Below are positions 1 to 64,000 of a stretch of DNA of 64,000 nucleotides, one piece after another. The notes beneath the pieces are model-generated. The model was not told where the DNA came from. It was given only the letters and a program-made list of their open reading frames with translations, and made no database searches. The translations under genes and the position numbers were made by a program. The DNA is from Candidatus Dormiibacterota bacterium (GTDB lineage Bacteria; Chloroflexota; Dormibacteria; Aeolococcales; Bog-877). The stretch covers positions 7,013 to 71,012 of the forward strand of contig JBAPNX010000007.1 of the NCBI GenBank assembly GCA_049279335.1. Reading direction: 5' to 3'. Numbering within the stretch: position 1 is the first letter of the stretch; the number at the start of each line of letters is the position of its first letter.

Positions 1-237
1 CTCGCCCAGGCTCGAATGATCCACTGGCGCTCAACGTCGTCTCGTCGGGCATACTGTCGCCGCTCCGTTAGCGACATGGTCAGCCACGCGCCAGCGCGAC
101 ACGTGGTGTCGAACCGTTACGCTTTCCACCTTGCCTCGTAGGGGCGGGGATGACGAAGGCCCCGTGGCGATGACCACCGCCGGGCTTCCGAGCTCCTGAG
201 GTGCACTTAGATCGCGACGTCGCCGCAGCCTTCCGCG

Positions 238-984
238 ATGAGACCAAGTCGGGGCCGCTCCGCGCGGCGCTGGCTGGCTCGGGTCGGGCTCATGGTTGGT
301 GGTGTGGTCGCCGTGCTCCTCCTCGCGGGGCTCGGCTACGAGTTGTACCTGCCTAGCGTTAGTAACGCAGAGGCTAAGACCGACGAGATGGTCAGAGCCC
401 ACCATGGAGCCTTGAGCCGGCTGCCTCTACCGTCGAAGCTCGGCGATGCCGTGGTCGCTGTCGAGGACGAGCACTTTTATTCAAACGTGGTGATCAACGT
501 CTTCGATGGAGTTGGTCGAGCGGCGCTGGCAAGTCTGCAGTCCAAGGGGGATCCGGCCGGCAGCACAATAGATCAGCAGCTCGCCAAGCAGCTCTATGGA
601 CAGGGTACGGGAATCTCGGGGTCGCTGAGAGACCTGGCCTTGGGTGTCAAGCTCTCACTGGCTTACTCTCCCAACAGCATTCTTGAGATGTATTTGAATG
701 TGGTGTACTATGGCAACCACTTCTGGGGCGACGTGGCTGCGGCTCGAGGGTACTTCGGATTAGCACCAGATCACCTCGACTGGGCGCAGGCCGCCATGCT
801 GGCGGGACTTCCACAAGCACCATCCGCCTACGATCCCCTGCACCACTTCGCGTTGGCTAAACAGCGTCAGCTTCACGTGCTCAGTCAGCTCGTGGCGAAT
901 CACTACCTGACCCGTGTAGCAGCGCGGGCTGTATTCCGAGAACCCTTGAACCTGCGCCGCACGCCGGGTGGCACGGCGGGCTGA
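238..984 (+). CDS. Peptidoglycan transglycosylase (GT51 domain, PBP1-type / monofunctional)
   Basis: 248-aa ORF with an N-terminal TM helix and GT51 motifs 'VEDEHFY' and 'GSTIDQQLAKQLY' (ED..F..H.G / GGSTITQQ pattern). Confidence 0.75.
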   Translation: MRPSRGRSARRWLARVGLMVGGVVAVLLLAGLGYELYLPSVSNAEAKTDEMVRAHHGALSRLPLPSKLGDAVVAVEDEHFYSNVVINVFDGVGRAALASLQSKGDPAGSTIDQQLAKQLYGQGTGISGSLRDLALGVKLSLAYSPNSILEMYLNVVYYGNHFWGDVAAARGYFGLAPDHLDWAQAAMLAGLPQAPSAYDPLHHFALAKQRQLHVLSQLVANHYLTRVAARAVFREPLNLRRTPGGTAG

Positions 985-1118
985 GGCACACCTCAAGTGG
1001 GAAGTAGAGACAGGAGCCGAACCGCGCCGGCGGCTTAGGGCCGACCGACTATGAGTGCCGGGCTTGCTGCTAGAGAGGGCCGATGGCCACTCACTACGCC
1101 AGGACTACGCATTCCACC

Positions 1119-2090
1119 TCAGCCGAACAGGCCGCTGAGATTGCCGTTGGCAGGACTTGCCGCCGCTCCCAGCAGAGGTAAGCCATAGGCTTCCTCGATG
1201 GTCCGGAGGGTGCCGTAGTGGTCTCCGGTCGCTGACACGATCCCTCTTCCTACTGCGTTCTTGGAAATTATCAGCTCCGGGATCTGCCCCCCGACGGCAT
1301 CGCTGCAGCAGCTGCCAGAGGACTGGGCATCGTTCTCGTCCATGGTGACGATCACCGTGCTGCGGTATTGGGTAAACCACGCCGAAGACAGGACGGGCGC
1401 GAGGTTGGTCTGGAGCCAAGAGTTCCCGTCGGATACGGTCCCGTCGTGCATGTCGTCCATCAGGTTGGGAGTAATCCATACAAAGTCCGGGGCGCTGGCG
1501 CTATTGAGGGCAGAGATCAATCCCGAGGGACCCGGGTAGGGCAGCACATGACTGCCGCAGCTCGCGCCGAGAACGTCGGCATAGTGGACGAAGGGGTTGT
1601 GCTTCCCGGCATACTCGCCTGAGCTTGACCCGGTGTAACAAGCCGAGGGCATGGACTCCATATAGGCGATCCACGGGATTCCGCTTACGTTGAACTGGTT
1701 AGCCAGGTTGTCGACTGAGTAGGTGCCGCAGGAATCCGACTCGCAGCCCTGGGTCGACCCGGAGGTGATGGCGAGGTAATTGGGCAGGCTGGGGTGATAC
1801 ACACCGTACCAGTTGTTAGCCGAGGCGTACTCGGACGCCAGTGAGCAGATATAGGGGTCGGCCGAGCAGTCGCCCAGCGTGGCTGCGTATCCCTGGTTCT
1901 CCTCCATGATGATCATGACATGAGGCGCGCCCGAGGCAGCTGTCGGAGTGGGCACCGAGCTAAAAGCTGGAGACGGGCTCGCCGAAGGGCTGGCGGAGGG
2001 GACCCGGTGGCCAACTGCACTACAGCCCACCATCACGGCACCAGCGACGAGACTAAGGGCAAGCGCCACGCCGCTGGGACGGGTCAGCAC
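1119..2090 (-). CDS. Phosphoesterase family protein (acid phosphatase / non-haemolytic phospholipase C family), lipoprotein
   Basis: 323 aa; lipobox 'MVGCSA'; motifs 'IIMEENQ', 'HPSLPNY', 'NLMDDMHDG' typical of the PF04185 phosphoesterase family. Confidence 0.7.
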   Translation of the reverse strand: MLTRPSGVALALSLVAGAVMVGCSAVGHRVPSASPSASPSPAFSSVPTPTAASGAPHVMIIMEENQGYAATLGDCSADPYICSLASEYASANNWYGVYHPSLPNYLAITSGSTQGCESDSCGTYSVDNLANQFNVSGIPWIAYMESMPSACYTGSSSGEYAGKHNPFVHYADVLGASCGSHVLPYPGPSGLISALNSASAPDFVWITPNLMDDMHDGTVSDGNSWLQTNLAPVLSSAWFTQYRSTVIVTMDENDAQSSGSCCSDAVGGQIPELIISKNAVGRGIVSATGDHYGTLRTIEEAYGLPLLGAAASPANGNLSGLFG

Positions 2091-2340
2091 TGGCGAATTA
2101 TGGTCCAGGCGCAGTTCACCTGACCGAGGCGCTGCACCGGCTACTCGTCTGGGGTTGGGGAAGCGGGAGCGCTAAGACGCAGACGCGCTAGCCTTGTGGC
2201 TGTCACCGTGGCGACCTACGCAAGCCCCGGCGCGGAATTCTAAACTGATGGCTACATGGGACGTGGGTGCCAGTCCCGACGGATTTCCTTTGGGACCGGC
2301 CAAACGCTACCTCGGCTGATCTAGCGGTCATCGCGCCCAG

Positions 2341-2570
2341 ATGCACCCCATTTCGGAGCGGTCGGCCTCCCGCGACCGCCCAGGTTTGACAGCCTAAGTG
2401 ACGGCCTGGCGAGCGGACGACTGGCTCATGGGATGGACGCGACTGGACGGCGATCGGGCAAATCGATCTCACACTGAACGTCTGCGGGCGTGGCTGGACG
2501 ACCTCCCCTAAACTTGCAAACGGCTGGGGCCGCAAGGCTCCTCGGGGTTCGAATCCCCGTCCCTCCGCCA
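2341..2570 (+). ncRNA. tmRNA-like structured RNA (partial or divergent ssrA) ending in tRNA-like T-arm + acceptor + CCA
   Basis: 3' end 'CTCGGGGTTCGAATCCCCGTCCCTCCGCCA' is a canonical T-stem/T-loop (GGTTCGAATCC) plus 7-nt acceptor strand, discriminator and CCA. Upstream there is a short reading frame ending '...GLTA*' followed by 'TAAGTGACGGCCTGG', which resembles the post-tag region of actinobacterial tmRNA as I recall it ('TAAGCGACGGCTAG'), plus a downstream 'GCGACTGG..GATCGG' block. No 5' acceptor partner (GGRGGGR) was found. Confidence 0.4.
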
Positions 2571-2976
2571 TCTTGTGGGGTATAGCGTTGGTGGTGGAAG
2601 TAGCACACTCGGATCGTCCTTCCGCGCCTGGCGACTACGTGGACGTGAGGTGTGCAGCTCGCCCGACCTCTATCGTCAGGTGTTCTTGGTCCCACCACTT
2701 CACGCCGGTGCTACCCGCCAGCCTGACGCGGCAACAAGTGAACCCGCTCGGAGCGACGCAGATGGCTCTCGGAGCCCCATAGTGGGCCCGTGCCGCCACT
2801 ACCTCCTGAATGGCGGGACTCCACATCGCTGCCCCAGTGCTTAGCCTGGACCGCAATGGCGTGATCGGTCCCTCCATCAACCACAACGTCCGCGCCGAAG
2901 TCCTCGCTACGCGGCGTGGTCTCGACCCGTTCGTGACCCAGGGCGAGACAGAATCCCGCCAGGTGGAGGCAGCCTC

Positions 2977-3948
2977 ATGAGAGCAGTAGTCTTCGACAAA
3001 TACGGGCCTCCGGAGGTTCTGCGCCTCGAGGAGGTCGAGCCGCCTGTGCCGAGGGATGACGAGGTGCTGGTCAGGATCCACGCCGCGACGGTCAGCCGCA
3101 CGGATACCGGGCTTCGCGGCGCCGACTTGTTCATCTCACGCCTTGTCACGGGTCTCCTCCAGCCCAGGCGCAGGATCCTGGGCAGCGACTTGGCCGGGGA
3201 AGTCGAGGCGGTCGGCGCAACAGTGACCGAATTCGAGGTCGGTGACCACGTATTCGGCCTCAATCCCTGGAAGTTCGGCACCCATGCTGAGTTCGTCTGC
3301 ATGCGGGCGAGCGCGGCACTGGGGCTCATGCCGTCCGATATGAGCTTCGATGAGGCGGCAGCGATCTGCGACGGGGCGATCCTGGCGCTGAATGCCCTAA
3401 GGCCGGCAGAACTTCGACAGGGGCAGAGGATCCTCGTGTATGGCGCCTCCGGATCCATCGGCACCGCTGGGGTCCAGCTGGCCCGAGCCTTCGGCGCCGA
3501 CGTCACCGCGGTGTGCAACACGAAGAACTTCGAGCTTGTGAGATCGCTGGGAGCCGACGAGGTCATCGACTTCACGCAGGAAGACTTCACCAGGAATGGC
3601 CGAACGTACGACGTCATATTCGACTCAGTCGGCCACCAATCGTTCAAGCGGTGTCGGGCCTCACTGAAGCCAGGCGGGTTTTACGTTGCCACCGACCACA
3701 TGTACAACCTGGTGCTCGCCTTGTGGACCGCGCGGATCGGAGACAAGCGAGTGGTGTTCCCCCTACCGCCGCGCTTTACGAAGGAGGACGTCGCGTTCCT
3801 CAAGGAGCTAATCGAGGCGGGGAAATACCGAGCCGTCATCGATCGGCGATACCCGTTGGAGCAGGTGGTTGAGGCAACCCGCTACGTCGAAACGAAGCAG
3901 AAGATCGGAAACGTCGTTCTGACTGTCAGCCACGACAATGCGACCTGA
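2977..3948 (+). CDS. NADPH:quinone oxidoreductase / zinc-type alcohol dehydrogenase (MDR superfamily)
   Basis: 323 aa; 'MRAVVFDKYGPPEVLRLEEVEPPVP' N-terminus, Rossmann 'VYGASGSIGTAGVQLA', typical zeta-crystallin-like architecture; RBS-like GGAGG upstream. Confidence 0.85.
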   Translation: MRAVVFDKYGPPEVLRLEEVEPPVPRDDEVLVRIHAATVSRTDTGLRGADLFISRLVTGLLQPRRRILGSDLAGEVEAVGATVTEFEVGDHVFGLNPWKFGTHAEFVCMRASAALGLMPSDMSFDEAAAICDGAILALNALRPAELRQGQRILVYGASGSIGTAGVQLARAFGADVTAVCNTKNFELVRSLGADEVIDFTQEDFTRNGRTYDVIFDSVGHQSFKRCRASLKPGGFYVATDHMYNLVLALWTARIGDKRVVFPLPPRFTKEDVAFLKELIEAGKYRAVIDRRYPLEQVVEATRYVETKQKIGNVVLTVSHDNAT

Positions 3949-3989
3949 CGGCCTTCCCTTCTCGCTCTGGTGGATGACTCCGAGCGTGT

Positions 3990-4145
3990 AGCTCGCGGAT
4001 TTTACGGCCTAAGCGACGGCCTAGCGAACGGACGGGTAGCTGAGGCAGGGACCCCACTGGACGTCGATCGGGCCCCGTCGATCTCAATTTGCATGTCGCT
4101 GGAAGGGTCTGGACGACTTCCCCTGAACTTAAAAACCAGGTCCAC
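3990..4145 (+). repeat. Second copy of the tmRNA-like ~150-nt element (copy B)
   Basis: Shares with 2385-2530: '...TTTTACGGCCTAAGCGACGGCCTAGCGAACGGACG...CCACTGGACGTCGATCGGGCCCCGTCGATCTCA...CTGGACGACTTCCCCTGAACTTAAAAAC' (blockwise ~70-80% identity, same order). Confidence 0.4.
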
Positions 4146-4793
4146 TCACGTGCATATGTCCGGGATGCTCTGCTTTGTCACCCTGCCAGCTCGGATCACG
4201 GAGTCGTCCAGGGCTCGACGCTACTCGCCGCCGCGTAGTGGCGCCTCAGCACATAGCGCCCGGGTTTTAGGTCGAACTGGTGGCTCTGGTGGGCGGCGAC
4301 GGACTCAGACGCGACCAGTTCCCTGGGAAACAGAAACGAGACGCCTGCGCCCGGATTAGGGATCGACTTCACTGTTCCCCGCAGCACAGTAGCCGCCCCG
4401 GCGACGAAGCCCTAGCCTTTCGCTACTGGGAGGCCTGAGCAATCATCGATACCTCCCACAACCACTCCTCGCCGGTCGGGACATTGGCTGGGATCGAAAG
4501 GGTCTCGCGTGCCTGGCAGCCGACCAACGCCAACACTGGGCCAGCTAGAAGGACAGCGCGCCACCATCCGCTACCGGCTGAGCGCCACGCCATTGAGCGC
4601 CGGATGCCTTGCCGAGTCCGATATACCGTCTAAAAGTATGCTGCTAGCCAGCCGGGAGGTTACGCTCACAGTTCCGGTTCCGCGGTTGTGAAAACGGGCG
4701 GAGCGACGAGCCGTGCTGACCTGGTCGGCAGTCAGCCAGACCAGGCTGAAGAATTCGTGCGTGTCCCGAAGGATTCCCTTTGGGGCCACTCCC

Positions 4794-5138
4794 TCAGCCG
4801 AAGAGCTGCACACTTTGAATCAGTCCGTCCGCGACTCGGTACGCCGCGGCTGCATGCACCTCGGTTGGCATACCGGGCAGGCCGAAACCGGTGATGAACT
4901 CCTCGTCGAGGACAAACGGACCCACCTCGATCCGAGCACGGATCTCGGCATGCAACTTAGGGCTCTGCCCGAATAGCTCGCCATAGCGAGCGCGGATCTC
5001 AGTCTGTCCATCGGCTAGCAAGCTTCCGTCCGGCTGAGAAATCCGGGCGTCGGCAGAGTAGCAGGCGACGAATGCGTCGAGAAGGCACAGATTGTAGGCA
5101 GCGATCTGTCGGTCGACCAGCTCAGTCGCTTGGCTCAT
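4794..5138 (-). CDS. NTF2-like / SnoaL-like small protein
   Basis: 114 aa, no TM; size and composition of ketosteroid-isomerase-like fold proteins; flanked by ~35-bp direct repeats. Confidence 0.45.
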   Translation of the reverse strand: MSQATELVDRQIAAYNLCLLDAFVACYSADARISQPDGSLLADGQTEIRARYGELFGQSPKLHAEIRARIEVGPFVLDEEFITGFGLPGMPTEVHAAAAYRVADGLIQSVQLFG

Positions 5139-5331
5139 TTGTACTCCCGTAGGCCCAGGAAACCGACGCGTCAGCTAGGCGTCAGACCGCTCCGCATAGT
5201 ACAGCGGCTCCTGAAGGAGCGGACTTGTCGGCGGTTTTGAAAACCCGCGGAGCGGGGCTTGTGCGTGGCGAACCGGGTCGGGGTGGGCGGGAGCAGCTAG
5301 GGCCGGCCCACCTCATTCACTCCTCTGCTAC

Positions 5332-6738
5332 TCAGCCTTCGACTCCGGGCTGGGTGCTCCGTTCCCACGCCTGCGCTCCCATCTGGATGGCATCCCAAGG
5401 GCTTCCAAGCGGCGGGGCATATGAGAGGTCAAGGTCGCTGATGGCATCGACCGTCATGGAGTGGAAGATCGCCGTGGCGGCGATGTCGATCCGTTTGGCG
5501 ACCTCAGCGTTGCGGTTTCCAAAGAGCTGGACTCCTAACAGTCGTCCGGTACGCCGATCCCCGGTGTAGCGCATCGAGATCGGATGACTCCCTGGGTAGT
5601 ACGCCTTGTGGTCGTTGGCCTCGGACTCCACGGTGACCGGATCGTAACCAGCCGCCGTTGCCTCGTGGTCACGAAGTCCAGTGCGGGCGGCTGCTGTCTC
5701 AAAGACTTTTACCACCTGGGTTCCAAGACTGCCCTGAAATTCTCGCGTTCCCCCCAGCGCGTTCTCCCCGGCAACCCGCCCCTGCTTATGGGCGGTAGTC
5801 CCTAGCGGGAGATACGACTCTCCCAGGAGGCGGTGGTAGGTGACGACACAATCTCCGGCCGCGAACACACCCTCAAGATTGGTTCGCATCTGCCTATCAA
5901 CCGAGATTGCCCCTCGAACGCTGAGGTCAGCACCTGCTGACTTCGCCAAATCCGTCTCCGGACGGACGCCCACGACCACGAGGATCAGGTCGGCAAACTG
6001 GGTAATAGGTTCCCCGTCAGCGAGTTCCGCGGTTACTTCGAGTCGAGCTGCAGCACCGGGGGCCGCAACAGAGATGAGTCGCACCGTGGTTCCCGTCAAC
6101 ACCTGGACTCCGTGATCAACCAGCTCAGCACGAATGAGTCGGCCAAGCTCTGGGTCAACGGTGGGGAGGACTTCTGGGAGTTGCTCGATCTGGGTCACGG
6201 ACAGGCCACGGGCAACTAGAGCCTCTGCCATCTCGAGGCCGATGTAGCCGGCTCCAACGACGATGGCGTTCGCCGGTGAAGTCTTCTCTAAAGTCGCCAT
6301 GACGGCAAAGGTGTCGCCCATGGAATGAAGCAGATGGACGCCTTGATCGACGCCCAGCGCATCGGGTCCGACCAATCCAGCGATCGGCGGCTGGACAGGG
6401 ACCGCGCCCGTTCCCACGACTATCGAGTCATATTCGAGCAGGTCATTTTCTCCGTAGCGATTGGTAACGAGTAGCCGCCGCTCGCCGACATCAATTCGTC
6501 GTGCCGTGGTATCTAGCCGAAGCGTCATTCCTGTCGCTTCTAGCTCCCCCACCGTTCGGTGCGCCAAGTTGTGCCAGTCGGTGACCTCGCCGGAGACGTA
6601 GTAGGGAATGCCGCAGATCGAAAAGTTTGGATAACCGTCTGCGACCACTACCGTGACGTCGGCCCGGGGATCGAGTTCTAGGGCTCGAAGTGCCGCGCTG
6701 ATCCCGGCATCACTACCGCCGACCGTAATGAGACGCAT
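5332..6738 (-). CDS. FAD-dependent pyridine nucleotide-disulfide oxidoreductase (CoA-disulfide reductase / NADH oxidase family), last gene of the ars operon
   Basis: 468 aa; N-terminal 'ITVGGSDAG' FAD fold, redox Cys in 'NFSICGIPYY', second Rossmann 'VVGAGYIGLEMAE', C-terminal dimerisation domain. Confidence 0.8.
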   Translation of the reverse strand: MRLITVGGSDAGISAALRALELDPRADVTVVVADGYPNFSICGIPYYVSGEVTDWHNLAHRTVGELEATGMTLRLDTTARRIDVGERRLLVTNRYGENDLLEYDSIVVGTGAVPVQPPIAGLVGPDALGVDQGVHLLHSMGDTFAVMATLEKTSPANAIVVGAGYIGLEMAEALVARGLSVTQIEQLPEVLPTVDPELGRLIRAELVDHGVQVLTGTTVRLISVAAPGAAARLEVTAELADGEPITQFADLILVVVGVRPETDLAKSAGADLSVRGAISVDRQMRTNLEGVFAAGDCVVTYHRLLGESYLPLGTTAHKQGRVAGENALGGTREFQGSLGTQVVKVFETAAARTGLRDHEATAAGYDPVTVESEANDHKAYYPGSHPISMRYTGDRRTGRLLGVQLFGNRNAEVAKRIDIAATAIFHSMTVDAISDLDLSYAPPLGSPWDAIQMGAQAWERSTQPGVEG

Positions 6739-6803
6739 CGGTCACTCCTCTTTGCGCTGGCATCGGTGTCAAGCTCCGGCCATGGACGAGGATGTCGCCT
6801 TTG

Positions 6804-7430
6804 TTAGCCGCCAACTGCAAGCTCAGCGGCCAGAGACTTCACCCGCTCGTCGATCTCGTCGCGGATACGGCGTACCGTCGGGAGTGACTTGCCCTGTGGG
6901 TCTTCAAGCTCCCAGTCGAGGTAACGCTTACCGGGGTAGAGGGGACAGGCGTCCCCACAACCCATGGTGACGACGACATCAGCGGCGCGGATCACCTCTT
7001 CCGTGAGCGGCTTGGGGAAGTGCTTGGAGATGTCCAAACCTATCTCGCTCATTGCCTCGACTACGGCGGGATTTAGAGTCGAAGCCGGCTCGGAACCGGC
7101 TGAGAGAACGTGGACACTGCCTCGAGCGTGATGATCGAGGAGAGCAGCTGCCATCTGCGAACGACCGGCGTTGTGGACGCAGACGAACAGGACCTCGGGT
7201 ACCTTGGACTCGATCCGTCCCTCAACGAGGGCGGTGGCACGTAGCCGGTCACGGGCGAAGCGCTCAGCGAAAGTTGGCAGGAAGTTGGGAACGGAGGCTG
7301 TCTCGGCCAGCTCCTGGTAGCACTCCAGCACACACGCCTCAACCGTCTGTGGGCTGAAGACGCCGGCGAACTCAGAGACGAGGGTGTTGGTCTCTGACTG
7401 GAGTCGCTGCTGCACGTTGAAAATGCTCAT
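6804..7430 (-). CDS. arsC: Arsenate reductase, LMW-PTP type, with an N-terminal ~70-aa extension
   Basis: LMW phosphatase P-loop 'CVHNAGRSQMA' (CX5R) plus downstream Cys in 'MGCGDACP'; start ATG 7430 overlaps the stop of the upstream aquaporin gene (ATGA). Confidence 0.75.
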   Translation of the reverse strand: MSIFNVQQRLQSETNTLVSEFAGVFSPQTVEACVLECYQELAETASVPNFLPTFAERFARDRLRATALVEGRIESKVPEVLFVCVHNAGRSQMAAALLDHHARGSVHVLSAGSEPASTLNPAVVEAMSEIGLDISKHFPKPLTEEVIRAADVVVTMGCGDACPLYPGKRYLDWELEDPQGKSLPTVRRIRDEIDERVKSLAAELAVGG

Positions 7431-8179
7431 GAGGCTGTCTCCTCTGATATGGATCCGTGGGGCACGACAACGACCTCGGCGATCTCGCGAGCATCGGGAT
7501 GAAGGTAACGGATGGCTACCCAAGCGATAGCCGCGCCGCATAGCTCAGCGGCGATGAACGGGACCACCGACGCTGGGCTGATCCCCGAGAACGTATTGGA
7601 GAGAGTGCGGGCCAAGGTCACTGCAGGGTTGGCAAAGCTGGTCGACGAGGTGAAGAAGTACGCCCCAGTAATGTAGGCGCCGACCGCGAATGGAACGACG
7701 GTGCTCCTGCCACTCCGCGTTATACCGAAGATGACCAGAAGCAGCCCGAACGTGGCCACGACCTCGCCAAGCCAGAGACCAGGGCCCGATCGGAGATGGA
7801 CCGAAAGACTGACCGGGGCGAGAGAAAACATAAGGTTGGCTACGATGACGCCAACGACGGCGCCGCCGATCTGGGCGGTGATGTAGGCGAGGAGCTCGCG
7901 CCGACCTAGGCCACCGAGAGCGGCGTCGACAAGCGAGACCGCTGGATTGAGGTGGGCGCCGGAGACCGGGCCTAGCGCGAGGATGATCACGGCCAGGGCA
8001 CAGCCGGTGGCCACGGCGTTCTCGAAAAGTTCGAGCCCGGCGTCGCCAGGACTCAGCCGCTGTGCGGCGATGCCCGAGCCTATCACCGCCAATAGCAGCA
8101 GGGCGGTGCCAAGAGTCTCGGCCACCGCCTTGCGCAGCAACGACGGCGCCCTCAGGTGGTGGTCGACTGGCATCGGCAA
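7427..8179 (-). CDS. Aquaporin / aquaglyceroporin (MIP family), probable arsenite channel
   Basis: 250 aa; six TM segments; two NPA boxes 'HLNPAVS' and 'FANPAVT'. Confidence 0.85.
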   Translation of the reverse strand: MPMPVDHHLRAPSLLRKAVAETLGTALLLLAVIGSGIAAQRLSPGDAGLELFENAVATGCALAVIILALGPVSGAHLNPAVSLVDAALGGLGRRELLAYITAQIGGAVVGVIVANLMFSLAPVSLSVHLRSGPGLWLGEVVATFGLLLVIFGITRSGRSTVVPFAVGAYITGAYFFTSSTSFANPAVTLARTLSNTFSGISPASVVPFIAAELCGAAIAWVAIRYLHPDAREIAEVVVVPHGSISEETAS

Positions 8180-9063
8180 CCAACCCCCGCAGTGGCCTGA
8201 AGGCCGCAGCAGTCGCTCTTAGAAGAGGAGTCGCAGCAGATTGATTGGGCGGAAGTGTCACAGCAGGACGGATTTGGTTTGCGGGCTCGGACGATGGCCG
8301 AGCCCGCATGCCTGTGCACGCGGTGGGTCTCTGTGATCTCGGTGTCGGTGAGACCGGCATCCTCGAGCGCCTGCTCGAACTCTCGGCGGGTCAGCGCTCC
8401 AGCAACGCAACCCGTGAATGCCTCCACATCTCTCCGCGTGGCTTCGTCCATGTCGTCGTCGGCGATCACGTCGGAAACCGCGAAGCGCCCGCCTGGCCGT
8501 AGAACACGCGCGGCTTCCCGCAGTACCCGGGGTTTGTCAGTTGACAGGTTGATGACGCAATTGGAGATCACCACGTCGACGGACTCCGCCGGGAGCGGAA
8601 TGTCCTCTATCCGGCCACGCAACCAATGCACATTGGCGAGGCCAGCTTTCCGCTGGTTCTCCACTGCAAGGGTGAGCATCTCGTCGGTCATATCGAGACC
8701 GTAGACCCGACCCGTCGGACCAACCCGTCGGGCTGAGAGGAGCACATCGATGCCACCGCCCGAGCCGAGATCTAGTACCGTCTCCCCGTCATGCAGCTCA
8801 GCCATCGCGGTCGGGTTGCCGCACCCCAGGGATGCGAGCCGCGCGGTTTCAGGCAGCTCATCACGCTGCTGCGCGGAGTAAAGGCTGGCACCGAACAGGT
8901 CGCTGGCGTCGCCCTCAGGCAGGGTGCCGCAGCATCCCGATTCGGCTGCGGGGATGGCACAGCCGCTTGCGGCGGTGGCGCTCACCTCGCGGGCGGCGAT
9001 GGCGTAGCGCTCGCGGACGGCATCGCGGAGCCGATCGGAGTCGGTCGGTTGATCTTGGGACAT
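8152..9063 (-). CDS. arsM: Arsenite S-adenosylmethionine methyltransferase
   Basis: SAM motif 'VLDLGSGGGIDV'; conserved arsenic-binding cysteines ('SGCAIP', 'GCCG'); Cys-rich C-terminal tail; divergent from arsR. Confidence 0.85.
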   Translation of the reverse strand: MSQDQPTDSDRLRDAVRERYAIAAREVSATAASGCAIPAAESGCCGTLPEGDASDLFGASLYSAQQRDELPETARLASLGCGNPTAMAELHDGETVLDLGSGGGIDVLLSARRVGPTGRVYGLDMTDEMLTLAVENQRKAGLANVHWLRGRIEDIPLPAESVDVVISNCVINLSTDKPRVLREAARVLRPGGRFAVSDVIADDDMDEATRRDVEAFTGCVAGALTRREFEQALEDAGLTDTEITETHRVHRHAGSAIVRARKPNPSCCDTSAQSICCDSSSKSDCCGLQATAGVGCRCQSTTT

Positions 9064-9137
9064 CGTCACCTGCAACTGCATCCGCTGGTGCAGGTTCCGC
9101 AAGGACAATCACAGGACATTCGCCAGAGGCTCCTATA

Positions 9138-9195
9138 TTGACTAAGATCGATGTATGATGAGGAGATGGTACTCGGTAGATCGACCTATGTCAAT
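9138..9195. promoter_or_regulatory. Imperfect palindrome ATTGACtaaGATCGA..N..TCGAcctatGTCAAT in the arsR/arsM divergent promoter (candidate ArsR operator)
   Basis: Inverted repeat arms at 9138-9152 and 9181-9195, located between the divergent arsM and arsR genes. Confidence 0.3.
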
Positions 9196-9571
9196 GCATA
9201 GAAGCCACGCCGCGACCACGGTTGTGAAATTCGGTGAGTTTGCGGCCCCGGAGCGGATCAAGGGCTGCTCCCAGCCGGTGGCCCCACCTTTGGACGCCAC
9301 CCAAGCCAGCGAGGTGGCGGCCCTGGGAAGGGCTCTCGGAGACCCGACCCGGGTACAGATCATTCACATCCTGGTCGCGGCCACCGAGCCTGTCTGCGTC
9401 TGTGACTTCACTGCCGCGTTCGACCTTGGCCAGCCCACCATCAGCCACCATCTCGCGAAGCTCCGCCAAGCCGGCCTCGTGACCTGTTTCAAGCGAGGCC
9501 TCTGGGCCTTCTACCAGCTCAACCCCGAGATGTCCGATCGAGCCAGACTGGCGGTGCAGCTGATTCCCTGA
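9155..9571 (+). CDS. arsR: ArsR/SmtB family metalloregulator
   Basis: HTH 'RVQIIHILVAA...CVCDF...QPTISHHLAKLRQAGLV' with metal-binding CVC motif; start may be the internal ATG at 9188/9194. Confidence 0.8.
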   Translation: MMRRWYSVDRPMSMHRSHAATTVVKFGEFAAPERIKGCSQPVAPPLDATQASEVAALGRALGDPTRVQIIHILVAATEPVCVCDFTAAFDLGQPTISHHLAKLRQAGLVTCFKRGLWAFYQLNPEMSDRARLAVQLIP

Positions 9572-9574
9572 CCA

Positions 9575-9720
9575 CGGCTCGCAGATTTGACAGCCTAACC
9601 TGCGGACGGCTGGCTCACGCGACGAACGCCACTGGACGTCCGGAAGGCAATCCTTCGGGACCGCACGAAGTACCATCCCGATCAGGGTGAAGCGATCGAA
9701 TCGGACGTGAAAGCGGGATC
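9575..9720 (+). repeat. Third, more divergent copy of the tmRNA-like element (copy C)
   Basis: 'GATTTGACAGCCTAACCTGCGGACGGCTGG...GCCACTGGACGTCCGGAAGGCAATCCTTCGGGA' matches the TTTGACAGCCTAA / GACGGC / CACTGGACG blocks of copies A and B, with a compensatory hairpin CCGGAAGG/CCTTCGGG. Confidence 0.3.
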
Positions 9721-10360
9721 TGGTGCGCTAGAGGAGCTGACGACCATCTCGCCGCCATGGAGGGTATCCCTTGAGCTGAGCTGGGACGCCTACTGCGCCG
9801 GAAGTGCGCCTGTCGGAGCGGTGGTCACAGATGCTTCTGGTGCGATCGTCGCGCACGGAAGAAGTAGGTGGTTCGAACCGACCGCCCCGTCGGGGCAGCT
9901 TGCAAACACTCACCTGGCCCACGCTGAAGTCAACGCTTTAGCCGGGCTGACGCCCGGCAATTACGAGGACCACACTCTCTACACCACCCTCGAGCCGTGC
10001 CTCCTCTGCACCGCAGCGACGATCCATTCACACGTCGGCACCGTGAAGTACGCTGCCAGTGACCCGCTGTGGGAAGGGCTGCGTCGACTTCCTGAACTCA
10101 ATCAACATATTTCCCGCAGATGGCCGCGGTGGGATGGGCCTCTGGTCGGCCCAATTGGGGGCTGGAGCCTGCTGCTCGCGATGGTATGGCATCTGCAGCG
10201 CGAACCAGACTCAGTCGTCGTCCGGGCGTACGAGGGCACAATGTCAGATGCGCTGGCCATCGCCCGCCGGACGCTGGCTGCCGGAATACCGGCGAAGGGA
10301 GGCACTCTCGATGATGCGATGGCCTCGGCGTCGCCGCTACTTGAGCCTGGACCGTCTTGA
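9707..10360 (+). CDS. Cytidine/deoxycytidylate (nucleoside/tRNA adenosine) deaminase family protein
   Basis: Zinc motifs 'HAEVNAL' and 'PCLLC'; start codon uncertain (GTG 9707 or ATG 9766). Confidence 0.6.
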   Translation: MKAGSGALEELTTISPPWRVSLELSWDAYCAGSAPVGAVVTDASGAIVAHGRSRWFEPTAPSGQLANTHLAHAEVNALAGLTPGNYEDHTLYTTLEPCLLCTAATIHSHVGTVKYAASDPLWEGLRRLPELNQHISRRWPRWDGPLVGPIGGWSLLLAMVWHLQREPDSVVVRAYEGTMSDALAIARRTLAAGIPAKGGTLDDAMASASPLLEPGPS

Positions 10361-10972
10361 GTTCTCGGCTCGGCTTGAGAGACAGTGCAGGGTGGTCCCG
10401 AAGTAACCGGTGCTCGGAGGTGCACGTTCCGCTACCGAGCACGGTCTAATCGGACCAAGCAGGGACACATGATGACTCACCGCTTTGGCGTAAGGCTCAG
10501 CCCAGGCCTCGCTTTCGCTGCCCTATTGATGGCTGATGCGGCGCGACCTCGCTGACCCCGCGAAGATCTCCCAGCCCGACCCAACTTGCGCCGAGCCCAA
10601 GTGCTGGCTCGGCCCGGCCGCGTAGACCTGGCTCCTTGGCTGACCTCGGCGGCACTGCCCGGCCCCTGCGAACACCTGCAGCGACGCGGTGATGGCGTGC
10701 CCTACCCACCGTCATCATCCGCTGGGTCCGCCTTGTCCCCGACTGATAACCCCTTGCTAATCGCTCGCGGTCGAAACTGATGGGGCCGGGGTCGCGGGGG
10801 CGGCTGCTGCGCGGGGGCCTTCTTTCCAACTCCAAGGCCAGAAAAACTACCGCTGCCTGGCGGACCCCGGCATCGCCGACTGACTATTGTGTAGCGAGAG
10901 TGGGCTCGAGGAATCGCCTGTGGCTGCCGCTGAGTTAGGCCATCGATCGGCACTAGAGAAGGGGGACACCAG

Positions 10973-11269
10973 ATGTATGGAACCGTCTTTCGCTACCGGT
11001 TGAAGTCAGGAATGGAACAGCAGCATGTGGACTTGCTCAAGGAGTTCGACACAAACCCTCCCGAGGGGTTTGTGGGTGGATGGACGTACCGCCTCGACAG
11101 CGGAGCTGGGGAGTTCATGACAGCCGTGTCGTTCGCTGACAAGGATGCCTACCTCCAGAACGCCAACCGTCCCGAGCAGGCGGAATTTTTCCGACGCTTC
11201 CGCGAGCTTCTCAGCCAAGACGTCGAGTGGAACGACGGTGAGATTGTGGTCATCCAGGGCCAGCAATAG
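10973..11269 (+). CDS. Small ABM/Dabb-like (ferredoxin-fold) protein
   Basis: 98 aa, soluble, GGAGA-type RBS; weak similarity by composition only. Confidence 0.35.
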   Translation: MYGTVFRYRLKSGMEQQHVDLLKEFDTNPPEGFVGGWTYRLDSGAGEFMTAVSFADKDAYLQNANRPEQAEFFRRFRELLSQDVEWNDGEIVVIQGQQ

Positions 11270-11501
11270 CAGTCTGAGTTGTACCTTCTAGTGCGCCTGA
11301 TCTGGTTGGGCGTGCGTAAGGTGCGCTTCCGCAGGTGGGGTGGCCGAAGCTCCCGCCCGTTCTAAAATCGATTTCGCGTTGGCGGTGGCATTCGGTCTTT
11401 CGCGGCCACCTGCCCAACTGGCAGCATCGCCTCTCGCGACGCGCCCGTCGGTCAGGCTGCTAACCAGGAATTAATTGTCGCCTCGGTAAGTTCTGGGGCA
11501 G

Positions 11502-13217
11502 ATGGGTACGCAGCCACTGACAGCATCGGCTAGCGAGCTCGGCATGACCACTAAGCAGGTAGTTGTTCTCGGTGCCCCGGGCCGGGGGGGGTATCGACAG
11601 CTTGAGGTTGGCACGGGCGAACCGGTGCGGCTGCGCACTGATCTAGGAGGCAGCGTGCCTTCGCCGCGGCTCCGCTCGCTTCTCGCCTTCGTCCAACTCT
11701 CTGACCTTCACGTGACTGACGTCCAGAGCCCAACCCGGGCTGAGTTCCTCGACCGCTCAGTGGATGAGGAGGGGACGCAGGTACGGGCGGGCACCTACCG
11801 GCCCCAGCAGGCCCTGTCTTGCCAGGTAGTGGAGGCGGCAGCGCGGACGGTGCGGGCGCTGTCCGGTGGCCCGGCGGCTGGTGCCCCTCTCGCATTCGCG
11901 ATATCTACCGGCGATGCCGCTGATAACGGCCAGCGCAACGAGCTAGTCGCTTATTTGGCACTGCTCGACGGAGGCCGAGAGGTGGTCCCTGACTCGGGTG
12001 ATCCGGAACGCTACGAAGGCGTCGATGTCTCCGACCCGTACGACACCGGCTACTGGCATCCCGACGGCACTCCACCCGGTCAGCCTGACGACCTGGCACG
12101 TGCGCGCCGCGGCTTTCCCGAGGTGGCGGGCCTGCACCAAGCCTGCCGCAAGCCTTTCGTGGCGACAGGACTCGGCCTGCCGTGGTATGCCGTGTACGGC
12201 AACCACGACGCCCTGTTGGCTGGCGCTGTCCCACCGGTCGCTGCGCTGGTCTCGCGGGCAGTTAGTGGGGACAAGCTGAGTCTGCTTGACCTGGAAACGG
12301 ATGTGGTTGACCTGCTCATCGCCACGGAGACAGAGCCGCAGATCGATTTCTGGCTCAGGGCCGGCTGCAGAACCCGTCCCGTCACCTCCGATCCTGCGCG
12401 CCGACCGGTGCAGGCCCAGGAGTGGATTGCCGCCCACCGGGAGCTGCCGGGTGAGCCCTGCGGACACGGCTTTGACGCAGAGGCAGCGGCCAGCGGTCGC
12501 GCGTACTACCGCATCGACAGCGGCATGGTCAGCTGCCTGATCCTGGATACCGTCAATCGGGCCGGCGGTTGGCAGGGGAGTCTGGACGCCGACCAGTTCC
12601 GCTGTCTGGAGAGTGAGCTGGTCGCCGGGCATGGCCACTACTACGACGCGTCCGGCGAGGATGTCTGGGCCAGTGCCTCGGACCGACTGTTCATCCTCGC
12701 AAGCCACCACCCGCTGGAGTGCTTCGTCAACGCTTATCCGCCCGACGGGCCGCCCCGGGTGCTGCGAGACGAAGTCCAGCTGATGTTGGCGCGCTTCCCG
12801 AACGTCGTCTTATGGGTCAACGGGCACACGCACATGCACACCATCGTCCCCTTCCCGGCAGGCCATGGCAAAGGGCGAGCTACCGGCTTCTGGCAGGTGA
12901 CCACCTCGTCTCTGATTGACTGGCCCCAGCAAGCTCGCTCCATAGAGCTGGCGGTCGATGAGACAACGGGCGACCTGGTCATTACTGCGGTAGCGGTCGA
13001 CCACAGCGGCCGAGTCAACCCCGCGGGCCAATCTCTGGACGACATAGACGTCCTCGCTGGCTGGTCACGCGAGTTGGCCGCAAACGCCTGGCAGCGGCGC
13101 CGCATCCCATCGGAGCCCGATGGACAGGGGACTGCGGATGATCGCAACGTGGCCTTGGTGGTCCCGGCACCCTTCCCCCTCACGGGGGCCAGGCGGCTAG
13201 AGTCCGGTTCCAGCTAG
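11502..13217 (+). CDS. Calcineurin-like metallophosphoesterase (large actinobacterial type)
   Basis: 571 aa; 'LSDLHVTD', 'GDAADNG', 'AVYGNHD', 'GHTHMH' metallophosphatase motifs. Confidence 0.75.
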   Translation: MGTQPLTASASELGMTTKQVVVLGAPGRGGYRQLEVGTGEPVRLRTDLGGSVPSPRLRSLLAFVQLSDLHVTDVQSPTRAEFLDRSVDEEGTQVRAGTYRPQQALSCQVVEAAARTVRALSGGPAAGAPLAFAISTGDAADNGQRNELVAYLALLDGGREVVPDSGDPERYEGVDVSDPYDTGYWHPDGTPPGQPDDLARARRGFPEVAGLHQACRKPFVATGLGLPWYAVYGNHDALLAGAVPPVAALVSRAVSGDKLSLLDLETDVVDLLIATETEPQIDFWLRAGCRTRPVTSDPARRPVQAQEWIAAHRELPGEPCGHGFDAEAAASGRAYYRIDSGMVSCLILDTVNRAGGWQGSLDADQFRCLESELVAGHGHYYDASGEDVWASASDRLFILASHHPLECFVNAYPPDGPPRVLRDEVQLMLARFPNVVLWVNGHTHMHTIVPFPAGHGKGRATGFWQVTTSSLIDWPQQARSIELAVDETTGDLVITAVAVDHSGRVNPAGQSLDDIDVLAGWSRELAANAWQRRRIPSEPDGQGTADDRNVALVVPAPFPLTGARRLESGSS

Positions 13218-13260
13218 ACCTAACCGGTAAGCCGCACCCTTGTCCTGAGGAGGTTCTGCC

Positions 13261-13584
13261 GTGGCAAACCCGCCAGACCTACGGTACGCGACCATTATTG
13301 AATCGCTCAACGCCAACCAGAACAAGACGCCTGCAGTTCAGGCCAAGGCAATCCAAGACGCGCTCCGCGGCATGGAGCAGCCCACTCAACCCGTGGCCGA
13401 CCTGCTCTGGAAGGTTTTAGTGTTCGCTCTGGCGAGCGTCGCCGTCCTATCTCTCTTGGGCCTGGTCGTTCTAATAGCACTGGGGAAGACGCCAGATCTG
13501 GTCCTGACAGCGTTTACTGCATCCGTTACCGGGCTCGTCGGCCTGTTCGTCCCGGCTCCAGGTGGAGGCCGCTGGGTCGGGTGA
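13261..13584 (+). CDS. Small membrane protein (hypothetical)
   Basis: 107 aa with one long hydrophobic stretch; GAGGAGG RBS upstream of a GTG start. Confidence 0.3.
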   Translation: MANPPDLRYATIIESLNANQNKTPAVQAKAIQDALRGMEQPTQPVADLLWKVLVFALASVAVLSLLGLVVLIALGKTPDLVLTAFTASVTGLVGLFVPAPGGGRWVG

Positions 13585-13701
13585 TCGCAATCATCGTCCG
13601 ACAGTGGCACGTGCCGCCGCGGGGGCCAAACTTTCCCTGAGCGCCTTCGAGAACCCGTACAATGACCGCCAATTTATGACCGATTTGAGGAGATTGCGGC
13701 G

Positions 13702-14067
13702 ATGAGCTACCAAGTCGCCTACCTTCGGATGCTGAACAAGTACTTTGGCTTCGAGGGCCGCGCCACCCTGGGTGAATTCTGGAAGCCGTTCGTAATCAAC
13801 TTCATCGTCGGCGTGGTTTTTGCGATTTTGGAGGTGGCTATTCACCCTCTGGTGTTCCTCGCCGACCTCTTTTATCTGGCGATCCTCTTCCCCGGGCTGG
13901 CTCTCTTGTTTCGACGGCTCCACGACACCGGTCGCAGTGGCTGGTGGTGGTTGGTCGGCCTGATTCCTCTGGTTGGTTGGCTGGTGATCATCTATCTGGC
14001 CGCCCAACCCGGCAACCCAGATAGCAACAGCTTTGGTGCTCCCTCTGACGTCAGTCGAGGCGCGTGA
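13702..14067 (+). CDS. DUF805 family inner-membrane protein
   Basis: 'GRATLGEFWK', 'RRLHDTGRSGWWWL' signatures; GAGGAG RBS. Confidence 0.7.
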   Translation: MSYQVAYLRMLNKYFGFEGRATLGEFWKPFVINFIVGVVFAILEVAIHPLVFLADLFYLAILFPGLALLFRRLHDTGRSGWWWLVGLIPLVGWLVIIYLAAQPGNPDSNSFGAPSDVSRGA

Positions 14068-14385
14068 GTTCCAGAGCGGTCTGACGGCACGGTCCACCGT
14101 CGGTTCTTTGAGGGCCTGGATAGGCGTCGACGGAGCTAGGCGGTGGCCGGGGTAGCCAGGTCCCACCCGAACTCGTGCGAGCATCAAGCGTCGACCCCCT
14201 TGAATAGAAGCGGCGCGCCCCACGCTGTGCGCGCTCTTGACGACGCGGACGGAAGGGAGCCACCGACCATGCGCAGTCTTGGCCACGAGCTACCGGTCGA
14301 GGCTATGCCCTCTACAACCGCGCCGCTCATTTGATGAGATCGCCGGGGACAGTCGTGGCCGGCCTCGGGGGGAGCGGCAGGGACT

Positions 14386-14913
14386 TCATCTTGGGCCTGG
14401 CGGCCGGTGGCCCTCGTGCGGGGGCAGTGGAATCGACTCAATGCCCGGTGGCTGATCCGGCCACACCAGCAGAACAGAACAAGGAGCGTGGTCGACAACG
14501 AACCGCGTGGTCGGGCCCAAGCTCCTAGGCCCGAGATGCGAGCGGTCACCGTCGCGCGCCGCAACCAGTAGATCAACGTCCTGGGCGACTGCTAGGACAA
14601 CTTCGCGCTCAACCCTGCCTTGTCGATGGAGAAGCTCAGCATCCTGCCGGCCCAGCCGCGAGGCGGCGGCAGCGAGCAACTCGGCCGCCGCCTCATCAGC
14701 TATGTCCTGGTACTGGTGCGGAGGAGTTCGTATTGGAAACGCCCTTCCAAGTAAGGCGCCCGCGGCTGCCTCCGCAACCTCGCTCGGATCCGACGGTGTG
14801 ACGTGGAGAAGCGCCACTCGGACGTCCGGGGGAATGCGGTCGGCCACCGCATCGACACATCCCCGCCAGGTCCCTTCGACCAACCAGAGAACGACCCGCA
14901 CGGGGTGAATCAT
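14386..14913 (-). CDS. Universal stress protein (UspA domain)
   Basis: 175 aa starting 'MIHPVRVVLW'; USP fold features 'LLVAARDGDRSHLGP..GPTTRFVVDHAPCSVLLV'; ATGA overlap with upstream permease. Confidence 0.7.
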   Translation of the reverse strand: MIHPVRVVLWLVEGTWRGCVDAVADRIPPDVRVALLHVTPSDPSEVAEAAAGALLGRAFPIRTPPHQYQDIADEAAAELLAAAASRLGRQDAELLHRQGRVEREVVLAVAQDVDLLVAARDGDRSHLGPRSLGPTTRFVVDHAPCSVLLVWPDQPPGIESIPLPPHEGHRPPGPR

Positions 14914-16160
14914 CCCACCAGCCGCAAGGAGACCCAGAGGGCGACGGTTGCGGCGAGGAGCACGGGAGGCACCGTGATAGCTCCAAGGCGCATGAACTCC
15001 GAAATAGGGAGTTCCTCCCCGCGCCTCCTGAGGACGCGCCGCCACAGCAGAGTGGCGAGGGAGCCCGCGTAAGTCAGGTTGGGTCCGGTATTTACCCCGA
15101 TAAGCACCGCGAGCACCGGGCCGACTCCCACAGCGGCGGCCACCGGAAGAAGGAGGAGTACAGCCGGGAGATTGTTGATCAGGTTGGCGAGTACAGCAGC
15201 GATGACCGCAATCAGAAGCAGCGAGCCAAGCGAGGTTCCCACCGGAAAGAAATGCATCGCCAGCGAGGCGAGCCCGTGGAGGGAAAGGGTTTTCACGACG
15301 AGCCCCAGAGCCAGCACGAAGGCGAGGAACGGAACATCGACCGCGAGCGCGACATCGCGAAGCGTGGCGCGGCGGCTGAGCACCGCTGGCACGACGAGTA
15401 CTACAGCGCCTCCCAGTGCCGCAAAGGCTGGAGCGACGTGAATGATCGACGTCGCGACGAACCCGGCTAGCGTGAGCCCCACCACCGCCACGGCGAAGCC
15501 CGCAACCCTCGGCGGTGTCCCAATGGCAATCTCGCCTTGCCCAACCAAGTCGGTAGCGAAGAAGCGCCGCAGCACCAACCATTCGACTCCGATCGCCGCC
15601 AACCATGGCAGCGCCATGGTTTCACCGAAGCGGACAAACGACAACCCGGTGGCGCTGAAGGCCAAGAGATTGGTGAGGTTGGACACCGGTAGGAGCAGTG
15701 ATGCGGAGTTCGCGAGGTGGGTGCAGGCATAGACTTGCGGCTTGGCGCGGATCCGCAGCCGAGCTACCGTCGCTAATACGACTGGGGTAAACAGAACCAC
15801 GGTTGCGTCAAGGCTCAGCACAGCGGTGATCGTGCTTGCCACCGCGAAGACGAGCGCCAGGAGCGCGACCGGTCTACCGCGGGAACGGATAGCCATCCAG
15901 GCGCCGGCAGCTTCGAACAGACCGTAGCGATCGCACATGTGGGCGAGGACGAGGATCGCGGCGAGGAAGCCAACAGTTGGACCGAGACCCCTCACTTCGG
16001 CAACAGCCTGGCTCACTGGCAAGGCTCCGAGCAGCAGCAGGAGTCCAGCCGCCGGAACCGCGACGAGGGCTTCCGGCAACTCTCGTGGTCGGACGATGGC
16101 GCAGGCCAGGGTTGCGAGTAGGAGGAGACCGGCTGCCGCCTCGGCGATGGGACCTGGCAC
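14910..16160 (-). CDS. ArsB/NhaD-superfamily permease (arsenite efflux / citrate-transporter-like)
   Basis: 416 aa, ~12 TM; 'SLDATVVLFTPVV', 'NLINNLPAVLLL' characteristic of the ArsB/YbiR family. Confidence 0.7.
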   Translation of the reverse strand: MPGPIAEAAAGLLLLATLACAIVRPRELPEALVAVPAAGLLLLLGALPVSQAVAEVRGLGPTVGFLAAILVLAHMCDRYGLFEAAGAWMAIRSRGRPVALLALVFAVASTITAVLSLDATVVLFTPVVLATVARLRIRAKPQVYACTHLANSASLLLPVSNLTNLLAFSATGLSFVRFGETMALPWLAAIGVEWLVLRRFFATDLVGQGEIAIGTPPRVAGFAVAVVGLTLAGFVATSIIHVAPAFAALGGAVVLVVPAVLSRRATLRDVALAVDVPFLAFVLALGLVVKTLSLHGLASLAMHFFPVGTSLGSLLLIAVIAAVLANLINNLPAVLLLLPVAAAVGVGPVLAVLIGVNTGPNLTYAGSLATLLWRRVLRRRGEELPISEFMRLGAITVPPVLLAATVALWVSLRLVG

Positions 16161-16360
16161 GGTTGTGCTGAGACTAAGCCCTGGGGCCTCGTCCCATTTC
16201 AGTTCGGCTCGGGGCGGAGGGATTCCGCCGGTCTAAGAGTTCAGGAGAGGTAGTCCATGGCCTCGTGGCGTCCCGGCAGTGAGACTTGCCGGCCTCAATA
16301 CCGAGCGGGGTATTCAAGGACTCCCGATACAGCCCTAGGAGTGCACTGGGCAGCGAACGG

Positions 16361-17350
16361 TCAACGCTGGGATAGTACGTCCGCGTAGGGGTCGGACGGA
16401 GCCTGGACCTCCGGGACTGCCCCACCTCCGCTTTCGGGTCCCGCAATACCCAGTGGGCCGGGTGTGCCGATGGCAAGGCCGATGAGTATTACAACGCCAC
16501 CTAGGATCTGAAGTGGTAGTACAGGTTCGCTTATCAGTATCCCCGCAGCGGCAACGGTGAGAAAGGGCTCCAGGTAGGTGTATGAGGCGGTCCGAGCTGG
16601 GCCGAGACTGTGGATGGATACCAGGTACAGCCAATTGACCGCCACTACGGCGCCCACCACGCTGAACCCGAGCAAGCCCAGCCACGCCCACGTGACATGG
16701 GGATGATGTGCGATGCCCTCGGCCAGTCCAAACGGCGCGAGCATGGTAGCCCCGGCCAGAGTGATGATGGCGGCTAAGGACAGTGGTCGGAAGCCTCTAA
16801 GTAAGCGCGGTAGCAGGAGCAGGTAGACGGCACTGGTGACCGGACTCCCCACCGCCAATAACACCCCGAGCCAGCTCGATCGACCGCCACCGGCAGTCAG
16901 CACGACGAGGGCGACCCCAACCAGCCCCAGTGCCAGTCCCGCCCACACCTTGACAGCAAATCGCTGTGAGGACCGCCAGGCCACCCAGGCGGTCACCAGG
17001 AGGGGAGTCGCCCCGAGAAACATGGCGACGAAGTCTGCATTGGTGAGGGACAGAGCCCCGGTGAACGCTGCCTGACTCACTGCGATTCCAGTCGCCGCAG
17101 CAGCGGCGATGGGCCACCATTCACTACGGCTGGGCCAGCGGATCGGGCCTTCAACTCGATTGGCGAGCATCCAGAGGCACAGGCCGCCCAACAGGAAACG
17201 CAGAGTCGAGTAAGTCAGAGGCCCGCTGTTGGCCAGCGCGACCTTGACGACGACAATGTTGACGCTCCAAAGAATCGTGGCCGCCAGGATGAGAGCATCT
17301 CCGCGGCCAAAGGCGCGTCGGCGAGCGGCCACGCGAGCCCCAATCGCCAA
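16361..17350 (-). CDS. EamA/DMT-family transporter (paralog 1)
   Basis: 329 aa, 10 TM, duplicated EamA halves; ~50% identical to the 31948-32910 protein. Confidence 0.8.
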   Translation of the reverse strand: MAIGARVAARRRAFGRGDALILAATILWSVNIVVVKVALANSGPLTYSTLRFLLGGLCLWMLANRVEGPIRWPSRSEWWPIAAAAATGIAVSQAAFTGALSLTNADFVAMFLGATPLLVTAWVAWRSSQRFAVKVWAGLALGLVGVALVVLTAGGGRSSWLGVLLAVGSPVTSAVYLLLLPRLLRGFRPLSLAAIITLAGATMLAPFGLAEGIAHHPHVTWAWLGLLGFSVVGAVVAVNWLYLVSIHSLGPARTASYTYLEPFLTVAAAGILISEPVLPLQILGGVVILIGLAIGTPGPLGIAGPESGGGAVPEVQAPSDPYADVLSQR

Positions 17351-17397
17351 CTAGGATCCCGCCTGCAGACAGCCAGCTGCGCAGGCAGTCGGACGAT

Positions 17398-17946
17398 CTA
17401 TCTGGTGGCTCCGGACCGGTCCTCCGCAGTCTCGACTAGCTCGCCCTGGATGGTGATCTGAATTTCGTTCCCGATCACGAGCCTGCCGTCCAGCAGCATG
17501 TCGGTGTTGAGACCAAAGTCCTTGCGAAGAATCTGAGTCTCCGCACCGTAGCCGATTCGGTGACCCATCATCGGGTCATTGAACTCGCCGTAGTTAACGA
17601 CGGCAAGAGTCACCGGTCGGGTAGTTCCTTTGATGGTCAGGTCTCCCAGCATCGAGTAGTGATCCGACGCCGTGACCTGAATCCCGGTGCTCTTGAAGGT
17701 TATAGTGGGATGATGCTCGACGTCGAGGATGCTGGAGTTGCGCAGGTCATTGTCGCGGCGTTCGTTGTGTGTCCGGATGCTCGCGGTCAGGATGACGACC
17801 TCCAACGATGAGGCCTCGGGACGTTCCACGTTGATGTCACCCGACGCCTGCACATCGGCGAAGTGGCCGCGCACCGTCATCATGCCCAGATGCTTGACGG
17901 CGAACTCTACTTGAGTATGTAGAGGGTCCAGTTGCCAGGTGCCCAT
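17398..17946 (-). CDS. YceI-like polyisoprenoid-binding protein
   Basis: 182 aa; 'WQLDPLHTQVEFAVKHLGMMTVRGHF' YceI signature. Confidence 0.8.
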   Translation of the reverse strand: MGTWQLDPLHTQVEFAVKHLGMMTVRGHFADVQASGDINVERPEASSLEVVILTASIRTHNERRDNDLRNSSILDVEHHPTITFKSTGIQVTASDHYSMLGDLTIKGTTRPVTLAVVNYGEFNDPMMGHRIGYGAETQILRKDFGLNTDMLLDGRLVIGNEIQITIQGELVETAEDRSGATR

Positions 17947-18804
17947 GAGCAGCCTCCTCTATCCCTTGACTGTGCGCGGAGGGCGATGACGCTCGAAGTG
18001 GCGCTGACTTCACGGCTATCGACCTAACCTCGCCTTTTCTGAACTCTAGTATCGCGCCTGGCGAGAATCTGGGAGTCAGCGGCTCGCGGCTGGGCCCGCG
18101 GGCACCTGGTCGGCCCCCCATTCGGTGTGGAGGCTCGACGGAGCAGCGCCACGGAGCGTTGGTCTCAGGTGACCCGTGGGTCGAGAAGCGCACGCAAGAC
18201 CCGTGAGACGGTCGGCGTGGCGACGTGAATATCCGAGGCAGGTGACGCGCCGCTGCCCCCTGGTCCGGACCACAAGTGGCAGCACAGGTTCGTTGGTGGC
18301 TGCAGGCCTAATCATCGGCAACGGAGGGACTCGGGACACTTTCGCGACAGGCACGGCGTTGCTACTCGGGTCGAGTACCGGAGCGGCCACCGCCGTCTAG
18401 AGCAGCAGCCGCCAGGGGTTCAGCTGAGTTGCCCACCCACGGAGAGAGGCGGGGGAAGGCGGGGCTGGCTGGTGATGATGAAGTGAGGACCACATCACCA
18501 CGTCCGCACGGGCACAAATCGTGCTTGCCAGCCGCCGCCGCCGGGGCCGACCAGGCGGCTCAGTCGCCCTCCCTCGCGTCCCCAGCCCGGACAGTGTTCC
18601 CCATCGGCGATTACAGAGGAGTTAACCGGTGCGGACCGCCACGCCCTCATCTACATCCAGCAGCGCGGGAACCGGTCCGGTTGGTGGGCGGCATCCCAGC
18701 CCTCGAGGCGCGGCGCTTGGCTCGGGCGGGGCAATCGGACTGGCAAGGGCAGGCTCGTCGGGCCCACCTCGGCGCCAGTTAGTCGATCTCCGAGGCCGCC
18801 CCTC

Positions 18805-19734
18805 CTACAGGGGTGACGTCCACCGGCGCCTACGGATGGTCGCGACCACGGCGCCCGCTCCCAGTAGGACCAGGCCACCGATGACCAGGAGCGCGCCGCC
18901 CTCGGTTCCCCCCGCGCCCGTGGTCGGCGTGCCGGTCCCGGGGCTCGGAGTTGGCGTGGGCGCCGCGAGGGCCGCAATGCAGGCCGATGCGTTGATGTGG
19001 TCATCGATGAGGGTGACGTCGCCGTTTCGCGCCAGCACCCTACCGTCCACCGTGACCGCTGAGCCGACTGTGATCGAGGTCAAGGCCAGGACGTTGCCCG
19101 CAAAGGTTGGGCCGTCCAGAGCCGCCGAGCTACCCACCTGCCAGAAGACGTTGCACGGCGAGGCGTCGTCGATCAGGGACACGGTGCTGCTCGTCCCGGT
19201 GGTCAGGCTCGATCCGGTCTGAAAGACAAAGACTGCGTCAGGGTTACCCTCCCCGTCCAAGGTGAGCGCGCCGCTGAGGCTGAGGGCGCCATCCGAGCTC
19301 GTCTGGTAGACGCCCGGATCCAGGGTCAGCCCGGTGAGATCGGCCGGCTCCGTCGTGGCAGACCCCTCTCCGGTAGCCGCCTGGTCGTAGGCAGTGGTCA
19401 GGTCGTTCTGGGCATCCAGCGCTACTCCATCCGCCGTGTAGGTGGTGGAAGGTGGCTCGACGATGGCCGGTGGGAAGCCCGTGACCGAAGCATCAGGGTC
19501 GACGCCCACGTCCCCAGAGATTGTGGTATTTCCGGTGCTCGTGACTGAGGTGCCCGCCAAAACTGCGAAGGGCGCGGCAGTCGCCAGATTAACAGCGGTA
19601 GCCGCCGCCGCGGAGATTCCCCCAAAGAGGGTCAACGCCGCGGCGAGCCCTAACGCGACAGCTGCTCCAGACCATCGGCGCACTCCCACCGCGCGCAGGC
19701 TTGGTCTAACGTTTCGCCGCAGCGTAGTAGCCAT
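18805..19734 (-). CDS. Secreted DUF3494 (ice-binding-like fold) protein with C-terminal membrane anchor
   Basis: 'LATAAPFAVLAGTSVTSTGNTTISGDVGVDPDASVTGFPP' DUF3494 signature; signal peptide; C-terminal Pro/Thr-rich linker + TM + RRRR tail. Confidence 0.6.
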   Translation of the reverse strand: MATTLRRNVRPSLRAVGVRRWSGAAVALGLAAALTLFGGISAAAATAVNLATAAPFAVLAGTSVTSTGNTTISGDVGVDPDASVTGFPPAIVEPPSTTYTADGVALDAQNDLTTAYDQAATGEGSATTEPADLTGLTLDPGVYQTSSDGALSLSGALTLDGEGNPDAVFVFQTGSSLTTGTSSTVSLIDDASPCNVFWQVGSSAALDGPTFAGNVLALTSITVGSAVTVDGRVLARNGDVTLIDDHINASACIAALAAPTPTPSPGTGTPTTGAGGTEGGALLVIGGLVLLGAGAVVATIRRRRWTSPL

Positions 19735-19989
19735 CAAGTTGCCTCCAGGGATGGGGCTCGAGGCTAGTCGCGCTCTCTCGTCTCGGACCAGGCTCACATT
19801 TGGCGCCTGCTATAAGAATGGACTTCCTGGAGCGGGCGTCGGTCCGCCAGCGTACTGACGCATTCCCTGGCACCTTCAGCGTCAGGCGTCCGTTGCCCAC
19901 ACGTCACACCCCCAAGCTCGGCCCGGAGTGATCGCGGACTGCCCGTGTGGCCAGGTGGTGCCCGCCAACCAGATACTGCGCCGGACTCG

Positions 19990-22134
19990 TCAGCCTCCCG
20001 GAGCGACGACCTTGGTCTTCTTCGCGGTCTGGAGGGCCTCCACCTCCAGGGGACGTCCGTACCAGTAGCCCTGGCCGAACTCAACGCCGAGCGACTTGAC
20101 AGTCTTAGCCTCGTCCCGAGTCTCCACACCTTCCGCTATTAGCTGGCAGTCAGTGTTTCGTGCAAAATGGCAGAGAGCCACGATCATGGCCTGACGCGCC
20201 AGGTCGGTGTCGACACCTCGAACCAGGCCGATGTCAAGCTTCACAAAGTCAGCCTGAAGATCGACGATGTGTGCGAAGTTGGTGAAGCCGGCGCCGGCGT
20301 CATCGACGGAGATCCGAGCTGGGCTGAGCTTGTGCAGCGCCTCACGCACGGCCACGTAGTCTGAGATCAGCTCATGCTCTGTGATTTCCAAGACCAGGGG
20401 TCGGTTCGCCTGGTCCAAGATCCCCCGGATCGCATCGAGGTGATGCAGCAGCCTTGGTGAGAGATTCACGCTAAGCCACCGACCGGGAGGCAGGTTTTTG
20501 GCGATGCGGACCGCGCGATCCAAAGTTGCTAGTTCGAGTTCAACTCCCGAGCCTATGCTCCAGGCGGCGGAGAACCGGGTATAGGGGGGGTCTCCGTCTG
20601 CGAACCGAGTCAGTGCCTCGTAGCCGACCACCCGGCCGCTGGCGAGCTCGACCACCGGCTGGAAGACTGGGTGAAAGGCCCCGCTCTTGACGATCACCTC
20701 GAGCCGAGCGCGGAGTTCCTCGGCCATCTGGTGTGCGTGCAGATCTACACCCAGGAGGGCACTGGCAACGGGGGCAAACTCGGCGATCACCGGCAGTGTT
20801 TGGTAACCGCTGTCCTCCGCCTCCCGCCCAAGCGAGCCAACCGCCAGAAATCCCAGGGTCCTGTCGGCGTAGCGAATCGGAGCGTAGGAGATGCTCTGGA
20901 GCCCAGCTTTCGACAAGGACGGGCCATAACCGCCATCCTCAAGCCGTTCCTTCCAGAGCTCCACCCACGGTCCCATGGAGGCACGCTTTCTGAGGTAGGC
21001 GCTTCGGACGGATGGCGTCGGTGCGAGTAGATCCTCTCGGATCTCCTCAGGAGCGTCACTGGCGAGAACCGTGGTCTCGCCGGAGACGCTGAAGGCCACC
21101 ACCAGCGCCAGGTCAACGCCGCGCAGACCCCGGAGTTCCCTGCAGATCGCCAGTGCGGTCTCCTCCGTGGAACCACCCGGCTGCAGTCTTGCGATTCCTT
21201 CGGCGGCCCCCGCACGTTCCCGCAGCACCCTCTCGAGCTCAGTTTGCGCAGCCCTGCTCTGGCCGACGTCTTGGCCCAAGATGGCAGCCCCGACGTTCGC
21301 CCCATAGCGATCTCGCAGCATAGTGGCGCTGACCGCGACTAGATGACTATGCCCCGTGCGGGTAACGAGTTCAGTGGTACTGACCCCGTCGAGACTGCCG
21401 AACCAGAGTCCGAGCGAGAGTTCCCGCTCCTGAGCGGGGGAATAGGCGCTGGGGAAGAGGTCGACCAGTGGTCGACCCACGAGCTCCTCGAGACTCCATC
21501 CGGTCAGGGCGCTGAGCGCCGTGTTGGCGTATGAGATCCGCCCATCGCGATCGACCGTCGCGACCAGAAGGTCGAAGCGCGCCACCATTTGACCGTACTC
21601 ATCACCCGCCAACGGGCCATTGCCGGCGCCTCGGACCACTGCGAGAATCCGTCCATCCCCAAGCCGGCGCTGACTGATTTCAACTTGGATAAGGGAGCCA
21701 TCCTTGCGGCGATAGCGAGCCTGTGCGGTCAGAGACTTGTCAGCCCGAGTGGCGGCGATACGACTTCGCTGTGCCGCTCTCTCATCAGGGGCAACCAGCT
21801 TGGAGACGGAGGCCCCGATTAGCTCTGACCGCTCATACCCGGTCAAGTGCAGCGCGCCCGCGTTGACGTCGATGATTCGGTGGGTTCGACCATCGGCCAG
21901 AAAGATCCCGTCCGTGGTTTGGTCGGCCAGGATCCGATATCGGGCTTCTCCGTCCAGGAGGTCGGCTATGACGGTCTTTGGGCGCGCTCGGGGCACACGC
22001 TTTGCCTTCTCGGGTGGCGCTCCGTCCCGGCGCGCGGTCCGATCGAGGGAAGCATCGCGTCTCGAGTTGTGAAGGCGGCCGGGCAACTGGCTCGAGCTAC
22101 CCATGAGGGCCAAGCGTGGGCGACGATGACGCAC
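19990..22134 (-). CDS. PAS/PAC sensor - EAL domain c-di-GMP phosphodiesterase
   Basis: 714 aa; two PAS blocks, then an EAL domain with 'YEALTRF', 'DDAGAGF', 'EGVET' motifs; no GGDEF. Confidence 0.85.
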   Translation of the reverse strand: MRHRRPRLALMGSSSQLPGRLHNSRRDASLDRTARRDGAPPEKAKRVPRARPKTVIADLLDGEARYRILADQTTDGIFLADGRTHRIIDVNAGALHLTGYERSELIGASVSKLVAPDERAAQRSRIAATRADKSLTAQARYRRKDGSLIQVEISQRRLGDGRILAVVRGAGNGPLAGDEYGQMVARFDLLVATVDRDGRISYANTALSALTGWSLEELVGRPLVDLFPSAYSPAQERELSLGLWFGSLDGVSTTELVTRTGHSHLVAVSATMLRDRYGANVGAAILGQDVGQSRAAQTELERVLRERAGAAEGIARLQPGGSTEETALAICRELRGLRGVDLALVVAFSVSGETTVLASDAPEEIREDLLAPTPSVRSAYLRKRASMGPWVELWKERLEDGGYGPSLSKAGLQSISYAPIRYADRTLGFLAVGSLGREAEDSGYQTLPVIAEFAPVASALLGVDLHAHQMAEELRARLEVIVKSGAFHPVFQPVVELASGRVVGYEALTRFADGDPPYTRFSAAWSIGSGVELELATLDRAVRIAKNLPPGRWLSVNLSPRLLHHLDAIRGILDQANRPLVLEITEHELISDYVAVREALHKLSPARISVDDAGAGFTNFAHIVDLQADFVKLDIGLVRGVDTDLARQAMIVALCHFARNTDCQLIAEGVETRDEAKTVKSLGVEFGQGYWYGRPLEVEALQTAKKTKVVAPGG

Positions 22135-22413
22135 TTTGTGGTTACCGATTCATCACGGACCCAACTCAAGGCTGGGACGACATGCAGCCCAACCCAAAGC
22201 GTAAATTGCAGCAGGCCCAGCCCACGCAGTGCGCGGTAGGTTCGCCACCGTACAAAAGCCTTGTGAATACATCGCCTGGCATTGCTGGGAGGCGGCGAGC
22301 GGCGTTCTCGAGTGCACCTGGTGCGCCGTGATGAGAGCCCATGCTGTGTGCACGTAGTCACACCCTCGAGCACGCTAGGTTCCCGCTGGGATCAGGCCTA
22401 ATGGGATGAGCTT

Positions 22414-23118
22414 GTGAGCCGTTATGGCGACGTCGGGACTTTCGATGCCCGAGCGGCGGGCTACGAGACGGGATGGCGGGGCGACCTTCACCACCGAATC
22501 GCCGATCGCACCGCAGAAATCGCCACGCTTACCGCTCCGGCGCCTTTGAGGATTCTCGATGTCGGATGTGGCACGGGATTTCTACTTCGCCGGCTGGCCG
22601 ACGACTACCCCAACGCGCTCCAGTTGGTCGGCATTGATCCCGCACCGAGGATGATCGCGGAGGCGAGGAGGTCGACAGCTGGCCTTCCGCGCCTGACATT
22701 CCTGACCGGAGTCGCCGAACGCTTGCCCTTGGCGGATGGGACGTTCGACCTAATCGTCAGCAGCACTTCCTTCGACCACTGGGCGGATCAGAGGGCGGGC
22801 CTTGCCGAACTTGCTCGAGTCATGACCCCAGCTCGAGTCATGACCCCAGTTGGACACCTAGTCATCACCGACCTCTTCTCCGCACTCCGTCTGCCCACTC
22901 TCTTGGCCAGTCATCGTGGTCGCGCTCGGACTGTGGGCCGGGCCAGCGCCGTGCTCAGGGGGGCCCGGCTTCAGATCGATCAGATGGCACAATCTCAGCG
23001 GTATTCTGCCGCTGGCGGGATGGCTCATCCGATCCGTTACGGCTACCGCGTAAAGCACCTATCCCCGTGGATTGGCTTCGACATCGCCACCCACTCTCGT
23101 GGTGCCCGACCACGCTAG
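22414..23118 (+). CDS. Class I SAM-dependent methyltransferase (type 11)
   Basis: 'ILDVGCGTGFLLRRLA' motif I; contains an in-frame 18-bp perfect tandem duplication (ARVMTP x2). Confidence 0.7.
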   Translation: MSRYGDVGTFDARAAGYETGWRGDLHHRIADRTAEIATLTAPAPLRILDVGCGTGFLLRRLADDYPNALQLVGIDPAPRMIAEARRSTAGLPRLTFLTGVAERLPLADGTFDLIVSSTSFDHWADQRAGLAELARVMTPARVMTPVGHLVITDLFSALRLPTLLASHRGRARTVGRASAVLRGARLQIDQMAQSQRYSAAGGMAHPIRYGYRVKHLSPWIGFDIATHSRGARPR

Positions 23119-23194
23119 CCAAGGTGCGGTCACTCATTTAAGGATCGACCACCCCCGCCGCGCTCGGGCAACCCAGGGTGCCGCTATGGCTTGG

Positions 23195-23476
23195 CTAGGC
23201 GGGTGGGGCTTCGAACGGGATTAGCTGGTCCACGATCTCGCGGAGAGTCCTGGCGGCTCGCTCCAGCTCGTCAGCGGCGATGCGCACCCGCACGCGCAGC
23301 CGCTGCGGCTCGGCCAGGGCGCAGGTGCTGCATACGTGGTACTTCTGCCCCTCGGTGTCGTCAAAGGCGTAATCCCAGCCCCGCTCGGCTCCCAAACAGA
23401 GTACGCAGGGGGTCAGGAAGAGCCCTTTCCCCTGCCGACGGTCGACATAGATGTGGTAGGGCTCGTGCAAGCTCAT
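23195..23476 (-). CDS. Small Cys-rich protein (putative zinc ribbon)
   Basis: 93 aa with CxxC...C..C arrangement ('CVLCLG', 'CSTCAL'). Confidence 0.35.
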   Translation of the reverse strand: MSLHEPYHIYVDRRQGKGLFLTPCVLCLGAERGWDYAFDDTEGQKYHVCSTCALAEPQRLRVRVRIAADELERAARTLREIVDQLIPFEAPPA

Positions 23477-23726
23477 GGCTGCCTATCGTAAGGATTCCCA
23501 ACTGGGGTCCGCGCCCCGGCTGCCTCGTCGCGGGTTCCTTTCGTGGCCGTCCGACTCAATCGGTATCGGGACGGTTCTGGGTCGGGATCCGCCAGACCGG
23601 GTTGGCTCTCACCGCTCGCCGCCATGCCTTGCGCTTTAGCCTGATGCTCCGGCGGCCCATCTCCCCGGGTCGTGAAATTCGGACCCTCCCCGATCTTGGG
23701 GTTGGAGCACCTCGATACGAACGAAA

Positions 23727-23762
23727 GAGGGCGAACCCACCGGGGGCTCGCCCTCTTTTTTT
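23727..23762 (+). terminator. Rho-independent terminator (hairpin GAGGGCGAACCC-ACC-GGGGCTCGCCCTC + T7)
   Basis: GC-rich stem-loop directly followed by TTTTTTT on the + strand; the complementary side gives a weaker U-tract for the converging minus-strand gene. Confidence 0.6.
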
Positions 23763-23769
23763 GATCGGT

Positions 23770-24378
23770 TCAGCCAGCCGGGTTGAACGCTCCCTTCCGG
23801 GCCGCTGGAGCGAACACTTCCTTTTCGACCGGTACCTGACGCATGTGCGCGAATCCAAAGACTGACAGTACCAACATCAGGCCTGCCAGCACGAAGGAGA
23901 TGATTGAGGCCAGGAAGGCGATGCTTCCCAACGTCCCGAAGGCGTAAGCCTGCAAAAGCATGCTCCGCAGCGTGGTACCGCGGAAGACGGTCTGCACTTC
24001 GGCCGCTAGCGCAGCGTTGGTTGGGTTGGCCATTGACGCAGCGCTGACTTTCGAGTAGACGCCGCTGTATGGCATCTCAGAGAGGTGAACTGCGATGAAG
24101 TGGTCGGCGTAGGCCTCCGCCTGTGCGCCGGTGAGAACCTCCTGCCCCGCGTACTTGAGAAGGTAGGGCTTCATTCCTGGCGTGATCTCGGTTCCTGCCT
24201 TGGCGTGCGCAAATGCCGCCGCCGCGGGGAAGTAAATGGCCTGCTTGGCCAGTTGGTTGTGTACCTGATTGGTGGTGAAGACCGCGCCCCACATCAGCAA
24301 TGCCCCCGCCACCACGAGAGTCAGCGTCAACAGCAAACCAACTCCAGAAGTGATTAGGTCGAAAGTCCTGCGCCTCAT
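23770..24378 (-). CDS. Membrane protein (two TM, hypothetical)
   Basis: 202 aa; N- and C-terminal hydrophobic helices. Confidence 0.45.
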   Translation of the reverse strand: MRRRTFDLITSGVGLLLTLTLVVAGALLMWGAVFTTNQVHNQLAKQAIYFPAAAAFAHAKAGTEITPGMKPYLLKYAGQEVLTGAQAEAYADHFIAVHLSEMPYSGVYSKVSAASMANPTNAALAAEVQTVFRGTTLRSMLLQAYAFGTLGSIAFLASIISFVLAGLMLVLSVFGFAHMRQVPVEKEVFAPAARKGAFNPAG

Positions 24379-24849
24379 GATGCTCCTCCAAATATTCCTA
24401 GCCGCTCAGCGGCCCAAGTTCATGAAACTCAGTCTGCGCTGCGAGCTGTATTGGCGACAGCGGGCTATCACCGCTGGCTCGACGGGTGTTTTCACCTAGT
24501 CAGACTTGCGGCCAAGGTGCAAGCTGCCCCGGCCGATCTCACGGCGGTCAGCTCAGGGTTCGCGCGGACGGTGGCGGAGGCCGCAAGCCACGTCCATGCC
24601 TCCCGGGTTTGTCAGGAATGCGAGGGCGAACCCGAGCAAACGGTCGTGCGCGAGATGGCCGGGGAGGCCCAATCACCACTCGCGATCTTGGCACCCCGCC
24701 CCTCACGGGTGCGTGGGGCCGACTTTGCCCCATCCGAGTCCATATGATGCCTTAGGCATGTGGCCGGTACTCGGGGCCCCATGCCTCAGTGCGCGGTATC
24801 TAAGGAATACTCGGCCCGAGTGGTCGGCCCAGACTAGGGGAGGTGACTC

Positions 24850-25023
24850 ATGAACCAGCCAGCGCCGTACCTGCACTGGGGCTTCATCCTGATATCGCTG
24901 CCCAATCTCGTCTTGATCTTGGTGATGATCGCCATATTCATCCTGGCCCTGGCCCTGCCATTCCCGGGCCGCCGCCAGCGCCGTCGAGCCTACGAGGAGC
25001 GGGACCATGACAGCCAAGCCTGA
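24850..25023 (+). CDS. Small (57 aa) membrane protein, translationally coupled to cytochrome b
   Basis: Strong RBS GGGGAGGTG 6 nt upstream of ATG 24850; single TM 'GFILISLPNLVLILVMIAIFILALAL'; stop overlaps the start of the next gene. Confidence 0.45.
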   Translation: MNQPAPYLHWGFILISLPNLVLILVMIAIFILALALPFPGRRQRRRAYEERDHDSQA

Positions 25024-25675
25024 ACCCCAGGCTTCAATGCCCGAGCCGGCTTCGGAGTCGATGCTGGAGAACCAGCGCAGTTGGACTCTGAGAATGCGTC
25101 AGCTAATCCTGCGCGAGCTGCCGCCCGAACATCTGCTGCCCGACCGTGAGCCCGCCTATGTCGGGTCCTGGGTCTACGTGTTCGGCTCGGTGGCGCTCGC
25201 GGCCTTCATCCTTGTGGTCGCCAGTGGCGTCCCTCTCGCCTTCTTCGGGCCGCAGTGGTGGCAGGTCTCCCCGCAGGGCCACTTCTTCAACAGCCTCCAT
25301 TTCTGGAGCACCCAGATGTTCTTTCTCTTCATGGTGCTCCACCTTTGGGGCCAGTTTTTCGCTGCCAGCTGGCGCGACGGTCGGGCGGCCACTTGGATGA
25401 TCGGGGTGGTAATCTTCCTAGCCACATTGGTCACCGCTTTCACTGGCTACCTTGTTCAGCAGAACTTTGACAGCCAGTGGATAGCCGTCAATGCCAAGGA
25501 CGCCATCAACGCGATCGGTGTGGGAGCTTTCTTCAACGTGCTCAACTTTGGCCAGATGTTTGGCTTCCACGTTGTCATCTTTCCGCTTGCCGTCGCCGCA
25601 CTGATAGCGCTCCACATCGTGTGGGTTCGGCGCCGAGGCGTGGTCAAACCGATTGAGAGCGACGTCCAGCCATGA
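25007..25675 (+). CDS. Cytochrome b6-like (cytochrome b N-terminal domain, bis-haem, 4 TM)
   Basis: 222 aa; His ligand pairs in 'LHFWSTQMFFLFMVLHLW' and 'FHVVIFPLAVAALIALHIVW'. Confidence 0.8.
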   Translation: MTAKPEPQASMPEPASESMLENQRSWTLRMRQLILRELPPEHLLPDREPAYVGSWVYVFGSVALAAFILVVASGVPLAFFGPQWWQVSPQGHFFNSLHFWSTQMFFLFMVLHLWGQFFAASWRDGRAATWMIGVVIFLATLVTAFTGYLVQQNFDSQWIAVNAKDAINAIGVGAFFNVLNFGQMFGFHVVIFPLAVAALIALHIVWVRRRGVVKPIESDVQP

Positions 25676-26664
25676 GCCGCAAGCGATGGGATCAAACCGC
25701 CTACTACAACAGGGTCCCCACGGCTCCGTACGACCTGGTCAAGGAGGTCGCGATCGCCCTGGTCGTGATGTTCGCGGTCGTGCTGGTCCTCTCAGCGGTG
25801 CTCTCCTCTCCTGATGTGCCTCCCGTAACCATCCGCAGCTGGGCTCGCCAGGACCCCATCGATTTTCTGACCACCGCCACTGGCGAGCTCCAGGGCACGA
25901 CTATCAGCGCCGCCTACGGACCCCCGTACAACAGCGGTAACGGCTCGGTCCAGACTTGGGGTCCGCTGGCACCACAACTCTGGGCCGGTGTCCACCTGCC
26001 CGTGGATGCCGCCGCGGTCGATGTGCTTTCCCCCCTTCATATCGCCAGCGTGGGCAAGCCGGCCTTGGGGCTCGCTCTGACCAGTTATGGCGATGCGGGC
26101 AGTGTTCAGCAGCAGAGCTGGCTCAGCAACTACGCGAAGGCTCTCGGACATGCGCGTCTCATCGACGGTCAAGTCCTAGTGCCAATACGAGGGTACGGCC
26201 CAGTCGGGACGATGATGCAGAGCTTGCTCGGCGTTGCCCGCAGCGGTGGCTTGGACGCTCTCCTCATGACCAGCGGACGCTTCTATGAGACCGACTACAC
26301 CCGGGCACTGCTCTTCCTGAGCGATGGCAGCTACATCGTCAACCTAGCGACCCAGCAGGACCTCGAAGGTTCGCAATGGGGAACGATGAACGAGACCGGC
26401 CGTTACCCCGGGCAGGCCTGGCTGTGGCTGTACACCCTCTGGTACCAGATCCCTCCGTACAGCACTGCGACCAACGCGGATTTGCTGGTCATTCTGACGA
26501 TGGGATTTCTCACCACCCTGCTGCTGCTAACGCCCTTCATACCGGGCCTGCGCGACATTCCTCGTTGGATTCCTGTCTATCGGCTGATCTGGCGCGAGCA
26601 CTACCAGTTCAGCGCGGGCTCGAAGCACACCGAACCACCGCGTCCTAGCGACGCCAGCTCCTAA
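25672..26664 (+). CDS. Subunit-IV-like partner of cytochrome b (cytochrome b C-terminal domain) with a ~200-aa extracytoplasmic insertion
   Basis: ATGA overlap with cyt b; the N-terminus 'YYNRVPTAPYDLVKE' + TM resembles the PetD/subunit IV start, and a C-terminal 'PPYS...LLVILTMGF' helix is present; no CxxCH. Confidence 0.5.
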   Translation: MSRKRWDQTAYYNRVPTAPYDLVKEVAIALVVMFAVVLVLSAVLSSPDVPPVTIRSWARQDPIDFLTTATGELQGTTISAAYGPPYNSGNGSVQTWGPLAPQLWAGVHLPVDAAAVDVLSPLHIASVGKPALGLALTSYGDAGSVQQQSWLSNYAKALGHARLIDGQVLVPIRGYGPVGTMMQSLLGVARSGGLDALLMTSGRFYETDYTRALLFLSDGSYIVNLATQQDLEGSQWGTMNETGRYPGQAWLWLYTLWYQIPPYSTATNADLLVILTMGFLTTLLLLTPFIPGLRDIPRWIPVYRLIWREHYQFSAGSKHTEPPRPSDASS

Positions 26665-27457
26665 ACTGAACGGCCCACGAGCTGTGTGGATCAGGCGATC
26701 CCGATGGGCTCTGGCCACGATAGACACGGCTGAGATGGCGGGCAGCCGGCGGTCGCCGCTGACGACCGAGTGCTAGCGGCGTTTGGTACTGGTCTTGAGA
26801 TTGCCGTCCAGAAGGTCCGCGGGCGCAACTTCCAACTCGATCAGGCGCTCCACGCGAAGTGGTTGGCCGATCCGATTCCCCGGTCGTTGATGATTTTCCA
26901 CCGTGACCGAGACCACATCCAGGGCCTGCGTCGCTTGGCGGATCAGAGGTTCCACCGTCTGGCGCTACTCCGCAGCGAGTGGTGGCTGAGGCTCTCCTGG
27001 AGAGGGACTGCAGCCGCCACCAAGGGGCTGAAAAGAGCGCCCCGCCCGACCTCGTCGAGGCCGCAGGCACCTGGGCCGACCAGTTGCCAGGCTGGTGAGT
27101 TCGCGCGGCGGGCGAACCCGCGTCTAAGCACCACCGAGGGGTCCAGGCGACCGAGGCGGTGCTTCATATCCTCGGCCGCGAGCCCCGGCCTTAGACCTGC
27201 CCCCCACTCTCCCAACTAGAGAGGGCTGCAGTAGCGCCTATATGGCGACACCGGTGCTGGTTATCTACTCCGAGTGGACGCGACCGAGTGTTTCTCCCAT
27301 GCATGAGGCAGGGGTATGCCGACCACGCGAACGATTTCACGTGTCCCGATTGGGGGGGTAACACGGTGGTACTGGCCCCAAGCGGGGCGCATGGTCACAG
27401 GCAGGAAGGCCCTGACAAGGCGGCCGGGACCGCAGGTTTCGACAACAGAGGTGTCCC

Positions 27458-28264
27458 ATGACGAGTTCAGCCACGATCGCTGCCGATAAGACTGCTGTGG
27501 TGCTTCTCGAGCCCCAGAACGACTTCCTCTCTCCCGGCGGCACGCTCTACGCCTTCATCAAGGATGAGACCCTTCGCAAGGGTGTGGTTGACAACTTGGC
27601 GGCATTGCTGGCAGGAGCGCGCGAGAGGGGTGTCAAGGTCATATACGTGCCCTTCCGCCCGCTCGAGAGAGGAGGCGTGGGCACCAGACTGAGCGGGACT
27701 GGGCACTCCGCGCAGGGGGCGACTCTGATGCTCAGCCGCATCGAGCAGATCCGAGAACGCCATCAGATCGCCTACCGCGATGAGGGCGCCGTCTGCCTCG
27801 AATGCGGTCATTACTGGCCCTGCGATACCGCTGTAGCGCTGGAAGAGATTGGCGCCCTTCGGCAGCGGAACGCCGTTTTAGACACCGACGGACTGGACGG
27901 CCCGGAGGTGGTTCCCCAGCTGAGACCCAGGACGGGCGACCTCATCATCGAGGGCAACAAGACACTGGACGCCTTCCACTCCACGGCGCTCAACCATTTG
28001 CTGCACGCGAATGGCATCGAGTACTTGGCATTCGCTGGTTTCCACACCAACTGGTGCGTCGAGTCGACCGCGCGCTCGGCCTATGACGAGGGCTATCACG
28101 TGATCGTGGTGTCCGACTGCACCGGGGCCGACACCGAGGAAGAGCAGCAACACGCGCTGCGGTTCATCTTCCCCAAGATCGGCCAGGTTATGACAGCGGC
28201 GGAGTTTCTGGCGGTAGTGGAATCACCGATTGGGGTTCCTTCCGGTATGTCGTTCCTAAGCTGA
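27458..28264 (+). CDS. Isochorismatase-family cysteine hydrolase with Cys-rich insertion
   Basis: Catalytic triad context 'VVLLEPQNDF', 'HTNWCVESTAR'; ~80-aa insert containing 'CLECGHYWPC'. Confidence 0.7.
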   Translation: MTSSATIAADKTAVVLLEPQNDFLSPGGTLYAFIKDETLRKGVVDNLAALLAGARERGVKVIYVPFRPLERGGVGTRLSGTGHSAQGATLMLSRIEQIRERHQIAYRDEGAVCLECGHYWPCDTAVALEEIGALRQRNAVLDTDGLDGPEVVPQLRPRTGDLIIEGNKTLDAFHSTALNHLLHANGIEYLAFAGFHTNWCVESTARSAYDEGYHVIVVSDCTGADTEEEQQHALRFIFPKIGQVMTAAEFLAVVESPIGVPSGMSFLS

Positions 28265-28420
28265 AGGCAGCAGCTCAGTCGGCCGTAGGATGGGGCACTG
28301 CGGTCGACTGGCCAAGGTCGTATAGGAGACGGGGCAGCCGCCTAACCTCGATCTCGCCCACGGTCCGACCGAACCCGGGCCGCGTCGGCCTGAGCGACCC
28401 CGGAGTGGTCCGGCCCCTAG

Positions 28421-29143
28421 CTAGAGTGTGCGTAAAGTGTCAGGAACCATCGCCCTGGGTGCCGAAGCCATGACGATGGTTCCCTGATTCACCCTTGACC
28501 GCACTCTGAGTCGACCCTGGACCGACCGGATCCGCTCTGCCATTTCAAGAAAACCAGTGCCCGAACTTCCGGATTCGCGCTTCTCCCCGAGGCCGATACC
28601 GTTGTCCCGGACGGTGAGGATGAGGCGGGCGCCGCGCTGAATCAGGCGCACCCTGATGGCGGTGGCAGCAGCATGTTCGTCGGCATTTTTGAGTGCGGCC
28701 TCGGCCACCCGGTACAGCGCGATGTCAACCTCGGGCTGCTGACCCCGGCTCATGGTTCTCACGTCACTCTCCGCCATGACGCCGGCCTTCGCGGCGAACT
28801 CCGACGTCAGCTGGCGAAGTGCGGCCCCCAGACCGATGTCATCCAGGACGGAAGGCCGGAGGATCCGAGCGATCCGTCTCAATTGTTCGCTGACGGCGGC
28901 TGCCTGCAGGCCCGCGTCTCGTGCCGCCTGGGCTACCACCGGAGGGGTGCCGGGCATGCCCTCAACACTCCGAAGTGCGCGTGAGATGTGAGCCAGTGCT
29001 TGCACCGGCTCATCGTTCAGCAGCTCCGCGAGGCGGCGCCGCTCCGCCTCCGCCTCCTTGAGGACGTGGGCCACACCCGACAGGTGATCGGAACCGAGAT
29101 GTGCACTGGCATCGTCCTGGGGAAGTCGCGAGTTCTGGATCAT
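28421..29143 (-). CDS. Orphan histidine kinase (HisKA_3 + HATPase_c, no sensor domain)
   Basis: 240 aa; H-box 'EPVQALAHISRAL', G-boxes 'VRDNGIGL' and 'GTGFLEMAERI'; ATGA overlap with the regulator gene. Confidence 0.7.
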   Translation of the reverse strand: MIQNSRLPQDDASAHLGSDHLSGVAHVLKEAEAERRRLAELLNDEPVQALAHISRALRSVEGMPGTPPVVAQAARDAGLQAAAVSEQLRRIARILRPSVLDDIGLGAALRQLTSEFAAKAGVMAESDVRTMSRGQQPEVDIALYRVAEAALKNADEHAAATAIRVRLIQRGARLILTVRDNGIGLGEKRESGSSGTGFLEMAERIRSVQGRLRVRSRVNQGTIVMASAPRAMVPDTLRTL

Positions 29144-29808
29144 TGTGCCTCGGTTGACTCGATCGAGACGATCCCGTGATTGGCCGCGTAGACGACGGCC
29201 TCGGTCCTCGAGTTCACCCTCAGCTTCTCGAAGATGTTGTGGAGGTGACCTTCTACCGTTCGCAAGCTGATGCCCAGATCTCGCGCGATCTCCTTATTGG
29301 AGTGGCCCAGAGCGATCTCGCGCAGCACGGCAAGCTCACGTGAGCTGATCCGATCGCTCGCGCGCGCTGGCTCGACCCGGGACTGGGCCAACCGCCGCGA
29401 CAGGCTGGGGCTGAGAACCAGGGAACCCGCCGCCACCGCCCGGACGCCCTCTACAAGCTCGCGGGCCGGTGCTGTCTTGAGGATGTAGCCCACCGCCCCG
29501 GCCGCTAACGCCTCGCGGACGTAGTCCTCGTCCTCATGGGCGCTGACGATGATCACTTTGGTGTCCGGCGCTTGGGCCAATATCTGACGGGCGGCTTCCA
29601 CCCCATTGACGCCCGGCATTCGCATGTCCATGAGGACCACCTGCGGCCGCAGCTCCAGGACCAGTCGAACTGCCTCCTCGCCGCGGGACGCCTCACCAAT
29701 CACAGTCAAGTCAGGGTTGCCGGCCAGGATCTGCCGGGTGCCCTCCCGTACCAGGGCGTGATCCTCGGCTAGGACAATGGTGGTTGAGCTGGGGCTGGAT
29801 CCAGTCAT
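29140..29808 (-). CDS. NarL/LuxR-family response regulator (DevR/DosR-like)
   Basis: REC domain 'IVLAEDHALVREG...VVLMDMRMPG' + LuxR HTH 'LSSRELAVLREIALGHSNKEIARDLGISLRTVEGHLHNI'. Confidence 0.85.
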   Translation of the reverse strand: MTGSSPSSTTIVLAEDHALVREGTRQILAGNPDLTVIGEASRGEEAVRLVLELRPQVVLMDMRMPGVNGVEAARQILAQAPDTKVIIVSAHEDEDYVREALAAGAVGYILKTAPARELVEGVRAVAAGSLVLSPSLSRRLAQSRVEPARASDRISSRELAVLREIALGHSNKEIARDLGISLRTVEGHLHNIFEKLRVNSRTEAVVYAANHGIVSIESTEAQ

Positions 29809-29827
29809 GAGATCGACGCTACCCTCT

Positions 29828-31570
29828 TCACTCTTGATCCGCCCCAGTGGAATCACCTGTTGTGGCCGCGTGGTTGCCACCCGACTCGTTCAGAGGCTCG
29901 GCTGGAGATGTGGCGACCACAAGAGTGCCTCGGCCCGGTCGCGACCAGATTCGGAGCCAGCCTCCACTGAGCTCAACGCGCTCGCGCATGCCAACGGTTC
30001 CCAACCCCGGTGGAACCTGGTGGACCCCGCTGGCTACGAAGCCGACCCCGTCGTCCGCGATCCTCAGCTTCAGTTGAGCGCCCCTGGCGATCAGCTCCAG
30101 CCGAGTGCGACGCGCCATGGCGTGACGCTCCACGTTGCTCAGAGCCTCCTGCGCTACCCGGAGGAAGCTGCGCTCGAGCTCGGGAGCCCATCTCCTGGCC
30201 GGACCGCTGACCCACAGGTCCACCTCAACCCCGGTCTTTGTCTGGAAGCGCTTACCGAGTTCATCCAGGGCGGCGGGTAGTCCCTCTTGCTCCAGGATCT
30301 CGGAACGCAAGCCTTCAGTGAGCTGACGCAGGCCATCCACGACCGCCACGGCCAGCTCCCTGGTCTGCTCCAGCTGCCTGGCAGCCGGTCCCGAGACCCT
30401 GGCCTCCATCGCCATCGCCTCCAGCCGTCGGGATAGGTAGATCAAAGCCTGAACCGGCTCGTCGTGTAGGTCTCTGGCAATTCGGTGCCGCTCCTCGATC
30501 ACCGCCAGTTGCCGGGCTTGGTCCTGGGCTCGGAGGTAATCAATCGCCAGCGTCGCTTGGCTGGCGAAGCTCTCCAGCAGCTTCAGCGCCTTCGCGCCAT
30601 AGGCAGGGTCGTCCTCCGAGCGGTTGAGGATGATCGTCCCCTGGATCGCATCTCGGCCCAGCAGTGGTACCACCATCTGCACTCCCACTTTGAGTCCCGC
30701 GTCAGTCACGAAACTCTGGTATTGGTCCCCCGAGCCTGGGCGCACCATCAGAGGAGATCCGGATTTCAAGACGCTGTGAGATGCGCTGGCGGATGCCTTG
30801 GGCCGAGTATTCAGCAGTGCCTCCGCACCAACCCCATCGGCAGCCACCACCTGAAGAGTTGAGGAGGTAGGCTCCACCGGCAACACGATGGCGGCCAAGT
30901 CAGCGTGGCTCAGTTCGCGAGCGCTGCGAACGATCGCCGTCAACAGGCCCTGCTGCGAGTCGCCCGCCAGGAGGGCGGTGGTTATCTCGTGGATTGCACC
31001 CAGCCAGTGATCGCGCTGCTCGAGCTCCTGATAGAGCTGGGCGTTAGCGATGGCCGCTCCTGCCTGGGTCGCGAGGGTCAATACCGCCGCCTCGTCGGCG
31101 GTGGTGAACGGCTTCCCACCCTGTTTCTCGGTCAGATAGAGGTTGCCAAAGACCTTGCCCAGGGCGCGCACCGGGGCTCCAAGGAAGGAGGTCATAGGTG
31201 GGTGGTGGGCCGGGAAGCCCACCGAGCGAGGATCGTCCTGAAGGCGGGTCAGGCGCAGCGGCTTCTGATCCCGGATGAGCGCGCCCAGAATCCCCTTCCC
31301 GGTCGGAGTGTTACCGATCGCTAGCCGCTCCGCATCGCTCATCCCTAAGTTGATGAATTCGGCGATGCTGCCATCTGGTCCGGTCACCCCTAGGGCCCCG
31401 TAACGGGCTTCGGTGATCTCCATGGCAATTTCCACCAGCCGGCGCAGGAGAACGGGTAAGGAGAGTTCGGAGGCAAGCAGAACCCCGGCCTCGAGCAGAG
31501 CGGAGTGACTGCTGCCTGCAGGAGGACGGCCCGGGGTCTCCCCAGCGAAACTCATATCCAGACAGCGCAT
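29828..31570 (-). CDS. Double-GAF sensor histidine kinase (DevS/DosT-like haem-based gas sensor)
   Basis: 580 aa; GAF-A with 'FPAHHPPMTSFLGAPV', second GAF, HisKA_3 'ERHRIARDLHDEPVQAL', HATPase_c. Confidence 0.75.
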   Translation of the reverse strand: MRCLDMSFAGETPGRPPAGSSHSALLEAGVLLASELSLPVLLRRLVEIAMEITEARYGALGVTGPDGSIAEFINLGMSDAERLAIGNTPTGKGILGALIRDQKPLRLTRLQDDPRSVGFPAHHPPMTSFLGAPVRALGKVFGNLYLTEKQGGKPFTTADEAAVLTLATQAGAAIANAQLYQELEQRDHWLGAIHEITTALLAGDSQQGLLTAIVRSARELSHADLAAIVLPVEPTSSTLQVVAADGVGAEALLNTRPKASASASHSVLKSGSPLMVRPGSGDQYQSFVTDAGLKVGVQMVVPLLGRDAIQGTIILNRSEDDPAYGAKALKLLESFASQATLAIDYLRAQDQARQLAVIEERHRIARDLHDEPVQALIYLSRRLEAMAMEARVSGPAARQLEQTRELAVAVVDGLRQLTEGLRSEILEQEGLPAALDELGKRFQTKTGVEVDLWVSGPARRWAPELERSFLRVAQEALSNVERHAMARRTRLELIARGAQLKLRIADDGVGFVASGVHQVPPGLGTVGMRERVELSGGWLRIWSRPGRGTLVVATSPAEPLNESGGNHAATTGDSTGADQE

Positions 31571-31947
31571 CGTAACGCGCCCAAAACCAAGCCAGCGCCA
31601 GCTCTGGCCCAGCCGCCGGCTTGGGTGGGTCGCCGGGGCCGAGCCACCGCTGACCTTTGGCCGCCTAGATCAATGCTGGCGGGCACGCACGAGATCCGAT
31701 GGACTCGGCCCATCGAGGCACCGATTTCGGGATCACCTTCGCCGGCTCTGCCAGCAGCGGCGTCCACGACACGCTGGCGCTTGGCTACTCAAGGTCGGCT
31801 GACGACCGCACTTCGGCGCTGTTCGTAGGAGCGCTCGGGGACCGCCAAAGTTGGACCAGCTGCTCGGTCCGGCTCGGCCGGGCTGCGCCCGTGCCGGTTT
31901 CTCCCGGCAAGGAGATCTGACTTGCGAGGGCGGAGGTTCACGCCAGA

Positions 31948-32910
31948 CTAGGTGACGCTGGGGAGCCCCCCTATGGCGGAGGGTTCTTCATGGCGGGGCA
32001 CTACGTTGGGTCGCGGCCGGGGTCGACCCCAGGCAACTCCTATCAGCATGATGACGCCGCCCAGGAGTTGCAGCGGCAGGATCGGCTCGCCGATCAGAAT
32101 CCCGGCCGCGATCACCGAGAAGAAGGGCTGCAGGTAGACGTAGACGGCGGTACGAGCGGGTCCCAGCCGGCGTACACCGAGCAGGTAGAGCCAGCTGGTC
32201 AATACCAGGGCCAGCATCGTGCTGTACCCGAGCAGGCCAAGCCAGTACCACGTCACGTGGGGATGGCGCCCCAACGCTTCGAGAAATCCCAAGGGGAGCA
32301 GCATGAGGGCCCCCAGCATGGTGACGAACGCCGAGAGTGTGAGTGGTCCATAGCGACCCAAGAGGCGGGGAAGCAGCAGCAAATACACAGCCCAGCTGAG
32401 GGGATTCCCGAGTGCGATCACGACACCCAGCCAACTCGACCAGGCGCCCGCGCCGACTACCAGAACGAGCCCGGCGAAACCCAGGAAGAGGCCGACCCAG
32501 ACTCTCAATCCGAAGCGCTCACGGCGCCGCCAGACAAACCAGCTTGCCACCAGGAGCGGGGTGATTCCCGAGATCATCGCCACGTTGTCAGGGTTGGTGA
32601 GCGAGAGAGCCACCGTGAAGCTGGACTGGTTGATCACCACTCCGGTGAGCGCTGCTGCCACGATCAGGAGCGCGTCCCTACCGCGTGGCAGCACCAACCG
32701 GCCCTCCAGACGATGGGCCAAGCCCAACAGGGCCAGGCCCCCGACGAGATAGCGGATGGCGGAGTAGGTGAGAGGCCCGCTGTCGACAAGCCCTAGCTTG
32801 ACGACAACTACGTTGACGCTCCAGAGGACGGTGGCGGACAGGACCAGTGCATCGCCCCAACCAACTGTTTCACCCAGCCGGAGGCCACCCCCACTCGCAC
32901 CTGAACTCAC
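31948..32910 (-). CDS. EamA/DMT-family transporter (paralog 2)
   Basis: 320 aa, 10 TM; alignable throughout with the 16361-17350 protein. Confidence 0.8.
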   Translation of the reverse strand: MSSGASGGGLRLGETVGWGDALVLSATVLWSVNVVVVKLGLVDSGPLTYSAIRYLVGGLALLGLAHRLEGRLVLPRGRDALLIVAAALTGVVINQSSFTVALSLTNPDNVAMISGITPLLVASWFVWRRRERFGLRVWVGLFLGFAGLVLVVGAGAWSSWLGVVIALGNPLSWAVYLLLLPRLLGRYGPLTLSAFVTMLGALMLLPLGFLEALGRHPHVTWYWLGLLGYSTMLALVLTSWLYLLGVRRLGPARTAVYVYLQPFFSVIAAGILIGEPILPLQLLGGVIMLIGVAWGRPRPRPNVVPRHEEPSAIGGLPSVT

Positions 32911-33187
32911 TATGGCAAGGATAAAGAGGAGGGCTATTGAGTCAGCGCGATCCGGAATTGGAGGGCGGCGGAGCCCACCGATCTCAGTCGAGCCCTACCG
33001 CACAGCGCCCTTCAGCCCCATCCGCAGCCGAGCACTGCGCCGGGAGTCAGCGGATCGCTGAGTCCCTCTCGCAGTCATTTGTGGCTTCGCCTGTCGCGCC
33101 GGCCCGCGACCACTGCAGCAACTGAAAGATTCCCCACCGCCATCCCTCCTACCTTGCGGCTCGGCGGATCCATGATCTAATCGAGGA

Positions 33188-33997
33188 GTGCCAAAGCCGC
33201 TGAGCGCTGCGCTGTTGGCTGCAGCCCAACGTCTCGCCGCCGCTGGCTGTGTCGCCGCCCAGGAGGAGGCGGAACTGCTAGTGGCCGCGGCCAATGGCGA
33301 TGAGGAGTTACTGGTCGAATTGGTGGAGCGGCGGACAACCGGCGAGCCGCTGGCCTGGATCACTGGAGTAGCGCAATTCTGCGACTGCTTGGTGGCCATC
33401 ACGCCCGGCGTGTTCGTACCTCGCTGGCAGAGTGAGCGGCTGGCGGAGAGGGCTGCACAGCTGCTGCCTCCCCAGGGTCGGGCCGTCGACCTCGGCACCG
33501 GCAGTGGTGCGATTGCGATGGTAATGGCGGCCCGCCGTCCCGACGCTTCAGTGATCGGTGTCGAGCCCGATCCGATCGCGGCCGAGTGTGCGCGCAGAAA
33601 CGGCGTCACGGTCGTGCAAGGTGATCTTTTCGAGGCGGTTCCCAGGTCGTGGAGAGGGAAGGTCGACCTGGTTGTCGGTGTGCTTCCCTATGTCCCTACC
33701 GGAGAGATCCCCTACCTCCCTCGCGACGTGCCCGCGTTCGAGCCTCTCTCGGCTCTCGACGGGGGTAGTGATGGCCTGTGCCTCATTCGTCGCGCGGTCC
33801 GCGAGTCGCCCCAGTGGCTTCGGAACGGGGGCCACATCCTTCTGGAGATTGGCGGTGATCAGCCGCGTCAGCTCACTCCGGTTCTCGAGATGTCGGGTTT
33901 CAGCTCTGTCCGAGTTGCTGTCGATGAGGAGGGGGATCCCAGAGGTGTGGAGGCGGTCGCCATCTCCCGAACCTCGAACTATCGCGAAAACGCATGA
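33188..33997 (+). CDS. HemK/PrmC-related protein N5-glutamine methyltransferase-like
   Basis: SAM motif 'VDLGTGSGAIAM'; 'VGVLPYVP' replaces the canonical NPPY. Confidence 0.6.
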   Translation: MPKPLSAALLAAAQRLAAAGCVAAQEEAELLVAAANGDEELLVELVERRTTGEPLAWITGVAQFCDCLVAITPGVFVPRWQSERLAERAAQLLPPQGRAVDLGTGSGAIAMVMAARRPDASVIGVEPDPIAAECARRNGVTVVQGDLFEAVPRSWRGKVDLVVGVLPYVPTGEIPYLPRDVPAFEPLSALDGGSDGLCLIRRAVRESPQWLRNGGHILLEIGGDQPRQLTPVLEMSGFSSVRVAVDEEGDPRGVEAVAISRTSNYRENA

Positions 33998-34091
33998 CCG
34001 GAGGTCGACTGGGGGCTGGACCACCGAATTGAAGGCCGGCAGCTCGCTGGCACCGGGCACTCAGCTGGCCCCAAATGAAGAGGCTGCCGGC

Positions 34092-34562
34092 ATGAGCCAG
34101 CGCCCATCTTTTGTGACCCGGCGGGCACTGACCCTGGACGGGCCTGCAATCGCCGAGATCTACCTCCGAGCGGTCCGTCAGGCGATGCCCTGGCTGCGGC
34201 TTGCGCACGATGACACCCATATCAGGGCCTGGTTTGCCGACGAACATCCGGTCCGACATGAGGTGTGGCTGGCAGAGGCCGGTGGTTCGGTCAGCGCCTT
34301 CGTGGCCCTCAGCCTGGACAGGGGGTGGGTTGATCATCTGTACGTCGACCCAAGTTTTCAAGGCTGTGGCCAGGGAAGTGAGCTGATCGCGCTGGCTCAG
34401 TCTCTTTCATCGGGCACGTTGCGTCTTTGGGCTTTTCAGCGCAACTTACCGGCTCGGAGCTTCTACGAGCATCGCGGCTTTAGGGCGGTCGAATTCGGTG
34501 ACGGCAGCGCCAACGAGGAAGGTGAACCGGACGTGCTGTACCTCTGGCAGCGCTCCGGGTGA
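34092..34562 (+). CDS. GNAT family N-acetyltransferase
   Basis: 156 aa from ATG 34092; 'VDPSFQGCGQGSELIAL' acetyl-CoA motif A. Confidence 0.7.
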   Translation: MSQRPSFVTRRALTLDGPAIAEIYLRAVRQAMPWLRLAHDDTHIRAWFADEHPVRHEVWLAEAGGSVSAFVALSLDRGWVDHLYVDPSFQGCGQGSELIALAQSLSSGTLRLWAFQRNLPARSFYEHRGFRAVEFGDGSANEEGEPDVLYLWQRSG

Positions 34563-34617
34563 GGAGATCGGTTGGGAGTGGGGCGCATCGGTGTGATCGA
34601 AAACGCCGGCTCAGTCG

Positions 34618-35493
34618 CTAGCGAGGGCTGCCGTAAGTGCGACTGCGCTCATCCCGCCCGGTTGGAATCGCATCTTTCACTGCCTGGAGCGTGTAGCTGT
34701 GGGCAAGGCGCCACGGGCGGTCTGCCAGCCTGTATTCGCCGCCCTCTATTTGCTCCATCTGGCCAGGAAGGGCATCCCAGGGCACGCTGTCGTGCTCGAC
34801 AAGTCCGGTGATCCTCATGCCCTGATCAAGCAAGGCGGTGATCAACTGGCCCAGACCGTGATTCCACGAGTGGGTGGTGTTGTGCACGAAGGTCACGTCA
34901 GTTTCCACATAGGTGCCGGGCTCGGTCCAGACCGAGGCCTCGGGCCGCTCGAAGTAGGGATACTCGACCGCTAGCAATCGGTCCGGTCGCACGTCGTCTA
35001 GCGACCACAGCATCGGATGCCCCTCTCGCACGAACAGTCGACCGCCTGGGGCCAGCAACTCGGCCACGATGCTGGCCCACCGCCCGATGTCAGGCAACCA
35101 GCAAAGTGCCCCGTTGCCGGTGTAGACGAGGTCAAACCTTCCCGCCCCGAGGGCTGCCACCGCGTCATACAAGTCCGCTTCGAAGAATTCAATATTCGCT
35201 GATGTCGCCGAGGCAAGCCGCCGGGCTTCGGCGAGCGCGGCTGGCGAGAAATCCAAGCCGCTCATGCGCGCGCCGAGGCGAGCCAGCGAAACGGTGTCGG
35301 TACCGATGTGGCACTGCAGGTGCACGCCGCGGAGGCCACGCACATCTCCGAGGCGAGGGAGGTCAAAGCGCACCACCCGGCTCAGATAATGTGGATCCTC
35401 GAGAAAACGAGAGACCGCGTAACCAGCTGACCGGGCGTGAGCGGGTGCTCGCTCGTCCCAATTAGCCAGGTTGACCGTGCGGTAGTCGTCCAC
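34618..35493 (-). CDS. Class I SAM-dependent methyltransferase
   Basis: 'VHLQCHIGTDTVSLARLGARMSGLDFS' motif I region, 'DLVYTGNGAL' motif. Confidence 0.7.
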   Translation of the reverse strand: MDDYRTVNLANWDERAPAHARSAGYAVSRFLEDPHYLSRVVRFDLPRLGDVRGLRGVHLQCHIGTDTVSLARLGARMSGLDFSPAALAEARRLASATSANIEFFEADLYDAVAALGAGRFDLVYTGNGALCWLPDIGRWASIVAELLAPGGRLFVREGHPMLWSLDDVRPDRLLAVEYPYFERPEASVWTEPGTYVETDVTFVHNTTHSWNHGLGQLITALLDQGMRITGLVEHDSVPWDALPGQMEQIEGGEYRLADRPWRLAHSYTLQAVKDAIPTGRDERSRTYGSPR

Positions 35494-35587
35494 AGCGGGC
35501 GATTATCCCAGCGCCCGCGTTGCGGCTGGGGGCCGACCGCACGCTCGGACGTGTCATCGCCGAGCGTGCGACCAAACCCATTCCCAG

Positions 35588-36379
35588 CTAGATCGAGGCC
35601 GCCGGGTCGGAGGCCTGGGGCTCCACCTCATCCTCAGCTAGGGTCTTGTAGAGGTTCTGCCTCGTCTCCTTCATCAGCTGGGTAGCCTTCGCCACCTGAG
35701 CTGGACTTCCGGCGTGTGCGACCTGGATGGTCGCTCCGATCGTCTGTCGCATCAGGGAGAGCAGCTGGTGAACATCGTCCCCAACTGCTCCTGACACGTC
35801 CTCCCAGGGGGATCCGAACTCGGTCCGGTGCTCCTCGGTGTAGGTCTTGCCGAGCTCGGTCAAGGTGTATAGGCGCTGACCGTCGTTCTCCTGGGAGCGA
35901 ACCATTCCCTCATCCTCCAGTTGCTGGAGAGCGGGGTACACGGAGCCGGGGCTGGGACTCCAGACGCCCTTGCTGCGCTCGGTTATCTCCTGCATGATCT
36001 GGTAGCCGTTGCGGGGTTGCTCGGCGAGTAGCAGTAGGGTGGCGGCCCGGACATTCCCACGTGGGATCCGCCGCCTCCGCGCGCCCCTCATGCGGCCCCC
36101 GAATCCCCCGCGGAACGAGCCACCAAAGTCTCCCGGCCCAAAGGGACCGAACCTGCCGCGGCTGCGCCGACCGGTTCCGGCGGGATCAACTGGACCAGTT
36201 CCGTGGTCGTGGTCCAAGGGTCCCGACCTGCCGTGGCCGTGCCGACCCCTTCCACCGGGATCGCGCGGACGCAACTTGTGCTCGTGGTCAACCTGAAAAT
36301 CGTGCATCGTCTTCTCCGTCTGCATATCGTTGATATATACGACACCATCACAATAGCTCATCGATATATCGAAAGTCAA
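35588..36379 (-). CDS. PadR-family transcriptional regulator (N-terminal Gly/Arg-rich extension; true start possibly 36091)
   Basis: 'AATLLLLAEQPRNGYQIMQEITERSKGVWSPSPGSVYPALQQLEDEGMV' winged-helix PadR core. Confidence 0.65.
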   Translation of the reverse strand: MTFDISMSYCDGVVYINDMQTEKTMHDFQVDHEHKLRPRDPGGRGRHGHGRSGPLDHDHGTGPVDPAGTGRRSRGRFGPFGPGDFGGSFRGGFGGRMRGARRRRIPRGNVRAATLLLLAEQPRNGYQIMQEITERSKGVWSPSPGSVYPALQQLEDEGMVRSQENDGQRLYTLTELGKTYTEEHRTEFGSPWEDVSGAVGDDVHQLLSLMRQTIGATIQVAHAGSPAQVAKATQLMKETRQNLYKTLAEDEVEPQASDPAASI

Positions 36380-36592
36380 GGAATCGAGCCGGTCGCGCTG
36401 AGGGTTGGCTGTGGGCGCGATCGGGACGAAGGCCTGACTAATCGAGCCGGTCTCGACCAGTTGATGCAGGTTGCAGCCGCGCGCCCATGCCGAGGTCGGA
36501 CACCGCCTCAGCGCTTAGAACGCTCCTTACAGGGATCGCGCGCCTGATATGGGAACGCCACCAGGCTGCAGCCAGCCCTCACCGGCCGTATC

Positions 36593-37108
36593 TCAGCCGG
36601 AGAGGAGGCGGGTGTAGAGCCGATGGGTCGATTGGTCAAAGGCGACCAGGATCACTTCCTCGATCCGTCCTGTCCGAGCTTCCCGGATGGCCTGGACCGC
36701 TATTTGCGCGGCTAGGTGAGACGGGTATCCGAAGATCCCTGTGGAGATCGCAGGGAAGGCGATGGTCCGCACGCCTAGTTCGTCCCCCAGCCGAAGTGCG
36801 GCGTGGTAGCAGGATCTCAGCTGAGCTGGCTCCTCACGATCCCCGCCACACCAAACCGGCCCAACCGCATGGATGACCCACTTCACCGGCAGGCGGTAGC
36901 CCTTTGTGGCTTTGGCGTTGCCCACTTCGCAGCCGCCCAGAAGGCGGCACTCCGCGACCAGCCCTGGCCCGGCGGCCCGATGAATTGCGCCGTCGACGCC
37001 GCCACCGCCCAAGAGGCTCGGGTTGGCGGCGTTGACCACCGCGTCCACCCTCAAGGTGGTGATGTCCGCCAGCTCGGCCCGAATCACCGGCGCTGTCATC
37101 TTGTCCAC
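36593..37108 (-). CDS. Macro-domain protein (O-acetyl-ADP-ribose deacetylase / ADP-ribose binding)
   Basis: 'VDAVVNAANPSLLGGGGVDGAIHRAAG' macro-domain signature. Confidence 0.85.
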   Translation of the reverse strand: MDKMTAPVIRAELADITTLRVDAVVNAANPSLLGGGGVDGAIHRAAGPGLVAECRLLGGCEVGNAKATKGYRLPVKWVIHAVGPVWCGGDREEPAQLRSCYHAALRLGDELGVRTIAFPAISTGIFGYPSHLAAQIAVQAIREARTGRIEEVILVAFDQSTHRLYTRLLSG

Positions 37109-37155
37109 CAGTGTCCAACGTCCGGGGCGTGTCCGCGGGCGCTGGTCGACCTTCG

Positions 37156-37764
37156 TCAGGCGGTCGGGCCCGTCGGTCGGACCAGGAAGATCCAGATGTC
37201 CCAGATCACATGGCTAACGATGAGGGCAGGCATGGGCGCGCCGGCCGCTGCCAGTCCGGACCAGCCCGCGCCAGCAATGGTGGCCGCCCCCACCAGGGTT
37301 GGATTCCCGGTGCTGAGGTGGGCGCCGCCGTACAGACCGGCGGCCAGGGCTGCCCCTCCGGTCCTTCCGTAGCGCTCAGTCAGCGCCCCTTGCAGGAGTC
37401 CGCGCCAGAAGAGTTCCTCAGCGGGCGCGATTGCGAGCCCCAGCCGCATTACCAGCTCCGCTCGGGGCCGCAACTGGCGGAGCTGATAGATGTCACCGAT
37501 GTCCTGCTCGCCCTGGGGCATGAACGCCCGGGCAGCCCGATCCCCGATCGCGAACACGCCATAGAGCCCGGCGGCGATAGCGGATCCGAGGGCGAGGTCG
37601 ACCGGCCGCGCTCGCTGGCGGCGCAGGTCTCGGCTGTTGAAGAGTGAGCTGGCGCCAAGCGCGAGAGCGGTCGTCGTCATCCTGTGCCAGAACTGTGGCC
37701 TCGGGCCACGAAAGGTGGCTGCGAAGGCGAGGTAAGCGAATACGCCGCTGGCCGCCACCACTGC
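37156..37764 (-). CDS. CPBP-family intramembrane metalloprotease (CAAX protease-like)
   Basis: 'EELFWRGLLQ' motif 1, 'HLSTGN' and 'HVIWD' His motifs; start placed after the upstream gene stop, so the long annotated N-terminus is likely spurious. Confidence 0.55.
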   Translation of the reverse strand, partial: AVVAASGVFAYLAFAATFRGPRPQFWHRMTTTALALGASSLFNSRDLRRQRARPVDLALGSAIAAGLYGVFAIGDRAARAFMPQGEQDIGDIYQLRQLRPRAELVMRLGLAIAPAEELFWRGLLQGALTERYGRTGGAALAAGLYGGAHLSTGNPTLVGAATIAGAGWSGLAAAGAPMPALIVSHVIWDIWIFLVRPTGPTA

Positions 37765-37802
37765 GGTCGAGGGTCGCTCAGGAAGTCGCACTCCGCCCTG
37801 GC

Positions 37803-39794
37803 TCAGCTGCCCGGATGCCAGGCGATGCTGATGGCGATCCCCGCCACCAAAAGGAGGCCGAAGCTCGCGTGCAGCTGGGCCGTCTCGAGGTCGATCTTGG
37901 CGATAGCCCGCTGCTGCCCGGCGGCGCCCAGCTCGGAAGCGTTGAGGGCGCGCACTAAGAGTGGCAGGGAGAGCAGCGCCAGCAGGCTGAGACGGGGCAG
38001 GACACCGATCGCGACGGTTATCGCCAAGGCGATGAAGGCTCCTACCAGCAGGACCACGTAGAGGCGGTAGGCGAACCTGCGCCCAACCCGGATCGAGACC
38101 GTGCTGATCCCCGCCCGAGCGTCCTCGCCGATGTCGCGCCATTCGTTCCCGTGGAGGATGGCTGTGACCAGGAGCCCGATAGGAACGCTGACTGCGCCGG
38201 CCTCCCCGGAAAGGTGGCCGGTGATGGCGAAATAGGCTCCCAGCACCATCAGCGGACCCATCAGCAGGAAGACCAGGGGCAGACCAGCTGCCCGGTACTT
38301 GTACTGCAGTGGCGGCGCCGTGTAGCCCCAGCCCCCGATCAGGCCGACGGCTCCGATCACTGCCAGCGGCCAGCCGCGCACGGCGATCAGCACCACGCCT
38401 ATGAGGACTGCAATAAGGAATGCCGAGCCGGCTAGGACGAACGCCTCCCGCTCCCGGACCCTGCCGGTAAGCAGAGCCTGGCTTGCCCTCGGGGACGTGA
38501 TGGCATCAACTCCTTTGCGCACGTCATAGATCTCGTTGGTCACATTGGTGCCGACCTGGAGTAGCACTGCCCCGACCAGGACCAGGGCGAAAAGGGGCCA
38601 GCCGAACTGGTGGTGAACGGCCGCGAGGGCGGCAGCTGCCGAGACCGGCACCACCGAGGCGGTGAGGGCAAAGGGACGGGTGACCTCGACCCAGCCCCGA
38701 AGCCGGCGGACGAATCCAACGCCCTGGCCAGAGTCGATCGCCCGTCGCTGACGCGATCCGGGGGCCGTCCCCAAGGCCCCGGCCGAGCCATAAAGCACCG
38801 CCGCATCGAGCACGGCCTCCACCTGGGCATGCTCCTGAACCACCGGCTGCAGGACGGGAAGATCCATCCCAGCTTGGTTGAAGCGCTCGGCACCCGCTGC
38901 CACCTCCTCTCGGGTGCCGCAGAGCAGGAAGGCGTCCACCAGTTCGTCCGGGATCAGCTGGGCTGCACGGTGGTAGTCCTCGGCTCTCCAGGCGGCCATG
39001 ATCGGTCCGCGCAGGGCCGGGTCCATCCCGGCCCTGCGCATGGCGACGTCAGTCTGGACCGCGAGCATGTAGATGGCAAAGGGTTCGCGCTTAGCCCGAT
39101 CGAGGGCCGCACGGCGGCTGCTGTCGATGAGCGACAGCAGATAGCCCCCGATCGCGATCGAATCGGGATCCCGCCCGGCCGCGGTCGCCGCCGCCTTGAT
39201 CCGTCTAGATGCCAGCGCCACAGCCTCGATCGGCTCGGCCGGTCTGGCCAGATAGCCGTCAGCCACCCTTCCCGCCAGCTCGTGGAAGGCCCGGCGATAC
39301 CCCGCGGCCCACAGCGGTACCTGGTGCACCGGCGGGAACATTGGCTCGAGCTCAGGTACGCCTTGGGCTCCCAGAGCCAAGCGCTCACCTCGCCACAGCC
39401 GCCGCAGTTCGAGCATGGTCTGCTCGACTTTGGCTATCGCCGGCTCGGGCTGGTAGGGGATCCCCATCTGCGCTAGTCGCAGCGGCAGCGCGGTACCCAA
39501 GGCCAAGGTGATGCGTCCAGGAGCCAGGTCATCGAGGGCACTGATGGTCATAGCCAGCAGCACCGGGTGGCGGGTGCTGGGGTTGAGCGCACCCAGGCAG
39601 ATGCGCAGCCGCGGCACCGTGGTGGCGACCGCGGTGGCGTAGGTGACGGCATCTCGGGCGAAGTAGGACTCGTGGAACCAGAGCGAATCCACTCCAGCCC
39701 GCTCCGCCAGCTCGGCCTGGCGAATCGCATCGCGAACCTCACCCTGGGCGTTGAGTCCCAGACCGACCGGCCGCGCCAGCGAAGGCATCGTCAC
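37803..39794 (-). CDS. Fusion: luciferase-like (LLM, probable F420/flavin-dependent) oxidoreductase + MenA/UbiA-type polyprenyltransferase
   Basis: N-terminal ~330 aa LLM TIM-barrel; C-terminal 8-9 TM domain with 'NEIYDVRKGVD' (MenA N(D/E)xxDxxxGxD) and 'EWRDIGEDARAG' second Asp-rich motif. Confidence 0.7.
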   Translation of the reverse strand: MTMPSLARPVGLGLNAQGEVRDAIRQAELAERAGVDSLWFHESYFARDAVTYATAVATTVPRLRICLGALNPSTRHPVLLAMTISALDDLAPGRITLALGTALPLRLAQMGIPYQPEPAIAKVEQTMLELRRLWRGERLALGAQGVPELEPMFPPVHQVPLWAAGYRRAFHELAGRVADGYLARPAEPIEAVALASRRIKAAATAAGRDPDSIAIGGYLLSLIDSSRRAALDRAKREPFAIYMLAVQTDVAMRRAGMDPALRGPIMAAWRAEDYHRAAQLIPDELVDAFLLCGTREEVAAGAERFNQAGMDLPVLQPVVQEHAQVEAVLDAAVLYGSAGALGTAPGSRQRRAIDSGQGVGFVRRLRGWVEVTRPFALTASVVPVSAAAALAAVHHQFGWPLFALVLVGAVLLQVGTNVTNEIYDVRKGVDAITSPRASQALLTGRVREREAFVLAGSAFLIAVLIGVVLIAVRGWPLAVIGAVGLIGGWGYTAPPLQYKYRAAGLPLVFLLMGPLMVLGAYFAITGHLSGEAGAVSVPIGLLVTAILHGNEWRDIGEDARAGISTVSIRVGRRFAYRLYVVLLVGAFIALAITVAIGVLPRLSLLALLSLPLLVRALNASELGAAGQQRAIAKIDLETAQLHASFGLLLVAGIAISIAWHPGS

Positions 39795-39905
39795 CTCCTA
39801 CGGGAGCTCGGGTCCTTGCGTCTACAAGAAACCGCGGCTCCATGCCGTCGAGGTGAAGGGTAGTTGGTACAGGCCTCCGACTACCTGTCCCGCGAAGCTC
39901 CGGTC

Positions 39906-40550
39906 TCAGTCCAGGAACACCACCAGAGCGGTCCGGTCGTCGCGCTTGCGGGCAATCTCCACCAGCCTCTCCGCCGCGAGCTGGGGATTATATGCGCGAA
40001 CGGCCAATCCCAGCTCGGCCTCACTGAGGAGGTCGGGGGCGAAATCGCCGGTGATGCCGTCCGTCACCAACAGCAGTTTCTCCCTGGGCCCCAGTCGGAG
40101 GCGGCCCCGCTGAGGCGCCACCTGCCCGCCGCCACGACCGGAGCCTAGCCCAAGAGCGTTGAAGAGGACGTTGCCCTCGCCTTCGTCGACGGTGGCTTGC
40201 ACTGGGGCGAGGTCGTGCAAACTCTGGCGGTAGAGGCGGGAATCGCCAACCGATACATAGAAGAGATCGCTGCCCACGATCCGGGCCAGGGTCGCAGTGG
40301 TTGCCCCCAACTCCCTGTGCGCGATTTGCGCGTCCGCGCGCTCGCATCCCTCCACCAGCGCCTCCAGAGGTGGCAACCCGGCGGTGCGGCAGACCTTGGC
40401 GATGGTCTCCGCCGCCAGTTGTGCGGCCTCACCGCTGCGACGGTACTCACCCACGCCATCGAACACTCCGAACAGGCTGAGCTCGTGATCGATCAGGGAT
40501 CGATCCTGGTGATGGACTGGCCTTTCGGCTAATCCCACGCGAAGGTTCAA
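39906..40550 (-). CDS. PP2C-family Ser/Thr protein phosphatase
   Basis: 'FGVFDGVG', 'VGDSRLY', 'LLVTDGI' PP2C metal-binding motifs. Confidence 0.8.
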   Translation of the reverse strand: MNLRVGLAERPVHHQDRSLIDHELSLFGVFDGVGEYRRSGEAAQLAAETIAKVCRTAGLPPLEALVEGCERADAQIAHRELGATTATLARIVGSDLFYVSVGDSRLYRQSLHDLAPVQATVDEGEGNVLFNALGLGSGRGGGQVAPQRGRLRLGPREKLLLVTDGITGDFAPDLLSEAELGLAVRAYNPQLAAERLVEIARKRDDRTALVVFLD

Positions 40551-40807
40551 CGGTGTGCTCCTCTGCCCACCTCAGCCGGCCATTTTGCGCCGAAAGCCGA
40601 TGCCACCAGCCGGTGGACGGGTTCGAGTCGGCGCGAAGATCTGAGCAGTCCAAGCTACGACGTTGGCCGCAGGCAGAAGGAGATGACCGAACCGTCAGGC
40701 AACTTATCTATTGGCGCACAAACTGTTGCCGGTCCGTGACAGCCCCCGACGCTTTTGGTGGTAAACATTTCGCCTAGATAAGTCACCAAACGATACACGG
40801 AGCCACA

Positions 40808-41326
40808 ATGAAAGTCGGGGAAGGTCGGGGCTATCGCAGGAAGTTCGCGCTGGCAGCGTTGGCGGCAGTCATCGCCGCGGGTGGCATGGTTGCGTTCGCC
40901 TTCTTCACCGCGGCTGGAACGGGAACTGGCAATGGCGTCGTCGGAACCTCGACTGCATGGCTCGTCAGTTCATCGGCCCACACTGGCGGCCCACTCTATC
41001 CCGGGTCGGGGAGTGAGAGCATTCCCTTCACGGTCACCAACCAAAGCCCCGGCAACCAGGCACTGACTTCGATCACATCTGCCCTGACCACGGACGGCGC
41101 AGGTGGCGTCTATGACGTAAATACCAGCAGCTTCAACGATGCCTGCCTGGCGAGCTGGTTCACCGTGACCAATACCACTCCGACCCTCCCCGACGATCTC
41201 GCTGGCACTGCTCCTGGGCCGGCTGGGACTTACGGTGGCACAGCCACGCTCACCATGCAGGACTTTCCGATGAGCCAAAATGCCTGCCAGGGAGTCGATC
41301 CGCAGATCACCATCACCGTCAACTGA
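40808..41326 (+). CDS. Small secreted/anchored Cys-pair beta-rich protein (possible TasA/camelysin-like class), paralog 1
   Basis: RBS ACGGAG; N-terminal 'RRKFALAALAAVIAAGGMVAFAFFTAAGTG' signal/anchor, 'FTVTN' motif and two conserved Cys ('NDACLAS', 'NACQG'). Confidence 0.55.
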   Translation: MKVGEGRGYRRKFALAALAAVIAAGGMVAFAFFTAAGTGTGNGVVGTSTAWLVSSSAHTGGPLYPGSGSESIPFTVTNQSPGNQALTSITSALTTDGAGGVYDVNTSSFNDACLASWFTVTNTTPTLPDDLAGTAPGPAGTYGGTATLTMQDFPMSQNACQGVDPQITITVN

Positions 41327-41549
41327 CCTGCGGCCAAGGATCGAATTGATCGCGTGGGATGCGACAAGCCACTTCCCTGGCCCAGAGACCTGGGCCAACA
41401 AGCGTGAAGCGAATGGGTGTGGGCACGATGACGTGCAAGAGGTCGCCTACTCTTACATGTGCGCTGACCGTCGGTAGATCTGGACCGGCACTTCAGTGTG
41501 GGCGGGACTGGCCTGAGCCCCACTCTCGGCAGCTCAGGGCCGCTCCTCT

Positions 41550-42020
41550 GTGACATTGCTTCGCGTAAATCAGCAGCCACGGGCCTTGGGGATCCTGGAG
41601 AGGATCGCGCTAGCGCTTGGGGTTGGAGCAGCCATCTGGTTGGCCCTGGGCCTGACCAGGGCCACCAGTTTCACCATCAGCAGCACGGTCACCAGCTTGC
41701 CAGCATGTAGGTCGAGCGCTTTGTTCTACCCCGGCGTTCCCCGATGCCTGACGTACACGGTGACCAACCCCAATGCGTATCTGATCAAGATCACCCGGCT
41801 GTCGCTGGATCGGGTCGTGTCATCGGCAGCCTCCACTTGTCCTGCTTCCAATCTCGATCTCCGCAAGACCAATTTCTCTGGTGCGCTGACGGTGCCAGCA
41901 ACCGGAGCCAAAGCCACATCTGTTCCGATCAACATGCGCAACCAGGGGAATCAGGATCGATGTCGAGGCGCCGTGTTCCGTTTCACCTACACCGTCACGT
42001 TGCTGTACAGAACACCATGA
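41550..42020 (+). CDS. Small secreted/anchored Cys-pair protein, paralog 2
   Basis: Alignable with 40808-41326: 'LFYPGVPRCLTYTVTNPN' vs 'LYPGSGSESIPFTVTNQS'; conserved Cys pair; N-terminal TM. Confidence 0.5.
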   Translation: MTLLRVNQQPRALGILERIALALGVGAAIWLALGLTRATSFTISSTVTSLPACRSSALFYPGVPRCLTYTVTNPNAYLIKITRLSLDRVVSSAASTCPASNLDLRKTNFSGALTVPATGAKATSVPINMRNQGNQDRCRGAVFRFTYTVTLLYRTP

Positions 42021-42039
42021 GTCCCATCGGCGTTCCCAC

Positions 42040-45000
42040 ATGATGCCTTCTGGTCATCCCGATATGAGACTGCATCGGTGGCTAGGCCCACCGTTGCTCG
42101 GTGCGGCCTTCGTCTTGGCGGCAGGTGCTGTCATCGCCTTCTTCCTGGCTCTGGGCGTGGGCTTCGGCAGCGCCGCGGTGGGCACCCTCACCCCCCCGAC
42201 CGCTGTGACGGGAGCACAAACGGCCAATTCGACGGTCGACGTCAGTTGGACCGCTCCCAGTCCACTGCCACCGGGAGGCTCTCTCGACGGCTATTTTGTT
42301 GAGCGGTTTTTGGGCTCGACCCCAAGCAGTGCCTGCGGCAGCTCGCCGACTGCCCTGCTCGCCGGGTCGCTCACGAGCTGCAGCGACACTTCTGTCCCTG
42401 TTGGTACCTACACCTACAGGGTCACCGCCGTCTGGCGTTCATGGTCGGCGACCAGTAGCCCGAGCGGCTCAGTAGCGGTGCTGGCCGCATCCGCGAGCGG
42501 CCTGACGCCGGCGACGGGCACGGTGGGCTCCTCGGCCCAAATTACCGCCCAGCGCTTCGCGGCCAGCTCGGCGCTCACCGTCACCGTAGACGGTAGCGCC
42601 GCGGTCATAACCGCGGGGGGAACTACCGGCGCCAACGGGTCCTCGACGGTGACTTTCACCGTTCCGCCCGTTCCCAACGGCGCCGAGACGGTGATGGTGG
42701 CCGACTCCGCCGGGAACACGGCCACTTCCGCAACCAACTTCACGGTGAGCGCCTCGGCGACCGGCCTGAGTCCATCCACCGGCGCTGTGGGGTCCTCAGC
42801 TTCAATCCTCGCGCAGGGCTTTGCCGCCAACTCGGCCCTGAGTGTGAAGGTGGAGGGAACCGCCGCCACCATCACCGGCGGGGCCAGCACCGGAGCCAAC
42901 GGGTCCTCGACGGTGACATTCGTCCTTCCCGCAGTGCCTCATGGCGCCCAGAGCGTGGCGGTGACGGACGCCGCCGCGAACACCGCCACGTCGACCACGA
43001 ACTTCACCGTCACCGCCTCGGCTGCCAACCTGAGTCCGACCACTGGCAGCGTGGGCACGACCGGGGTCACGATCCTGGCTCAGGGCTTCGTCGCCAATCA
43101 CGCCCTCACCGTGAAGGTCAACGGCACCGCGGCCACGATCACTGCCGGAGGCACCACCGCCACCAACGGTGCGTCCACGGTGACGTTCACCATCCCGGCG
43201 GCGGCCAACGGCTCCGACAGCGTCGTCGTCTCCGATGGGACTAACTCAGCGACCTCAGCGACCAACTTCACAGTGACCGCCTCGGCCACAGCGCTCGCGC
43301 CGAGCAGTGGCGCGGTCGGCGCCTCGGCTACGATCACGGCTCAGGGCTTCGCCGCCAGCTCGGCGCTTGCGGTCACCGTTGGCGGCACCAGCGCCACCAT
43401 CACCTCGGGCGGCACCACCGGGGTTACCGGCTCAGCCACGGTGACCTTCACCATCCCCAGCCTCTTCAATGGCTCCTACGGCGTTGTGGTCACCGATTCC
43501 GCCTCCAACACGGCGACCTCGGCGACCAGCTTCACGCTGACCGCTTCGGCGACAGGACTCAGCCCGGCGACCGGCACCGTGGGAGCTTCCGCATCGATCC
43601 TGGCCCGAGGGTTCGCTCCCAGCTCGGCACTTACGGTCACCGTCGGCGGTACGAGCGCCACCATCACCGCGGGCGGTACCACCGGCGCCAACGGCGCCTC
43701 CACCGTCAACTTCACCATCCCAGCGATTCCGCATGGCGCGCAGTCCGTGGTGGTGACCGACGCCTCGTCCAACTCCGCGACCTCAGCGACCAACTTCACA
43801 GTGACCGCCTCGGCCACAGGGCTCGGCCCCACGGGTGGACCTGTGGGCACGACCGGTGTCACGATCCTGGCCCAGGGCTTCATCGCCAGTCATGCCCTCA
43901 CCGTGAAGGTCAACGGAACCGCGGCCACCATCAGCTCCGGTGGGACCAGCGGCACCAATGGGTCGTCCGCAGTCACCTTCACCATCCCGGTCGTGCCCAA
44001 CGGCGCCCAGGTGGTGACCGCCTCGGACGGCACCAATACGGCGACCTCGGCGACCAACTTCACGGTGTCTGCCTCGGCCAAGGGGCTCACTCCCGCCACG
44101 GGTGCCGTGGGAACTGCCGGAGTCAAGATCACAGCTCAGGGATTTGCCCCGAGTTCGGCCTTGACCGTCAGCGTAGGTGGGGTGAACGCCACTATCACCT
44201 CGGGTGGCACCACCGGTGCCACTGGCTCGGCCACGGTGAACTTCACCATCCCCGCGCTGCCCAATGGGCCCCAGACCGTGGTGGTGTCCGATGCCGCGGC
44301 CAACACTGCGACCTCAGCCACCAACTTCACGGTGAGCGCCTCGGCCACCGGACTCAGCCCGGCAAACGGGGTGGTGGGAGCCAGCGCGCAGATCACAGCC
44401 CAGGGATTTGCGGCCAGTTCCGTCTTGACGGTGACGGTGGGCGGGGTCTCCGCGACGATCACGTCCGGGGGAACCTCGGGAGCCAATGGGTCGTCCACCG
44501 TCAGCTTCGCCATTCCCACGGTGCCCCACGGGACCCAGAGCGTGGTGGTGACTGACGCCTCCTCCGACACGGCCACCTCGGGCACCAACTTCACGGTGAA
44601 TTCGTCGGCCACCGAGCTAAGCCCGTCCAGCGGAGTTGTGGGGACGACTGGAGTCACGATCCTGGCTCAGGGGTTCGTCGCCAGCCATGCGCTCACCGTC
44701 AAGGTCAACGGAACCGCGGCCACCATCACCTCTGGCGGTACCAGCGGCACTAACGGAGCCTCGATGGTGACCTTCACCATCCCCGCGGCTCCCAACGGTA
44801 CGGAGACCGTGATCGTCACCGACGGCTCCAACCCCGCCACTTCCGCCACCACCTTCACTATCTCTGCCACGGCCACTAACCTCAGCCCGAGCAGTGGCGC
44901 GATCGGGTCCAATGCCACCATCACAGCGCAAGGATTTGCGGCCACCTCGGCTCTCACGGTGACCGTCGGAGGCACCTCAGCAACCATTACTGCCGGAGGC

Positions 45001-46194
45001 ACGACCAATGCCAACGGGTCCGCGACGGTGACGTTCACCATCCCGGCCCTAACCCATGGCTCTTACAGCGTGGTGGTGTCCGACGCTTCGGCCGACACCG
45101 CCACCTCGGCGGCCAACTTCGCGGTGACCGCCTCAGCGACCAGCCTCAGCCCGGTCACCGGCGCCATCGGATCCTCGTCTTCAATCCTCGCCCAAGGCTT
45201 CGCTCCCGCATCGACCCTGACCGTGAACGTCGGTGGTACCGCCGCGACCATCACCGCCGGTGGTACAACCGGGGCCAACGGGACCTCCACGGTTTCCTTC
45301 ACCATTCCGACCTTGCCTCACGGTGCTCAGAGTGTCGTGGTGACGGATGCGTCGGCCAACACCGCCACCTCTGCGACCAGCTTCACTGTCACCGGCTCCG
45401 CAACCGGTCTCAGCCCGAGTAGCGGTCCGGTTGGCACGACTGGGGTAACCATCCTGGCTCAGGGTTTCGCGGCCAGCTCGGCCCTCACCGTGAAGGTGAA
45501 CGGGACCGTCGCAACCATCACCGCCGGTGGCACCACCTCAAGCAGCGGTGTCTCGACTGTGACCTTCACCATCCCGGCAGTCCCCCACGGCGCTCAGACC
45601 GTGTCAGTGACCGACGCCTCGGGCGACAGCGCCACCTCGCTGACCAGCTTCACCGTCTCCGCTGCCGCAACCAACCTCACGGTGACCAGCGGCAACGTGG
45701 GCACCTCCGGTGTCAAGATCACGGCCCAGGGCTTCGCAGTCAGCTCAGCTCTGACAGTGACCGTGGGCGGGACCAGTGCCACCATCGCCTCCGGGGGCAC
45801 CACTGGCGCTAATGGGTCGGCGACCGTGAGCTTCACCATCCCCGCCGTACCGAACGGCCCCCAGAGCGTGGTGGTGACGGATGCCTCTGGTAACAGCGCC
45901 AGCTCCGTGACCAACTTCACCGTAACCGCGTCGGCCACCGGACTTAGTCCGGCCAGCGGCGCCGTGGGCAGCTCCGCTCAAATCACCGCGCAGGGCTTCG
46001 CAGACGGCTCGACTCTGACGGTCACAGTGGGCGGGACGGCCGCCACCATCACCGCCGGCGGTACAACCGGCGCTAACGGCTCATCCCCGGTGACCTTTAC
46101 CATCCCAGCCCTCGCCAACGGCTCCTACACGGTGGTGGTGAGCGACGCCTCGGGCGACACTGCCACCTCGCCGAACAAGTTCACTGTTCCCTGA
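42040..46194 (+). CDS. Giant membrane-anchored surface protein: N-terminal TM, FN3-like domain, 14 tandem IPT/TIG-like (~94 aa) repeats
   Basis: 1384 aa; repeats with 'G..G...ITAQGF......V.VGG..A.I......G..TVTFT.P..P.G...V.V' IPT/TIG pattern; Ala/Thr/Ser/Gly-rich; three repeat subtypes cycling. Confidence 0.85.
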   Translation: MMPSGHPDMRLHRWLGPPLLGAAFVLAAGAVIAFFLALGVGFGSAAVGTLTPPTAVTGAQTANSTVDVSWTAPSPLPPGGSLDGYFVERFLGSTPSSACGSSPTALLAGSLTSCSDTSVPVGTYTYRVTAVWRSWSATSSPSGSVAVLAASASGLTPATGTVGSSAQITAQRFAASSALTVTVDGSAAVITAGGTTGANGSSTVTFTVPPVPNGAETVMVADSAGNTATSATNFTVSASATGLSPSTGAVGSSASILAQGFAANSALSVKVEGTAATITGGASTGANGSSTVTFVLPAVPHGAQSVAVTDAAANTATSTTNFTVTASAANLSPTTGSVGTTGVTILAQGFVANHALTVKVNGTAATITAGGTTATNGASTVTFTIPAAANGSDSVVVSDGTNSATSATNFTVTASATALAPSSGAVGASATITAQGFAASSALAVTVGGTSATITSGGTTGVTGSATVTFTIPSLFNGSYGVVVTDSASNTATSATSFTLTASATGLSPATGTVGASASILARGFAPSSALTVTVGGTSATITAGGTTGANGASTVNFTIPAIPHGAQSVVVTDASSNSATSATNFTVTASATGLGPTGGPVGTTGVTILAQGFIASHALTVKVNGTAATISSGGTSGTNGSSAVTFTIPVVPNGAQVVTASDGTNTATSATNFTVSASAKGLTPATGAVGTAGVKITAQGFAPSSALTVSVGGVNATITSGGTTGATGSATVNFTIPALPNGPQTVVVSDAAANTATSATNFTVSASATGLSPANGVVGASAQITAQGFAASSVLTVTVGGVSATITSGGTSGANGSSTVSFAIPTVPHGTQSVVVTDASSDTATSGTNFTVNSSATELSPSSGVVGTTGVTILAQGFVASHALTVKVNGTAATITSGGTSGTNGASMVTFTIPAAPNGTETVIVTDGSNPATSATTFTISATATNLSPSSGAIGSNATITAQGFAATSALTVTVGGTSATITAGGTTNANGSATVTFTIPALTHGSYSVVVSDASADTATSAANFAVTASATSLSPVTGAIGSSSSILAQGFAPASTLTVNVGGTAATITAGGTTGANGTSTVSFTIPTLPHGAQSVVVTDASANTATSATSFTVTGSATGLSPSSGPVGTTGVTILAQGFAASSALTVKVNGTVATITAGGTTSSSGVSTVTFTIPAVPHGAQTVSVTDASGDSATSLTSFTVSAAATNLTVTSGNVGTSGVKITAQGFAVSSALTVTVGGTSATIASGGTTGANGSATVSFTIPAVPNGPQSVVVTDASGNSASSVTNFTVTASATGLSPASGAVGSSAQITAQGFADGSTLTVTVGGTAATITAGGTTGANGSSPVTFTIPALANGSYTVVVSDASGDTATSPNKFTVP
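42460..46190 (+). repeat. Tandem coding repeats: ~282-bp unit x14, organised as an ~846-bp three-unit super-repeat
   Basis: Subtype order (TVTVGG / SVKVEG-or-TVTVGG / 'GVTILAQGFVA.HALTVKVNG') recurs about four times; many antisense ORFs in the track are repeat artefacts. Confidence 0.85.
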
Positions 46195-46354
46195 CGGACC
46201 GCCGCCCCCGCAGCTCAACCTGAGGCGTCTTAGGCAGCGCACCCGTTGTTTGGGCAGGACCGACCCTCGGAATCCTGCTGGACACGCTCATTTCTGCGCG
46301 CGATGAACGATCCACTCAGCGCTGAGCGCTTGGGCAACCTCAAAGGCGAAACTT

Positions 46355-46380
46355 ACTGACCTAATGGCGCGTTAGGTCAG
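46355..46380. promoter_or_regulatory. Perfect inverted repeat CTGACCTAA-tggcgcg-TTAGGTCAG between the giant gene and the next gene (terminator-like hairpin or operator)
   Basis: 9-bp arms with 7-nt loop; no clear U-tract. Confidence 0.35.
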
Positions 46381-46443
46381 GCGTGGCTGCGCCAGAGAGT
46401 GCGAGCATAACTGCGAATTCCGGCAAATTCCGTTCCGCGTAAT

Positions 46444-47427
46444 GTGTCTGAAATGCACCCCGCGCCAGTGCGGCCGCGTTGGTACCGCATCCTATATGTT
46501 ATAAGCCTGTTCGCGACCTTTTCCGGACTGGCAATGGCCGCCGACGTCACCTGGGTGGCCGCTAAAACTCCCGCTTTTCCGTCCCCGACCCAGCAGCGTC
46601 AGCTGTTTCGACAATGGCGAGCGAATCAGGGCTCGAATCTTCTCAATGAGAACCCTGCGCTGGCTGAAGCACTGGGCTCGAGCCAGTACTCCACGGGCGC
46701 ACCAGCGCCCAAGGTCAGCTACGGACGCACCGCTTATTACAAAGTGAGGGTTAAGTCGGCGCCAGACTCTTTGCTGGCGGTGTCCGACGTGACTACGACC
46801 ATCGAAAGCAAAACCACGCGTTCCAGTGTGTTGGTGATCTTCGTACCCTCGTCCAGCGAGCATCGCTGGCTGGACCAGTCGACAGTGGCCATGCCTGCCA
46901 GTCTCGATCTGGGCAAACCCGGCTCCACCCTCAGCGCACCGACGTCATCTGAGGTGAAGAAGCTGTTGACAACACCGACTGCGGCGGTCCAAACGGTGCT
47001 GACAGCGTCCAATGCCGACCTCCAGCAAGGCACGGCGTCGGCCCTTCTCCCCGACCCCTCTTGGTACAGCGCCGAATCGGCCTGGCTTCAGGGCATCGCT
47101 TCCGAGAATGGTGACTACACCACTCAATCCAGTCTCAGTGGCTATCCGATCTATGCGTTCCGCGAACCCTCAGGCGCGGTCATGTCGGTATTCACGTTCA
47201 CCATCAGCAACAGCGAAGAGGAAGGGGAGGGATTCTGGCTAAACACCGCCTTCTTCCCGGGTCAGCCATTGCTCTCCCAAAATGACACCTGGCTCGGCAC
47301 AGTTGCGGTCACAGATCCCCTGCGGAGCAGCAAGAAGGCGCTGTCGATCGCCGGAGCTGACCTGGCCCCAATTGCGGCGACCGGAACCACCCTCTCGGAC
47401 CAAATCATCACCTTCGGCCCTTGGTAG
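46444..47427 (+). CDS. Secreted hypothetical protein (signal peptide)
   Basis: 327 aa; 'LYVISLFATFSGLAMAADV' signal peptide; Ser/Thr-rich. Confidence 0.5.
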   Translation: MSEMHPAPVRPRWYRILYVISLFATFSGLAMAADVTWVAAKTPAFPSPTQQRQLFRQWRANQGSNLLNENPALAEALGSSQYSTGAPAPKVSYGRTAYYKVRVKSAPDSLLAVSDVTTTIESKTTRSSVLVIFVPSSSEHRWLDQSTVAMPASLDLGKPGSTLSAPTSSEVKKLLTTPTAAVQTVLTASNADLQQGTASALLPDPSWYSAESAWLQGIASENGDYTTQSSLSGYPIYAFREPSGAVMSVFTFTISNSEEEGEGFWLNTAFFPGQPLLSQNDTWLGTVAVTDPLRSSKKALSIAGADLAPIAATGTTLSDQIITFGPW

Positions 47428-47518
47428 TCAGCCAGACTGCGAGCTGGGCGAGGGTGTGTAAAAACGCCCCCGAGCTGGTATGGCCGGGGTCCTGTCGACG
47501 TGCCGTCCGGTCCCTAGC

Positions 47519-48217
47519 TCAATCGCCGCCGGGAAGGTGTAGGTACATCGACTGGATCCCTACCCGGCCAGGGCCCCGAAAGCGATTGAAGACCAGTTCA
47601 CCCACACCGGCGAAGATGCCGGTGCGCAATCCGTAGACGGCGGGTCGCATCCGCACCTCCGGGTCCATGTACACCCATCCACCGGGCTCGACATCGATCT
47701 CCTCTCCGGACTCGAGGTGCTTCTCGAAGACATTGCCGAAGCCGTGGAGCCAAACCACGCCGTCGCTGTCCCGAGCCTCGAACCGGTCCACCCAAAAGCC
47801 GTTGTTGCCGAAGAGGTTGTTGCTGAGACCGCGCAGGTGGCTGGCGCTGTAACGCAGCGACGCGGTCGCCGCCAGGAACTGGTGCTCGCGGGCCAGGATG
47901 GCCGCGCCCCGAGGTAGCTCAAGCGGAAACACCTGTCCGGGGGCGTCCCTGGAGAAGGCGATGTCGCCCCGGCCTTTGGCCTCGGTCAGGAAGAGCTGCC
48001 TGCCGGCAACCACCCGCCGCACCGCACCACGGACGGCCTTGAGCTTGATGCTGATCTCTGGTTCCTTCCACAGCACCACGTGGTGTTCGAAGTAGATGGC
48101 CATCGACCCGTCCAGGCTGCAGTGCAGCATCGGCACCAGTTCGCCCTCGATCAGGTAGGTGATCCCGGGGGCAAGACCCTCGCGGACCCGGGTGGGGAGG
48201 ATCTCTGGAGGGTTCAA
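47519..48217 (-). CDS. AIM24/DUF124 (TIGR00266) family protein
   Basis: 232 aa; architecture and 'GE.V.M......G' repeats typical of the AIM24 family. Confidence 0.7.
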   Translation of the reverse strand: MNPPEILPTRVREGLAPGITYLIEGELVPMLHCSLDGSMAIYFEHHVVLWKEPEISIKLKAVRGAVRRVVAGRQLFLTEAKGRGDIAFSRDAPGQVFPLELPRGAAILAREHQFLAATASLRYSASHLRGLSNNLFGNNGFWVDRFEARDSDGVVWLHGFGNVFEKHLESGEEIDVEPGGWVYMDPEVRMRPAVYGLRTGIFAGVGELVFNRFRGPGRVGIQSMYLHLPGGD

Positions 48218-48287
48218 GGTGCAGCTCTCCTGGGCTAGCGCGGGGCTGTGCCAGTATGGTCCGCTACCACGCCGTCCGCTGGCGCGT

Positions 48288-49256
48288 TCAGCGGCCGGGG
48301 ATCAGGACCAGCTTGACGTGAGGCGAGCCTGCCTGCCGGGCCCAGGCCGAGCCGACCGCAGAGAGCGCCATCTCCTCGGTATCGATCCTGATCCGACCTG
48401 CGGCGGCGTGCTCTGCCAGCGCCCGAAAGGCCGCTGTCCGCTTCTCCAGCGGGGTGGCGGGGCTGGCGTGTCCGATGATGGTCAGCTGCCGTCCTCTGAC
48501 CACGGCCGAGGTCAGGGTGGCCTCGGGTCCGGCGCTCTGACCGAGGTGGACGATCCGAGCTGATGGGCCGCACGCGACTGTCGCCGCCATCAGGGGCGGG
48601 CCCCAAAGCGGGTCGAAGACCACATCCAGCGGTCCAAGGGCCGCCGCCTCAAACTCGGCCGCGAGCTCCTCCATGCTCTGTCCAGCGATGGCGACGAGGG
48701 CATCGGCGCCCAGCTCAAGAGTTCGCGCCAACGCCGCGGGGTCGCGGCCCGCCGCCACCACTCTGCCGGCGCCCAGCAGCCGGGCAATCTGGACTGCTAT
48801 CTGCCCCACCGCCCCCGTTGCCCCCAAGATCAGCACCCGCTCGCCGCGGCGGAGACGGACTTTGTCGACGAGCGAGATCCAGGCCGCGATCCCGGCGACG
48901 CCCAATCCCGCCGCCGTCGCCCACGGCAGGTCGTCCGGGATAGGAGTGCAGGCGGCGTCGTTGATGGCCGTCCACTCAGCCAGCCCTCCGCTCTCATCCC
49001 GTAAGACCTCGAATCTGACCCGTCTCCCTTTAGGAGACCGACCATCCTCGACCACCGTACCGGCGCCCTCGCCTCCGGGAACGTAGGGAAGCTTGGGGGC
49101 ACCTCCATAAAAGGTGCCCGACGCAATCCGGAGATCGACCGGGTTGAGTGCCGCGGCCTCGACCCGGATCAGAAGCTGCCCAGGACGCGGAACCGGCCGG
49201 GCGAATTCCCCGTACTTGGGACTGGCCCCATAGCGGTCGATGACCGCCGCCCGCAT
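48288..49256 (-). CDS. NADPH:quinone oxidoreductase (MDR superfamily)
   Basis: From 'MRAAVIDRYGASPKY'; 'ILGATGAVGQIAVQIA' Rossmann; the long N-terminal ORF extension is spurious. Confidence 0.75.
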   Translation of the reverse strand: MRAAVIDRYGASPKYGEFARPVPRPGQLLIRVEAAALNPVDLRIASGTFYGGAPKLPYVPGGEGAGTVVEDGRSPKGRRVRFEVLRDESGGLAEWTAINDAACTPIPDDLPWATAAGLGVAGIAAWISLVDKVRLRRGERVLILGATGAVGQIAVQIARLLGAGRVVAAGRDPAALARTLELGADALVAIAGQSMEELAAEFEAAALGPLDVVFDPLWGPPLMAATVACGPSARIVHLGQSAGPEATLTSAVVRGRQLTIIGHASPATPLEKRTAAFRALAEHAAAGRIRIDTEEMALSAVGSAWARQAGSPHVKLVLIPGR

Positions 49257-49287
49257 GGTGGTACTGGCCGCCGGGGATCGACGCTGG

Positions 49288-50199
49288 TTAGAGCTTGACG
49301 TTGGGAAGCCCACCTGACGCCACGACAAAGGAATCCCACATCCCAAGTCCCTCATGCCCGGGAAGCAGGCAGGCGATCCGGTAGCTTCCCACCTGGCCGG
49401 CGATGAAGGTGAACGAGGCTGCTTGGCCAGGAACCGTCCCCACCATGGGGTCAGGAGTCGAGGCGCCGGCGAATACCGGAGTCGTACCGCTGGCGGTGAC
49501 AACTGCGGCGGAGTGGTTGATGCTGCCCTGGTTGCTGAAGTTGACCGTCACTGTCCAGCCGAGTGGGACGGTGACCACCATCTGCCCTTTGTACTCGCCG
49601 TCGAAGTTGAGGCCACGGTTTAGGTCCTGATATCCAGCCTCCAGGTTCAGGGTGAAGGTCTTGGTGGCGGAGTTGTACGACGCCCATTGGTCGAGCGTAA
49701 CCGTGGAGCTGGCGGCCGAAGGGCTGGGGGTGGGCGACTGCTTGGGCGTGGGGGTGGCGACCGGGGCCACGGTCGGCACTTTGAACCTGGTGCGAATCGA
49801 CAAAGGGCCATTGACCCTGAGGGCGACCTCGGAGCTGGAGCTGCTGCCACTGGGCAGGGCCCAGGAGGTGAAAGGATGCGCCAAGGGATTGGTGGCGGTC
49901 ACCGCCAGGGTGGCGGTGTCTCCACAGGCGACCGCCAGGGTGTTGACAGTGCGGTCGAAGTTGTGGACCGCGCCTCCGGCCTCCGCCTTGACGGCTCCCA
50001 GCAGGTGGTTGGAATAGCTGGGAATCAAGACCGTCACCGAGCAGCCGACACTGCCGTCGGGGGTGGAGATCGAACCACTGGCGCAGCCGGCCACGGCCGC
50101 CGCCAAACCCAGGCCAATACCCAGTCCCAGCACTCGAGGGAGAGCCCGGCCGAGGCGAGGCGTGCTGCGTTCAGCCAGAGCTGGCTGGGCACCGTGCAT
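49288..50199 (-). CDS. Lipoprotein with C-terminal type-1 copper (cupredoxin / sulfocyanin-like) domain
   Basis: Lipobox 'AAAVAGCASG'; Cu ligands 'INHSAAV' ... 'YRIACLLPGHEGLGM' (H..C..H....M). Confidence 0.7.
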   Translation of the reverse strand: MHGAQPALAERSTPRLGRALPRVLGLGIGLGLAAAVAGCASGSISTPDGSVGCSVTVLIPSYSNHLLGAVKAEAGGAVHNFDRTVNTLAVACGDTATLAVTATNPLAHPFTSWALPSGSSSSSEVALRVNGPLSIRTRFKVPTVAPVATPTPKQSPTPSPSAASSTVTLDQWASYNSATKTFTLNLEAGYQDLNRGLNFDGEYKGQMVVTVPLGWTVTVNFSNQGSINHSAAVVTASGTTPVFAGASTPDPMVGTVPGQAASFTFIAGQVGSYRIACLLPGHEGLGMWDSFVVASGGLPNVKL

Positions 50200-50290
50200 C
50201 CACCTCAGGTTAGCTGATGCCGCAGCTTCGACGGCTGGCGCCGAGTGCGGGGGATGCCAACCGCGGTGCAGCGCGCTACCGTAGTGCCCG

Positions 50291-50587
50291 GTGAGTGCGA
50301 CCAACGAGCTCGCGGTCAAGGAGACCGGGACCGGTAAGAAGGACCACGTTCGTCGTGACCGGCCTTGGCAGGTGGTGGTCTGGAACGACCCGGTCACGCT
50401 CATGAGCTACGTCGTGTTCGTCTTTCGCAGGCTCTTCGGCTACGACCTGGAGACCGCCACCAAGCTGATGCTGCAGGTGCACAACGAGGGCAAGGCGGTG
50501 GTGGCGACCGAACCCCGCGAGCGGGCCGAGGTGGCGGTGGCCCAGCTCCACGCTCACGGACTGCAAGCGACCCTGGCTCGCGACTGA
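50291..50587 (+). CDS. clpS: ATP-dependent Clp protease adaptor ClpS
   Basis: 98 aa; '[26 protein letters not shown]...[16 protein letters not shown]' ClpS signature. Confidence 0.9.
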
Positions 50588-50589
50588 GC

Positions 50590-51036
50590 TTGGCGCACAT
50601 CACCCGCCAGGCGGAGCTGGTTCACCTGAGGGTGAGTAGGGGCGAGCGGCGTGCGCTCCTCCAGATCGTCGAACGCCTGGAGCCACTGGTGGATGACTCG
50701 CACTGGGCCCGACCTCGCGCCTACCAGAGCCAGGAGGATGAGAAGGAGTTCCAGCGCCTGGTCGGCACCGACCTGGCCGACTCCCGGGCCGCCGACCTGG
50801 CTCAGGTGAGAGAGACCCTGGAGTCAGATCAGCGGATCTTGCTCACGGCCGAGAATGCGATGGCCTGGCTTCGGGCGCTCAACCTGCTCCGACTGGCGCT
50901 GGCGGAGCGCCTGGGGATCATCGCTGACGGCTGGGAGGACGGGTTCAGTCTCCAGGAGCATCGTCGGCCACCGTTGGCTACGCTGCACCTGCTGAGCTGG
51001 GTCCAAGAGGGCCTGATCGAGGCTCTGGACGACTGA
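50590..51036 (+). CDS. DUF2017 protein (conserved ClpS neighbour in Actinobacteria)
   Basis: TTG start overlapping the clpS stop; conserved clpS-DUF2017 gene order. Confidence 0.65.
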   Translation: MAHITRQAELVHLRVSRGERRALLQIVERLEPLVDDSHWARPRAYQSQEDEKEFQRLVGTDLADSRAADLAQVRETLESDQRILLTAENAMAWLRALNLLRLALAERLGIIADGWEDGFSLQEHRRPPLATLHLLSWVQEGLIEALDD

Positions 51037-51055
51037 CCCTGGCCACCCGCCGGAG

Positions 51056-52519
51056 TCAGCTCTTTTGGCCGGACCAGATCCCCGCCATCCATCGCTCCAG
51101 ATCATCGGGCGCCGCAGGCAGCCCCACGCTGAGCAGGCGGTAGCCGTCCTCCGTCACCAGGACGTCGTCCTCGATTCTGACTCCGATACCTCGAAGGTCC
51201 TGTGGCACGGTCAGGTCGTGGGGCTGGAAGTAGAGCCCGGGCTCCACCGTGAGCACCATCCCTGGCTGCAGGATCCCCTGCCGGTAGGTCTCCTCCCGGG
51301 CCCGGGCGCAATCATGGACGTCCAGCCCCAGCATGTGGCTCACCGAGTGCAGGGTGTAGCGCTGATGGAGCTGCCTATCCTGCTCCAGCGACTCCTCGGC
51401 GCTCACCGGCAGCAGGCCCATCGCCTCCAGTCCCTGGGCCAGCACCCGCATGGCTGCTCGATTGGGCGCCAGGAACTCGTTGCCGGGCTTGACGGCCGCG
51501 AATGCAGCCTGCTGCGCGTCGTACACGAGCTGGTAGACCCGCCGCTGCACATCGGTGAAGCGGCCGCTGATGGGCATGGTTCGGGTGACATCGGCGGTGT
51601 AGTAGCGGTTGGTCTCCACTCCGGCGTCCAGCAGGAGCAGCTCACCTGGGCGTACCTCGCCGTCGTTGTGGGACCAGTGCAGGATGGTGGCGTGGCTGCC
51701 CGCGGCGGCGATGGTCGAGTAGCCAGTGTCGTTGCCGGCGGCCCGCGCTTTGGCGAAGAACGCCACCTCAACGTCGCGCTCGGTGCGAGCATGGGGCAGG
51801 GCCCGCACCACGTCCTCGAACCCTTGCCGGGTCAGATCGCAGGCCTCCTCCAGTAGCTCCACTTCCAGCTGGTCCTTGATCAGGCGCATCTCGGACAGCT
51901 GGCTGGCTAGCTCCTGGTCCGGGCCGGCCAGGTCCGCGGCCAGCCGGTCGACCTTGGGGTCTAGCCCGCGCAGGGCCACCCCCCGGTCAAATCCTGAGAC
52001 CGCTTGGGGAAGCTCGGCCAGGCCGGCGGCGTCGACGCCCAGACGTTGCTGGGTGACCTCGAGCCCGCGCCCCGGCCCGACCCATAAGACCCCTTTGACC
52101 CGATCGGTGAAGAAGTCGCTCTTGCTGAAGTCGGCCTCCGGCTCGGTGAAGATCTGGGCCTGGTGCCCGCCGCCCTCGAGCGGCTTCATCACCAGCACCT
52201 CGTCGGGCTCCCCTTCGCCGACCAGATAGAGGTAGTCGGTCCCGGGCCGGAATAGATAGGTGGTGTCGTTGGCCCTCACCTTCTCCACCCCGGCCGGCAC
52301 AACCATCAGCATCCCGGGAAAGCGGCGTGACAACTCCTGGCGGCGCTTCTCATATTGGTCCACGCCGGTTATCGGGGCCTTCGCGGCCGGCCTCGATGTG
52401 TCCCAGCCCTTGGTCATGAATTCCAGCAATGCCGCTGGAGGCGGCTGGTCATGGGCGGCTCGCTTTCGGCTCTCAGCGTCGGAGCCGTCTGCCGCCGGAG
52501 TCCCTTCCTCTTCCTTCAC
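51056..52519 (-). CDS. pepP: Xaa-Pro aminopeptidase (M24B, PepP)
   Basis: 'HSVSHMLGLDVHDC', 'GMVLTVEPGLY', 'GIRIEDDVLVT' M24 metal-ligand motifs. Confidence 0.85.
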   Translation of the reverse strand: MKEEEGTPAADGSDAESRKRAAHDQPPPAALLEFMTKGWDTSRPAAKAPITGVDQYEKRRQELSRRFPGMLMVVPAGVEKVRANDTTYLFRPGTDYLYLVGEGEPDEVLVMKPLEGGGHQAQIFTEPEADFSKSDFFTDRVKGVLWVGPGRGLEVTQQRLGVDAAGLAELPQAVSGFDRGVALRGLDPKVDRLAADLAGPDQELASQLSEMRLIKDQLEVELLEEACDLTRQGFEDVVRALPHARTERDVEVAFFAKARAAGNDTGYSTIAAAGSHATILHWSHNDGEVRPGELLLLDAGVETNRYYTADVTRTMPISGRFTDVQRRVYQLVYDAQQAAFAAVKPGNEFLAPNRAAMRVLAQGLEAMGLLPVSAEESLEQDRQLHQRYTLHSVSHMLGLDVHDCARAREETYRQGILQPGMVLTVEPGLYFQPHDLTVPQDLRGIGVRIEDDVLVTEDGYRLLSVGLPAAPDDLERWMAGIWSGQKS

Positions 52520-52621
52520 GGGCCGATCTTAGCCGACCTATCTGGGCAGGCCGTGTGGGGTGGGGCACTCCACCTGGCTCGACCCGAGGCAGCGGTGGCG
52601 GATTGCCGTTACCTTGTCTCT

Positions 52622-54943
52622 GTGCGACCCGTCGAGCGGTTCAGCGTGGAGCAGGCCGTCGCCCCGGCCGTCCCCCTGGCCCCGGGGTCGATGCCGCGGG
52701 TGGCGTACTTCTCGCCCGAGTTCGGGGTTAGCGAGACGATCCCGCAGTACTCAGGCGGCCTCGGGGTGCTGGCAGGCGACTACCTGCGGGTCTGCGCTGA
52801 CGAGGGCTGGCCCCTGGTCGGGGTCGGCCTCTTCTACCGCCAGGGTTACTTTCACCAGCGTCTGGACCGGAGCGGCTGGCAACAGGAGAGCTACCGCGAG
52901 CTCGAGCCCGAGGACTTCGGCCTGGTCCAGGTTTCCGACCAGCTGGTCGAGTTGGAGCTGGGTGACCAGGTGCTGAGGGCCCGGGTCTGGCGGCAGCAGG
53001 TGGGAGAAGTCCCGCTTTACCTGCTGGACACGGCCGGGGTCGGGAACCCCGCAGACCTTGCCCAGATCACGGATCGGCTCTACGGCGGCGATACCGAGCA
53101 CCGGCTTCGTCAGGAGATCCTGCTGGGGATGGGCGGGGTGCGCGCCTTGGAACTGGCCCGGGACCGGCCACTGCTGTTCCACAGCAATGAGGGCCATGCC
53201 GGATTTTTGGTCCTGGAGCGGATTCGGGCGCTGGTTGAGACCGAAGGTCTGGACTTCACTGAGGCCGTGCAGGCCGCGCGCGCCGCGACCATCTTCACCA
53301 CCCACACGCCGGTTCCTGCCGGGATCGACCACTTCCCAAGGGAGCTGATGGCCCGGTACTTCCAGAACTGGTGTGACGCCGTTGACGTGCACCTGGACAC
53401 CCTTATGGCGCTGGGCCACTTTCCCGGGCAGTCTCCCCAGGATCCGTTCAACATGGCGGTGATGGGCCTGCGCCTCTCGGGCCAGGCCAACGCCGTCTCA
53501 AAGCTCCACCGTCGCGTGAGTCAGCGCATGTTCGCCGCCCTCTGGCCAGACCTGCTCTCAGAGGAGGTCCCGATTCGGGCCGTGACCAACGGGGTCCATG
53601 CCAAGCATTGGGTCTCAAAGGAGATGCGCCTGCTCCTAGAGCGGTACCTCGGCCCCCGTTGGGACGTCCACGGTGGGGCGGACTGGGGCCTGCTCAAGGC
53701 GGCCTCCGACAACGAGCTTTGGGAGGCGCGCCAGGCCGGCCGCCTTCGCCTAATCGAGGGCGTCAGGTCGCGCCTGGAGCGTGCTGAGAGCGAGCGCGGG
53801 GTCGAGGGAGCGGACCTGGAGTGGACCAGGCACGCGCTGGATCCTGGCTCCCTGACCATCGGCTTCGCCAGGCGGGTGGCCGAGTACAAGCGGGCGCTCC
53901 TGCTCTTCTCCCAGCCGGATCGGCTCGCCCGTCTGCTGTTCGATCCGGCCCGCCCGGTCCAGTTGGTTATCGCCGGCAAGGCCCATCCAGCAGACCAGCC
54001 GGGCAAGGAGATCATCCAGGCCCTGTCCCGTGCGACCCACACGCCGGAGCTGCGCTCCTCGATCGTGTTCCTGGAGGACTACGACATCGAGGTGGCGCGG
54101 ATGCTGTACCAGGGGTCCGACCTCTGGCTCAACACCCCCCGGCGCCCGATGGAGGCCTGCGGCACCAGCGGCCAGAAGGCGGTTCTCAGCGGCGCCCTCA
54201 ACTGCTCGATCCTTGACGGCTGGTGGGACGAAGCCTGGGATGGCGAGGTGGGGTTCGCCATACCGTCCTTCGAGGAGGTTGAGGACCATGTCGAGCGTGA
54301 CCGACTGGAGGCCGACGCGCTATTCGCAATCCTCGAGAACGAAGTCGTTCCTGCTTTCTACGGGCGGGAGGCAGGGTCCCCACCCCACCGCTGGCTGGCG
54401 AAGGTACGGCACGCCCTGGAAACGCTGGGGCCGTTCGTACTGGGGTCTCGGATGGTGGCCGATTACGTGCGGAGCATGTATCAGCCGGCGGTGGACGCTG
54501 CCGTCTTCACCCCCGAGGACCGACACGCCGTGGCCCGGGAGCGAGCTTCTTGGTGGGAACGGGTCCGGCGCGACTTCCGGCAAGCCTCGGTATCGGCAAG
54601 GCTGATCTCTCGAGATGTCCCGGAGGAGGTTCGGGCGGAGGGGGAGGAGAAGGTGGTCGAGGCCCTGGTGGACCTGGGGCCGCTACCTCCCGAGGATGTC
54701 CAGGTGGACCTGCTCCATGGCCCCATCGGAAGGGATGGACAACTGATGGCGCCTACGGTCGAGTCAATGGTGGAGGATGAGCCCCACACCAATGGCCACC
54801 ACCGGTATTTGGGCAGCCTGGTCCTGGCCACGCCAGGCGAGTACGGATTCACAGTGAGGGTGCTGCCTCGGCCCCCCAGCAGCGATCCCTTGCCCGTGGA
54901 AACGCCGGTGCGCTGGGCCGAGCCCGCCCGCCTGCCGCGGTGA
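52622..54943 (+). CDS. glgP: Alpha-glucan (glycogen/maltodextrin) phosphorylase, GlgP bacterial long-form family
   Basis: GTG start at 52622; 'EACGTSGQKAVLSGALN' PLP-Lys region; GT35 architecture. Confidence 0.85.
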   Translation: MRPVERFSVEQAVAPAVPLAPGSMPRVAYFSPEFGVSETIPQYSGGLGVLAGDYLRVCADEGWPLVGVGLFYRQGYFHQRLDRSGWQQESYRELEPEDFGLVQVSDQLVELELGDQVLRARVWRQQVGEVPLYLLDTAGVGNPADLAQITDRLYGGDTEHRLRQEILLGMGGVRALELARDRPLLFHSNEGHAGFLVLERIRALVETEGLDFTEAVQAARAATIFTTHTPVPAGIDHFPRELMARYFQNWCDAVDVHLDTLMALGHFPGQSPQDPFNMAVMGLRLSGQANAVSKLHRRVSQRMFAALWPDLLSEEVPIRAVTNGVHAKHWVSKEMRLLLERYLGPRWDVHGGADWGLLKAASDNELWEARQAGRLRLIEGVRSRLERAESERGVEGADLEWTRHALDPGSLTIGFARRVAEYKRALLLFSQPDRLARLLFDPARPVQLVIAGKAHPADQPGKEIIQALSRATHTPELRSSIVFLEDYDIEVARMLYQGSDLWLNTPRRPMEACGTSGQKAVLSGALNCSILDGWWDEAWDGEVGFAIPSFEEVEDHVERDRLEADALFAILENEVVPAFYGREAGSPPHRWLAKVRHALETLGPFVLGSRMVADYVRSMYQPAVDAAVFTPEDRHAVARERASWWERVRRDFRQASVSARLISRDVPEEVRAEGEEKVVEALVDLGPLPPEDVQVDLLHGPIGRDGQLMAPTVESMVEDEPHTNGHHRYLGSLVLATPGEYGFTVRVLPRPPSSDPLPVETPVRWAEPARLPR

Positions 54944-54989
54944 GTCGCCGGCTCCCGGGCTCCGATCGCCGCCAGGGAGCCGGGCCTGC

Positions 54990-56732
54990 TTGGGGGCTCG
55001 GGTGGGCCTGGGAGTGAGCAGCGAGCGGCCGCCATTGGAAGCCATCAGCCCGGGGGAGGAGCAGGTCGAGCTTTACGTCCGCACCTACAGGTCGGTGCTG
55101 CGCTCCTCTGGTGAGATCAGGTTGCAGGTGTTTGAGCGCGCTCACCTGGAGATGGAGTCCTCGCTGCACCGGCTCGCCGGCGAGGAGCGACTGGACAGCG
55201 GTGCCTTGCTCTACGCGCTGCATCGACTGCCTCCAGTATTGCTGGAGCTAGAGCACGTCTGCCTGGGGCAATCCCCCCAGCAGCTACTGCACTGGCGGGG
55301 ATCGGTTCCCGAGGACTGGCTGCCCGTGGTGGCGGCGGGTCGGCGCCGGCGCTGGTGGTGGAACCAGACGCTGCGCACTCTAGGGGTGGCCCTGGCCAGC
55401 AGCTCTGACCTGGACGACCTGGTGCCCACTCTGGTCGCGGTGCAGATCGAGTGGAACAAGGCCCACGCGCTGCTCGCCTCAGAGCCGGCGCTTGACCCAA
55501 CAGAGCTGGCCGCGCTGGCGCCGGCTCGGCTGGGCATATCGGACGACGACTGGGATCGGCTGGCGTCGCTCTTCGGACCTAGGTTTGAGGCATTCCTCGG
55601 TGAGGTGGCCAGCCGGGGGCTGGATCTAGGGATCCAGCTTTTGGGCGGTTCCCAGGTCGGCTACGCCCGGGCGACCCGCGAGTGGTGGCGTCCAGTGGGG
55701 GACGTCCTCCGCCGGGAGCAGCTGCTCGACCGGCCGCTCTACTTCGTCAGCAGCAATGCCCACTGTCTGGTCAACCTGCTCTCTGGAGTGGCACGGGAAC
55801 GCGCGCCCCGGGTGGCGGCGTGGATGGCCGAGACTGGGGATCCAGAACTGCGGCAGATCGCCTCGGAACTGGCCGAACCGGGCTCGCGGCATTCAGCCGA
55901 GAACTTCCTCTACTACGCTGCCCGGCGCTGGTTCGAGGCCCACCCCGAGGAGAGGCAGCAGCGGGCACGGGAGGAGACCAGCGAGGGAATATTTCATATC
56001 CCCTCGCAGTCGGGAACCGATGTGGCCGCTCAGTTGATCGTGCTGGACCGCCTACAACCCTCCCGACTCGACCCCAGGTTGCACGCGTCGGTGGCAGCGG
56101 GCGAGGCGCTGGCCAGCTCACGCCAAGTCATCCTCAACATCCAATATCCGCTCGGACTGGGTGCGTACCACATCCTGCGCCAGGTCATGGAGGCCACCGA
56201 GCACGTCGACGGGGTCTACATCCTCGGCAAGGCCGCGACCCTGAACGCAGACATCGGCGACATCATGGTTTCCGACGTGGTTCATGACGAGCAGAGCGGA
56301 AATACCTACTGGCTCAACAACTGTTTCTCTTTCTCACAGGTCTCCCCGTTCGTGAGCTCGCGTTCGCTGCTGGACCGCCAGCGAGCCGTCTCGGTTCGTT
56401 CCACTTTCCTACAAAATCGTGGGTATCTTGAGCGTTACTACCGGGATGCCTACACCGTCGTGGAGATGGAGGTGGGACCCTACCTGGGAGCGGTGTTTGA
56501 GGCTGGGGACAGCTCGCGCTACCCTGATCGGGAGCAGGTGGACTTGACCCGTCCGGCCATGGAGGTGGGCGTCATCCACTACGCATCTGACACCCCTTAC
56601 ACGCAAGCGCGGACCCTGGGTGCGCGCGGTCTGCGCTTCGAGGGCATGGAAGCCACCTACGCCGGGGCGTTGGCGATCGCGGCGAGAATCTTGGAGCGCT
56701 GCCGAGACCCGCAGCAGGCTATCGGGGTCTAG
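54990..56732 (+). CDS. Hypothetical 580-aa protein (C-terminal region with weak nucleoside-phosphorylase/MTAN-like motif 'FEGMEATYAGALA')
   Basis: Long soluble ORF with coding-like composition immediately downstream of glgP; no confident family assignment. Confidence 0.45.
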   Translation: MGARVGLGVSSERPPLEAISPGEEQVELYVRTYRSVLRSSGEIRLQVFERAHLEMESSLHRLAGEERLDSGALLYALHRLPPVLLELEHVCLGQSPQQLLHWRGSVPEDWLPVVAAGRRRRWWWNQTLRTLGVALASSSDLDDLVPTLVAVQIEWNKAHALLASEPALDPTELAALAPARLGISDDDWDRLASLFGPRFEAFLGEVASRGLDLGIQLLGGSQVGYARATREWWRPVGDVLRREQLLDRPLYFVSSNAHCLVNLLSGVARERAPRVAAWMAETGDPELRQIASELAEPGSRHSAENFLYYAARRWFEAHPEERQQRAREETSEGIFHIPSQSGTDVAAQLIVLDRLQPSRLDPRLHASVAAGEALASSRQVILNIQYPLGLGAYHILRQVMEATEHVDGVYILGKAATLNADIGDIMVSDVVHDEQSGNTYWLNNCFSFSQVSPFVSSRSLLDRQRAVSVRSTFLQNRGYLERYYRDAYTVVEMEVGPYLGAVFEAGDSSRYPDREQVDLTRPAMEVGVIHYASDTPYTQARTLGARGLRFEGMEATYAGALAIAARILERCRDPQQAIGV

Positions 56733-56736
56733 GGCG

Positions 56737-57084
56737 GTGCCCGGGCCTGCTTCGCTGTGGCGTGAGCGCTGTCAGGCTTGCACCGGTGAGACGCCCACCC
56801 TCACTGCCGAGGAAGCCCTGACCCTCAAGGCGGAACTGGAGGGCGATTGGAAGATTGACGGGGACCGGCTGCAGCGGCGGTACGGGTTCTCGAATTTCGC
56901 TGCCGCGTTCGCGGTCGCCACCCGCGCGGCCCTACTAGCGGAGCGCGAGGGCCACCACCCCGACCTCCGGGTGGGTTGGGGCTACCTCGAGGTCGAGCTG
57001 ACCACCCATGCTGCGGGTGGTCTCACTCGCAACGACTTCATCGTGGCCGCCAAGCTGGACCGCGCTCGCGTCGCCGGTACCTGA
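56737..57084 (+). CDS. Pterin-4a-carbinolamine dehydratase (PCD/DCoH)
   Basis: 'EGHHPDLRVGWGYLEVELTTH' PCD signature; GTG start just after the upstream stop. Confidence 0.8.
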   Translation: MPGPASLWRERCQACTGETPTLTAEEALTLKAELEGDWKIDGDRLQRRYGFSNFAAAFAVATRAALLAEREGHHPDLRVGWGYLEVELTTHAAGGLTRNDFIVAAKLDRARVAGT

Positions 57085-57120
57085 TCGGCGCGGCACCCCC
57101 GCAGCGGCCGCTGCTCCGTC

Positions 57121-57843
57121 TCAGTCGTCGTCACTCCCCGAGTCGTGCCCGTGTCGGAGCGCCCGGCGCTGGTGCCGAAGTTCGCGCATCTCCTGCCGCA
57201 GGCGGTGGAGCTCTGCGATCTCGGGCCCGAGATGCGACGGCCTAGACTCAGCTTTGGGCGGCTTGCTGACCACGCTGACCTCCCCCATGAGTGCCACCGC
57301 AGTGACGCGGATGAGAGGGGAGCCGGGGAGTGGACGCACGGAACTGATCCGCAGAGTCTTGGCACCCATGATGGCGATCCCATCCACGTCGACGTCGATC
57401 CCCTCGGGGACGATCACCCGCACCATCCCCATCAGGGCTACAGCGTGGATGTGGCTGTAGCTACTTGCCACCTCGGCCTCGCGCAAATCGAGTACGCACT
57501 CACCCATCACGGCCAAGGCGTGCGACGCGGGCTGAAGCACCCACCGGCCTTTGCGCACCGCCGACGACATGATGCCGACAAACCAGGACGCACCCGCGCG
57601 CTGGACAAGCGGCACCGACGCCGGTGATGGCTGCCCCAGGTCTGACTCCAGCTGGTAGATGTCCGCTCTGGTTCTAGCTAAGAGCGCGGACTCCACTCGC
57701 TCCGAGAACTCCGCCAGTCCCAGCCGCCCGTCAGCGCAAGCGGCGCTGAGGCGCTCGACCAACAGGTCGCGCTCATGGTCGGAGACCAAGACGACCGCTT
57801 CCGGGCCGGGCGGCGGGGGAGTTCCCTGAGGCTGATCCCGCAC
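57121..57843 (-). CDS. DUF1707 (SHOCT-like) domain membrane-associated protein
   Basis: N-terminal 'SDHERDLLVERLSAACADGRLGLAEFSERVESALLARTRADI' DUF1707 signature. Confidence 0.6.
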   Translation of the reverse strand: MRDQPQGTPPPPGPEAVVLVSDHERDLLVERLSAACADGRLGLAEFSERVESALLARTRADIYQLESDLGQPSPASVPLVQRAGASWFVGIMSSAVRKGRWVLQPASHALAVMGECVLDLREAEVASSYSHIHAVALMGMVRVIVPEGIDVDVDGIAIMGAKTLRISSVRPLPGSPLIRVTAVALMGEVSVVSKPPKAESRPSHLGPEIAELHRLRQEMRELRHQRRALRHGHDSGSDDD

Positions 57844-57956
57844 CCTGGCAGTCTATACCGCGGCTTTTTTGCCATCCCTGGCTGTCCTCGTTCCACTGCT
57901 GGAACTCGGGTATCCAGCGAGGCAAGCAACGCTAGCGAAACGCGAGTTATGCTGGC

Positions 57957-58961
57957 ATGGTGGGGAGAAGGCTGGGCCTCTGGCTGGCGACAAGCGGGTT
58001 GCTGGGCCTGGCGGTCGCGGCCGCAACGAACTTGCCGCCTGTGGCCACCGCCAGCGCCCGCAGCCTTCCTGAGTTGGCCAACGTCGCCAGCGCTGGTTCG
58101 CTGCAACTGCTGATGGACAAGTACCTGGGGCCCCCGTTCATCAGCCAAACCGGGGACGAGTACGAGAACGAATCCATGGGCAGTCTCGGCCTGGCCCAGG
58201 AGATCGTGGCCGGGGAAATCACCCCGAACATATTCATTCCCATCGGTGCGGCCCCGATCTCATTGCTCGAGCCCAAGTTCACAACCTGGGCGGTGCAGTT
58301 CGCCGCCAGTCCCCTGGTCGTGGCCTACTACCCCAAGGGGCCCCATGCCCCGGAGCTGAAGAAGATCTCCGAGGGCAAGCTTCCTATCAAGGATCTGTTC
58401 ACATTGATGGCGACCCCGGGCTTCAAACTCGGGCGCACCGATCCGGCGTTGGATCCTCAAGGCCAGGGTTTTATCGAGATGGTGCACCTGGCCGAGAAGT
58501 ACCTCGGAGTGAGTGCCGCCACCGCCACCGCCGATCTGGGGGGCTCGAACGGAAGCTCCTCCCAGATCTTCTCGGAGACTGCACTTGAGCCGACTCTTCA
58601 GGCCGGCGAACTGGACGCCGCCAGTGCCTACCTGCCCCAGGCGGTACAGCTCGGCCTACCCTACGTCGCGCTTCCCGACACCATCAACTTCGGGGACCCC
58701 CAGGACGCCTCAATCTACGCCACCGCATCGTTGACGCTCTCCACCGGCCAGGTGGTCCGAGGCTCACTTCTCGACCTGGAGGCAGCGGTGCTGAAGGTGG
58801 GGGGGGATTCCGCGGCCGGCACTGCCTTTGTAAAGTTCCTGCTCGGTTCTAAAGCTCGCCACATCTTGACCAAGGAGGGCTACACCCTGTTGCAACCCGC
58901 GCTGCTGGGTCAGAGGTCGGCGGCGCCCTCGTCAATAAGGGCTCTCATCCCCAAGAGTTGA
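57957..58961 (+). CDS. ABC transporter substrate-binding protein (molybdate/tungstate/sulfate family, ModA/WtpA-like)
   Basis: Signal peptide; PBP type-2 fold; first gene of an SBP-permease-ATPase operon with overlapping stops/starts. Confidence 0.7.
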   Translation: MVGRRLGLWLATSGLLGLAVAAATNLPPVATASARSLPELANVASAGSLQLLMDKYLGPPFISQTGDEYENESMGSLGLAQEIVAGEITPNIFIPIGAAPISLLEPKFTTWAVQFAASPLVVAYYPKGPHAPELKKISEGKLPIKDLFTLMATPGFKLGRTDPALDPQGQGFIEMVHLAEKYLGVSAATATADLGGSNGSSSQIFSETALEPTLQAGELDAASAYLPQAVQLGLPYVALPDTINFGDPQDASIYATASLTLSTGQVVRGSLLDLEAAVLKVGGDSAAGTAFVKFLLGSKARHILTKEGYTLLQPALLGQRSAAPSSIRALIPKS

Positions 58962-59776
58962 TAGTCCCCCCCGCCCCGACGGCGTTGCGTGGCTCGGGGG
59001 TCAGGCTTAGCACCGGCGCCGCTCTGGTGGGGGCGCTGATCATCTGGGTGGCACTGCTAGGCCCGCTGATCGCCCTCCTGGCCCACCTCACCCCGGCGGC
59101 GGTGATCAACTCACTCCGCCAACCTGGCGCCTTCGAACCCCTGATCACCTCGGTGGCGGCTTCGCTGGTCGCCTTGGCGGTGATCCTCCTGCTGGGTACC
59201 CCGCTCGCCTACCTGCTGGCCCGGGGCCGGCTGCCCTTCCCCAGGATCTGGGAGATCGGAGTGATCCTGCCGCTGCTCACTCCGCCGCTGGTGATCGGAC
59301 TGCTGCTCATCTTCATGGTGGGGCCGGCCACGCCGATCGGGACCTTCCTGGGCCACCTCGACCTCACCGCCTCGGACACATTCCTCGCCCTGGTCATCGC
59401 CGAGATCTACGAGGCGGTGCCCTACTACGTCCTCGGCGCCGCGGCCGCTTTTGCCACCGTCGATCCCGAGCTTGAGGAGGCGGCTGCTCTGCTGGGAGAC
59501 CCCCGCTCCCGAACCTGGCGTCGCATCACCCTGCCGCTGGCCGCCCCGGGGATGGCGATGGCGCTGGCGGTGACCTGGGCCAGGGCGATGGGAGCCTTCG
59601 GGGCGGTTCTGATCATCGCCTACCACCCCTTTGGGCTGCCGATGCAGATCTGGACCACACTCCAGGAAACTGGCCTCAGCTCGGCCCTGCCCTTCGCTCT
59701 GGTACTGCTGGTGGTGGCCCTGCCATTGCCGGTAGCCGCATACCTCTGGAGTAGCCGTGCTCTCCGCCGACTTTGA
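58958..59776 (+). CDS. ABC transporter permease (ModB/CysT-like)
   Basis: 6 TM; 'EAAALLGDPRSRTWRRITLPLAAPG' EAA loop. Confidence 0.8.
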   Translation: MIVPPAPTALRGSGVRLSTGAALVGALIIWVALLGPLIALLAHLTPAAVINSLRQPGAFEPLITSVAASLVALAVILLLGTPLAYLLARGRLPFPRIWEIGVILPLLTPPLVIGLLLIFMVGPATPIGTFLGHLDLTASDTFLALVIAEIYEAVPYYVLGAAAAFATVDPELEEAAALLGDPRSRTWRRITLPLAAPGMAMALAVTWARAMGAFGAVLIIAYHPFGLPMQIWTTLQETGLSSALPFALVLLVVALPLPVAAYLWSSRALRRL

Positions 59777-60722
59777 GGTAGCGCGCCGCAGCTTCGCGGT
59801 GCGGCTCGAGCTCCAGGTGGCGCCGGGGGAGAGGCTGGCCATCCTGGGGCCATCTGGTGCCGGCAAGACCACTTGCCTGGAGGCGCTGGCCGGGCTGCTA
59901 CCGCTCAGCGCCGGTGAGATCCTCCTCAACCACCGCTGCCTCAGCTCCTCCTCTAGTCCTCACCAGAATGTGCCCCCGGGCCGGCGTGGGGTGGGCCTGC
60001 TCCGTCAGAACCCCGGTCTCTTCCCCCATCTCACCGTGCTCGAGAACATCAGCTACCCGCTCGGGGTGACGGCGACGGTCGCCACCGCTGCCGCCCAGCG
60101 CATGGGGCTGGGAGACCTGCTTCTCGCCCGACCCAAAAGCCTCTCCGGCGGTGAGGCGCAGAGGGTTGCCCTCTGTCGTGTCCTCCAAACCGGGGTGCAG
60201 CTGCTCTGCCTCGACGAGGCTTTCAGCTCTCTCGACCGGCCCCTCGGCAGCGAGATGTTGGAACTGCTCCGTGGCGAGGTGGCCGGGAGCGGTACCGCGG
60301 CGCTCCTCGTCACCCATCGGCTGCCAGAGGCCCAGGCGTTTGCCGATCGGGTGGCCGTTCTCGACAGAGGCTCCCTGCTCCAGGTAGCCGAGCCGCGCGA
60401 ACTGGTGCTGCGGCCCAAGACGAAGGTGGTGGCGGCTTTGGTCGGGTATCGGGGCTGGCTTCGCCACGGTGATCAACTGCTGGCGATCCACCCCGATCGG
60501 ATTCGTCCGGCAGGCTCGCCGGACCTTCCCGGGTTACTCGATGGCAGAGTGGTGGGCATGAGGCCCGAGGGTGCCCGCGTCGACGTCGAACTGGAGTCGG
60601 TAGGCGCTTGGGAAGGACGCTTTCACTGCTTCTTCGATGAGCCCCCCGAAGTCGGTGCCAGATTGTTCCTTGAAGCGCCGGCGGCTCCCGTCTTTGGCGC
60701 GGCGGGGGAAGCGCTTGCCTGA
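59757..60722 (+). CDS. ABC transporter ATP-binding protein with C-terminal TOBE/MOP-like domain (ModC-like)
   Basis: Walker A 'GPSGAGKTT', signature 'LSGGEAQRVAL', Walker B 'LLCLDEAFS'; C-terminal ~100-aa extension. Confidence 0.85.
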   Translation: MLSADFEVARRSFAVRLELQVAPGERLAILGPSGAGKTTCLEALAGLLPLSAGEILLNHRCLSSSSSPHQNVPPGRRGVGLLRQNPGLFPHLTVLENISYPLGVTATVATAAAQRMGLGDLLLARPKSLSGGEAQRVALCRVLQTGVQLLCLDEAFSSLDRPLGSEMLELLRGEVAGSGTAALLVTHRLPEAQAFADRVAVLDRGSLLQVAEPRELVLRPKTKVVAALVGYRGWLRHGDQLLAIHPDRIRPAGSPDLPGLLDGRVVGMRPEGARVDVELESVGAWEGRFHCFFDEPPEVGARLFLEAPAAPVFGAAGEALA

Positions 60723-60742
60723 CCCGGGCGGAGACCGCCGTG

Positions 60743-61815
60743 TGTCGGCGGCGAGCGCGGCTGAGGCCGGGCGCCGGCTGCGCCTGGCCCGCCTCGCGGC
60801 CGGGCTTTCGCAGAGCCGTCTGGCCGAGATGTGTGCCGTCAGCCGCCAGGCCGTGTCCGGCGCCGAAGCCGGGACCTGGTCCCCATCGCTGGCAGTGGCG
60901 CTGGCGCTGGCTCGGGCCCTCGATACCACGGTGGACCAGCTCTTCGCGCCCGACCTGAGGGTCCAGGAGGTGGCGACGATCTCGCTGCAGCCGAGGGTGG
61001 GGGAAGGCCGAGCCCGAGTGGTCAGAGTCTGGGACCGCTGGATAGGTCTGCCGCTAGTCGGCGATCGCGTTACCGAGCCCGGCTTTACCGCTGCGACGGG
61101 CCGCATGCTCACCTGGGGCTCCAAGTCCGAGCTCTGGGGGACGGGCCGCTCGTTGCTACTCGCCGGCTGCGACCCCGCACTCCCACTGCTGGGCGGACCG
61201 ATCGCCGGGATAGGTGAGGGCTGGAGCTTCGACTGGTGGCCCTCCGGGAGCTCCGAGGCTTCCAGATTGCTGCGGGAGAACCTGGTCCATGCCGCCGCGA
61301 TCCACTATCCGGCCGCCGAACGGGAGCACCACCTCGGGGAAGCTGGCCTGGCATCGGTCGGTTTTGCGCGGTGGAAGGAGGGGCTGTTGTTGAGGTCGGA
61401 CCGGAACCTCGAGGTCGGCTCGCTTGGCCAAGCCGCTGATTTGGGGCTGCGGTGGGTCAACCGTGAGCCCGGCGCTCAGGCCCGAAGCCTGCTCGACCGG
61501 GAGCTGGCGGCGCTTGGGCTCCACGGCCCCGACCTGCCTGGGTACGACAGCCAGGCGGGGGGACATCTCCAGGTTGCCAGCGCGGTCGCGAGCGGGATCG
61601 CCGACGTGGGAATCGCCACCGAGCCGGCAGCTCTCGCCTACGGGCTCCGCTTCGTCCCGATGTCTGACGAGGAGTGTGTGATCCAAGTGGTCCGCGACCG
61701 TCTGGAGTCGCCTGAGCTGCGCCTCCTCTTGTTGGTCCTTGGCGGCCCGCAGTTGCGGCGCGAACTGAGTGCGCTCCCCGGCTACGATGCTTCCATCCTC
61801 GGCGAGGAGCTTTAG
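60743..61815 (+). CDS. XRE-family HTH regulator fused to periplasmic-binding-protein-like domain (putative oxyanion-responsive one-component regulator)
   Basis: HTH 'LSQSRLAEMCAVSRQAVSGAEAG'; the C-terminal ~250 aa resembles a PBP-like substrate-binding domain; GTG start after the ATPase stop. Confidence 0.55.
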
Positions 61816-62176
61816 ACCAGGGCTCGTTTCCGGGCGCCGTCCGCTCGCTGACCGGTCACGATCGTGGCGAGAGCCGCTCCGCAGCTCGGAGGTGCGTCTG
61901 CAGTGACCGGCACATTGCTGATCGCATTGCCGGTGTTCGGTGCCTGCGCGGCGCAGATGATCGAGGCGCTTACCATCGTCATGGCGCCCGGCGCCGCCGG
62001 AGAAGCGACTGCCAACGGGGCGCCTCCAGTCGCCTTCGCTGATCGACACTTCCTTGGGAGGCGTCGAAAAAACTCCTCCTGGCGGTTGGCAAACGCCTGG
62101 TGATGTATGGAGCCAGGCGGCCGTCAAACCAGCTCTCGTCGTGTCAACCTTCCGAGCCTCGCCAAGTGACGAGAAT

Positions 62177-62713
62177 ATGCGAGTGATCGAAACCCGCCCG
62201 GAGCTGGAAGACGACTTTCCTGCGATCCGAGAGCTCATCGCCGCCACCATGCGAATCCTGACGGCCGATCTTGTCGAGCTGATCCGCGAAGGCGACGGAT
62301 ACGTTCCTCAACTGAGTCGTGTGGCCGTGAATCAGGCTGGAGAGGTGGTCGGCTATGTGATGCTCAACCGGGTTGAACTGGTCGGGGACAAAACCTGGTC
62401 GGTGCTGTCACTCTCACCCCTGGCAGTGACTCCGACACTGCAGAGGGCTGGCATTGGTTCTGCGTTGGTAAACGACGTCTTGTCAGTCGCAGACGAGTTG
62501 GGGGAGACGATGGTGGTGGTTCTCGGCCACGCCGCCTATTACCCTCGCTTCGGATTCTTGCCAGCACGGAAGATGGGGATTGCACCACCCTGGCACTCGC
62601 AGCTCCCAGATGACGTCTGGATGGCTCGTCCTTTGGCAAACTATGACCCCGAGATGCGAGGAGTCATCAGCTACCCCTCGACCTACGCAACGACCGAGAG
62701 CGTGCCTACGTAG
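62177..62713 (+). CDS. GNAT family N-acetyltransferase
   Basis: 'LAVTPTLQRAGIGSALV' motif A; ATG 62177. Confidence 0.7.
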   Translation: MRVIETRPELEDDFPAIRELIAATMRILTADLVELIREGDGYVPQLSRVAVNQAGEVVGYVMLNRVELVGDKTWSVLSLSPLAVTPTLQRAGIGSALVNDVLSVADELGETMVVVLGHAAYYPRFGFLPARKMGIAPPWHSQLPDDVWMARPLANYDPEMRGVISYPSTYATTESVPT

Positions 62714-62888
62714 GCGGTTTCGCATGGACTTGCCAGCAGCGCGCAGCCGTCGCTATGACTGCAGCTGCAACCGTGCCAACCCCGTGGTTCCGCGTTTCGC
62801 GCCGGCTAACCCTATTGCCCTCGGCGTTGTGCCCAGAGGACACTGCCGACGGACACCCTAGCCCCCACGGTGTCAGATAGCGGCGAGA

Positions 62889-63602
62889 TCAGTAACCGCC
62901 CGAACCTGAGCTGGGGGTCTTCGCGCTGGAGGCCTTCACCAAGCTTCCCGACGCCGACACTGCATACCAGGTGCCACCGAAGCTCTTGAGTCCTTCACCA
63001 CTGGCCTGGCCGTTGGCGGTGTCGCCTACGTAGGTGTAGAGCGGCCGACCGTGATAGGTGAGGACACGCGTGCCCGGAGTGCCTTTCTCGCTGCCAATCA
63101 TCGATGCCCGCGCGCTGCCTCGAGTCTCATGACGCTGATCGCTCTTCGAGTCCATTTGGGACCAATAATCGGTGCAGCCGTTGGCGGTCGTGCAGGTGAT
63201 CTTGCCTGCGGTTTCTGAGGTCAAGGTGTACAGCGTGCGCCCGGCACCATCCACGAGGACGGTGCCTAATCCGGCCACTGACGCCGTCTTGATGGTGATC
63301 TTGGCCGCCGTGGTAACCGCCGCTGTGGCGGCAGACGTTGAACTCGGGGCAGCCGCGCTCGCCAAACCGCCATAGGTTGCAGCCAGAGCAGCAACTAGGG
63401 CCAGGCGGGTGCCGGCCGACCGCCCCGGATGTCCCAGGTCGAGATTCGCGAGCACGTTCAAAGTGTCACTCCCAAATGGTCGGAAATCTGCCGGGCACGA
63501 CAATCTCGAGGCGCGATCTCCATCGGCCGCTGTTGATGACCAACGAGTGATCCGGTGCTGATAGCCAAGGGCCAAGGCCTCGCGGCGCGAGGGTCCAACC
63601 AC
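62889..63602 (-). CDS. Secreted lipoprotein, COG4315-like tandem-repeat family
   Basis: Two repeats 'LVDGAGRTLYTLTSE' and 'YHGRPLYTYVGDTANGQASGEG..FGGTWYAVS'; signal/lipobox region; start codon uncertain. Confidence 0.5.
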   Translation of the reverse strand: MVGPSRREALALGYQHRITRWSSTAADGDRASRLSCPADFRPFGSDTLNVLANLDLGHPGRSAGTRLALVAALAATYGGLASAAAPSSTSAATAAVTTAAKITIKTASVAGLGTVLVDGAGRTLYTLTSETAGKITCTTANGCTDYWSQMDSKSDQRHETRGSARASMIGSEKGTPGTRVLTYHGRPLYTYVGDTANGQASGEGLKSFGGTWYAVSASGSLVKASSAKTPSSGSGGY

Positions 63603-64000
63603 TGGCCCATCCCGACAACGGGACTGATCCTGATCTGAGCCACATGGAGAGTACGTTGCAGCCCTGTCGAATGTTCAATCCTCGATCCCTGGGCTGCCCC
63701 AAGACCAAGTCGGTGCAGTCCGGATGGCGGTGTTCGGGTAGCGTCGCGGCGAGCCCGTACCCTCTCATCGGTGGGGCTTATAAGGATCCCAATTGGGACC
63801 ACCGTTGGGTAATGGCGGCGCCAGAGGAGGGGCTCGCCGCGTCGTCAGGTCTCGGGCTGAGATCCCTCTTGCCGAGCCGCAGGGAGGAGGTCGTAGGCGG
63901 TGGTGTGCTGGGGTTGATAGAGACTCATCTCGCCCGCTCCGGGGACCCGGAACCTAGTGATCAGACCGAAGCCCTGATCTTCTATGGCCGCGGTGAACTC

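Follow-up and report, generated by a model that had tools for sequence, protein, structure and literature searches.

A displaced 3' fragment of tRNA-Ser(UGA) as a probable insertion scar downstream of serS in Dormibacterota

Fragments of tRNA genes (tDNA) that have been displaced from an intact cognate gene mark the ends of genomic islands, and tandem arrays of such fragments occur (PMC4383910). The anticodon loop is a canonical sublocation of integrase crossover, as illustrated by the 2083 anticodon-centred islands of Islander, the class A sites (PMC4383910). In Dehalococcoides, the ssrA gene carries tandem islands, some of which lack an integrase, and a conserved motif lies upstream of the repeat; the integrase-less modules have been proposed to be cis-mobilizable elements (PMC3146451). 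Displaced fragments are thus a well known and ordinary kind of feature. The instance described here comes from a poorly studied phylum, Candidatus Dormibacterota, to which homologues of its serS gene assign the organism, and was found in a 64-kb stretch of DNA that we refer to as the window.

The initial annotation of the window had drawn attention to a T-arm, an acceptor strand, a G and a CCA at positions 2543-2570 of the plus strand, and these elements are present as described; the corresponding 28-mer occurs only once in the window and had 0 matches in 100 shuffles. They form the end of a longer sequence that can be read, part by part, as the 3' portion of a tRNA-Ser(UGA) gene:

2513-2570, plus strand: displaced 3' fragment of tRNA-Ser(UGA), gene positions 33-90
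2513-2519, plus strand: anticodon-loop remnant CTTGCAA, with the anticodon mutated from TGA to TGC
2520-2524, plus strand: 3' strand of the anticodon stem
2525-2542, plus strand: long variable arm with a GCAA loop (GGCC-GCAA-GGCT), as in a class II tRNA
2543-2559, plus strand: T-arm CGGGG-TTCGAAT-CCCCG
2560-2566, plus strand: 3' acceptor strand TCCCTCC
2567, plus strand: discriminator G
2568-2570, plus strand: CCA

Against positions 33-90 of the intact tRNA-Ser(UGA), 55 of the 58 bases are identical, and blastn aligns the two sequences with 93.7% identity over 63 nt (E=7e-21). The three mismatches fall in the anticodon, the anticodon stem and the variable region, and G73 is the serine discriminator. 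Being part of a 55/58 copy of a genuine tRNA gene from the same contig, the tRNA-like end far exceeds what chance would produce. The anticodon loop opens at gene position 33, and this is exactly the base at which identity sets in. The fragment is flanked by a phosphoesterase gene on the minus strand (1119-2090) and a zinc-dependent dehydrogenase gene on the plus strand (2977-3948), which leave 886 bp between them.

The intact gene was found on a 319-kb metagenomic contig that includes the window and was recognised by exact matches of two window proteins (ena:ERZ25039540:contig_21926; the locus on it is denoted L007). It occupies L007 2720-2809, equivalent to window positions -7043 to -6954 (called by ARAGORN; Rfam tRNA, 55.5 bits, E=6e-10), starts nine bases past serS (L007 1439-2809 for serS and the tRNA together) and is on the same strand as the fragment, 9,466 bp upstream of it. 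The adjacency of serS and tRNA-Ser(UGA) is kept in about 25 Dormibacterota loci, a conserved linkage which, judging from gene order, could imply co-transcription. Between the intact gene and the fragment lies one further feature:

L007 6486-6549: second and more decayed tRNA-Ser fragment

This upstream fragment is 90.9% identical to the intact tRNA-Ser over 66 nt (blastn), with one deletion in the T-arm; its identity begins at gene position 27-28 instead of 33, and the sequence forming its left arm shows no relation to the ~130-nt repeat described below. With one intact gene and two fragments, the order is therefore serS, tRNA-Ser, 3.7 kb, upstream fragment, 5.7 kb, and the fragment at 2513-2570. 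The intact cognate tDNA thus resides on the same replicon, with the displaced fragment downstream in the same orientation. In these respects, namely an intact cognate tRNA located upstream in the same orientation, a direct repeat from the anticodon loop to the 3' end, non-syntenic cargo and a tandem array of fragments, the locus resembles the Islander tDNA islands (PMC4383910). Of the readings offered by the initial annotation, that of an attL/attR-type remnant of an integrative element is retained, with the target corrected from ssrA to tRNA-Ser.

The missing 5' side of the fragment bears on whether it could act as an RNA gene. The initial annotation had noted that no complementary 5' strand lies nearby and that this is not a standard tRNA, which we corroborate: no heptamer in 2101-2545 pairs with TCCCTCC at 7/7 positions, and neither ARAGORN nor Rfam reports a tRNA. 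Within 1501-2545, the sole 7/7 partner is GGAGGGG at 1995, inside the phosphoesterase ORF on the opposite strand. No tRNA 5' half was found upstream of the fragment by Smith-Waterman alignment (score 14, equalled by 594 of 1000 shuffles). A degenerate 5' half or an intron-split tRNA upstream was also considered, and was rejected with the alignment score at chance level. A complete cloverleaf is absent, only positions 33-90 being present, and the fragment does not qualify as a functional tRNA gene.

In tmRNA, pairing of the two ends gives an acceptor stem like that of tRNA-Ala (G3:U70, A73-CCA), and the tag is read from a resume codon up to a C-terminal degron of the (A/V)AA type; helix 5 and pseudoknots come next. 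The tags of tmRNA are not known to start at an ATG. The initial annotation had listed a genuine but divergent ssrA among its readings and had named ARAGORN and Rfam as the means of checking it; neither detects a tmRNA or a tRNA at the fragment. Over the 64-kb window, ARAGORN predicted 0 tRNAs and 0 tmRNAs, and Rfam searches at gathering scores gave no matches. A permissive Rfam search (E<=10) of 1700-3000 yielded no tmRNA-family or tRNA match, just three small models that cover the generic T-arm and acceptor at 18-23 bits. Local ARAGORN runs with default settings, with -ps and with mildly relaxed thresholds made no calls. With thresholds lowered to 80%, a 'permuted tmRNA' with a nonsense 27-residue tag was returned, and at 60%, equally spurious tmRNA calls appeared on a control locus with an ordinary tRNA-Ser (the relaxed runs used the permuted-tmRNA and intron options). 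The low-threshold calls are regarded as noise because they are matched on this control. The region 2381-2570 is no more stable than dinucleotide shuffles on either strand (z=+1.6 and +1.5), and a promoter and terminator scan of 2000-4900 revealed nothing above expectation.

A divergent tmRNA, in one piece or permuted, with an odd tag and 5' end, would explain the T-arm and the CCA. The T at acceptor position 70 would permit a G3:U70 pair, the short frame upstream ends in LTA-TAA, and ARAGORN does produce the permuted call, if only with thresholds dropped to 80%. We nevertheless consider this reading extremely unlikely, given that ARAGORN (default or -ps) and the Rfam tmRNA families, even at E<=10, find nothing, that the acceptor strand has no 5' partner in 2101-2545, that the discriminator is G and not A, and that the entire 3' part is the 55/58 copy of tRNA-Ser, including a class II variable arm for which there is no place in the tRNA-like domain of tmRNA. 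The supposed body of the RNA is, moreover, a DNA repeat, copied at distances of 1.6 and 7.2 kb, and folds worse than shuffles (z=+1.6). What the fragment has in common with tmRNA (RF00023 and the permuted families) is confined to the generic T-arm, the CCA and a chance short frame with its stop codon, whereas the acceptor partner, a covariance-model match and a pseudoknot signal are lacking. An ssrA pseudogene, or an att remnant of ssrA origin, has a similarly negligible probability. It would fit with ssrA being the most favoured integration target (PMC4383910) and with the superficial likeness to actinobacterial ssrA on which the initial annotation had remarked, but the donor that was found is tRNA-Ser(UGA), down to the class II variable arm and G73, and the tmRNA models have no local match of any length. 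Judged by its sequence, then, the fragment is not an RNA gene, and it derives from tRNA-Ser(UGA), not from the tRNA-Ala-like domain of a tmRNA.

The features that had been taken for a tmRNA body belong to a repeat of about 130 nt, here called the arm repeat, that occurs in the vicinity of the fragment:

2341-2397, plus strand: 18-codon frame MHPISERSASRDRPGLTA with its stop, the supposed tag ORF, judged incidental
2381-2512, plus strand: arm repeat copy 1 (the repeat itself at about 2385-2512), adjoining the crossover point and holding the GTGACGGCCTGG and GCGACTGG..GATCGG blocks
3996-4137, plus strand: arm repeat copy 2 and tail, the repeat itself at about 4000-4124 (z=28 versus shuffles)
9578-9646, plus strand: arm repeat copy 3, partial, with the match at 9582-9638 (z=11.8), 11 nt past the arsR stop

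The short frame that had been described as starting at ATG 2341 and ending in GLTA and TAA does exist, but the order of tag ORF, stop and helix 5 that was said to mirror actinobacterial ssrA is coincidental. The end of the frame also differs from the (A/V)AA type of tmRNA tags. Copy 1 contains two tandem RGCCTAR motifs about 12 nt apart, together with CTGGACG repeats, and the TAA of the frame sits in the repeated motif CAGCCTAAG; because the stop falls inside this tandemly repeated word, the 'tag' is incidental. Likewise, the GCGACTGG..GATCGG block, which had been thought to resemble tmRNA, is part of the local repeat and has no tmRNA similarity. The tag-like part is non-random only because it is a member of this repeat.

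Copy 2 ends in a tail, CTTAAAAACC (4128-4137), that matches the tRNA anticodon loop and stem at nine of ten positions before diverging. In addition, a 24-nt match to the arm repeat, GTTTGCCAGCCTAAGTGACAGCCT, is located 64 nt past the intact tRNA-Ser (z=9.6). All copies are on the plus strand and confined to the tRNA-Ser locus; a pattern scan of the other 54 kb of the window and of the relatives' loci yielded no further ones. In viral and metagenome contig collections, the pattern had 52 matches, all limited to the 27-nt pattern and therefore due to chance. RNAalifold on the three copies gave -15.9 kcal/mol with a positive covariation penalty, so that a structured RNA is not supported, and Rfam had no match to the arm repeat or its other copies. 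The arm repeat was not found outside the locus, and it is therefore from its position that a role as a recombination arm is proposed. Adjoining the crossover as it does, the repeat would be element-side arm DNA, comparable to the P arm of an attR junction, and possibly carries protein-binding repeats.

The fragment might also be read as a tRNA-like 3' module with a function in some non-coding or messenger RNA, for instance a signal for RNase P/Z processing or stabilisation of the mascRNA/sX4 type. In its favour, sX4 (19.5 bits; gathering score 70) and mascRNA (18.6 bits; gathering score 42.5) have sub-threshold Rfam matches over the T-arm and acceptor, and the sequence is identical across seven contigs of different samples. 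These scores are, however, far under gathering and driven by the generic T-arm, and the samples agree because they contain the same strain, not because the sequence is conserved. There is neither a promoter-like site nor an excess of structure, the acceptor strand is without a 5' partner, and the anticodon loop and stem are mutated, as expected of a neutral relic. This reading appears very unlikely.

The best explanation, in which we have considerable confidence, is that the fragment is an attR-type direct-repeat scar of site-specific insertion into the anticodon loop of the serS-linked tRNA-Ser. The incoming elements would have borne their own copy of the tRNA 3' part; this copy would have remade an intact tRNA-Ser at the left junction, and the older 3' part would have been shifted rightwards, to the far side of the insert. 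A series of events of this type, presumably catalysed by an integrase and occurring in the sequence sketched here, would yield the array of intact tRNA, 3.7-kb module, upstream fragment, 5.7-kb module and the fragment at 2513-2570. The array possibly continues with a 1.5-kb module and then the ars cluster, their ends being marked by copies of the arm repeat.

Relatives carry other cargo at the same site. In the closest complete chromosome (OY969577.1; locus L010), where serS is 88% identical and tRNA-Ser is intact, a 100% repeat of tRNA-Ser positions 33-87 is found 4.1 kb downstream of the intact gene. Since this repeat covers positions 33-87, its left boundary, the first base of the anticodon loop, equals that of the fragment. 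The cargo of L010 is unrelated to that found here and includes genes for TetR, a glycosyltransferase, an F420H2-dependent reductase and an ArsR-like protein. The words left of the crossover are alike here and in L010, namely CTAAA/CTTG, CTGAA/CTTA and TAGAA/CTTG (YTRAA/CTTG, the slash denoting the crossover), and the L010 arm includes 26 nt that are similar to the arm repeat (z=5). As a separate observation, the tRNA-Ser repeat of L010 (11372-11480 and 15483-15600) extends about 110 nt beyond the CCA, and on the minus strand this extension has the look of the C-terminus of an IS3/rve-type transposase (…ALGYLTPNEFEDL), as recognised by eye. In locus L029, ArsR-rhodanese and MFS transporter genes are enclosed by two full copies of tRNA-Ser at a distance of 3 kb. 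For the eleven genes located between the tRNA and the fragment, no counterparts were found downstream of tRNA-Ser in about 35 Dormibacterota loci. Insertions at tRNA-Ser are recurrent and their cargo is non-syntenic, which makes the site a recurrent hotspot of insertion. None of the relatives provided a clean empty site; in L021, a locus of another species, the sequence shared extends only about 37 nt past the CCA, beyond which synteny is gone.

A further alternative is a partial duplicate of tRNA-Ser without a mobile element, produced by local segmental duplication or illegitimate recombination and devoid of att function. An integrase is absent nearby, the L010 repeat, with its extension past the tRNA end, looks like a plain segmental repeat, and the two fragments share their downstream flank, all of which would be compatible with plain duplication. 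However, the same anticodon-loop onset, at a canonical crossover sublocation (PMC4383910), is observed in two species with unrelated cargo. Words next to the junction and the arm sequences are conserved as well, synteny is lacking for the inserted genes, and at this very locus a sister strain carries a fresh site-specific insertion. We therefore regard plain duplication as unlikely and favour the insertion scar.

Searches for mobility genes bear on how the modules might have moved. No integrase, recombinase or transposase was detected in any of the module ORFs with Pfam, PHROGs and NCBIfam, and none of them was found in the modules of relatives or among the window ORFs examined, including large ORFs in the rest of the window. 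By inspection of their sequences, the module ORFs encode multi-pass membrane or secreted proteins. With no recognisable integrase, the modules are therefore taken to be either decayed islands or cargo dependent on a recombinase acting in trans, and for the same reason the locus, although it works like an attR junction within a tandem island array, is classed as the scar or remnant of an island rather than an intact integrative element. The junction at the fragment is a scar, unless a recombinase encoded elsewhere can still use it.

It is in this respect that the locus departs from the described systems. Lacking an integrase gene in every module, the modules here would not pass the Islander integrase filter, and compared with Islander islands they are small (1.5-5.7 kb) and hold membrane, secreted and resistance genes only. 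The Dehalococcoides ssrA islands (PMC3146451) are similar in having multiple direct repeats of the target 3' end downstream of the intact gene, a conserved sequence just upstream of the repeats and a strain-variable region, and in including modules without integration genes, which in Dehalococcoides were proposed to be cis-mobilizable. The target, in contrast, is tRNA-Ser here and ssrA in Dehalococcoides, and the repeat is 58-63 nt long and starts in the anticodon loop, as opposed to 20 nt starting in the T-loop. Unlike in Dehalococcoides, a serine-recombinase integration module was found in none of the modules.

The 3' flank of the fragment contains a further recurrent sequence:

2571-2607, plus strand: spacer TCTTGT and 31-nt motif GGGGTATAGCGTTGGTGGTGGAAGTAGCACA, recurring after tRNA-Ser 3' ends

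The pattern GGGGTATAGCG-N11-AAGTAGCACA is found six or seven bases past the CCA of the fragment, of the upstream fragment (L007 6553-6583) and of the intact tRNA-Ser in L021 (15028-15058), which is directly followed by the motif. The viral contig collection had 0 matches to the 31-nt motif, and no inverted copy was found in the window. The motif is either ancestral flank from the attB side or the solo terminal repeat of elements whose family targets this site.

A sister strain (MAG GCA_052325525.1) differs from the window at this point. Its contig L008 (12326-12670) is identical to the window up to the 31-nt motif and then diverges, and its contig L005 (1-348) consists of unrelated sequence, the reverse complement of the same motif variant, CTCCGCCATCTTGT, and the window sequence from 2577 on. 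These two junctions are the signature of an extra insertion in the sister strain, with the fragment directly on one side and the solo motif on the other. The insertion is bounded by 32-nt perfect inverted repeats (GGGGTATAGCGTTGGGCGTGAAAGTAGCACAG), of which the window has the solo motif copy only, and by a 14-nt direct duplication (CTCCGCCATCTTGT) that corresponds to the tRNA 3' end and the spacer. It is not a fold-back artefact because the two inner ends differ. A partial 61-aa ORF in the insertion has no homologues and no Pfam match. Contigs from other samples break at window positions 2498, 2561 and 2593; together with the sister insertion, these breaks indicate that the site still varies between strains. 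The strain-specific insertion is the only indirect sign of excision or integration activity.

A more far-reaching possibility, to which we give little credence, is a cassette-accretion system of Dormibacterota at the serS-linked tRNA-Ser(UGA), in which integrase-less modules would be moved by an unrecognised recombinase or one acting in trans, and a second type of element, with the 32-nt inverted ends, would target the tRNA 3' end. The modules may then be units of 1.5-6 kb bounded by tRNA 3' fragments and conserved arms, and their cargo may comprise envelope proteins, regulators, transporters and arsenic resistance. If this were true, 2513-2570 would be a live recombination site, not a dead scar.

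Downstream of the fragment, the other copies of the arm repeat suggest how far the insertion array may extend. The stretch 3996-4137 would be the decayed right junction of a 1.5-kb module that holds only the ADH gene (2977-3948). The 845 bp at 3949-4793, between convergent genes, are without a convincing ORF or Rfam match (E<=1), and copy 2 is at their left end. Further on, an arsenic-resistance cluster (5332-9571) encodes a CoA-disulfide-reductase-like protein, an ArsC of the low-molecular-weight (LMW)-phosphatase type, an MIP channel, an ArsM-like methyltransferase and ArsR. The cluster (5.3-9.6 kb) ends 11 nt before an arm-repeat copy and may therefore be an acquired module; perhaps it is a further one ending in the arm repeat. 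The presence of this copy suggests, but does not show, that the ars cluster also arrived by insertion.

More generally, a tRNA-like 3' end without a 5' partner should be compared with the tRNA genes of the same genome before a novel RNA is proposed. The tRNA-Ser(UGA) past serS is a hotspot of gene gain in uncultured Dormibacterota, with insertions in at least two species, and the fragment supplies precise junction sequences for recombinase hunting and island mapping in Dormibacterota MAGs.

Two other ORFs of the window are worth recording. A 663-aa minus-strand ORF (37803-39794) matches a luciferase-like monooxygenase over residues 13-311 and a UbiA prenyltransferase over residues 381-615, and may represent either a fusion protein or a pair of neighbouring genes joined by the mechanical ORF call. 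A 1384-aa ORF (42040-46194), which probably encodes a large surface or adhesin-like protein, contains at least 14 tandem repeats of 264 nt (88 aa) with matches to IPT/TIG domains; its exact product has no record in the protein collection searched.

Follow-up and report, generated by a model that had tools for sequence, protein, structure and literature searches.

Probable attachment-site remnants of tyrosine-integrase islands at tRNA-Ser(UGA) in an arsenic gene region of Dormibacterota

Three related sequences, designated copies A, B and C, lie within a 64 kb stretch of DNA from an uncultured soil bacterium (the window; W followed by a number gives a position in it, and L followed by a number a locus or contig that was compared with it). 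These copies are probably attR-type remnants, at the DNA level, of successive tyrosine-integrase islands that entered the anticodon loop of tRNA-Ser(UGA). We read each copy as a putative island-side P arm with its crossover core, and not as an RNA. The target, previously assigned to tmRNA, is thereby corrected to tRNA-Ser, and the arsenic and redox genes of the region are placed in a hypervariable site of island accretion. The locus is of a known type and reveals no new kind of system. What it adds for Dormibacterota, an uncultured phylum, is a record of how the attachment sites of a widespread tyrosine-integrase family are arranged, with paired 12-bp arm repeats, a fixed spacing and an anticodon-loop core; this layout could help to delimit islands in MAGs after the integrase has been lost.

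The tRNA-Ser target and the layout of the copies

In a Candidatus Dormibacterota MAG, an intact tRNA-Ser(UGA) gene (L007:2720-2809) directly follows serS, and the linkage of serS to tRNA-Ser was kept across the Dormibacterota loci. Copy A is found 9.7 kb downstream of this intact gene, which itself lies approximately 7 kb ahead of the start of the window. Immediately behind copy A is a displaced 3' fragment of this tRNA, which runs from the anticodon loop (CTTGCAA) to the CCA end and includes the long variable arm; only copy A has such a displaced 3' half behind it. Direct-orientation tRNA-Ser 3' fragments all began at tRNA positions 28-35 (W2513-2570, L007 6486-6546, L011 2133-2188 and L012 15428-15482). 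Among the features used by Islander, the locus has an intact tDNA and, oriented like it, a cognate 3' fragment, a fragment start that lies at a canonical crossover sublocation, the anticodon loop, and gene content that is missing from the same locus in relatives; a tyrosine integrase gene inside the island was not found in the window. A further motif, termed beta, follows the fragment and is assigned to a second type of attachment site or end; for the ORFs beside it Pfam was uninformative.

Features of the window. Assignments of the copies are those of the preferred reading.
Feature	Position (W)	Strand	Remarks
Copy A, putative P arm of attR-type junction	2385-2512	+	tandem 12-mer pair TGACAGCCTAAG/TGACGGCCTGGC at 2387-2410
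Displaced tRNA-Ser(UGA) 3' fragment	2513-2570	+	55/58 identical (94.8%) to positions 33-90 of the intact gene
Beta motif	2577-2608	+	GGGGTATAGCG..GTAGCACA; 6 nt past CCA
Zinc-type quinone oxidoreductase	2977-3948	+	cargo between A and B
Copy B, putative P arm	4000-4136	+	12-mer pair at 4002-4025; core CTTAAAAAC at 4128-4136
SnoaL-like protein	4794-5138	-	cargo gene
Arsenic cluster as a whole	5332-9571	both	
Pyridine-nucleotide disulfide oxidoreductase	5332-6738	-	arsenic cluster
ArsC-type LMW phosphatase	6804-7430	-	arsenic cluster
MIP channel	7427-8140	-	arsenic cluster
ArsM-like methyltransferase	8152-9063	-	arsenic cluster
ArsR	9194-9571	+	arsenic cluster
Copy C, putative older, diverged P arm	9586-9712	+	lone 12-mer TGACAGCCTAAC at 9588-9599; conserved up to 9640

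All three copies were present on one strand where the sequence-only reading had placed them, and, of the conserved blocks that it had listed, TTTGACAGCCTAA and (C/G)ACTGGACG were recovered. Copies A (W2385-2521) and B (W4000-4136) shared 74.6% identity over 138 nt (E=3e-20). The similarity of copy C was confined to approximately 55 nt at W9586-9640 (nhmmer E=8e-8, with C left out when the profile was built; Smith-Waterman z of approximately 10-11 against shuffles). Past W9640 no significant similarity of C to A or B was found; the distance from C to its core, CGTGAAA at W9706, is nevertheless kept. Within the 64 kb window TTTKACRGCCTAA occurred only at the three copy sites, and the profile placed every copy within the tRNA-Ser variable region.

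The layout common to the copies is a tandem 12-bp pair (TGACAGCCTAAG-type), 112-118 nt and an anticodon-loop-like core (CTTGAAA). From the start of the second 12-mer to the start of the loop the distance was 114 nt in A and in B and 118 nt in C, and the same spacing was seen elsewhere (D, 116 nt; D2, 115 nt; L012, 114 nt; L097, 112 nt) with intervening sequence that varied. Copy A has internal GGAC(G) repeats, the core of copy B sits within an inverted repeat (CCTG..CAGG), and that of copy C is degenerate and overlaps the start codon of a deaminase gene. No tRNA 3' half was recognisable in the right flank of B (tRNA-likeness p=0.46) or of C (p=0.21). The repeat had been taken for the middle of an RNA; it corresponds instead to an island-side att arm, made up of a 12-mer pair, repeats in the spacer and a core of anticodon-loop type. 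The layout suggests that the 12-mers would be bound by protein and function as arm sites.

Beyond the 12-mers, the left flank of copy A resembled the flank of the intact tRNA only marginally (score of 34 versus 22.7 ± 3.2 for shuffles). BLAST of copy A against phage gave a match in the tRNA-Ser part only (annotated tRNA-Ser genes), and against plasmids no match. A strict pattern of the element had no match in viral contigs and found one locus of a relative, in two samples, in metagenome contigs. The matches from a scan of viral contigs with TGACGGCAACNNTGACGGCAAC were coding Gly-Asp-Gly-Asn repeats and were set aside as irrelevant.

Integrases in related loci and alternative origins of the copies

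In agreement with the sequence-only reading that no integrase remains, none was detected in the window or the upstream 9.7 kb, either by tblastn with the L040/L048 and L097 integrases or by Pfam analysis of 57 ORFs; no excisionase was found in the same region. In the relatives L040, L048 and L029, integrases lie 86-87 nt past tRNA-Ser. The viral contig L097 carries an intact tyrosine integrase (PF00589+PF14659), the stop codon of which abuts TGACAGCCTATCTGACAGCCTAAC; there follow, in order, 100 nt, the anticodon loop and 3' half of tRNA-Lys, 43 nt and TGACAGCCTAACTGACAGCCTAAC. L097 uses the same 12-mer as the copies, around a tRNA-Lys half. Relatives of its integrase (approximately 70% identity) were located at intact tRNA-Lys genes, and at each of these loci a 12-mer pair specific to the element lies 42-43 nt beyond the tRNA 3' end. 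With the tRNAs in the same orientation, the integrase of L097 and those of its chromosomal relatives are found on opposite sides of the att region. A related-locus search with this integrase in viral contigs recovered L097 itself only. An attP architecture, in which arm repeats flank a core on both sides at a fixed distance and beside an integrase, was present in relatives (as judged on L097, seven sites with 112-118 nt, L106, L107 and L109); the window itself is integrase-free.

A tandem 12-mer pair was present within +30 to +130 of tRNA-Ser in 12 of 21 Dormibacterota loci; 11 of these pairs were at +54 to +70 and one was at +102, against a background of 0.29 pairs per kb. The pair is so widespread across the phylum downstream of tRNA-Ser that the islands could be mimicking a site native to the chromosome.

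Derivation of the copies from a tmRNA gene, by serial integration at ssrA, is scarcely credible. Genes for tmRNA are known island targets (PMC4383910), and a T-arm, an acceptor strand and CCA do follow copy A, but these are 95% identical to tRNA-Ser(UGA), long variable arm included. This identity, together with the intact tRNA-Ser upstream beside serS, already refutes the tmRNA reading. Neither ARAGORN at its default setting nor Rfam, at the gathering score or even at E<=10, found a tmRNA, and at a relaxed threshold ARAGORN made one call with an implausible span of 564 nt and an unidentified tag. Inspection of W2200-2384 revealed no 5' strand that could pair with the 3' strand of the acceptor, and in place of an alanine-acceptor-type 3' end that pairs with a 5' GGGG, the 3' end consists of tRNA-Ser(UGA) positions 33-90. 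What had been called tmRNA-like at W2513-2570 is a fragment of that tRNA. It is also very improbable that the copies represent structured non-coding RNAs of a dispersed family, the alternative offered by the sequence-only reading, or a cis-regulatory RNA. They are intergenic, approximately 150 nt long and on one strand throughout, with hairpins at like positions in A/B and C; however, their minimum free energies were no better than those of shuffles (z of +0.1 to +1.4, + strand), RNAalifold gave a weak consensus fold (-6.55 kcal/mol) with an unfavourable covariation term (+2.88, a penalty), and Rfam had no match. The hairpin thought to be maintained by compensatory changes fared no better: the stems of A and B are identical and so show no covariation, the hairpin of C is unrelated, and copy D of a relative has none. 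Direct repeats phased at 10-12 bp make up the conserved blocks, as is typical for protein-binding DNA, and all copies are confined to the tRNA-Ser variable region.

The binding array of some other protein (an operator, a partition site or the replication iterons of a plasmid that has integrated), or a native feature of the tRNA-Ser flank that has undergone local segmental duplication, would fit the occurrence of the 12-mer pair 3' of tRNA-Ser in most Dormibacterota, with or without an evident island, the lack of an integrase at the window locus, and the direct repeats that run approximately 110 nt past the tRNA in L012 and L031. Such an origin is nevertheless distinctly unlikely: the arrangement of pair, spacer and anticodon loop recurs beside intact integrases, at another tRNA and in another phylum, and the tRNA fragments start at the canonical anticodon-loop sublocation. 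An integron attC array, in which every repeat has inverted R''/R' core sites (RYYYAAC..GTTRRRY), was also considered and rejected; although C, D and T0 contain GCCTAAC, on inspection there was no inverted GTTRRRY at the 3' end of any copy.

Cargo, extent and proposed history of the region

The positions of the genes relative to the copies were as originally described. The homologue of the quinone oxidoreductase in the relative L011 (76% aa) is inverted and adjoins the tRNA-Ser fragment there. Copies B and C do not bracket the whole set of ars genes, as had been claimed, because an ArsB-family permease lies outside, at W14910-16160. The context upstream of the deaminase gene was the same in all contigs compared. 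Synteny with relatives ends at the tRNA, and the sequence of a conspecific MAG departs from that of the window at W2591, right at the fragment boundary; Pfam was uninformative for the ends of this strain-specific insertion. Comparison with related genomes bore out a variable locus. The proposed limits of 3990-9720 are too narrow for the composite region, which starts at the intact tRNA, approximately 7 kb ahead of the window, and reaches beyond the B-C bracket. GC content was 65-67% in aspS/serS versus 60-64% downstream, a weak shift that is not decisive. Serial integration at an RNA gene, which had been proposed from the direct repeats, the accessory cargo and the lack of an integrase, is upheld in those respects; the target is not ssrA but tRNA-Ser(UGA) downstream of serS.

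The uptake of accessory genes such as those for arsenic resistance by stacked islands is an ordinary route in bacteria. In the mechanism proposed for the attR-type remnants, an integrase would bind tandem 12-bp arm-type sites (TGACAGCCTAAG-type) located approximately 100 nt to the left and right of a core that matches the anticodon loop exactly. The layout of these sites and its recurrence beside an intact integrase were observed; protein binding and the order of events we infer. On integration, the island-borne 3' half would rebuild the tRNA and the old 3' half would be shifted to the far end, as suggested by the fragment observed after copy A. Repeated insertions would have moved older junctions to the right (B first, then C). 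Copies B and C are without a tRNA half, contrary to simple serial integration, so that deletions or secondary-site events would be needed. We read the islands at tRNA-Ser as CIME-like, having probably shed their integrases later; loss of the integrase genes and of most tRNA halves would have left an integrase-free composite that holds the quinone oxidoreductase, SnoaL and arsenic genes.

It is possible, if somewhat unlikely, that the integrase-less segments remain active cassettes, each with a P arm and an anticodon-loop core. This is hinted at by the departure of the conspecific strain exactly at the fragment boundary, a polymorphism that is only suggestive as a sign of mobilisation in trans, and by the phylum-wide 12-mer pairs, the sequence of which differs by lineage. 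If so, a trans-acting integrase that recognises TGAYRSCHAM arms could move cassettes of one or a few genes (quinone oxidoreductase, DoxX, arsenic genes), and the tRNA-Ser locus would be a tRNA-anchored platform for cassette accretion across Dormibacterota.

Comparison with known systems

Sublocation classes for islands at tRNA genes were reportedly set out by Williams in 2002. Islander (PMC4383910) records attP sites centred on the anticodon, along with tandem arrays and att sites that have been damaged. The region shares with the Islander tandem arrays at tRNA genes an intact tRNA with direct-orientation 3' fragments that begin in the anticodon loop, variable cargo and a synteny break at the tRNA; it differs in that no island retains an integrase and that, of the three junctions in the window, B and C are without a tRNA fragment.

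CIMEs (cis-mobilizable elements) and accretion are described in a review of IMEs (PMC5704250), which cites the ICESt1-related elements of Streptococcus thermophilus (Pavlovic 2004, Bellanger 2011). CIMEs are likewise decayed, having lost their integration genes and kept their att sequences, and form tandem stacks at a single target gene; in contrast, the att sites here are partly damaged, the phylum is another one and no conjugation genes were seen. By definition a CIME is devoid of integration and transfer genes and keeps both attL and attR; here those genes are absent, copy A is a complete attR-type junction, and B and C have an arm and a core without the tRNA half. As in ssrA-targeting islands, an island array adjoins a small stable-RNA gene, but the target is tRNA-Ser(UGA) and there is no ssrA within the window.

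In the attP sites of lambda and mycobacteriophage L5, the arm-type sites of the integrase are adjacent direct repeats on both arms, and lambda has its Xis sites between the P-arm pair and the core. The repeat unit differs here, being 12 bp long and of the TGAYRSCHAM type, and the binding proteins are presumed. The arrangement is otherwise the same, with adjacent direct-repeat pairs approximately 100 nt to each side of the core and further tandem repeats between the P-arm pair and the core, at the position of the Xis sites in lambda.

Repeat copies and the tRNA-Ser(UGA) gene

The three same-strand repeats described in the sequence-only reading (A, B and C) were all present. Copies A and B aligned over 138 nt with 74.6% identity (E = 3e-20); single-base indels in the alignment show that the similarity does not reflect a coding sequence. 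The match to copy C was weaker (E = 8e-8, using a profile built without C), and its local alignments with A and with B gave z values of about 10-11 over shuffles. No further copies were found in the 64 kb window.

The attribution of these repeats to a tmRNA gene was wrong. No tmRNA or tRNA was detected in the window by ARAGORN or Rfam, even at E≤10, and the T-arm, acceptor and CCA reported behind copy A corresponded to positions 33-90 of tRNA-Ser(UGA), with 55 of 58 nucleotides identical. Phage BLAST matches to this stretch were annotated tRNA-Ser genes only. A relaxed ARAGORN tmRNA call of 564 nt with an unidentified tag was rejected as implausible. Fold stability of A, B, C and T0 (the 12-mer flank behind the intact tRNA) was not above that of shuffles (z of +0.1 to +1.4, plus strand), and the consensus fold of five copies was weak (-6.55 kcal/mol, unfavourable covariation term). 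The RNA-hairpin claim was likewise wrong: the hairpin said to be maintained by compensatory changes was the same stem in A and B, was replaced by another hairpin in C and was missing from D, a copy in a relative.

The window belongs to a 319 kb MAG contig (ENA ERZ25039540 contig_21926), and its upstream DNA (L007) was retrieved via a window protein. The gene order there was aspS, serS and intact tRNA-Ser(UGA), with the T0 12-mer pair 67 nt past the tRNA and a second tRNA-Ser fragment (tRNA positions 28-90) further on. Upstream of that fragment, CAGATTTGATCTAAAAACCAG resembles a fusion of the element's two extremities, a few bases from each; speculatively, it may be a P arm, the island-side arm of an attachment site, with an internal deletion. 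Neither the window nor the 9.7 kb preceding it yielded an integrase.

Coordinates of the features discussed (W, window; L, related loci; L007 position 9764 is window position 1)
Feature	Locus	Position
Intact tRNA-Ser(UGA)	L007	2720-2809
T0 12-mer pair	L007	2876-2899
Possible joined element ends	L007	6415-6450
tRNA-Ser fragment	L007	6486-6546
Beta motif	L007	6553-6584
Phosphoesterase-family gene	W	1119-2090
Copy A	W	2385-2521
tRNA-Ser fragment behind A	W	2513-2570
Beta motif	W	2577-2608
Quinone oxidoreductase	W	2977-3948
Copy B	W	4000-4136
Copy C (match)	W	9586-9640
ArsB/CitMHS-family permease	W	14910-16160
Tandem-repeat ORF	W	42040-46280
Quinone oxidoreductase homologue	L011	2297-3268
Beta motif	L023	15028-15060
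Two tRNA-Ser(UGA) genes	L031	12655-12744, 15749-15839
Integrase gene fragment	L015	13518-13733
Integrase gene fragment	L044	14453-14602
Divergence of GCA_052325525.1 and extra segment	L005, L008	1-330, 12340-12670
Divergence of GCA_052325525.1, window	W	2561-2608

Paired 12-mers and tyrosine integrases

A metagenome scan identified a relative (L010/L011, about 80% nucleotide identity) with two more copies, D and D2. The layout common to all copies was, in this order, a tandem 12-mer pair (for example TGACAGCCTAAG TGACGGCCTGGC), GGAC(G) repeats and an anticodon-loop-like core (CTTGAAA); C and D2 carried a single 12-mer instead of the pair, and D had three 10-bp tandem units immediately 5' of the core. 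From the start of the second 12-mer to the start of the loop the distance was 114 nt (A and B), 118 nt (C), 116 nt (D) and 115 nt (D2), and it was 114 nt in L012, the closest complete relative, despite an otherwise different arm sequence (12-mer TGACGGCAACC). The two units of a pair varied jointly between lineages (GACAGCCTAA, GACGGCAAC, GATACCAAC, GATGCCAAC).

Searching viral contigs for the 12-mer pair produced a single matching contig, L097, a mobile element with terminase and primase genes as well. The stop codon of its tyrosine integrase (PF00589+PF14659) adjoins TGACAGCCTATCTGACAGCCTAAC, which is followed by 100 nt, the anticodon loop and 3' half of tRNA-Lys(CUU), 43 nt and TGACAGCCTAACTGACAGCCTAAC; this is the layout inferred for the copies, with the same 12-mer. 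The integrase, a member of a large family, was 35% identical over its full length to the Dormibacterota tRNA-Ser integrases. Three of its chromosomal relatives adjoin intact tRNA-Lys genes, and each has an element-specific 12-mer pair (TGAAACCCTA, TGACACACT) that abuts the stop codon of the integrase gene and lies 42-43 nt beyond the 3' end of the tRNA. The integrase position relative to the att region differs from that in L097.

Since L097 and the tRNA-Lys relatives pair them with integrases, the 12-mer pairs were read as putative arm-type integrase sites, and A, B and C as probable P-arm and core remnants of attR-type junctions. A tandem pair occurred at +30 to +130 of the tRNA in 12 of 21 Dormibacterota loci (11 at +54 to +70, one at +102), compared with 0.29 pairs per kb as background; because it is so frequent downstream of the tRNA-Ser of this phylum, the pair there may instead be a native site by origin.

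Variation behind tRNA-Ser(UGA)

The serS relatives place the organism in Candidatus Dormibacterota, across whose loci the linkage of serS to tRNA-Ser(UGA) was kept; aspS and serS homologues were present in 37-39 loci. Downstream of tRNA-Ser, none of the relatives had a homologue of any window gene lying between the tRNA and about W16000; the tRNA is therefore where a hypervariable region starts. Several MAG contigs terminated at or within this tRNA gene, and in L040, L048 and L029 a tyrosine integrase lay 86-87 nt past it. A 4 kb island without an integrase in L012 (TetR regulator, glycosyltransferase, F420H2 quinone reductase) was limited by the tRNA on one side and by a 3' fragment beginning at tRNA position 33 on the other. 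In L031, two full tRNA genes 3 kb apart were each followed by the 12-mer flank; that island is thus bounded by a duplicated whole tRNA plus about 115 nt. Integrase gene fragments between serS and tRNA-Ser in L015 and L044 indicated that insertions also occurred 5' of the tRNA.

A beta motif, GGGGTATAGCG(N13)GTAGCACA, was located 6-8 nt past the CCA of both tRNA-Ser fragments here and of the intact tRNA-Ser of L023; no inverted partner was found in the window. The conspecific MAG GCA_052325525.1 (about 99.9% identical) departs from the window at W2591 and appears to hold an extra segment, its interior unassembled, in which a variant beta motif (GGGGTATAGCGTTGGGCGTGAAAGTAGCACAG) occurs in inverted copies of about 32 bp. 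On either side of the segment is a direct repeat of 15 nt, CCTCCGCCATCTTGT, consisting of the tRNA 3' end and 6 nt. This arrangement points to a putative second insertion system that uses the tRNA fragment at its 3' end.

Cargo and proposed accretion of the array

The quinone oxidoreductase shared 76% amino acid identity with its L011 homologue, which lies inverted, directly past a tRNA-Ser fragment and 12-mer flank. Homology was limited to the coding region, so the gene has relocated as a single unit from one att-flanked position to another. In seven relatives the phosphoesterase-family gene has homologues (64-72% amino acid identity) on the upstream side of aspS/serS; here, it is downstream of the tRNA, within the variable array. 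Well beyond the B-C bracket lies one more gene related to arsenic, that of the ArsB/CitMHS-family permease; the gene adjoining it is called a Usp-family protein in other contigs from the species. The long ORF, with at least 14 tandem repeats of about 264 nt (88 aa; 60-74% identity), probably encodes a repetitive surface or adhesin-like protein.

Simple serial integration predicts a tRNA 3' half behind each copy. It was complete behind D2, absent behind B and C and largely absent behind D (about 21 nt of tRNA-like sequence only); for this reason deletion, damage to the att site, of which there is published precedent (PMC4383910), or events at secondary sites would have to be invoked at these copies. 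The array is best described as a CIME-like accretion (PMC5704250). The serial integration originally proposed was right in kind, but its target was tRNA-Ser(UGA) and not a tmRNA gene: a known kind of system, in a little-studied phylum.

Follow-up and report, generated by a model that had tools for sequence, protein, structure and literature searches.

A conserved single-gene fusion of a predicted F420-type LLM domain to a MenA-type prenyltransferase, with a possible role in menaquinone biosynthesis

The locus described here raises the question of whether one long reading frame really encodes both a luciferase-like (LLM) oxidoreductase domain and a membrane-bound prenyltransferase (PT) and, if it does, what such a protein might do. 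The 64-kb window (the whole stretch of DNA that was analysed) comes from Candidatus Dormibacterota, the locus being 93% identical to OY969577.1 of Candidatus Dormibacterota, and this replaces the actinobacterial setting given in the first-pass annotation. The single 663-aa ORF described there is present in the mechanical ORF list, and its translation runs without an internal stop (Table 1). Judged from the sequence, its true start is probably the ATG at 39788, giving 661 aa; this codon is preferred because the closest homologs, P0001 and P0002, are likewise 661 aa long and because GGAGG lies 5 nt before it. A promoter and terminator scan over 36.4-40.8 kb gave nothing above chance. The two domains that had been proposed, an N-terminal LLM TIM barrel and a C-terminal UbiA domain, are both recognised by Pfam above cutoff: PF00296 (Bac_luciferase; E 6e-47, 161 bits vs cutoff 27.9) covers aa 13-311 and PF01040 (UbiA; E 7e-32, 111.1 bits vs cutoff 34.2) covers aa 381-615.

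Table 1. Features of the fusion gene and its downstream neighbour (positions in the window)
Feature	Position	Strand	Remarks
Fusion ORF (LLM + MenA-type PT)	37803..39794	(-)	663 aa from GTG 39794; stop codon 37803-37805
Shine-Dalgarno-like GGAGG	39794..39798	(-)	5 nt upstream of ATG 39788; read directly
LLM TIM-barrel domain, predicted cytoplasmic, Mer-like, F420-type (aa 10-337)	38784..39767	(-)	PF00296, NCBIfam, PDB, AF2, Foldseek
Interdomain linker, Gly/Ala/Ser/Pro/Arg-rich (aa 338-362)	38709..38783	(-)	Low pLDDT; variable in homologs
MenA/UBIAD1-type UbiA prenyltransferase domain (aa 363-663), predicted nine TM, N-terminus inside	37806..38708	(-)	Profiles, alignments, AF2
First Asp-rich motif NVTNEIYDVRKGVD (aa 417-430), predicted cytoplasmic loop TM2-TM3	38505..38546	(-)	Alignments to UBIAD1 and E. 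coli MenA
Second Asp-rich motif NEWRDIGEDARAG (aa 550-562), predicted cytoplasmic loop TM6-TM7	38109..38147	(-)	Alignments to UBIAD1 and E. coli MenA
Rce1-like/CPBP membrane protein, 211 aa from GTG 37791	37156..37791	(-)	PF02517; 11 nt after the stop of the fusion

A long ORF of this kind could also arise artefactually, if an error of sequencing or assembly, or a frameshift in one lineage, had run two adjacent genes together; we regard this as extremely improbable. Homologs were taken as two sets, the best 120 protein matches and the best 80 loci from the 429 species-level genomes in which a relative occurs. The full-length fusion was found as one continuous ORF in 120/120 of the best protein matches, which are clusters from independent sources, and in 80/80 of the best genome loci; no stop or frameshift between the domains was found in these independent genomes. 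Three complete chromosomes carry the single-ORF fusion: AP028633.1 of the cultured Acidothermaceae bacterium B102, OY969577.1 of Dormibacterota, and OY969772.1 of Chloroflexia. The linker ranges from 21 to 70 aa in 47 homologs, with long A/G/P-rich insertions in P0096, P0112, and P0120, yet it stays in frame, and no split pair of LLM and PT genes was found beside the closest stand-alone relatives. The closest stand-alone LLM (P0136, 44% identity) is flanked by another LLM and by a gene that appears amidohydrolase-like by eye from its translation, with no PT, and the closest stand-alone PT (P0139) lies on a contig of 1.5 kb that shows nothing informative beside it. An assembly or frameshift artefact was ruled out because the same ORF is kept across independent genomes, and the fusion proposed in the first-pass annotation is thus a genuine single gene. 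It is not, however, the unusual one that had been claimed there, its relatives being found in 429 species-level genomes and three phyla (Candidatus Dormibacterota, Actinomycetota, and Chloroflexota). Mean identity is 67% and 73% for the two domains vs 21% for the linker and, on the sequence alignments, strong purifying selection has evidently acted on both domains across three phyla associated with F420.

The N-terminal domain had been described as of reductase or oxygenase type, and its best matches in NCBIfam, PDB, and Foldseek favour F420 reductases over the oxygenase option. The leading NCBIfam LLM matches are all of the F420 class, with scores under every curated F420 LLM cutoff (NF002619 126.5 < 276; TIGR03857 89.9 < 218.4). 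In the PDB, phmmer ranked Mer first (E 1e-24), followed by FGD2, the RslO1 monooxygenase, FGD1, and Adf, and then by FMN enzymes. The AF2 model of the domain alternates strand and helix with a pLDDT of ~90 and matches Mer (1z69) in Foldseek with a TM-score of 0.89, at ~21-23% identity in the structural alignment. The top 28 Foldseek matches were F420 enzymes only, and FMN enzymes appeared from rank 29 with much lower TM-scores. From these matches and the model, the domain is best read as a Mer-clade reductase that transfers hydride with F420, and not as an oxygenase.

It is very unlikely, in our estimate, that the domain is an FMN-dependent monooxygenase that oxygenates the prenylated ring. 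PF00296 includes many FMN monooxygenases, the homologs are named 'LLM class flavin-dependent oxidoreductase' at NCBI, and FMN-type families do occur lower in the NCBIfam and Foldseek lists, but the best sequence and structure matches are F420-dependent, no conserved flavin reductase partner was found beside the fusion among the 80 loci, and the phyletic range agrees with that of F420-using phyla. Actinobacteria and Chloroflexi are listed among the holders of F420-dependent enzymes (PMC8498797). F420 biosynthesis genes were not found within the 64-kb window. The Mer clade corresponds to the 'Type A reductase' clade, of which the lipid-acting phthiodiolone ketoreductase (fPKR) is also a member (PMC8518648). 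As fPKR shows, membrane lipids can be substrates of this clade.

The AF2 model of the whole protein predicts two confident domains joined by a disordered, flexible linker, with pLDDT < 50 across aa 340-358. Its C-terminal part is, by profiles and alignments, a predicted nine-TM, MenA/UBIAD1-type, Mg2+/Asp-motif prenyltransferase. The best NCBIfam matches of this domain are MenA models, all under their equivalog cutoffs (TIGR00751 87.5 < 102.15; NF004749 168.4 < 277; NF004751 157.2 < 264), and the stand-alone relatives P0139, P0147, P0163, and P0152 narrowly exceed the TIGR00751 menA cutoff. BLASTP aligned it to E. coli MenA with 29% identity over 261 aa (E 4e-22), and its best PDB match was UBIAD1 (8djk, E 9e-22). 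Hydropathy gave seven strong TM segments and the AF2 model two more helices, for a total of nine (374-393, 399-427, 448-473, 475-488, 504-525, 530-553, 572-595, 601-624, and 628-659), in line with the 8-9 TM first claimed. Because the loops are K/R-rich, the active-site cap loops of the PT and the LLM domain are predicted to share the cytoplasmic side.

The first-pass annotation quoted two motif strings, and both occur in the protein, 'NEIYDVRKGVD' at position 420 and NEWRDIGEDARAG at position 550; the E. coli MenA motif given there is correct (NLANDYGDAVKGSD). Alignment to E. coli MenA and UBIAD1 bore out the MenA-like form of both Asp-rich motifs, with no loss of the catalytic Asp residues; in BLASTP, N420/E421/D424/D430 and N550/R553/D554/D558 stand opposite E. 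coli MenA motif residues. Among 47 homologs, the invariant residues are N417, N420, E421, D424, R426, G428, and D430 in motif 1 and N550, E551, W552, R553, D554, D558, R560, and G562 in motif 2. Where motif 1 would have Asp as its first acidic residue, the fusion family invariably has Glu.

The most constant neighbour of the fusion, the Rce1-like/CPBP gene directly downstream, had been overlooked in the earlier reading of this DNA. The encoded protein matches PF02517 with 41.5 bits vs a cutoff of 22.4, its sole NCBIfam match is weak (MrtS, 29 bits vs cutoff 130), and the motifs EELFWRG, YGGAH, and SHVIWD (of the EExxxR, xxxxH, and HxxxD types) are visible. A CPBP gene lies immediately 3' of the fusion in 74/80 loci and ~550 nt downstream in 2 more, and one is also present at L001-L005, L092, and L093. 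The recurrent ORF cluster C2 among the 80 loci corresponds to the antisense of this gene; antisense ORFs are typical of high-GC DNA. The CPBP gene also follows the related PTs P0158, P0147, and P0152, which have another N-terminal domain or none. Relatives of the PT domain at ~40% identity bear a different, tentatively PNPOx-like N-terminal domain (the assignment, e.g. for P0158, comes from weak, sub-threshold profile matches) and retain CPBP beside them. In eukaryotes, Rce1 recognises prenylated substrates, and we know of no CPBP protein that acts in quinone biosynthesis. No description of an LLM/UbiA fusion, or of a pairing of MenA with CPBP, was found in the searchable literature.

The genes near the fusion were counted by direct BLAST with defined seeds over the 80 loci. 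A gene of the MenG demethylmenaquinone methyltransferase family adjoins the fusion in 15/80 loci; across phyla it lies variously upstream or downstream of the fusion, or is divergent or convergent with it. One of these adjacent MenG proteins scores 386, over the cutoff of 327 for the demethylmenaquinone methyltransferase equivalog, and TIGR01934 is passed by two others. At L093 the fusion, CPBP, and MenG genes form an operon, with a GGR-like gene and nuoA-D after it, and at L092 the fusion has cytochrome c biogenesis genes on one side and MenG with a GGR-like gene on the other. A Ddn-type deazaflavin reductase gene (passing TIGR00026) lies beside the fusion in 10/80 loci: seven, of Dormibacterota type, have it immediately upstream on the same strand, and three, from Actinomycetota, have it nearby; PF04075 occurs near the fusion in L005. 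Ddn is an F420H2-dependent menaquinone reductase (PMC8498797). MenG and Ddn genes are absent from the 64-kb window. As for other men genes nearby, whose presence in the genome context had been put forward for checking, nothing convincing for menB/C/D/E/F/H was obtained by tblastn with E. coli queries in the window or the 93 related loci, the single match being one of 23% to MenB in L031.

Taken with the domain assignments, this context leads us to propose, tentatively and well short of certainty, that the product of the gene is a bifunctional enzyme of the inner membrane, serving menaquinone-type (naphthoquinone) biosynthesis and bearing a tethered F420H2-dependent head-group reductase. The PT domain would transfer the polyprenyl group from polyprenyl diphosphate to dihydroxynaphthoate, giving demethylmenaquinol, and the LLM domain would use F420H2 as hydride donor to keep the naphthoid head group as a quinol, or return it to that form, at the membrane surface. 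It could do so at either of two points, returning oxidised substrate to the reduced form or reducing demethylmenaquinone and thereby making it available to MenG for methylation, and the CPBP protein may cooperate with the PT within the membrane. The immediate product of MenA is already a quinol, and the reductase would therefore be needed only given oxidation in aerobic cells. Coupling of prenylation and redox chemistry on a quinone had been suggested at the outset. This idea is strengthened because related PTs carry another, tentatively PNPOx-like, N-terminal domain and because MenG and Ddn-type reductase genes lie next to the fusion, with the redox part assigned to a reductase of the Mer clade rather than to an oxygenase. 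Nothing indicates the novel prenylated cofactor that was also suggested; the context indicates ordinary menaquinone. The fusion points to an undescribed link between F420 and the synthesis of respiratory quinones.

The protein could instead be a paralog outside the respiratory menaquinone pathway, prenylating and reducing another aromatic head group for a specialised lipid, pigment, or cofactor, which we think unlikely. Its PT scores under all MenA equivalog cutoffs, the failure to find menB-F nearby, the constant CPBP partner, not known from menaquinone synthesis, and the carotenoid and polyprenyl synthase genes near some loci (L004) would all agree with such a role. Nevertheless, the locus contexts are housekeeping-like, not like biosynthetic gene clusters, and vary by lineage apart from CPBP, and the adjacent pathway gene, where there is any, is MenG. 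Conservation is also very high over three phyla, which is unusual for secondary metabolism, and the nearest stand-alone relatives pass the menA cutoff.

Partly hydrogenated menaquinones are typical of many Actinomycetota and Chloroflexota, and to our knowledge no MK(H4-H8) reductases other than MenJ have been described. This gap, together with the tethering of the LLM domain at the membrane surface beside a polyprenyl-binding enzyme and the presence of a lipid-acting reductase in the Type A F420 clade, would suit a PT that makes demethylmenaquinone and an LLM domain that, in a MenJ-like role but with F420H2, saturates one or more double bonds of the polyprenyl side chain. We judge this quite improbable: a GGR-like FAD enzyme of the MenJ family is already encoded near the fusion in L092 and L093, and the adjacent Ddn-type enzymes indicate chemistry at the head group, not the tail. 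The chemistry itself also argues against it, the characterised F420 LLM/FDOR reductions being those of polarised C=N and C=O and activated C=C bonds, whereas the reduction of isolated isoprenoid alkenes is the work of GGR flavoenzymes (PMC8498797).

If head-group reduction on a menaquinone-type product is indeed the role of the fusion, its built-in reductase would couple the supply of respiratory quinones to F420, a cofactor of low potential; it would be the bacterial counterpart of the NdbB/NDC1 step of phylloquinone synthesis; and one of many orphan F420-class LLM families would gain a function. In most Gram-positive bacteria and in many from soil, menaquinone is the only or principal respiratory quinone, and mycobacterial MenA and MenG are drug targets. 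The lineages that carry the fusion (Dormibacterota, Chloroflexota, and uncultured Actinomycetota) are dominant in nutrient-poor soils, and their bioenergetics is largely uncharacterised. A broader and rather doubtful possibility is that the pair of CPBP and a MenA-like PT with a redox domain constitutes an unrecognised late quinone module in Terrabacteria, in which menaquinone formation would require F420, entering through the fused LLM or PNPOx-like domain, and CPBP would act on a prenylated small molecule, not on a protein, in a catalytic or chaperoning role. Such a module would give a bacterial CAAX-protease homolog its first metabolic role and would be without precedent in making quinone synthesis dependent on F420. 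Through its tight pairing with the fusion, CPBP gives a way into experiments on a bacterial membrane-protein family that is large and little understood.

Among known systems, MenA (E. coli b3930; M. tuberculosis Rv0534c) resembles the C-terminal half in its UbiA fold, nine TM helices, and both motifs, and MenG adjoins the fusion in some related loci, but the fusion adds a 330-aa LLM domain and a near-constant CPBP neighbour, stands without menB-F nearby, and has Glu in motif 1. UBIAD1, the eukaryotic menaquinone-4 synthase, has a first motif similar to that of the fusion (N-x3-YD-x2-KG-x-D); it acts on the reduced (quinol) form, and a reduced head group would therefore be needed. It is eukaryotic and stand-alone, however, with no fused reductase and another physiological substrate, and menadione is prenylated by it according to 10.1101/2023.03.02.530834. 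The Type A F420 LLM reductases (Mer, fPKR, and LxmJ) are the best sequence and structural matches of the N-terminal domain, which differs from them in being membrane-tethered by fusion and in scoring below the cutoffs of all these families. Rce1 and the CPBP glutamic intramembrane proteases share PF02517 and the motifs with the partner protein, a putative protease, and a prenylated protein substrate is not implied for it. Ddn and other FDOR-A enzymes likewise carry out F420H2-driven menaquinone reduction and have homologs encoded beside the fusion in 10/80 loci, but they are separate proteins of split beta-barrel fold with a respiratory or detoxifying rather than biosynthetic role. The NAD(P)H dehydrogenases NdbB/NDC1 of cyanobacteria and plants reduce the prenylated demethyl-naphthoquinone to the quinol before MenG in phylloquinone synthesis, according to PMC5299476, which cites Fatihi et al. 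2015. Our comparison with them is a proposed functional analogy only, that of head-group reduction between MenA and MenG, as they have a type II NAD(P)H dehydrogenase fold with FAD, use another reductant, and are separate proteins, whereas here the reductase would be carried by the prenyltransferase itself.

The open reading frame in which the first-pass annotation had seen a luciferase-like (LLM) domain joined to a UbiA-type prenyltransferase (PT) is translated without interruption, and profile searches found PF00296 and PF01040 in it, both far over threshold (table). An ATG that begins 5 nt after a GGAGG is probably the true start, judging from the sequence, because the closest homologs are 661 aa long and begin with MPSLAR. 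Among 5.8 billion clustered proteins, the 120 best matches (60-96% identical to the fusion, mostly 637-729 aa, one partial at 501 aa) all carried both Pfam domains. The family is compact, since the library clustered at 50% identity held essentially a single full-length cluster, P0121. When one genome per species was scanned, relatives appeared in 429 genomes, a range that goes beyond Actinomycetota; the 80 best, with 54-93% identity, were full-length except for one truncated where its contig stops, and the nearest was a Dormibacterota chromosome (93%). These 80 loci come from Candidatus Dormibacterota, Actinomycetota (Mycobacteriales/Frankiales MAGs and the cultured Acidothermaceae bacterium B102) and Chloroflexota (Chloroflexia, Anaerolineae, Limnocylindria). 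A few carry Acidobacteriota labels (Acidiferrales, Sulfotelmatobacter), perhaps through binning errors. Over the whole 660-aa protein, Dormibacterota and Chloroflexota copies share 54-61% identity, high for inter-phylum orthologs, so the fusion and its CPBP partner gene may have spread horizontally among soil Terrabacteria.

Mean identity across 47 homologs was 67% in the LLM domain, 73% in the PT domain and only 21% in the linker, which varies from 21 to 70 residues and in some homologs bears long Ala/Gly/Pro-rich insertions. The AlphaFold model (mean pLDDT 83) contains two confident domains with a disordered segment (aa 340-358) between them. Because it is conserved as one ORF, with its domains kept, its linker free and two domains modelled, the fusion is a selected two-domain protein with both parts under selection and not an assembly error; the chance that the ORF is an artefact is negligible.

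Both Asp-rich strings quoted by the first-pass annotation are present, at aa 420 and aa 550, and the E. coli MenA motif given there was correct (NLANDYGDAVKGSD). In a pairwise alignment with E. coli MenA (29% identity, E 4e-22), N420/E421/D424/D430 and N550/R553/D554/D558 coincide with the motif residues, as expected of a MenA-type catalytic core. UBIAD1 is the best solved relative (E 9e-22) and has the same motif layout. Hydropathy, loop charge and the AlphaFold model predict nine TM helices, with the N-terminus and the active-site loops in the cytoplasm. The MenA models of NCBIfam were by far the best (E 2e-49), the first match of another type listed being GGGP geranylgeranyltransferase (E 2e-8), and by sequence the domain falls in the MenA/UBIAD1 branch. 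It stays under every equivalog cutoff (e.g. TIGR00751, 87.5 vs 102.15), and its nearest stand-alone relatives (40-49% identity) score just around the TIGR00751 cutoff. That the fusion makes a product other than a menaquinone is unlikely.

For the LLM domain, NCBIfam returned Mer together with several F420-class LLM families, PDB sequence matches were Mer, FGD2, FGD1 and Adf, and the first 28 Foldseek ranks were all F420 enzymes, led by Mer (TM-score 0.89). FMN monooxygenases appeared only below these 28, and a monooxygenase of this kind is a very improbable reading of the domain. By every measure it is nearest to F420-dependent LLMs; we infer F420 as its cofactor, rather than assign it, since no curated family cutoff was passed. 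The Mer ('Type A reductase') clade also includes the lipid-acting phthiodiolone ketoreductase (PMC8518648). The Mer-like barrel is tethered on the cytoplasmic side, the same as the active-site loops.

The PP2C-like, fusion, CPBP and Macro genes may be co-transcribed, as all four lie on the minus strand with short gaps; around the fusion and CPBP genes, no promoter-like or terminator-like site exceeded chance. Searches of the 64-kb window found neither men or mqn genes nor any gene for MenG, Ddn or F420 biosynthesis. Farther upstream, ~5.6 kb look like a lineage-specific insertion: the closest relatives have no counterpart at this position, and in L002/L003 and L012 the PP2C gene directly abuts a 324-aa gene. 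Elsewhere in the window, an Ice-binding-like protein suggests a cold-environment source, and the SoxE-like and DUF6909/glycogen phosphorylase-like genes are syntenic in L002/L003.

Features of the window, of the fusion and of related loci
Feature	Position	Strand	Details
Fusion ORF	37803..39794	-	663 codons
GGAGG	39794-39798
ATG	39788
PF00296	aa 13-311		E 6e-47
PF01040	aa 381-615		E 7e-32
PP2C-like gene, upstream		-	~111 nt gap, 39795-39905
Rce1-like/CPBP membrane protein gene, downstream	37156-37791	-	211 aa; 11 nt past fusion stop
Macro gene, beyond CPBP		-	47 nt gap (37108-37156); then PadR and methyltransferase genes
Candidate insertion	40551-46443		two small ORFs without Pfam match; lower GC (0.60-0.61); 1384-aa protein, six TIG/IPT repeats
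Ice-binding-like protein	18805-19797	-	PF11999, E 5e-53
Arsenic-type set	5332-9108, 14910-16160		pyridine nucleotide-disulfide oxidoreductase; LMW phosphatase/ArsC-like protein with Phosphatase-like_N domain; SAM methyltransferase; ArsB/CitMHS permease
Sulfocyanin (SoxE)-like blue-copper domain protein	49288-50403	-
DUF6909 protein	54990-56732	+	580 aa, E 1e-181; adjoins glycogen phosphorylase-like gene
Ddn-type gene directly upstream	L013-L016, L019, L022, L023		~130-150 nt before fusion
Ddn-type gene close by	L040, L041, L043		Actinomycetota
PT relatives with other N-terminal domains	P0158, P0209, P0152, P0168, P0264; P0191; P0144		~435-450 aa; 456 aa; 384 aa

The CPBP gene is the only constant neighbour of the fusion across loci. 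In 74 of the 80 best loci it comes immediately 3' of the fusion in the same orientation, and in two more it lies ~550 nt downstream (no room in one, absent in three); it also occurs in every related locus with official gene calls. It also directly follows PTs with an unrelated ~145-aa N-terminal domain (P0158, P0152), the stand-alone PT P0147 and probably the cupin-PT P0191. Since these relatives without an LLM domain have it too, the PT-CPBP pairing predates the LLM fusion, and PT plus CPBP form a constant core carrying a variable N-terminal module. Other N-terminal domains on PT relatives (35-48% identity) were the ~145-aa one, cupin and HTH_17. The first gave weak PF01243 matches (E 6e-5 and 4e-4), F420-dependent PPOX families (E 1e-4) and mostly PNPOx-fold proteins among PDB profile matches (E 0.04-2), weak and uniform signals that provide a lead to a PNPOx-like domain.

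In other genomes the fusion is linked to MenG and F420H2:quinone reductases. Fifteen of the 80 best loci, representing two or three phyla, had an adjacent UbiE/MenG-family methyltransferase, and four arrangements occurred (directly upstream, after the CPBP gene, divergent, convergent); the actinobacterial one clears the demethylmenaquinone methyltransferase equivalog cutoff (386 vs 327) and two others clear TIGR01934. At one related locus (L093) MenG follows the fusion and CPBP genes in a tight operon, and a GGR-like flavoenzyme and nuoA-D come next; at another (L092) the fusion has cytochrome c biogenesis genes on one side and MenG plus a GGR-like gene on the other, and in M. tuberculosis the corresponding region is where menA lies (Rv0524-0529 ... 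menA Rv0534c ... menG Rv0558, menJ Rv0561c). Seven Dormibacterota-type loci have a Ddn-type deazaflavin-dependent reductase passing TIGR00026 immediately before the fusion and on its strand, and three actinomycetotal loci have one in the vicinity; Ddn reduces menaquinone with F420H2 (PMC8498797). No Ddn-type gene stands beside the fusion in the window's lineage, and L005 has a PF04075 gene nearby. As to the other men genes whose presence the first-pass annotation proposed to check, no menB/C/D/E/F/H homolog was found near the fusion in the window or related loci.

Homologs bear generic database names ('LLM class flavin-dependent oxidoreductase', '1,4-dihydroxy-2-naphthoate octaprenyltransferase', 'hypothetical protein'). 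Literature searches for LLM/UbiA fusions and MenA-CPBP pairing, together with F420 reviews, classifications and phylogeny, turned up neither the fusion nor the pairing; both domains belong to known families, and we did not find their combination described. Also of interest are the near-obligatory CAAX-protease-like partner and how widely the family extends through soil phyla about which little is known.

We consider it probable that the fusion acts as a prenyltransferase in the menaquinone pathway and that its redox domain is functional. More tentatively, at slightly less than an even chance, the PT domain would prenylate a dihydroxynaphthoate while the tethered LLM domain, with F420H2, would hold the naphthoid head group as a quinol; respiratory quinone synthesis could then require F420. 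Saturation of the side chain by the LLM domain is distinctly unlikely, as a GGR-like enzyme is already encoded nearby and F420H2 reduces isolated alkenes poorly. Upkeep of the quinol could proceed by two routes, in which the LLM domain would either re-reduce oxidised substrate or reduce demethylmenaquinone for MenG. The second has a direct precedent in NdbB/NDC1, by which demethylphylloquinone is reduced ahead of the MenG step, according to the summary of Fatihi et al. 2015 in PMC5299476.

Follow-up and report, generated by a model that had tools for sequence, protein, structure and literature searches.

A conserved three-gene surface-protein cassette of Dormibacterota and Solirubrobacterales, tentatively read as a strand-donation fibre without linked assembly machinery

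Strand-donation filaments that are built without a chaperone, usher, sortase, or ATPase have been recognized only recently, examples being TasA, the archaeal bundling pili, threads, Tafi, and cannulae, and such filaments underpin biofilm matrices. The Dormibacterota are a little-known phylum, the cell surface of which is, to our knowledge, essentially unknown. TapA donates its N-terminus, and its own Ig fold is complete (PMC10151520). In the archaeal bundling pili (ABP), the proposed roles of AbpB are to provide the first strand and to bear distal adhesin domains, and no dedicated peptidase is encoded nearby (PMC9245690). A phenylalanine at P2' is reported to be the mark of TasA as a SipW substrate (PMC10269814).

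The locus that we compared with these systems lies in a 64 kb stretch of DNA from a Dormibacterota soil bacterium, referred to here as the window, and has the following features:

40808..41326, plus strand: gene A (P1), 172 aa, with leader, N-terminal motif, acidic beta-sandwich, and one disulfide pair
40808..40900, plus strand: A leader, residues 1-31, with a basic n-region, a 19-residue hydrophobic core, and A29-F30-A31 at -3/-1
40901..40948, plus strand: A N-terminal motif, residues 32-47 (FFTAAGTGTGNGVVGT); proposed donor strand
40949..41323, plus strand: A beta-sandwich, residues 48-172, with the GGPLYPGSGSE..TVTN block, C113, and C160
41550..42020, plus strand: gene B (P2), 156 aa, pI 10.9, four conserved cysteines
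42040..46194, plus strand: gene C (giant), 1384 aa, with leader and motif, FN3-like module, and 14 TIG repeats
42040..42186, plus strand: C leader (residues 1-33, ending V-I-A) and motif (residues 34-49, FFLALGVGFGSAAVGT)
42193..42480, plus strand: C FN3-like module, residues ~52-147, with the cysteine pair C99/C114
42484..46191, plus strand: 14 tandem IPT/TIG repeats of 88-89 aa (264-267 nt), residues 149-1384; variable passenger
46444..47427, plus strand: P4, 327 aa, with a plausible signal peptide

The ORF listing contains four plus-strand ORFs, the whole-gene entries above, exactly where the earlier note had reported four co-directional genes. That note had also called their spacing tight; because the intergenic gaps are 223 nt (P1-P2), 19 nt (P2-giant), and 249 nt (giant-P4), only the P2-giant junction is tight, and the description fails for the other two. 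The real unit is the cassette A-B-C, i.e., P1-P2-giant (window 40808-46194), a self-contained module of three genes without database annotation. A four-gene fibre operon with P4 as the secreted partner of the giant, as previously proposed, is very improbable. P4 is co-directional with the giant, possesses the plausible signal peptide, and follows the giant in close Dormibacterota relatives. However, a related genome, L017, is colinear on both flanks and has 271 nt in place of window 40551-46436, so that P4 is retained beside a PP2C gene in a genome without A, B, and C. The homologs of P4 are confined to Dormibacterota, whereas the Actinomycetota A-B-C cassettes lack P4, and the 249-nt gap to C also speaks against a joint operon. 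P4 is thus a Dormibacterota-specific backbone gene outside the cassette; it matched no Pfam or NCBIfam model, and its AF2 model from 13 homologs had a mean pLDDT of 33.5. Compared with L017, the cassette itself amounts to an indel of 5.9 kb, gained or lost as a unit, and no direct or inverted repeats were found at the indel flanks.

Both related and distant genomes again pair the small proteins with a giant, as the synteny check suggested in the earlier note required. The cassette was found in about 30 loci from two phyla, in Dormibacterota and in Solirubrobacterales (uncultured Actinomycetota). The order A, B, C is kept in the Dormibacterota loci L002, L018, and L023 and in the Solirubrobacterales/metagenome loci L007, L010, L011, L012, L015, L016, L028, L030, L034, L037, L039, and L041; C directly follows A in L013, L014, and L036, and two loci (L001 and L027) contain A only. 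Across loci, the starts and stops of B and C overlap or are separated by less than 20 nt, and the A-B gaps are about 50-220 nt. This coupling of B and C, together with the longer A-B gaps, would suit a high-copy A and equimolar end subunits.

The A family comprises 3222 cluster representatives at E<=1e-3. Searches of Pfam and NCBIfam with P1 and 55 representatives at <=50% identity, which also provided the column counts, found no model for the family; the possibility that the small proteins fall into an unrelated characterized family was not borne out for P1. Mature P1 has a pI of 4.05, and A is acidic in every locus compared (pI 4.05-4.4). According to the -3/-1 rule, the A leader is predicted to be cleaved after Ala-x-Ala, with alanine at -3 in 52 and at -1 in 54 of the 55 representatives. 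The motif that follows is the best-conserved part of the protein: Tyr or Phe occupies +1 in all 55 representatives and Phe or Trp occupies +2 in 53, followed by a strict alternation of a Gly/Ala face with a Ser/Thr face (family consensus, Y-F-T-S-x-G-S-G-T-G-x-A-x-V-G-T). In the AF2 monomer, the pLDDT stays below 50 up to residue 43 (block mean of 56 for residues 41-50) and reaches about 85-90 in the sandwich core, which was modeled with eight strands and no sign of an open groove. The highest conservation combined with no placement in the monomer is the pattern expected of an intermolecular element. Across the family, P65, N78, and C113 are invariant, and A29, A31, G37, G46, G66, F118, Q157, and C160 are nearly so. 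Several members (P0017, P0018, P0040, and others) are fused C-terminally to a beta-propeller. A Tat signal for P1 (RRKF) was rejected, as the twin arginine is not kept across the family. The isopeptide-type invariant Lys/Asn pair is also absent, and, with no lysine invariant across the A family, BsaA-like isopeptide bonds between molecules are unlikely.

The earlier note had likened the P1 leader to TasA/SipW-type signals. The likeness is real and weak; P1 itself matched neither Peptidase_M73 (PF12389; likewise P2) nor TIGR04088 at E<=1. Four of the 55 representatives matched Peptidase_M73 with E about 0.003, at 11-14 bits versus a gathering cut-off of 22.5 and only over profile positions 2-49, which correspond to the signal and the first mature residues; one of the 55 matched TIGR04088 (E 0.0037), and JGI names the relative P0024 'SipW-like signal peptide'. 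In 53 of the 55, the junction reads AxA↓[YF][FW], which places an aromatic residue at P2'. Like TasA, A is small and predicted to be secreted, has a leader that closes with small-x-Ala, after which come an aromatic residue and Phe (P2'), carries a conserved N-terminal segment directly after the predicted cut site, and displays an L-x-PG...x-V-x-N block early in the domain. Unlike TasA, A stays below the PF12389 and TIGR04088 thresholds, and its body is a disulfide-bonded Ig-like sandwich of ~125 residues instead of a jelly-roll of ~230 residues. An hhalign comparison of the A family with an approximate B. subtilis TasA sequence was colinear and insignificant (7.9%), and a profile search of PDB sequences gave only a chance match in the leader region.

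The product of gene B begins with an ordinary hydrophobic leader, lacks the motif shared by A and C, and carries, at residues ~52-149, a beta-sandwich like that of A. B is basic in 7 of 9 loci, and only 13 close relatives were found. P1 and P2 showed no significant similarity by BLASTP; profile-profile comparison of A and B with hhalign gave 93.9% (E 1.5e-7), aligning C113/C160 with C97/C138, and a local hmmsearch gave E 3e-4. The two proteins are therefore paralogs sharing the LYPG...TVTN block and the cysteine pair, as had been proposed, at the profile level only, i.e., remotely; the N-terminal hydrophobic segment claimed for both is indeed present in each. A and B have only the sandwich in common.

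The relationship between A and C is complementary to this. Alignment of the C N-termini with the A family (hhalign) gave 96.4% and E 1.3e-9, limited to 46 columns, so that A and C have only the leader and motif in common; no similarity was detected between the B and C leaders, and B and C have nothing in common. The N-terminal HMM matches large proteins in 8 loci. The C motif keeps the A register on its small-residue face (F, A, G, G, G, A, V, G); in the window, the second face is hydrophobic as well (FFLALGVGFG; AFFLALGVGFGSAAVG), and the hydrophobic core is thus ~35 residues long. The FN3-like assignment of the next module (signature, ...TSC[ST]D..VP.G.YTY.VTAVW.SW.A) remained below the Pfam fn3 threshold (PF00041, giant residues ~52-147; E 0.034, 14.8 bits versus a cut-off of 25), and the module itself is conserved: 13 orthologous large proteins from different loci keep it, with the W, Y, and Y-x-Y-x-V-x-A pattern and invariant W70, Y85, R89, C114, G122, and V128.

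Tandem TIG domains are a common stalk in adhesins. In the giant, Pfam TIG (PF01833) matched 14 stretches (E 6.6e-52, 173.9 bits versus a cut-off of 20.9), in agreement with the 14 IPT/TIG-like repeats noticed previously, and TRF gave a period of 264. Their description as nearly identical is wrong: pairwise identity averages 66% (range, 55-80%), with a super-period of three repeats. The protein stops at the last repeat, and a C-terminal anchor is absent. Nor is the array a conserved feature. TIG-bearing relatives of 1559-1608 aa exist, and the passengers of orthologous large proteins include TIG, Big_13, Big_3_5, and WD40/lactonase/NHL propellers. The passenger of 14 tandem TIG domains resembles IPT/TIG surface proteins; in contrast to those proteins, TIG is only variable cargo in the cassette, the defining conserved parts of which are the leader and motif, the FN3-like module, and the partners A and B.

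No sortase, signal peptidase I, or pilus ATPase was found in the 64 kb window by Pfam and motif scans, which agrees with the statement in the earlier note that no sortase, SipW, or pilus-assembly ATPase is nearby; signal peptidase, sortase, usher, and ATPase are absent from every locus examined. Peptidase_S24/S26 was detected neither at 1-51 kb (precomputed Pfam) nor at 52-64 kb (Pfam) of the window. The ORFs of the window and of about 40 related loci contain no real SxSMxP signal-peptidase box, two isolated matches (L015 and L034) falling in spurious ORFs, and no real TLxTC active-site motif, the single match falling within the large protein of L011/L033, in its FN3-like module. The giant ends in ...NKFTVP with neither LPXTG nor TM, and no sortase Pfam match is nearby. 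Class III signals have the form G↓F/M...E5, or G↓A/S xxxE in Flp/TadE. A type IV pilin or Tad pseudopilin was rejected for A, as the alignments show an n-region, a hydrophobic core, and then AxA↓YF without Glu at +5, and the locus encodes no ATPase or prepilin peptidase. An Rce1-like CPBP protease is encoded three genes upstream of the cassette; it was rejected as a cassette-specific processing enzyme, being backbone shared with L017 and missing from the Actinomycetota loci. The locus is accordingly an unannotated conserved surface-protein module unlike sortase, chaperone-usher, and type IV pilus operons, in keeping with the earlier impression that it is no textbook operon.

We propose, with a probability of roughly 0.4, that the cassette encodes an extracellular fibre or stalk that needs no dedicated machinery and, like TasA/TapA and the archaeal bundling pili, assembles by N-terminal strand donation. 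A would be exported and cut after the conserved Ala-x-Ala, exposing a 15-residue strand (Y-F-T-S-x-G-x-G-x-G-x-A-x-V-G) ahead of the acidic, disulfide-bonded sandwich, and each A strand would enter the sandwich of the next A to polymerize the shaft, of which A is the proposed major subunit. In C, the A-type leader and strand precede an FN3-like domain that is itself complete, and then a long variable passenger; C could only donate a strand and so would occupy one end, as a nucleator (initiator) or tip adhesin comparable to TapA or AbpB. B, basic and with an A-type sandwich and no strand, could only accept one and so would occupy the other end as a groove-only subunit or cell-proximal anchor, probably held on the anionic cell envelope. 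The combinatorial homology (leader and motif in A and C, sandwich in A and B, nothing in B and C) was counted for this proposal, as were the strong conservation of a motif that the A monomer model leaves unplaced, the recurring gene order and spacing, the changing passengers of C, the charges of A and B, the lack of linked machinery, the gain or loss of the cassette as a unit, and the precedents of TapA, AbpB, and the TasA leader. Several observations were counted against it: the eight-strand A monomer is predicted with no evidence of an open groove; the propeller fusions of the A family fit a decorated shaft no better than a generic tethering module; the second hydrophobic face of the window C motif could merely extend a transmembrane helix; if all three proteins are cleaved, only the charge of B accounts for cell attachment; and two loci contain A only.

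Two other explanations were considered. A rather unlikely one is that A, B, and C are exported as separate proteins and form a non-polymeric secreted or surface adhesin set, in which the leader and motif are a specialized export or processing signal, e.g., for a SipW-type peptidase encoded elsewhere, and the A-type sandwich is a generic module tethering passengers to the envelope or to one another. The direct fusion of A-type N-terminal modules to beta-propellers, the typical adhesin or binding domains among the C passengers, the restriction of the TasA resemblance to the signal region, and an A model with no sign of an incomplete fold are all consistent with this explanation, which nevertheless accounts neither for the 15 residues past the predicted cut, which are better conserved than the signal and alternate like a strand, nor for B, a copy of the A domain lacking the motif, being kept beside C and translationally coupled to it in most loci. 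Still less probable is a membrane-anchored heteromeric complex, in which uncleaved signal anchors display the TIG stalk from the cell surface and F-x-A-x-G-x-G-x-G-x-A mediates small-xxx-small/GxxxG-type helix packing joining A, C, and perhaps B. The fully hydrophobic window C motif (AFFLALGVGFGSAAVG), lengthening the core to about 35 residues, would fit such a complex, as would the giant lacking a C-terminal anchor and the absence of a linked peptidase. However, most A and C proteins have Ser/Thr at the alternate positions (FTSSGSGTGAAS), which is unlikely inside a membrane, and Ala at -3/-1 in 52-54 of 55 is a signal peptidase I signature that an anchor does not need.

Under the strand-donation proposal, the cassette can be placed among known filaments. 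It shares with TasA/TapA the lack of a chaperone or usher and differs from tapA-sipW-tasA in having no sipW in the locus or the 64 kb window. Like TapA, C shares the leader and putative N-terminal strand with the small subunit and has a different, putatively complete Ig-type fold; unlike in TasA/TapA, C bears a very large modular passenger, and there is an extra, putatively groove-only paralog, B. As for AbpA/AbpB of Pyrobaculum (PMC9245690), the A gene lies near that of a larger multi-domain beta-rich protein, a proposed first-strand supplier and adhesin, and the cassette has no linked signal peptidase, just as ABP processing is left to a generic one. With its proposed major subunit, tip, and anchor, the cassette is laid out broadly like Tafi (TafA/E, tip TafC, anchor TafF). 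The hosts of the cassette are bacterial (Dormibacterota and Solirubrobacterales), unlike the archaeal hosts of ABP, threads (Saci_0406), Tafi, and cannulae; A has no detectable sequence or fold link to the pilins of these systems, from which the Gly-rich alternating strand motif sets it apart. Chaperone-usher pili (Fim/Pap) follow the same subunit logic, strand plus groove in the shaft and groove only in the FimH-type end, with N-terminal extensions alternating small, including Gly, and hydrophobic residues; here, however, the hosts are of monoderm lineage, chaperone, usher, and outer membrane are lacking, and there is no sequence relationship.

We would suggest, rather tentatively, that the cassette represents an unrecognized class of bacterial surface filament assembled by strand donation, with a new pilin fold, a Gly-faced donor strand, and three genes, carried by soil Actinomycetota (Solirubrobacterales) and by Dormibacterota. 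If so, the assembly principle of TasA and ABP would extend to a family with thousands of unannotated members (>3000 cluster representatives), a further branch of strand donation in abundant uncultured soil lineages. The filament tip would swap its adhesin cargo (TIG arrays, Ig domains, and beta-propellers), the modular C thus showing cargo exchange on a fixed assembly handle, and thousands of hypothetical proteins could be annotated by a simple rule: leader, motif, and sandwich; sandwich only; or leader, motif, and cargo. Should the cassette form no fibre, it still defines a conserved N-terminal signal for export or tethering.

As for expression, promoter and terminator scans at the locus found nothing exceeding the shuffled expectation, the A-B intergenic RNA fold had a z of -1.05, and an Rfam search of 40-48 kb gave no match. 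A GerE-type response regulator, not consistently present elsewhere, adjoins A in L001 and on the contig of P0018.

Four plus-strand ORFs were present at the positions read in the earlier note:

40808-41326, plus strand: P1 (component A), 172 aa
41550-42020, plus strand: P2 (component B), 156 aa
42040-46194, plus strand: giant protein (component C), 1384 aa
42484-46191, plus strand: TIG repeats of the giant, 14 units of 88-89 aa (residues 149-1384)
46444-47427, plus strand: P4, 327 aa

The gaps between them are 223 nt (P1-P2), 19 nt (P2-giant), and 249 nt (giant-P4), and therefore the tight spacing originally described holds only at the P2-giant junction. Across the related loci, B and C either share 4 nt or are separated by less than 20 nt, and the A-B gaps are about 50-220 nt.

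The extent of the unit was delimited by L017, a contig of a more distant Dormibacterota, which aligns colinearly with the window on either flank (L017 21-2063 with window 38515-40550, and L017 2335-4896 with window 46437-48998). Window 40551-46436 is replaced by 271 nt in this contig (L017 2064-2334), in which P1, P2, and the giant are absent and P4 adjoins the PP2C gene. Because L017 lacks this segment yet matches the window on both sides, P1, P2, and the giant form a discrete cassette of 5.9 kb that is acquired or lost in one piece. The four-gene operon was consequently rejected in favor of a three-gene cassette with P4 outside it: P4 homologs (14 relatives, 47-100% identity) are confined to Dormibacterota, and P4 stays beside PP2C and AIM24 in the relative without the cassette. 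P4 is 324-327 aa long, with a signal peptide and no Cys, and AF2 gave no confident fold (pLDDT 33.5). Dormibacterota genomes differ cleanly by the presence or absence of these 5.9 kb; no mobility genes were detected, nor any direct or inverted repeats at the flanks of the indel.

P1, P2, and P4 showed no Pfam or NCBIfam match at E ≤ 1; a Candidatus Dormiibacterota MAG encodes a protein with 100% identity to P1. BLASTP detected no significant similarity between P1 and P2; profiles of their homologs aligned at a probability of 93.9% (E 1.5e-7), and the two Cys positions coincide in that alignment. The paralogy and common Cys pair recognized earlier are thus upheld at the profile level, where P1 and P2 appear as remote paralogs. 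What A and B have in common is a disulfide beta-sandwich (E 3e-4 to 2e-11 in local HMM searches), and sequence comparison found nothing in common between B and C. The B proteins of several Actinomycetota loci are 390-470 aa long and carry the A-like domain C-terminally, after Ig-like domains. The isoelectric points are 10.9 for P2, 4.05 for mature P1, and 4.96 for the giant; this strong charge contrast recurs in most Actinomycetota loci, with B basic in 7 of 9 loci and A at pI 4.05-4.4 in every locus.

Among 1.84 billion cluster representatives, the A family comprises 3222 at E ≤ 1e-3 and 1489 at E ≤ 1e-10, and it has no Pfam or NCBIfam model. Columns were counted over 55 representatives with at most 50% mutual identity. 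The leader ends with Ala at -3 (52/55) and -1 (54/55); the next positions are Tyr/Phe (55/55), Phe/Trp (53/55), and Thr. The motif after this predicted AxA cut strictly alternates Gly/Ala with Ser/Thr positions (+6 G in 50, +8 G in 49, +10 G in 48, +12 A/G in 47, +14 V in 49, and +15 G in 53). It is the best-conserved stretch of A, but the AF2 pLDDT is below 50 through residue 43; the sandwich downstream reaches about 85-90, with P65, N78, and C113 invariant and C160, Q157, and F118 nearly so. A relatives matched Peptidase_M73 (camelysin/TasA) at positions 2-49 only, with 11-14 bits against a cut-off of 22.5, one of the 55 representatives matched TIGR04088, and one homolog (P0024) is labelled by JGI as having a SipW-like signal. 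These are the only ties to a known family; they are weak and limited to the N-terminus.

In the homologs P0018, P0040, P0056, and P0063 and at L001 10001-10900, an A module (leader, motif, and sandwich) is fused directly to the N-terminal side of Vgb_lyase/NHL-type beta-propeller repeats; some of these proteins are mis-named at source as 'streptogramin lyase' or 'SurA N-terminal domain-containing protein'. A divergent GerE/LuxR-type response regulator lies just upstream of A at L001 8451-9130 and on the P0018 contig (8972-9628), and the window has a GAF-HisKA_3 kinase and GerE regulator pair at ~28.4-31.6 kb, about 9-12 kb upstream of the cassette. A regulatory link is possible, and is inconsistent between loci.

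The Pfam search confirmed 14 IPT/TIG stretches in the giant (E 6.6e-52). The description of the repeats as nearly identical was overstated, since their pairwise identity averages 66% (55-80%). Identity is 71-72% at offsets 3 and 6 versus 64-65% at others, a three-repeat super-period. The last repeat closes the protein, which lacks a C-terminal anchor. Alignment of 13 C N-termini with the A family (hhalign, 96.4%, E 1.3e-9) revealed similarity confined to 46 columns of leader and motif. In the window giant, F35, A37, G39, G41, G43, A45, V47, and G48 form a small-residue face in the A register, and the second face is hydrophobic. The motif leads into a conserved FN3-like module that contains a separate Cys pair (invariant W70, Y85, R89, C114, G122, and V128) and matches Pfam fn3 only at E 0.034. 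Orthologous C proteins bear Big_13, Big_3_5, Ig-like, or WD40/lactonase/NHL propeller domains in place of TIG; the TIG array is the cargo of C.

Close Dormibacterota relatives retain P1-P2-giant; their giants measure 1559 and 1608 aa as compared to 1384 aa in the window, consistent with changed repeat number, and the length variants lie at L002 11037-15716 and L018 4836-9662. L003 11233-15388 (ENA contig_21926) is 99.2% identical to window 40501-47500, and its giant ORF, unlike the intact window copy, is broken by two indels into a 401 aa ORF and a 1166 aa gene call, which points either to misassembly of the repeats or to a pseudogene at the strain level. A further 30 loci came from pattern scans of GTDB genomes and JGI metagenomes. 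The 10 GTDB matches were all assigned to Solirubrobacterales or were MAGs of unclassified Actinomycetota; the 20 loci from metagenomes are taxonomically unlabelled, four being near-identical relatives (84-88%) from Dormibacterota. Local HMMs, built for the P1 family as a whole, for its ~50 N-terminal residues, and for residues 1-175 of the large proteins, revealed a common gene order wherever the contig was long enough: A (P1-like), B (P1-like sandwich without the motif), and C (large, motif and FN3-like module).

A-B-C order: L002/L023, L007, L010, L011/L033, L012, L015, L016, L028, L030, L034, L037, L039, L041
C directly after A: L013, L014, L036
C upstream of A: L008
Two A paralogs, no C: L001/L027 only

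The pairing of small paralogs with a giant, for which a search in relatives had been suggested, thus recurs in Dormibacterota and Actinomycetota loci. Dormibacterota branch with Chloroflexota inside Terrabacteria (bioRxiv 10.1101/2020.07.15.205187). The cassette is conserved across two phyla and wholly unannotated; the finding is real and wider than the earlier note supposed, with three genes and swappable cargo.

The components are combinatorial: A has a strand and a sandwich, C a strand, a different complete fold, and cargo, and B a sandwich only. By analogy, this is the pattern expected for a polymer built by strand donation and closed by a dedicated subunit at either end, and the cassette may be likened to known machinery-free strand-donation filaments and TasA-class leaders. 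In PMC10269814, TasA is described as having Phe at P2', being poorly cut by LepB, and requiring SipW; the A and C junctions are likewise aromatic at P2', almost invariably. TapA has a complete Ig fold and donates its N-terminus (PMC10151520). AbpB, which has no dedicated peptidase nearby, is proposed to supply the first strand for AbpA and to bear distal adhesin domains (PMC9245690), and Tafi combines a major pilin with a protein at the tip and an anchor (PMC12337348). Because the combinatorial pattern mirrors all three published systems, we propose that A would be the shaft subunit, that C would act as nucleator or tip adhesin, offering a strand but no groove, and that the basic B, with a groove only, would form the end near the cell (probability about 0.4). 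We infer cleavage, strand insertion, polymerization, and polarity alike.

The fusions of A domains to beta-propellers would also suit a non-polymeric adhesin set with a common specialised signal and tethering module, which we consider somewhat unlikely. The hydrophobic motif of the window giant could instead be a small-xxx-small packing element of an uncleaved, membrane-anchored complex; however, AxA is conserved and the motif has a Ser/Thr face in the other proteins, making this improbable. The fibre reading is coherent, though unproven.

The earlier observation that no machinery lies nearby was correct within the window, where Pfam (precomputed for 1-51 kb, scanned for 52-64 kb) found no signal peptidase, sortase, usher, or secretion ATPase in 64 kb. 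Scans for the SPase I box SxSMxP and sortase TLxTC gave no real candidate in the window or any fetched locus; a few isolated matches fell in spurious ORFs or inside an FN3-like module. In L010, from a Solirubrobacteraceae MAG, the A-B-C cassette is preceded at a distance of about 6.5 kb by TadE-like and TadG-like pseudopilin genes (976-3524, N-terminus ALVEVALVLPILLLILFG...); none were seen in other loci. The cassette neighbours in the window are housekeeping, regulatory, and transport genes only, with PP2C, a Bac_luciferase+UbiA fusion, an Rce1-like protease, and a Macro-domain protein upstream, and AIM24, ADH, a SoxE-like protein, and ClpS downstream. The fusion (window 37803-39794, minus strand) is a single 661 aa ORF joining a Bac_luciferase-type (F420/flavin) oxidoreductase domain to a UbiA prenyltransferase membrane domain, and is also kept in L002 and L018. 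At window 18805-19797 (minus strand), a protein of roughly 309-330 aa with Pfam Ice_binding (PF11999), notable in a soil or peat Dormibacterota genome, adjoins a PAS-EAL signalling protein.
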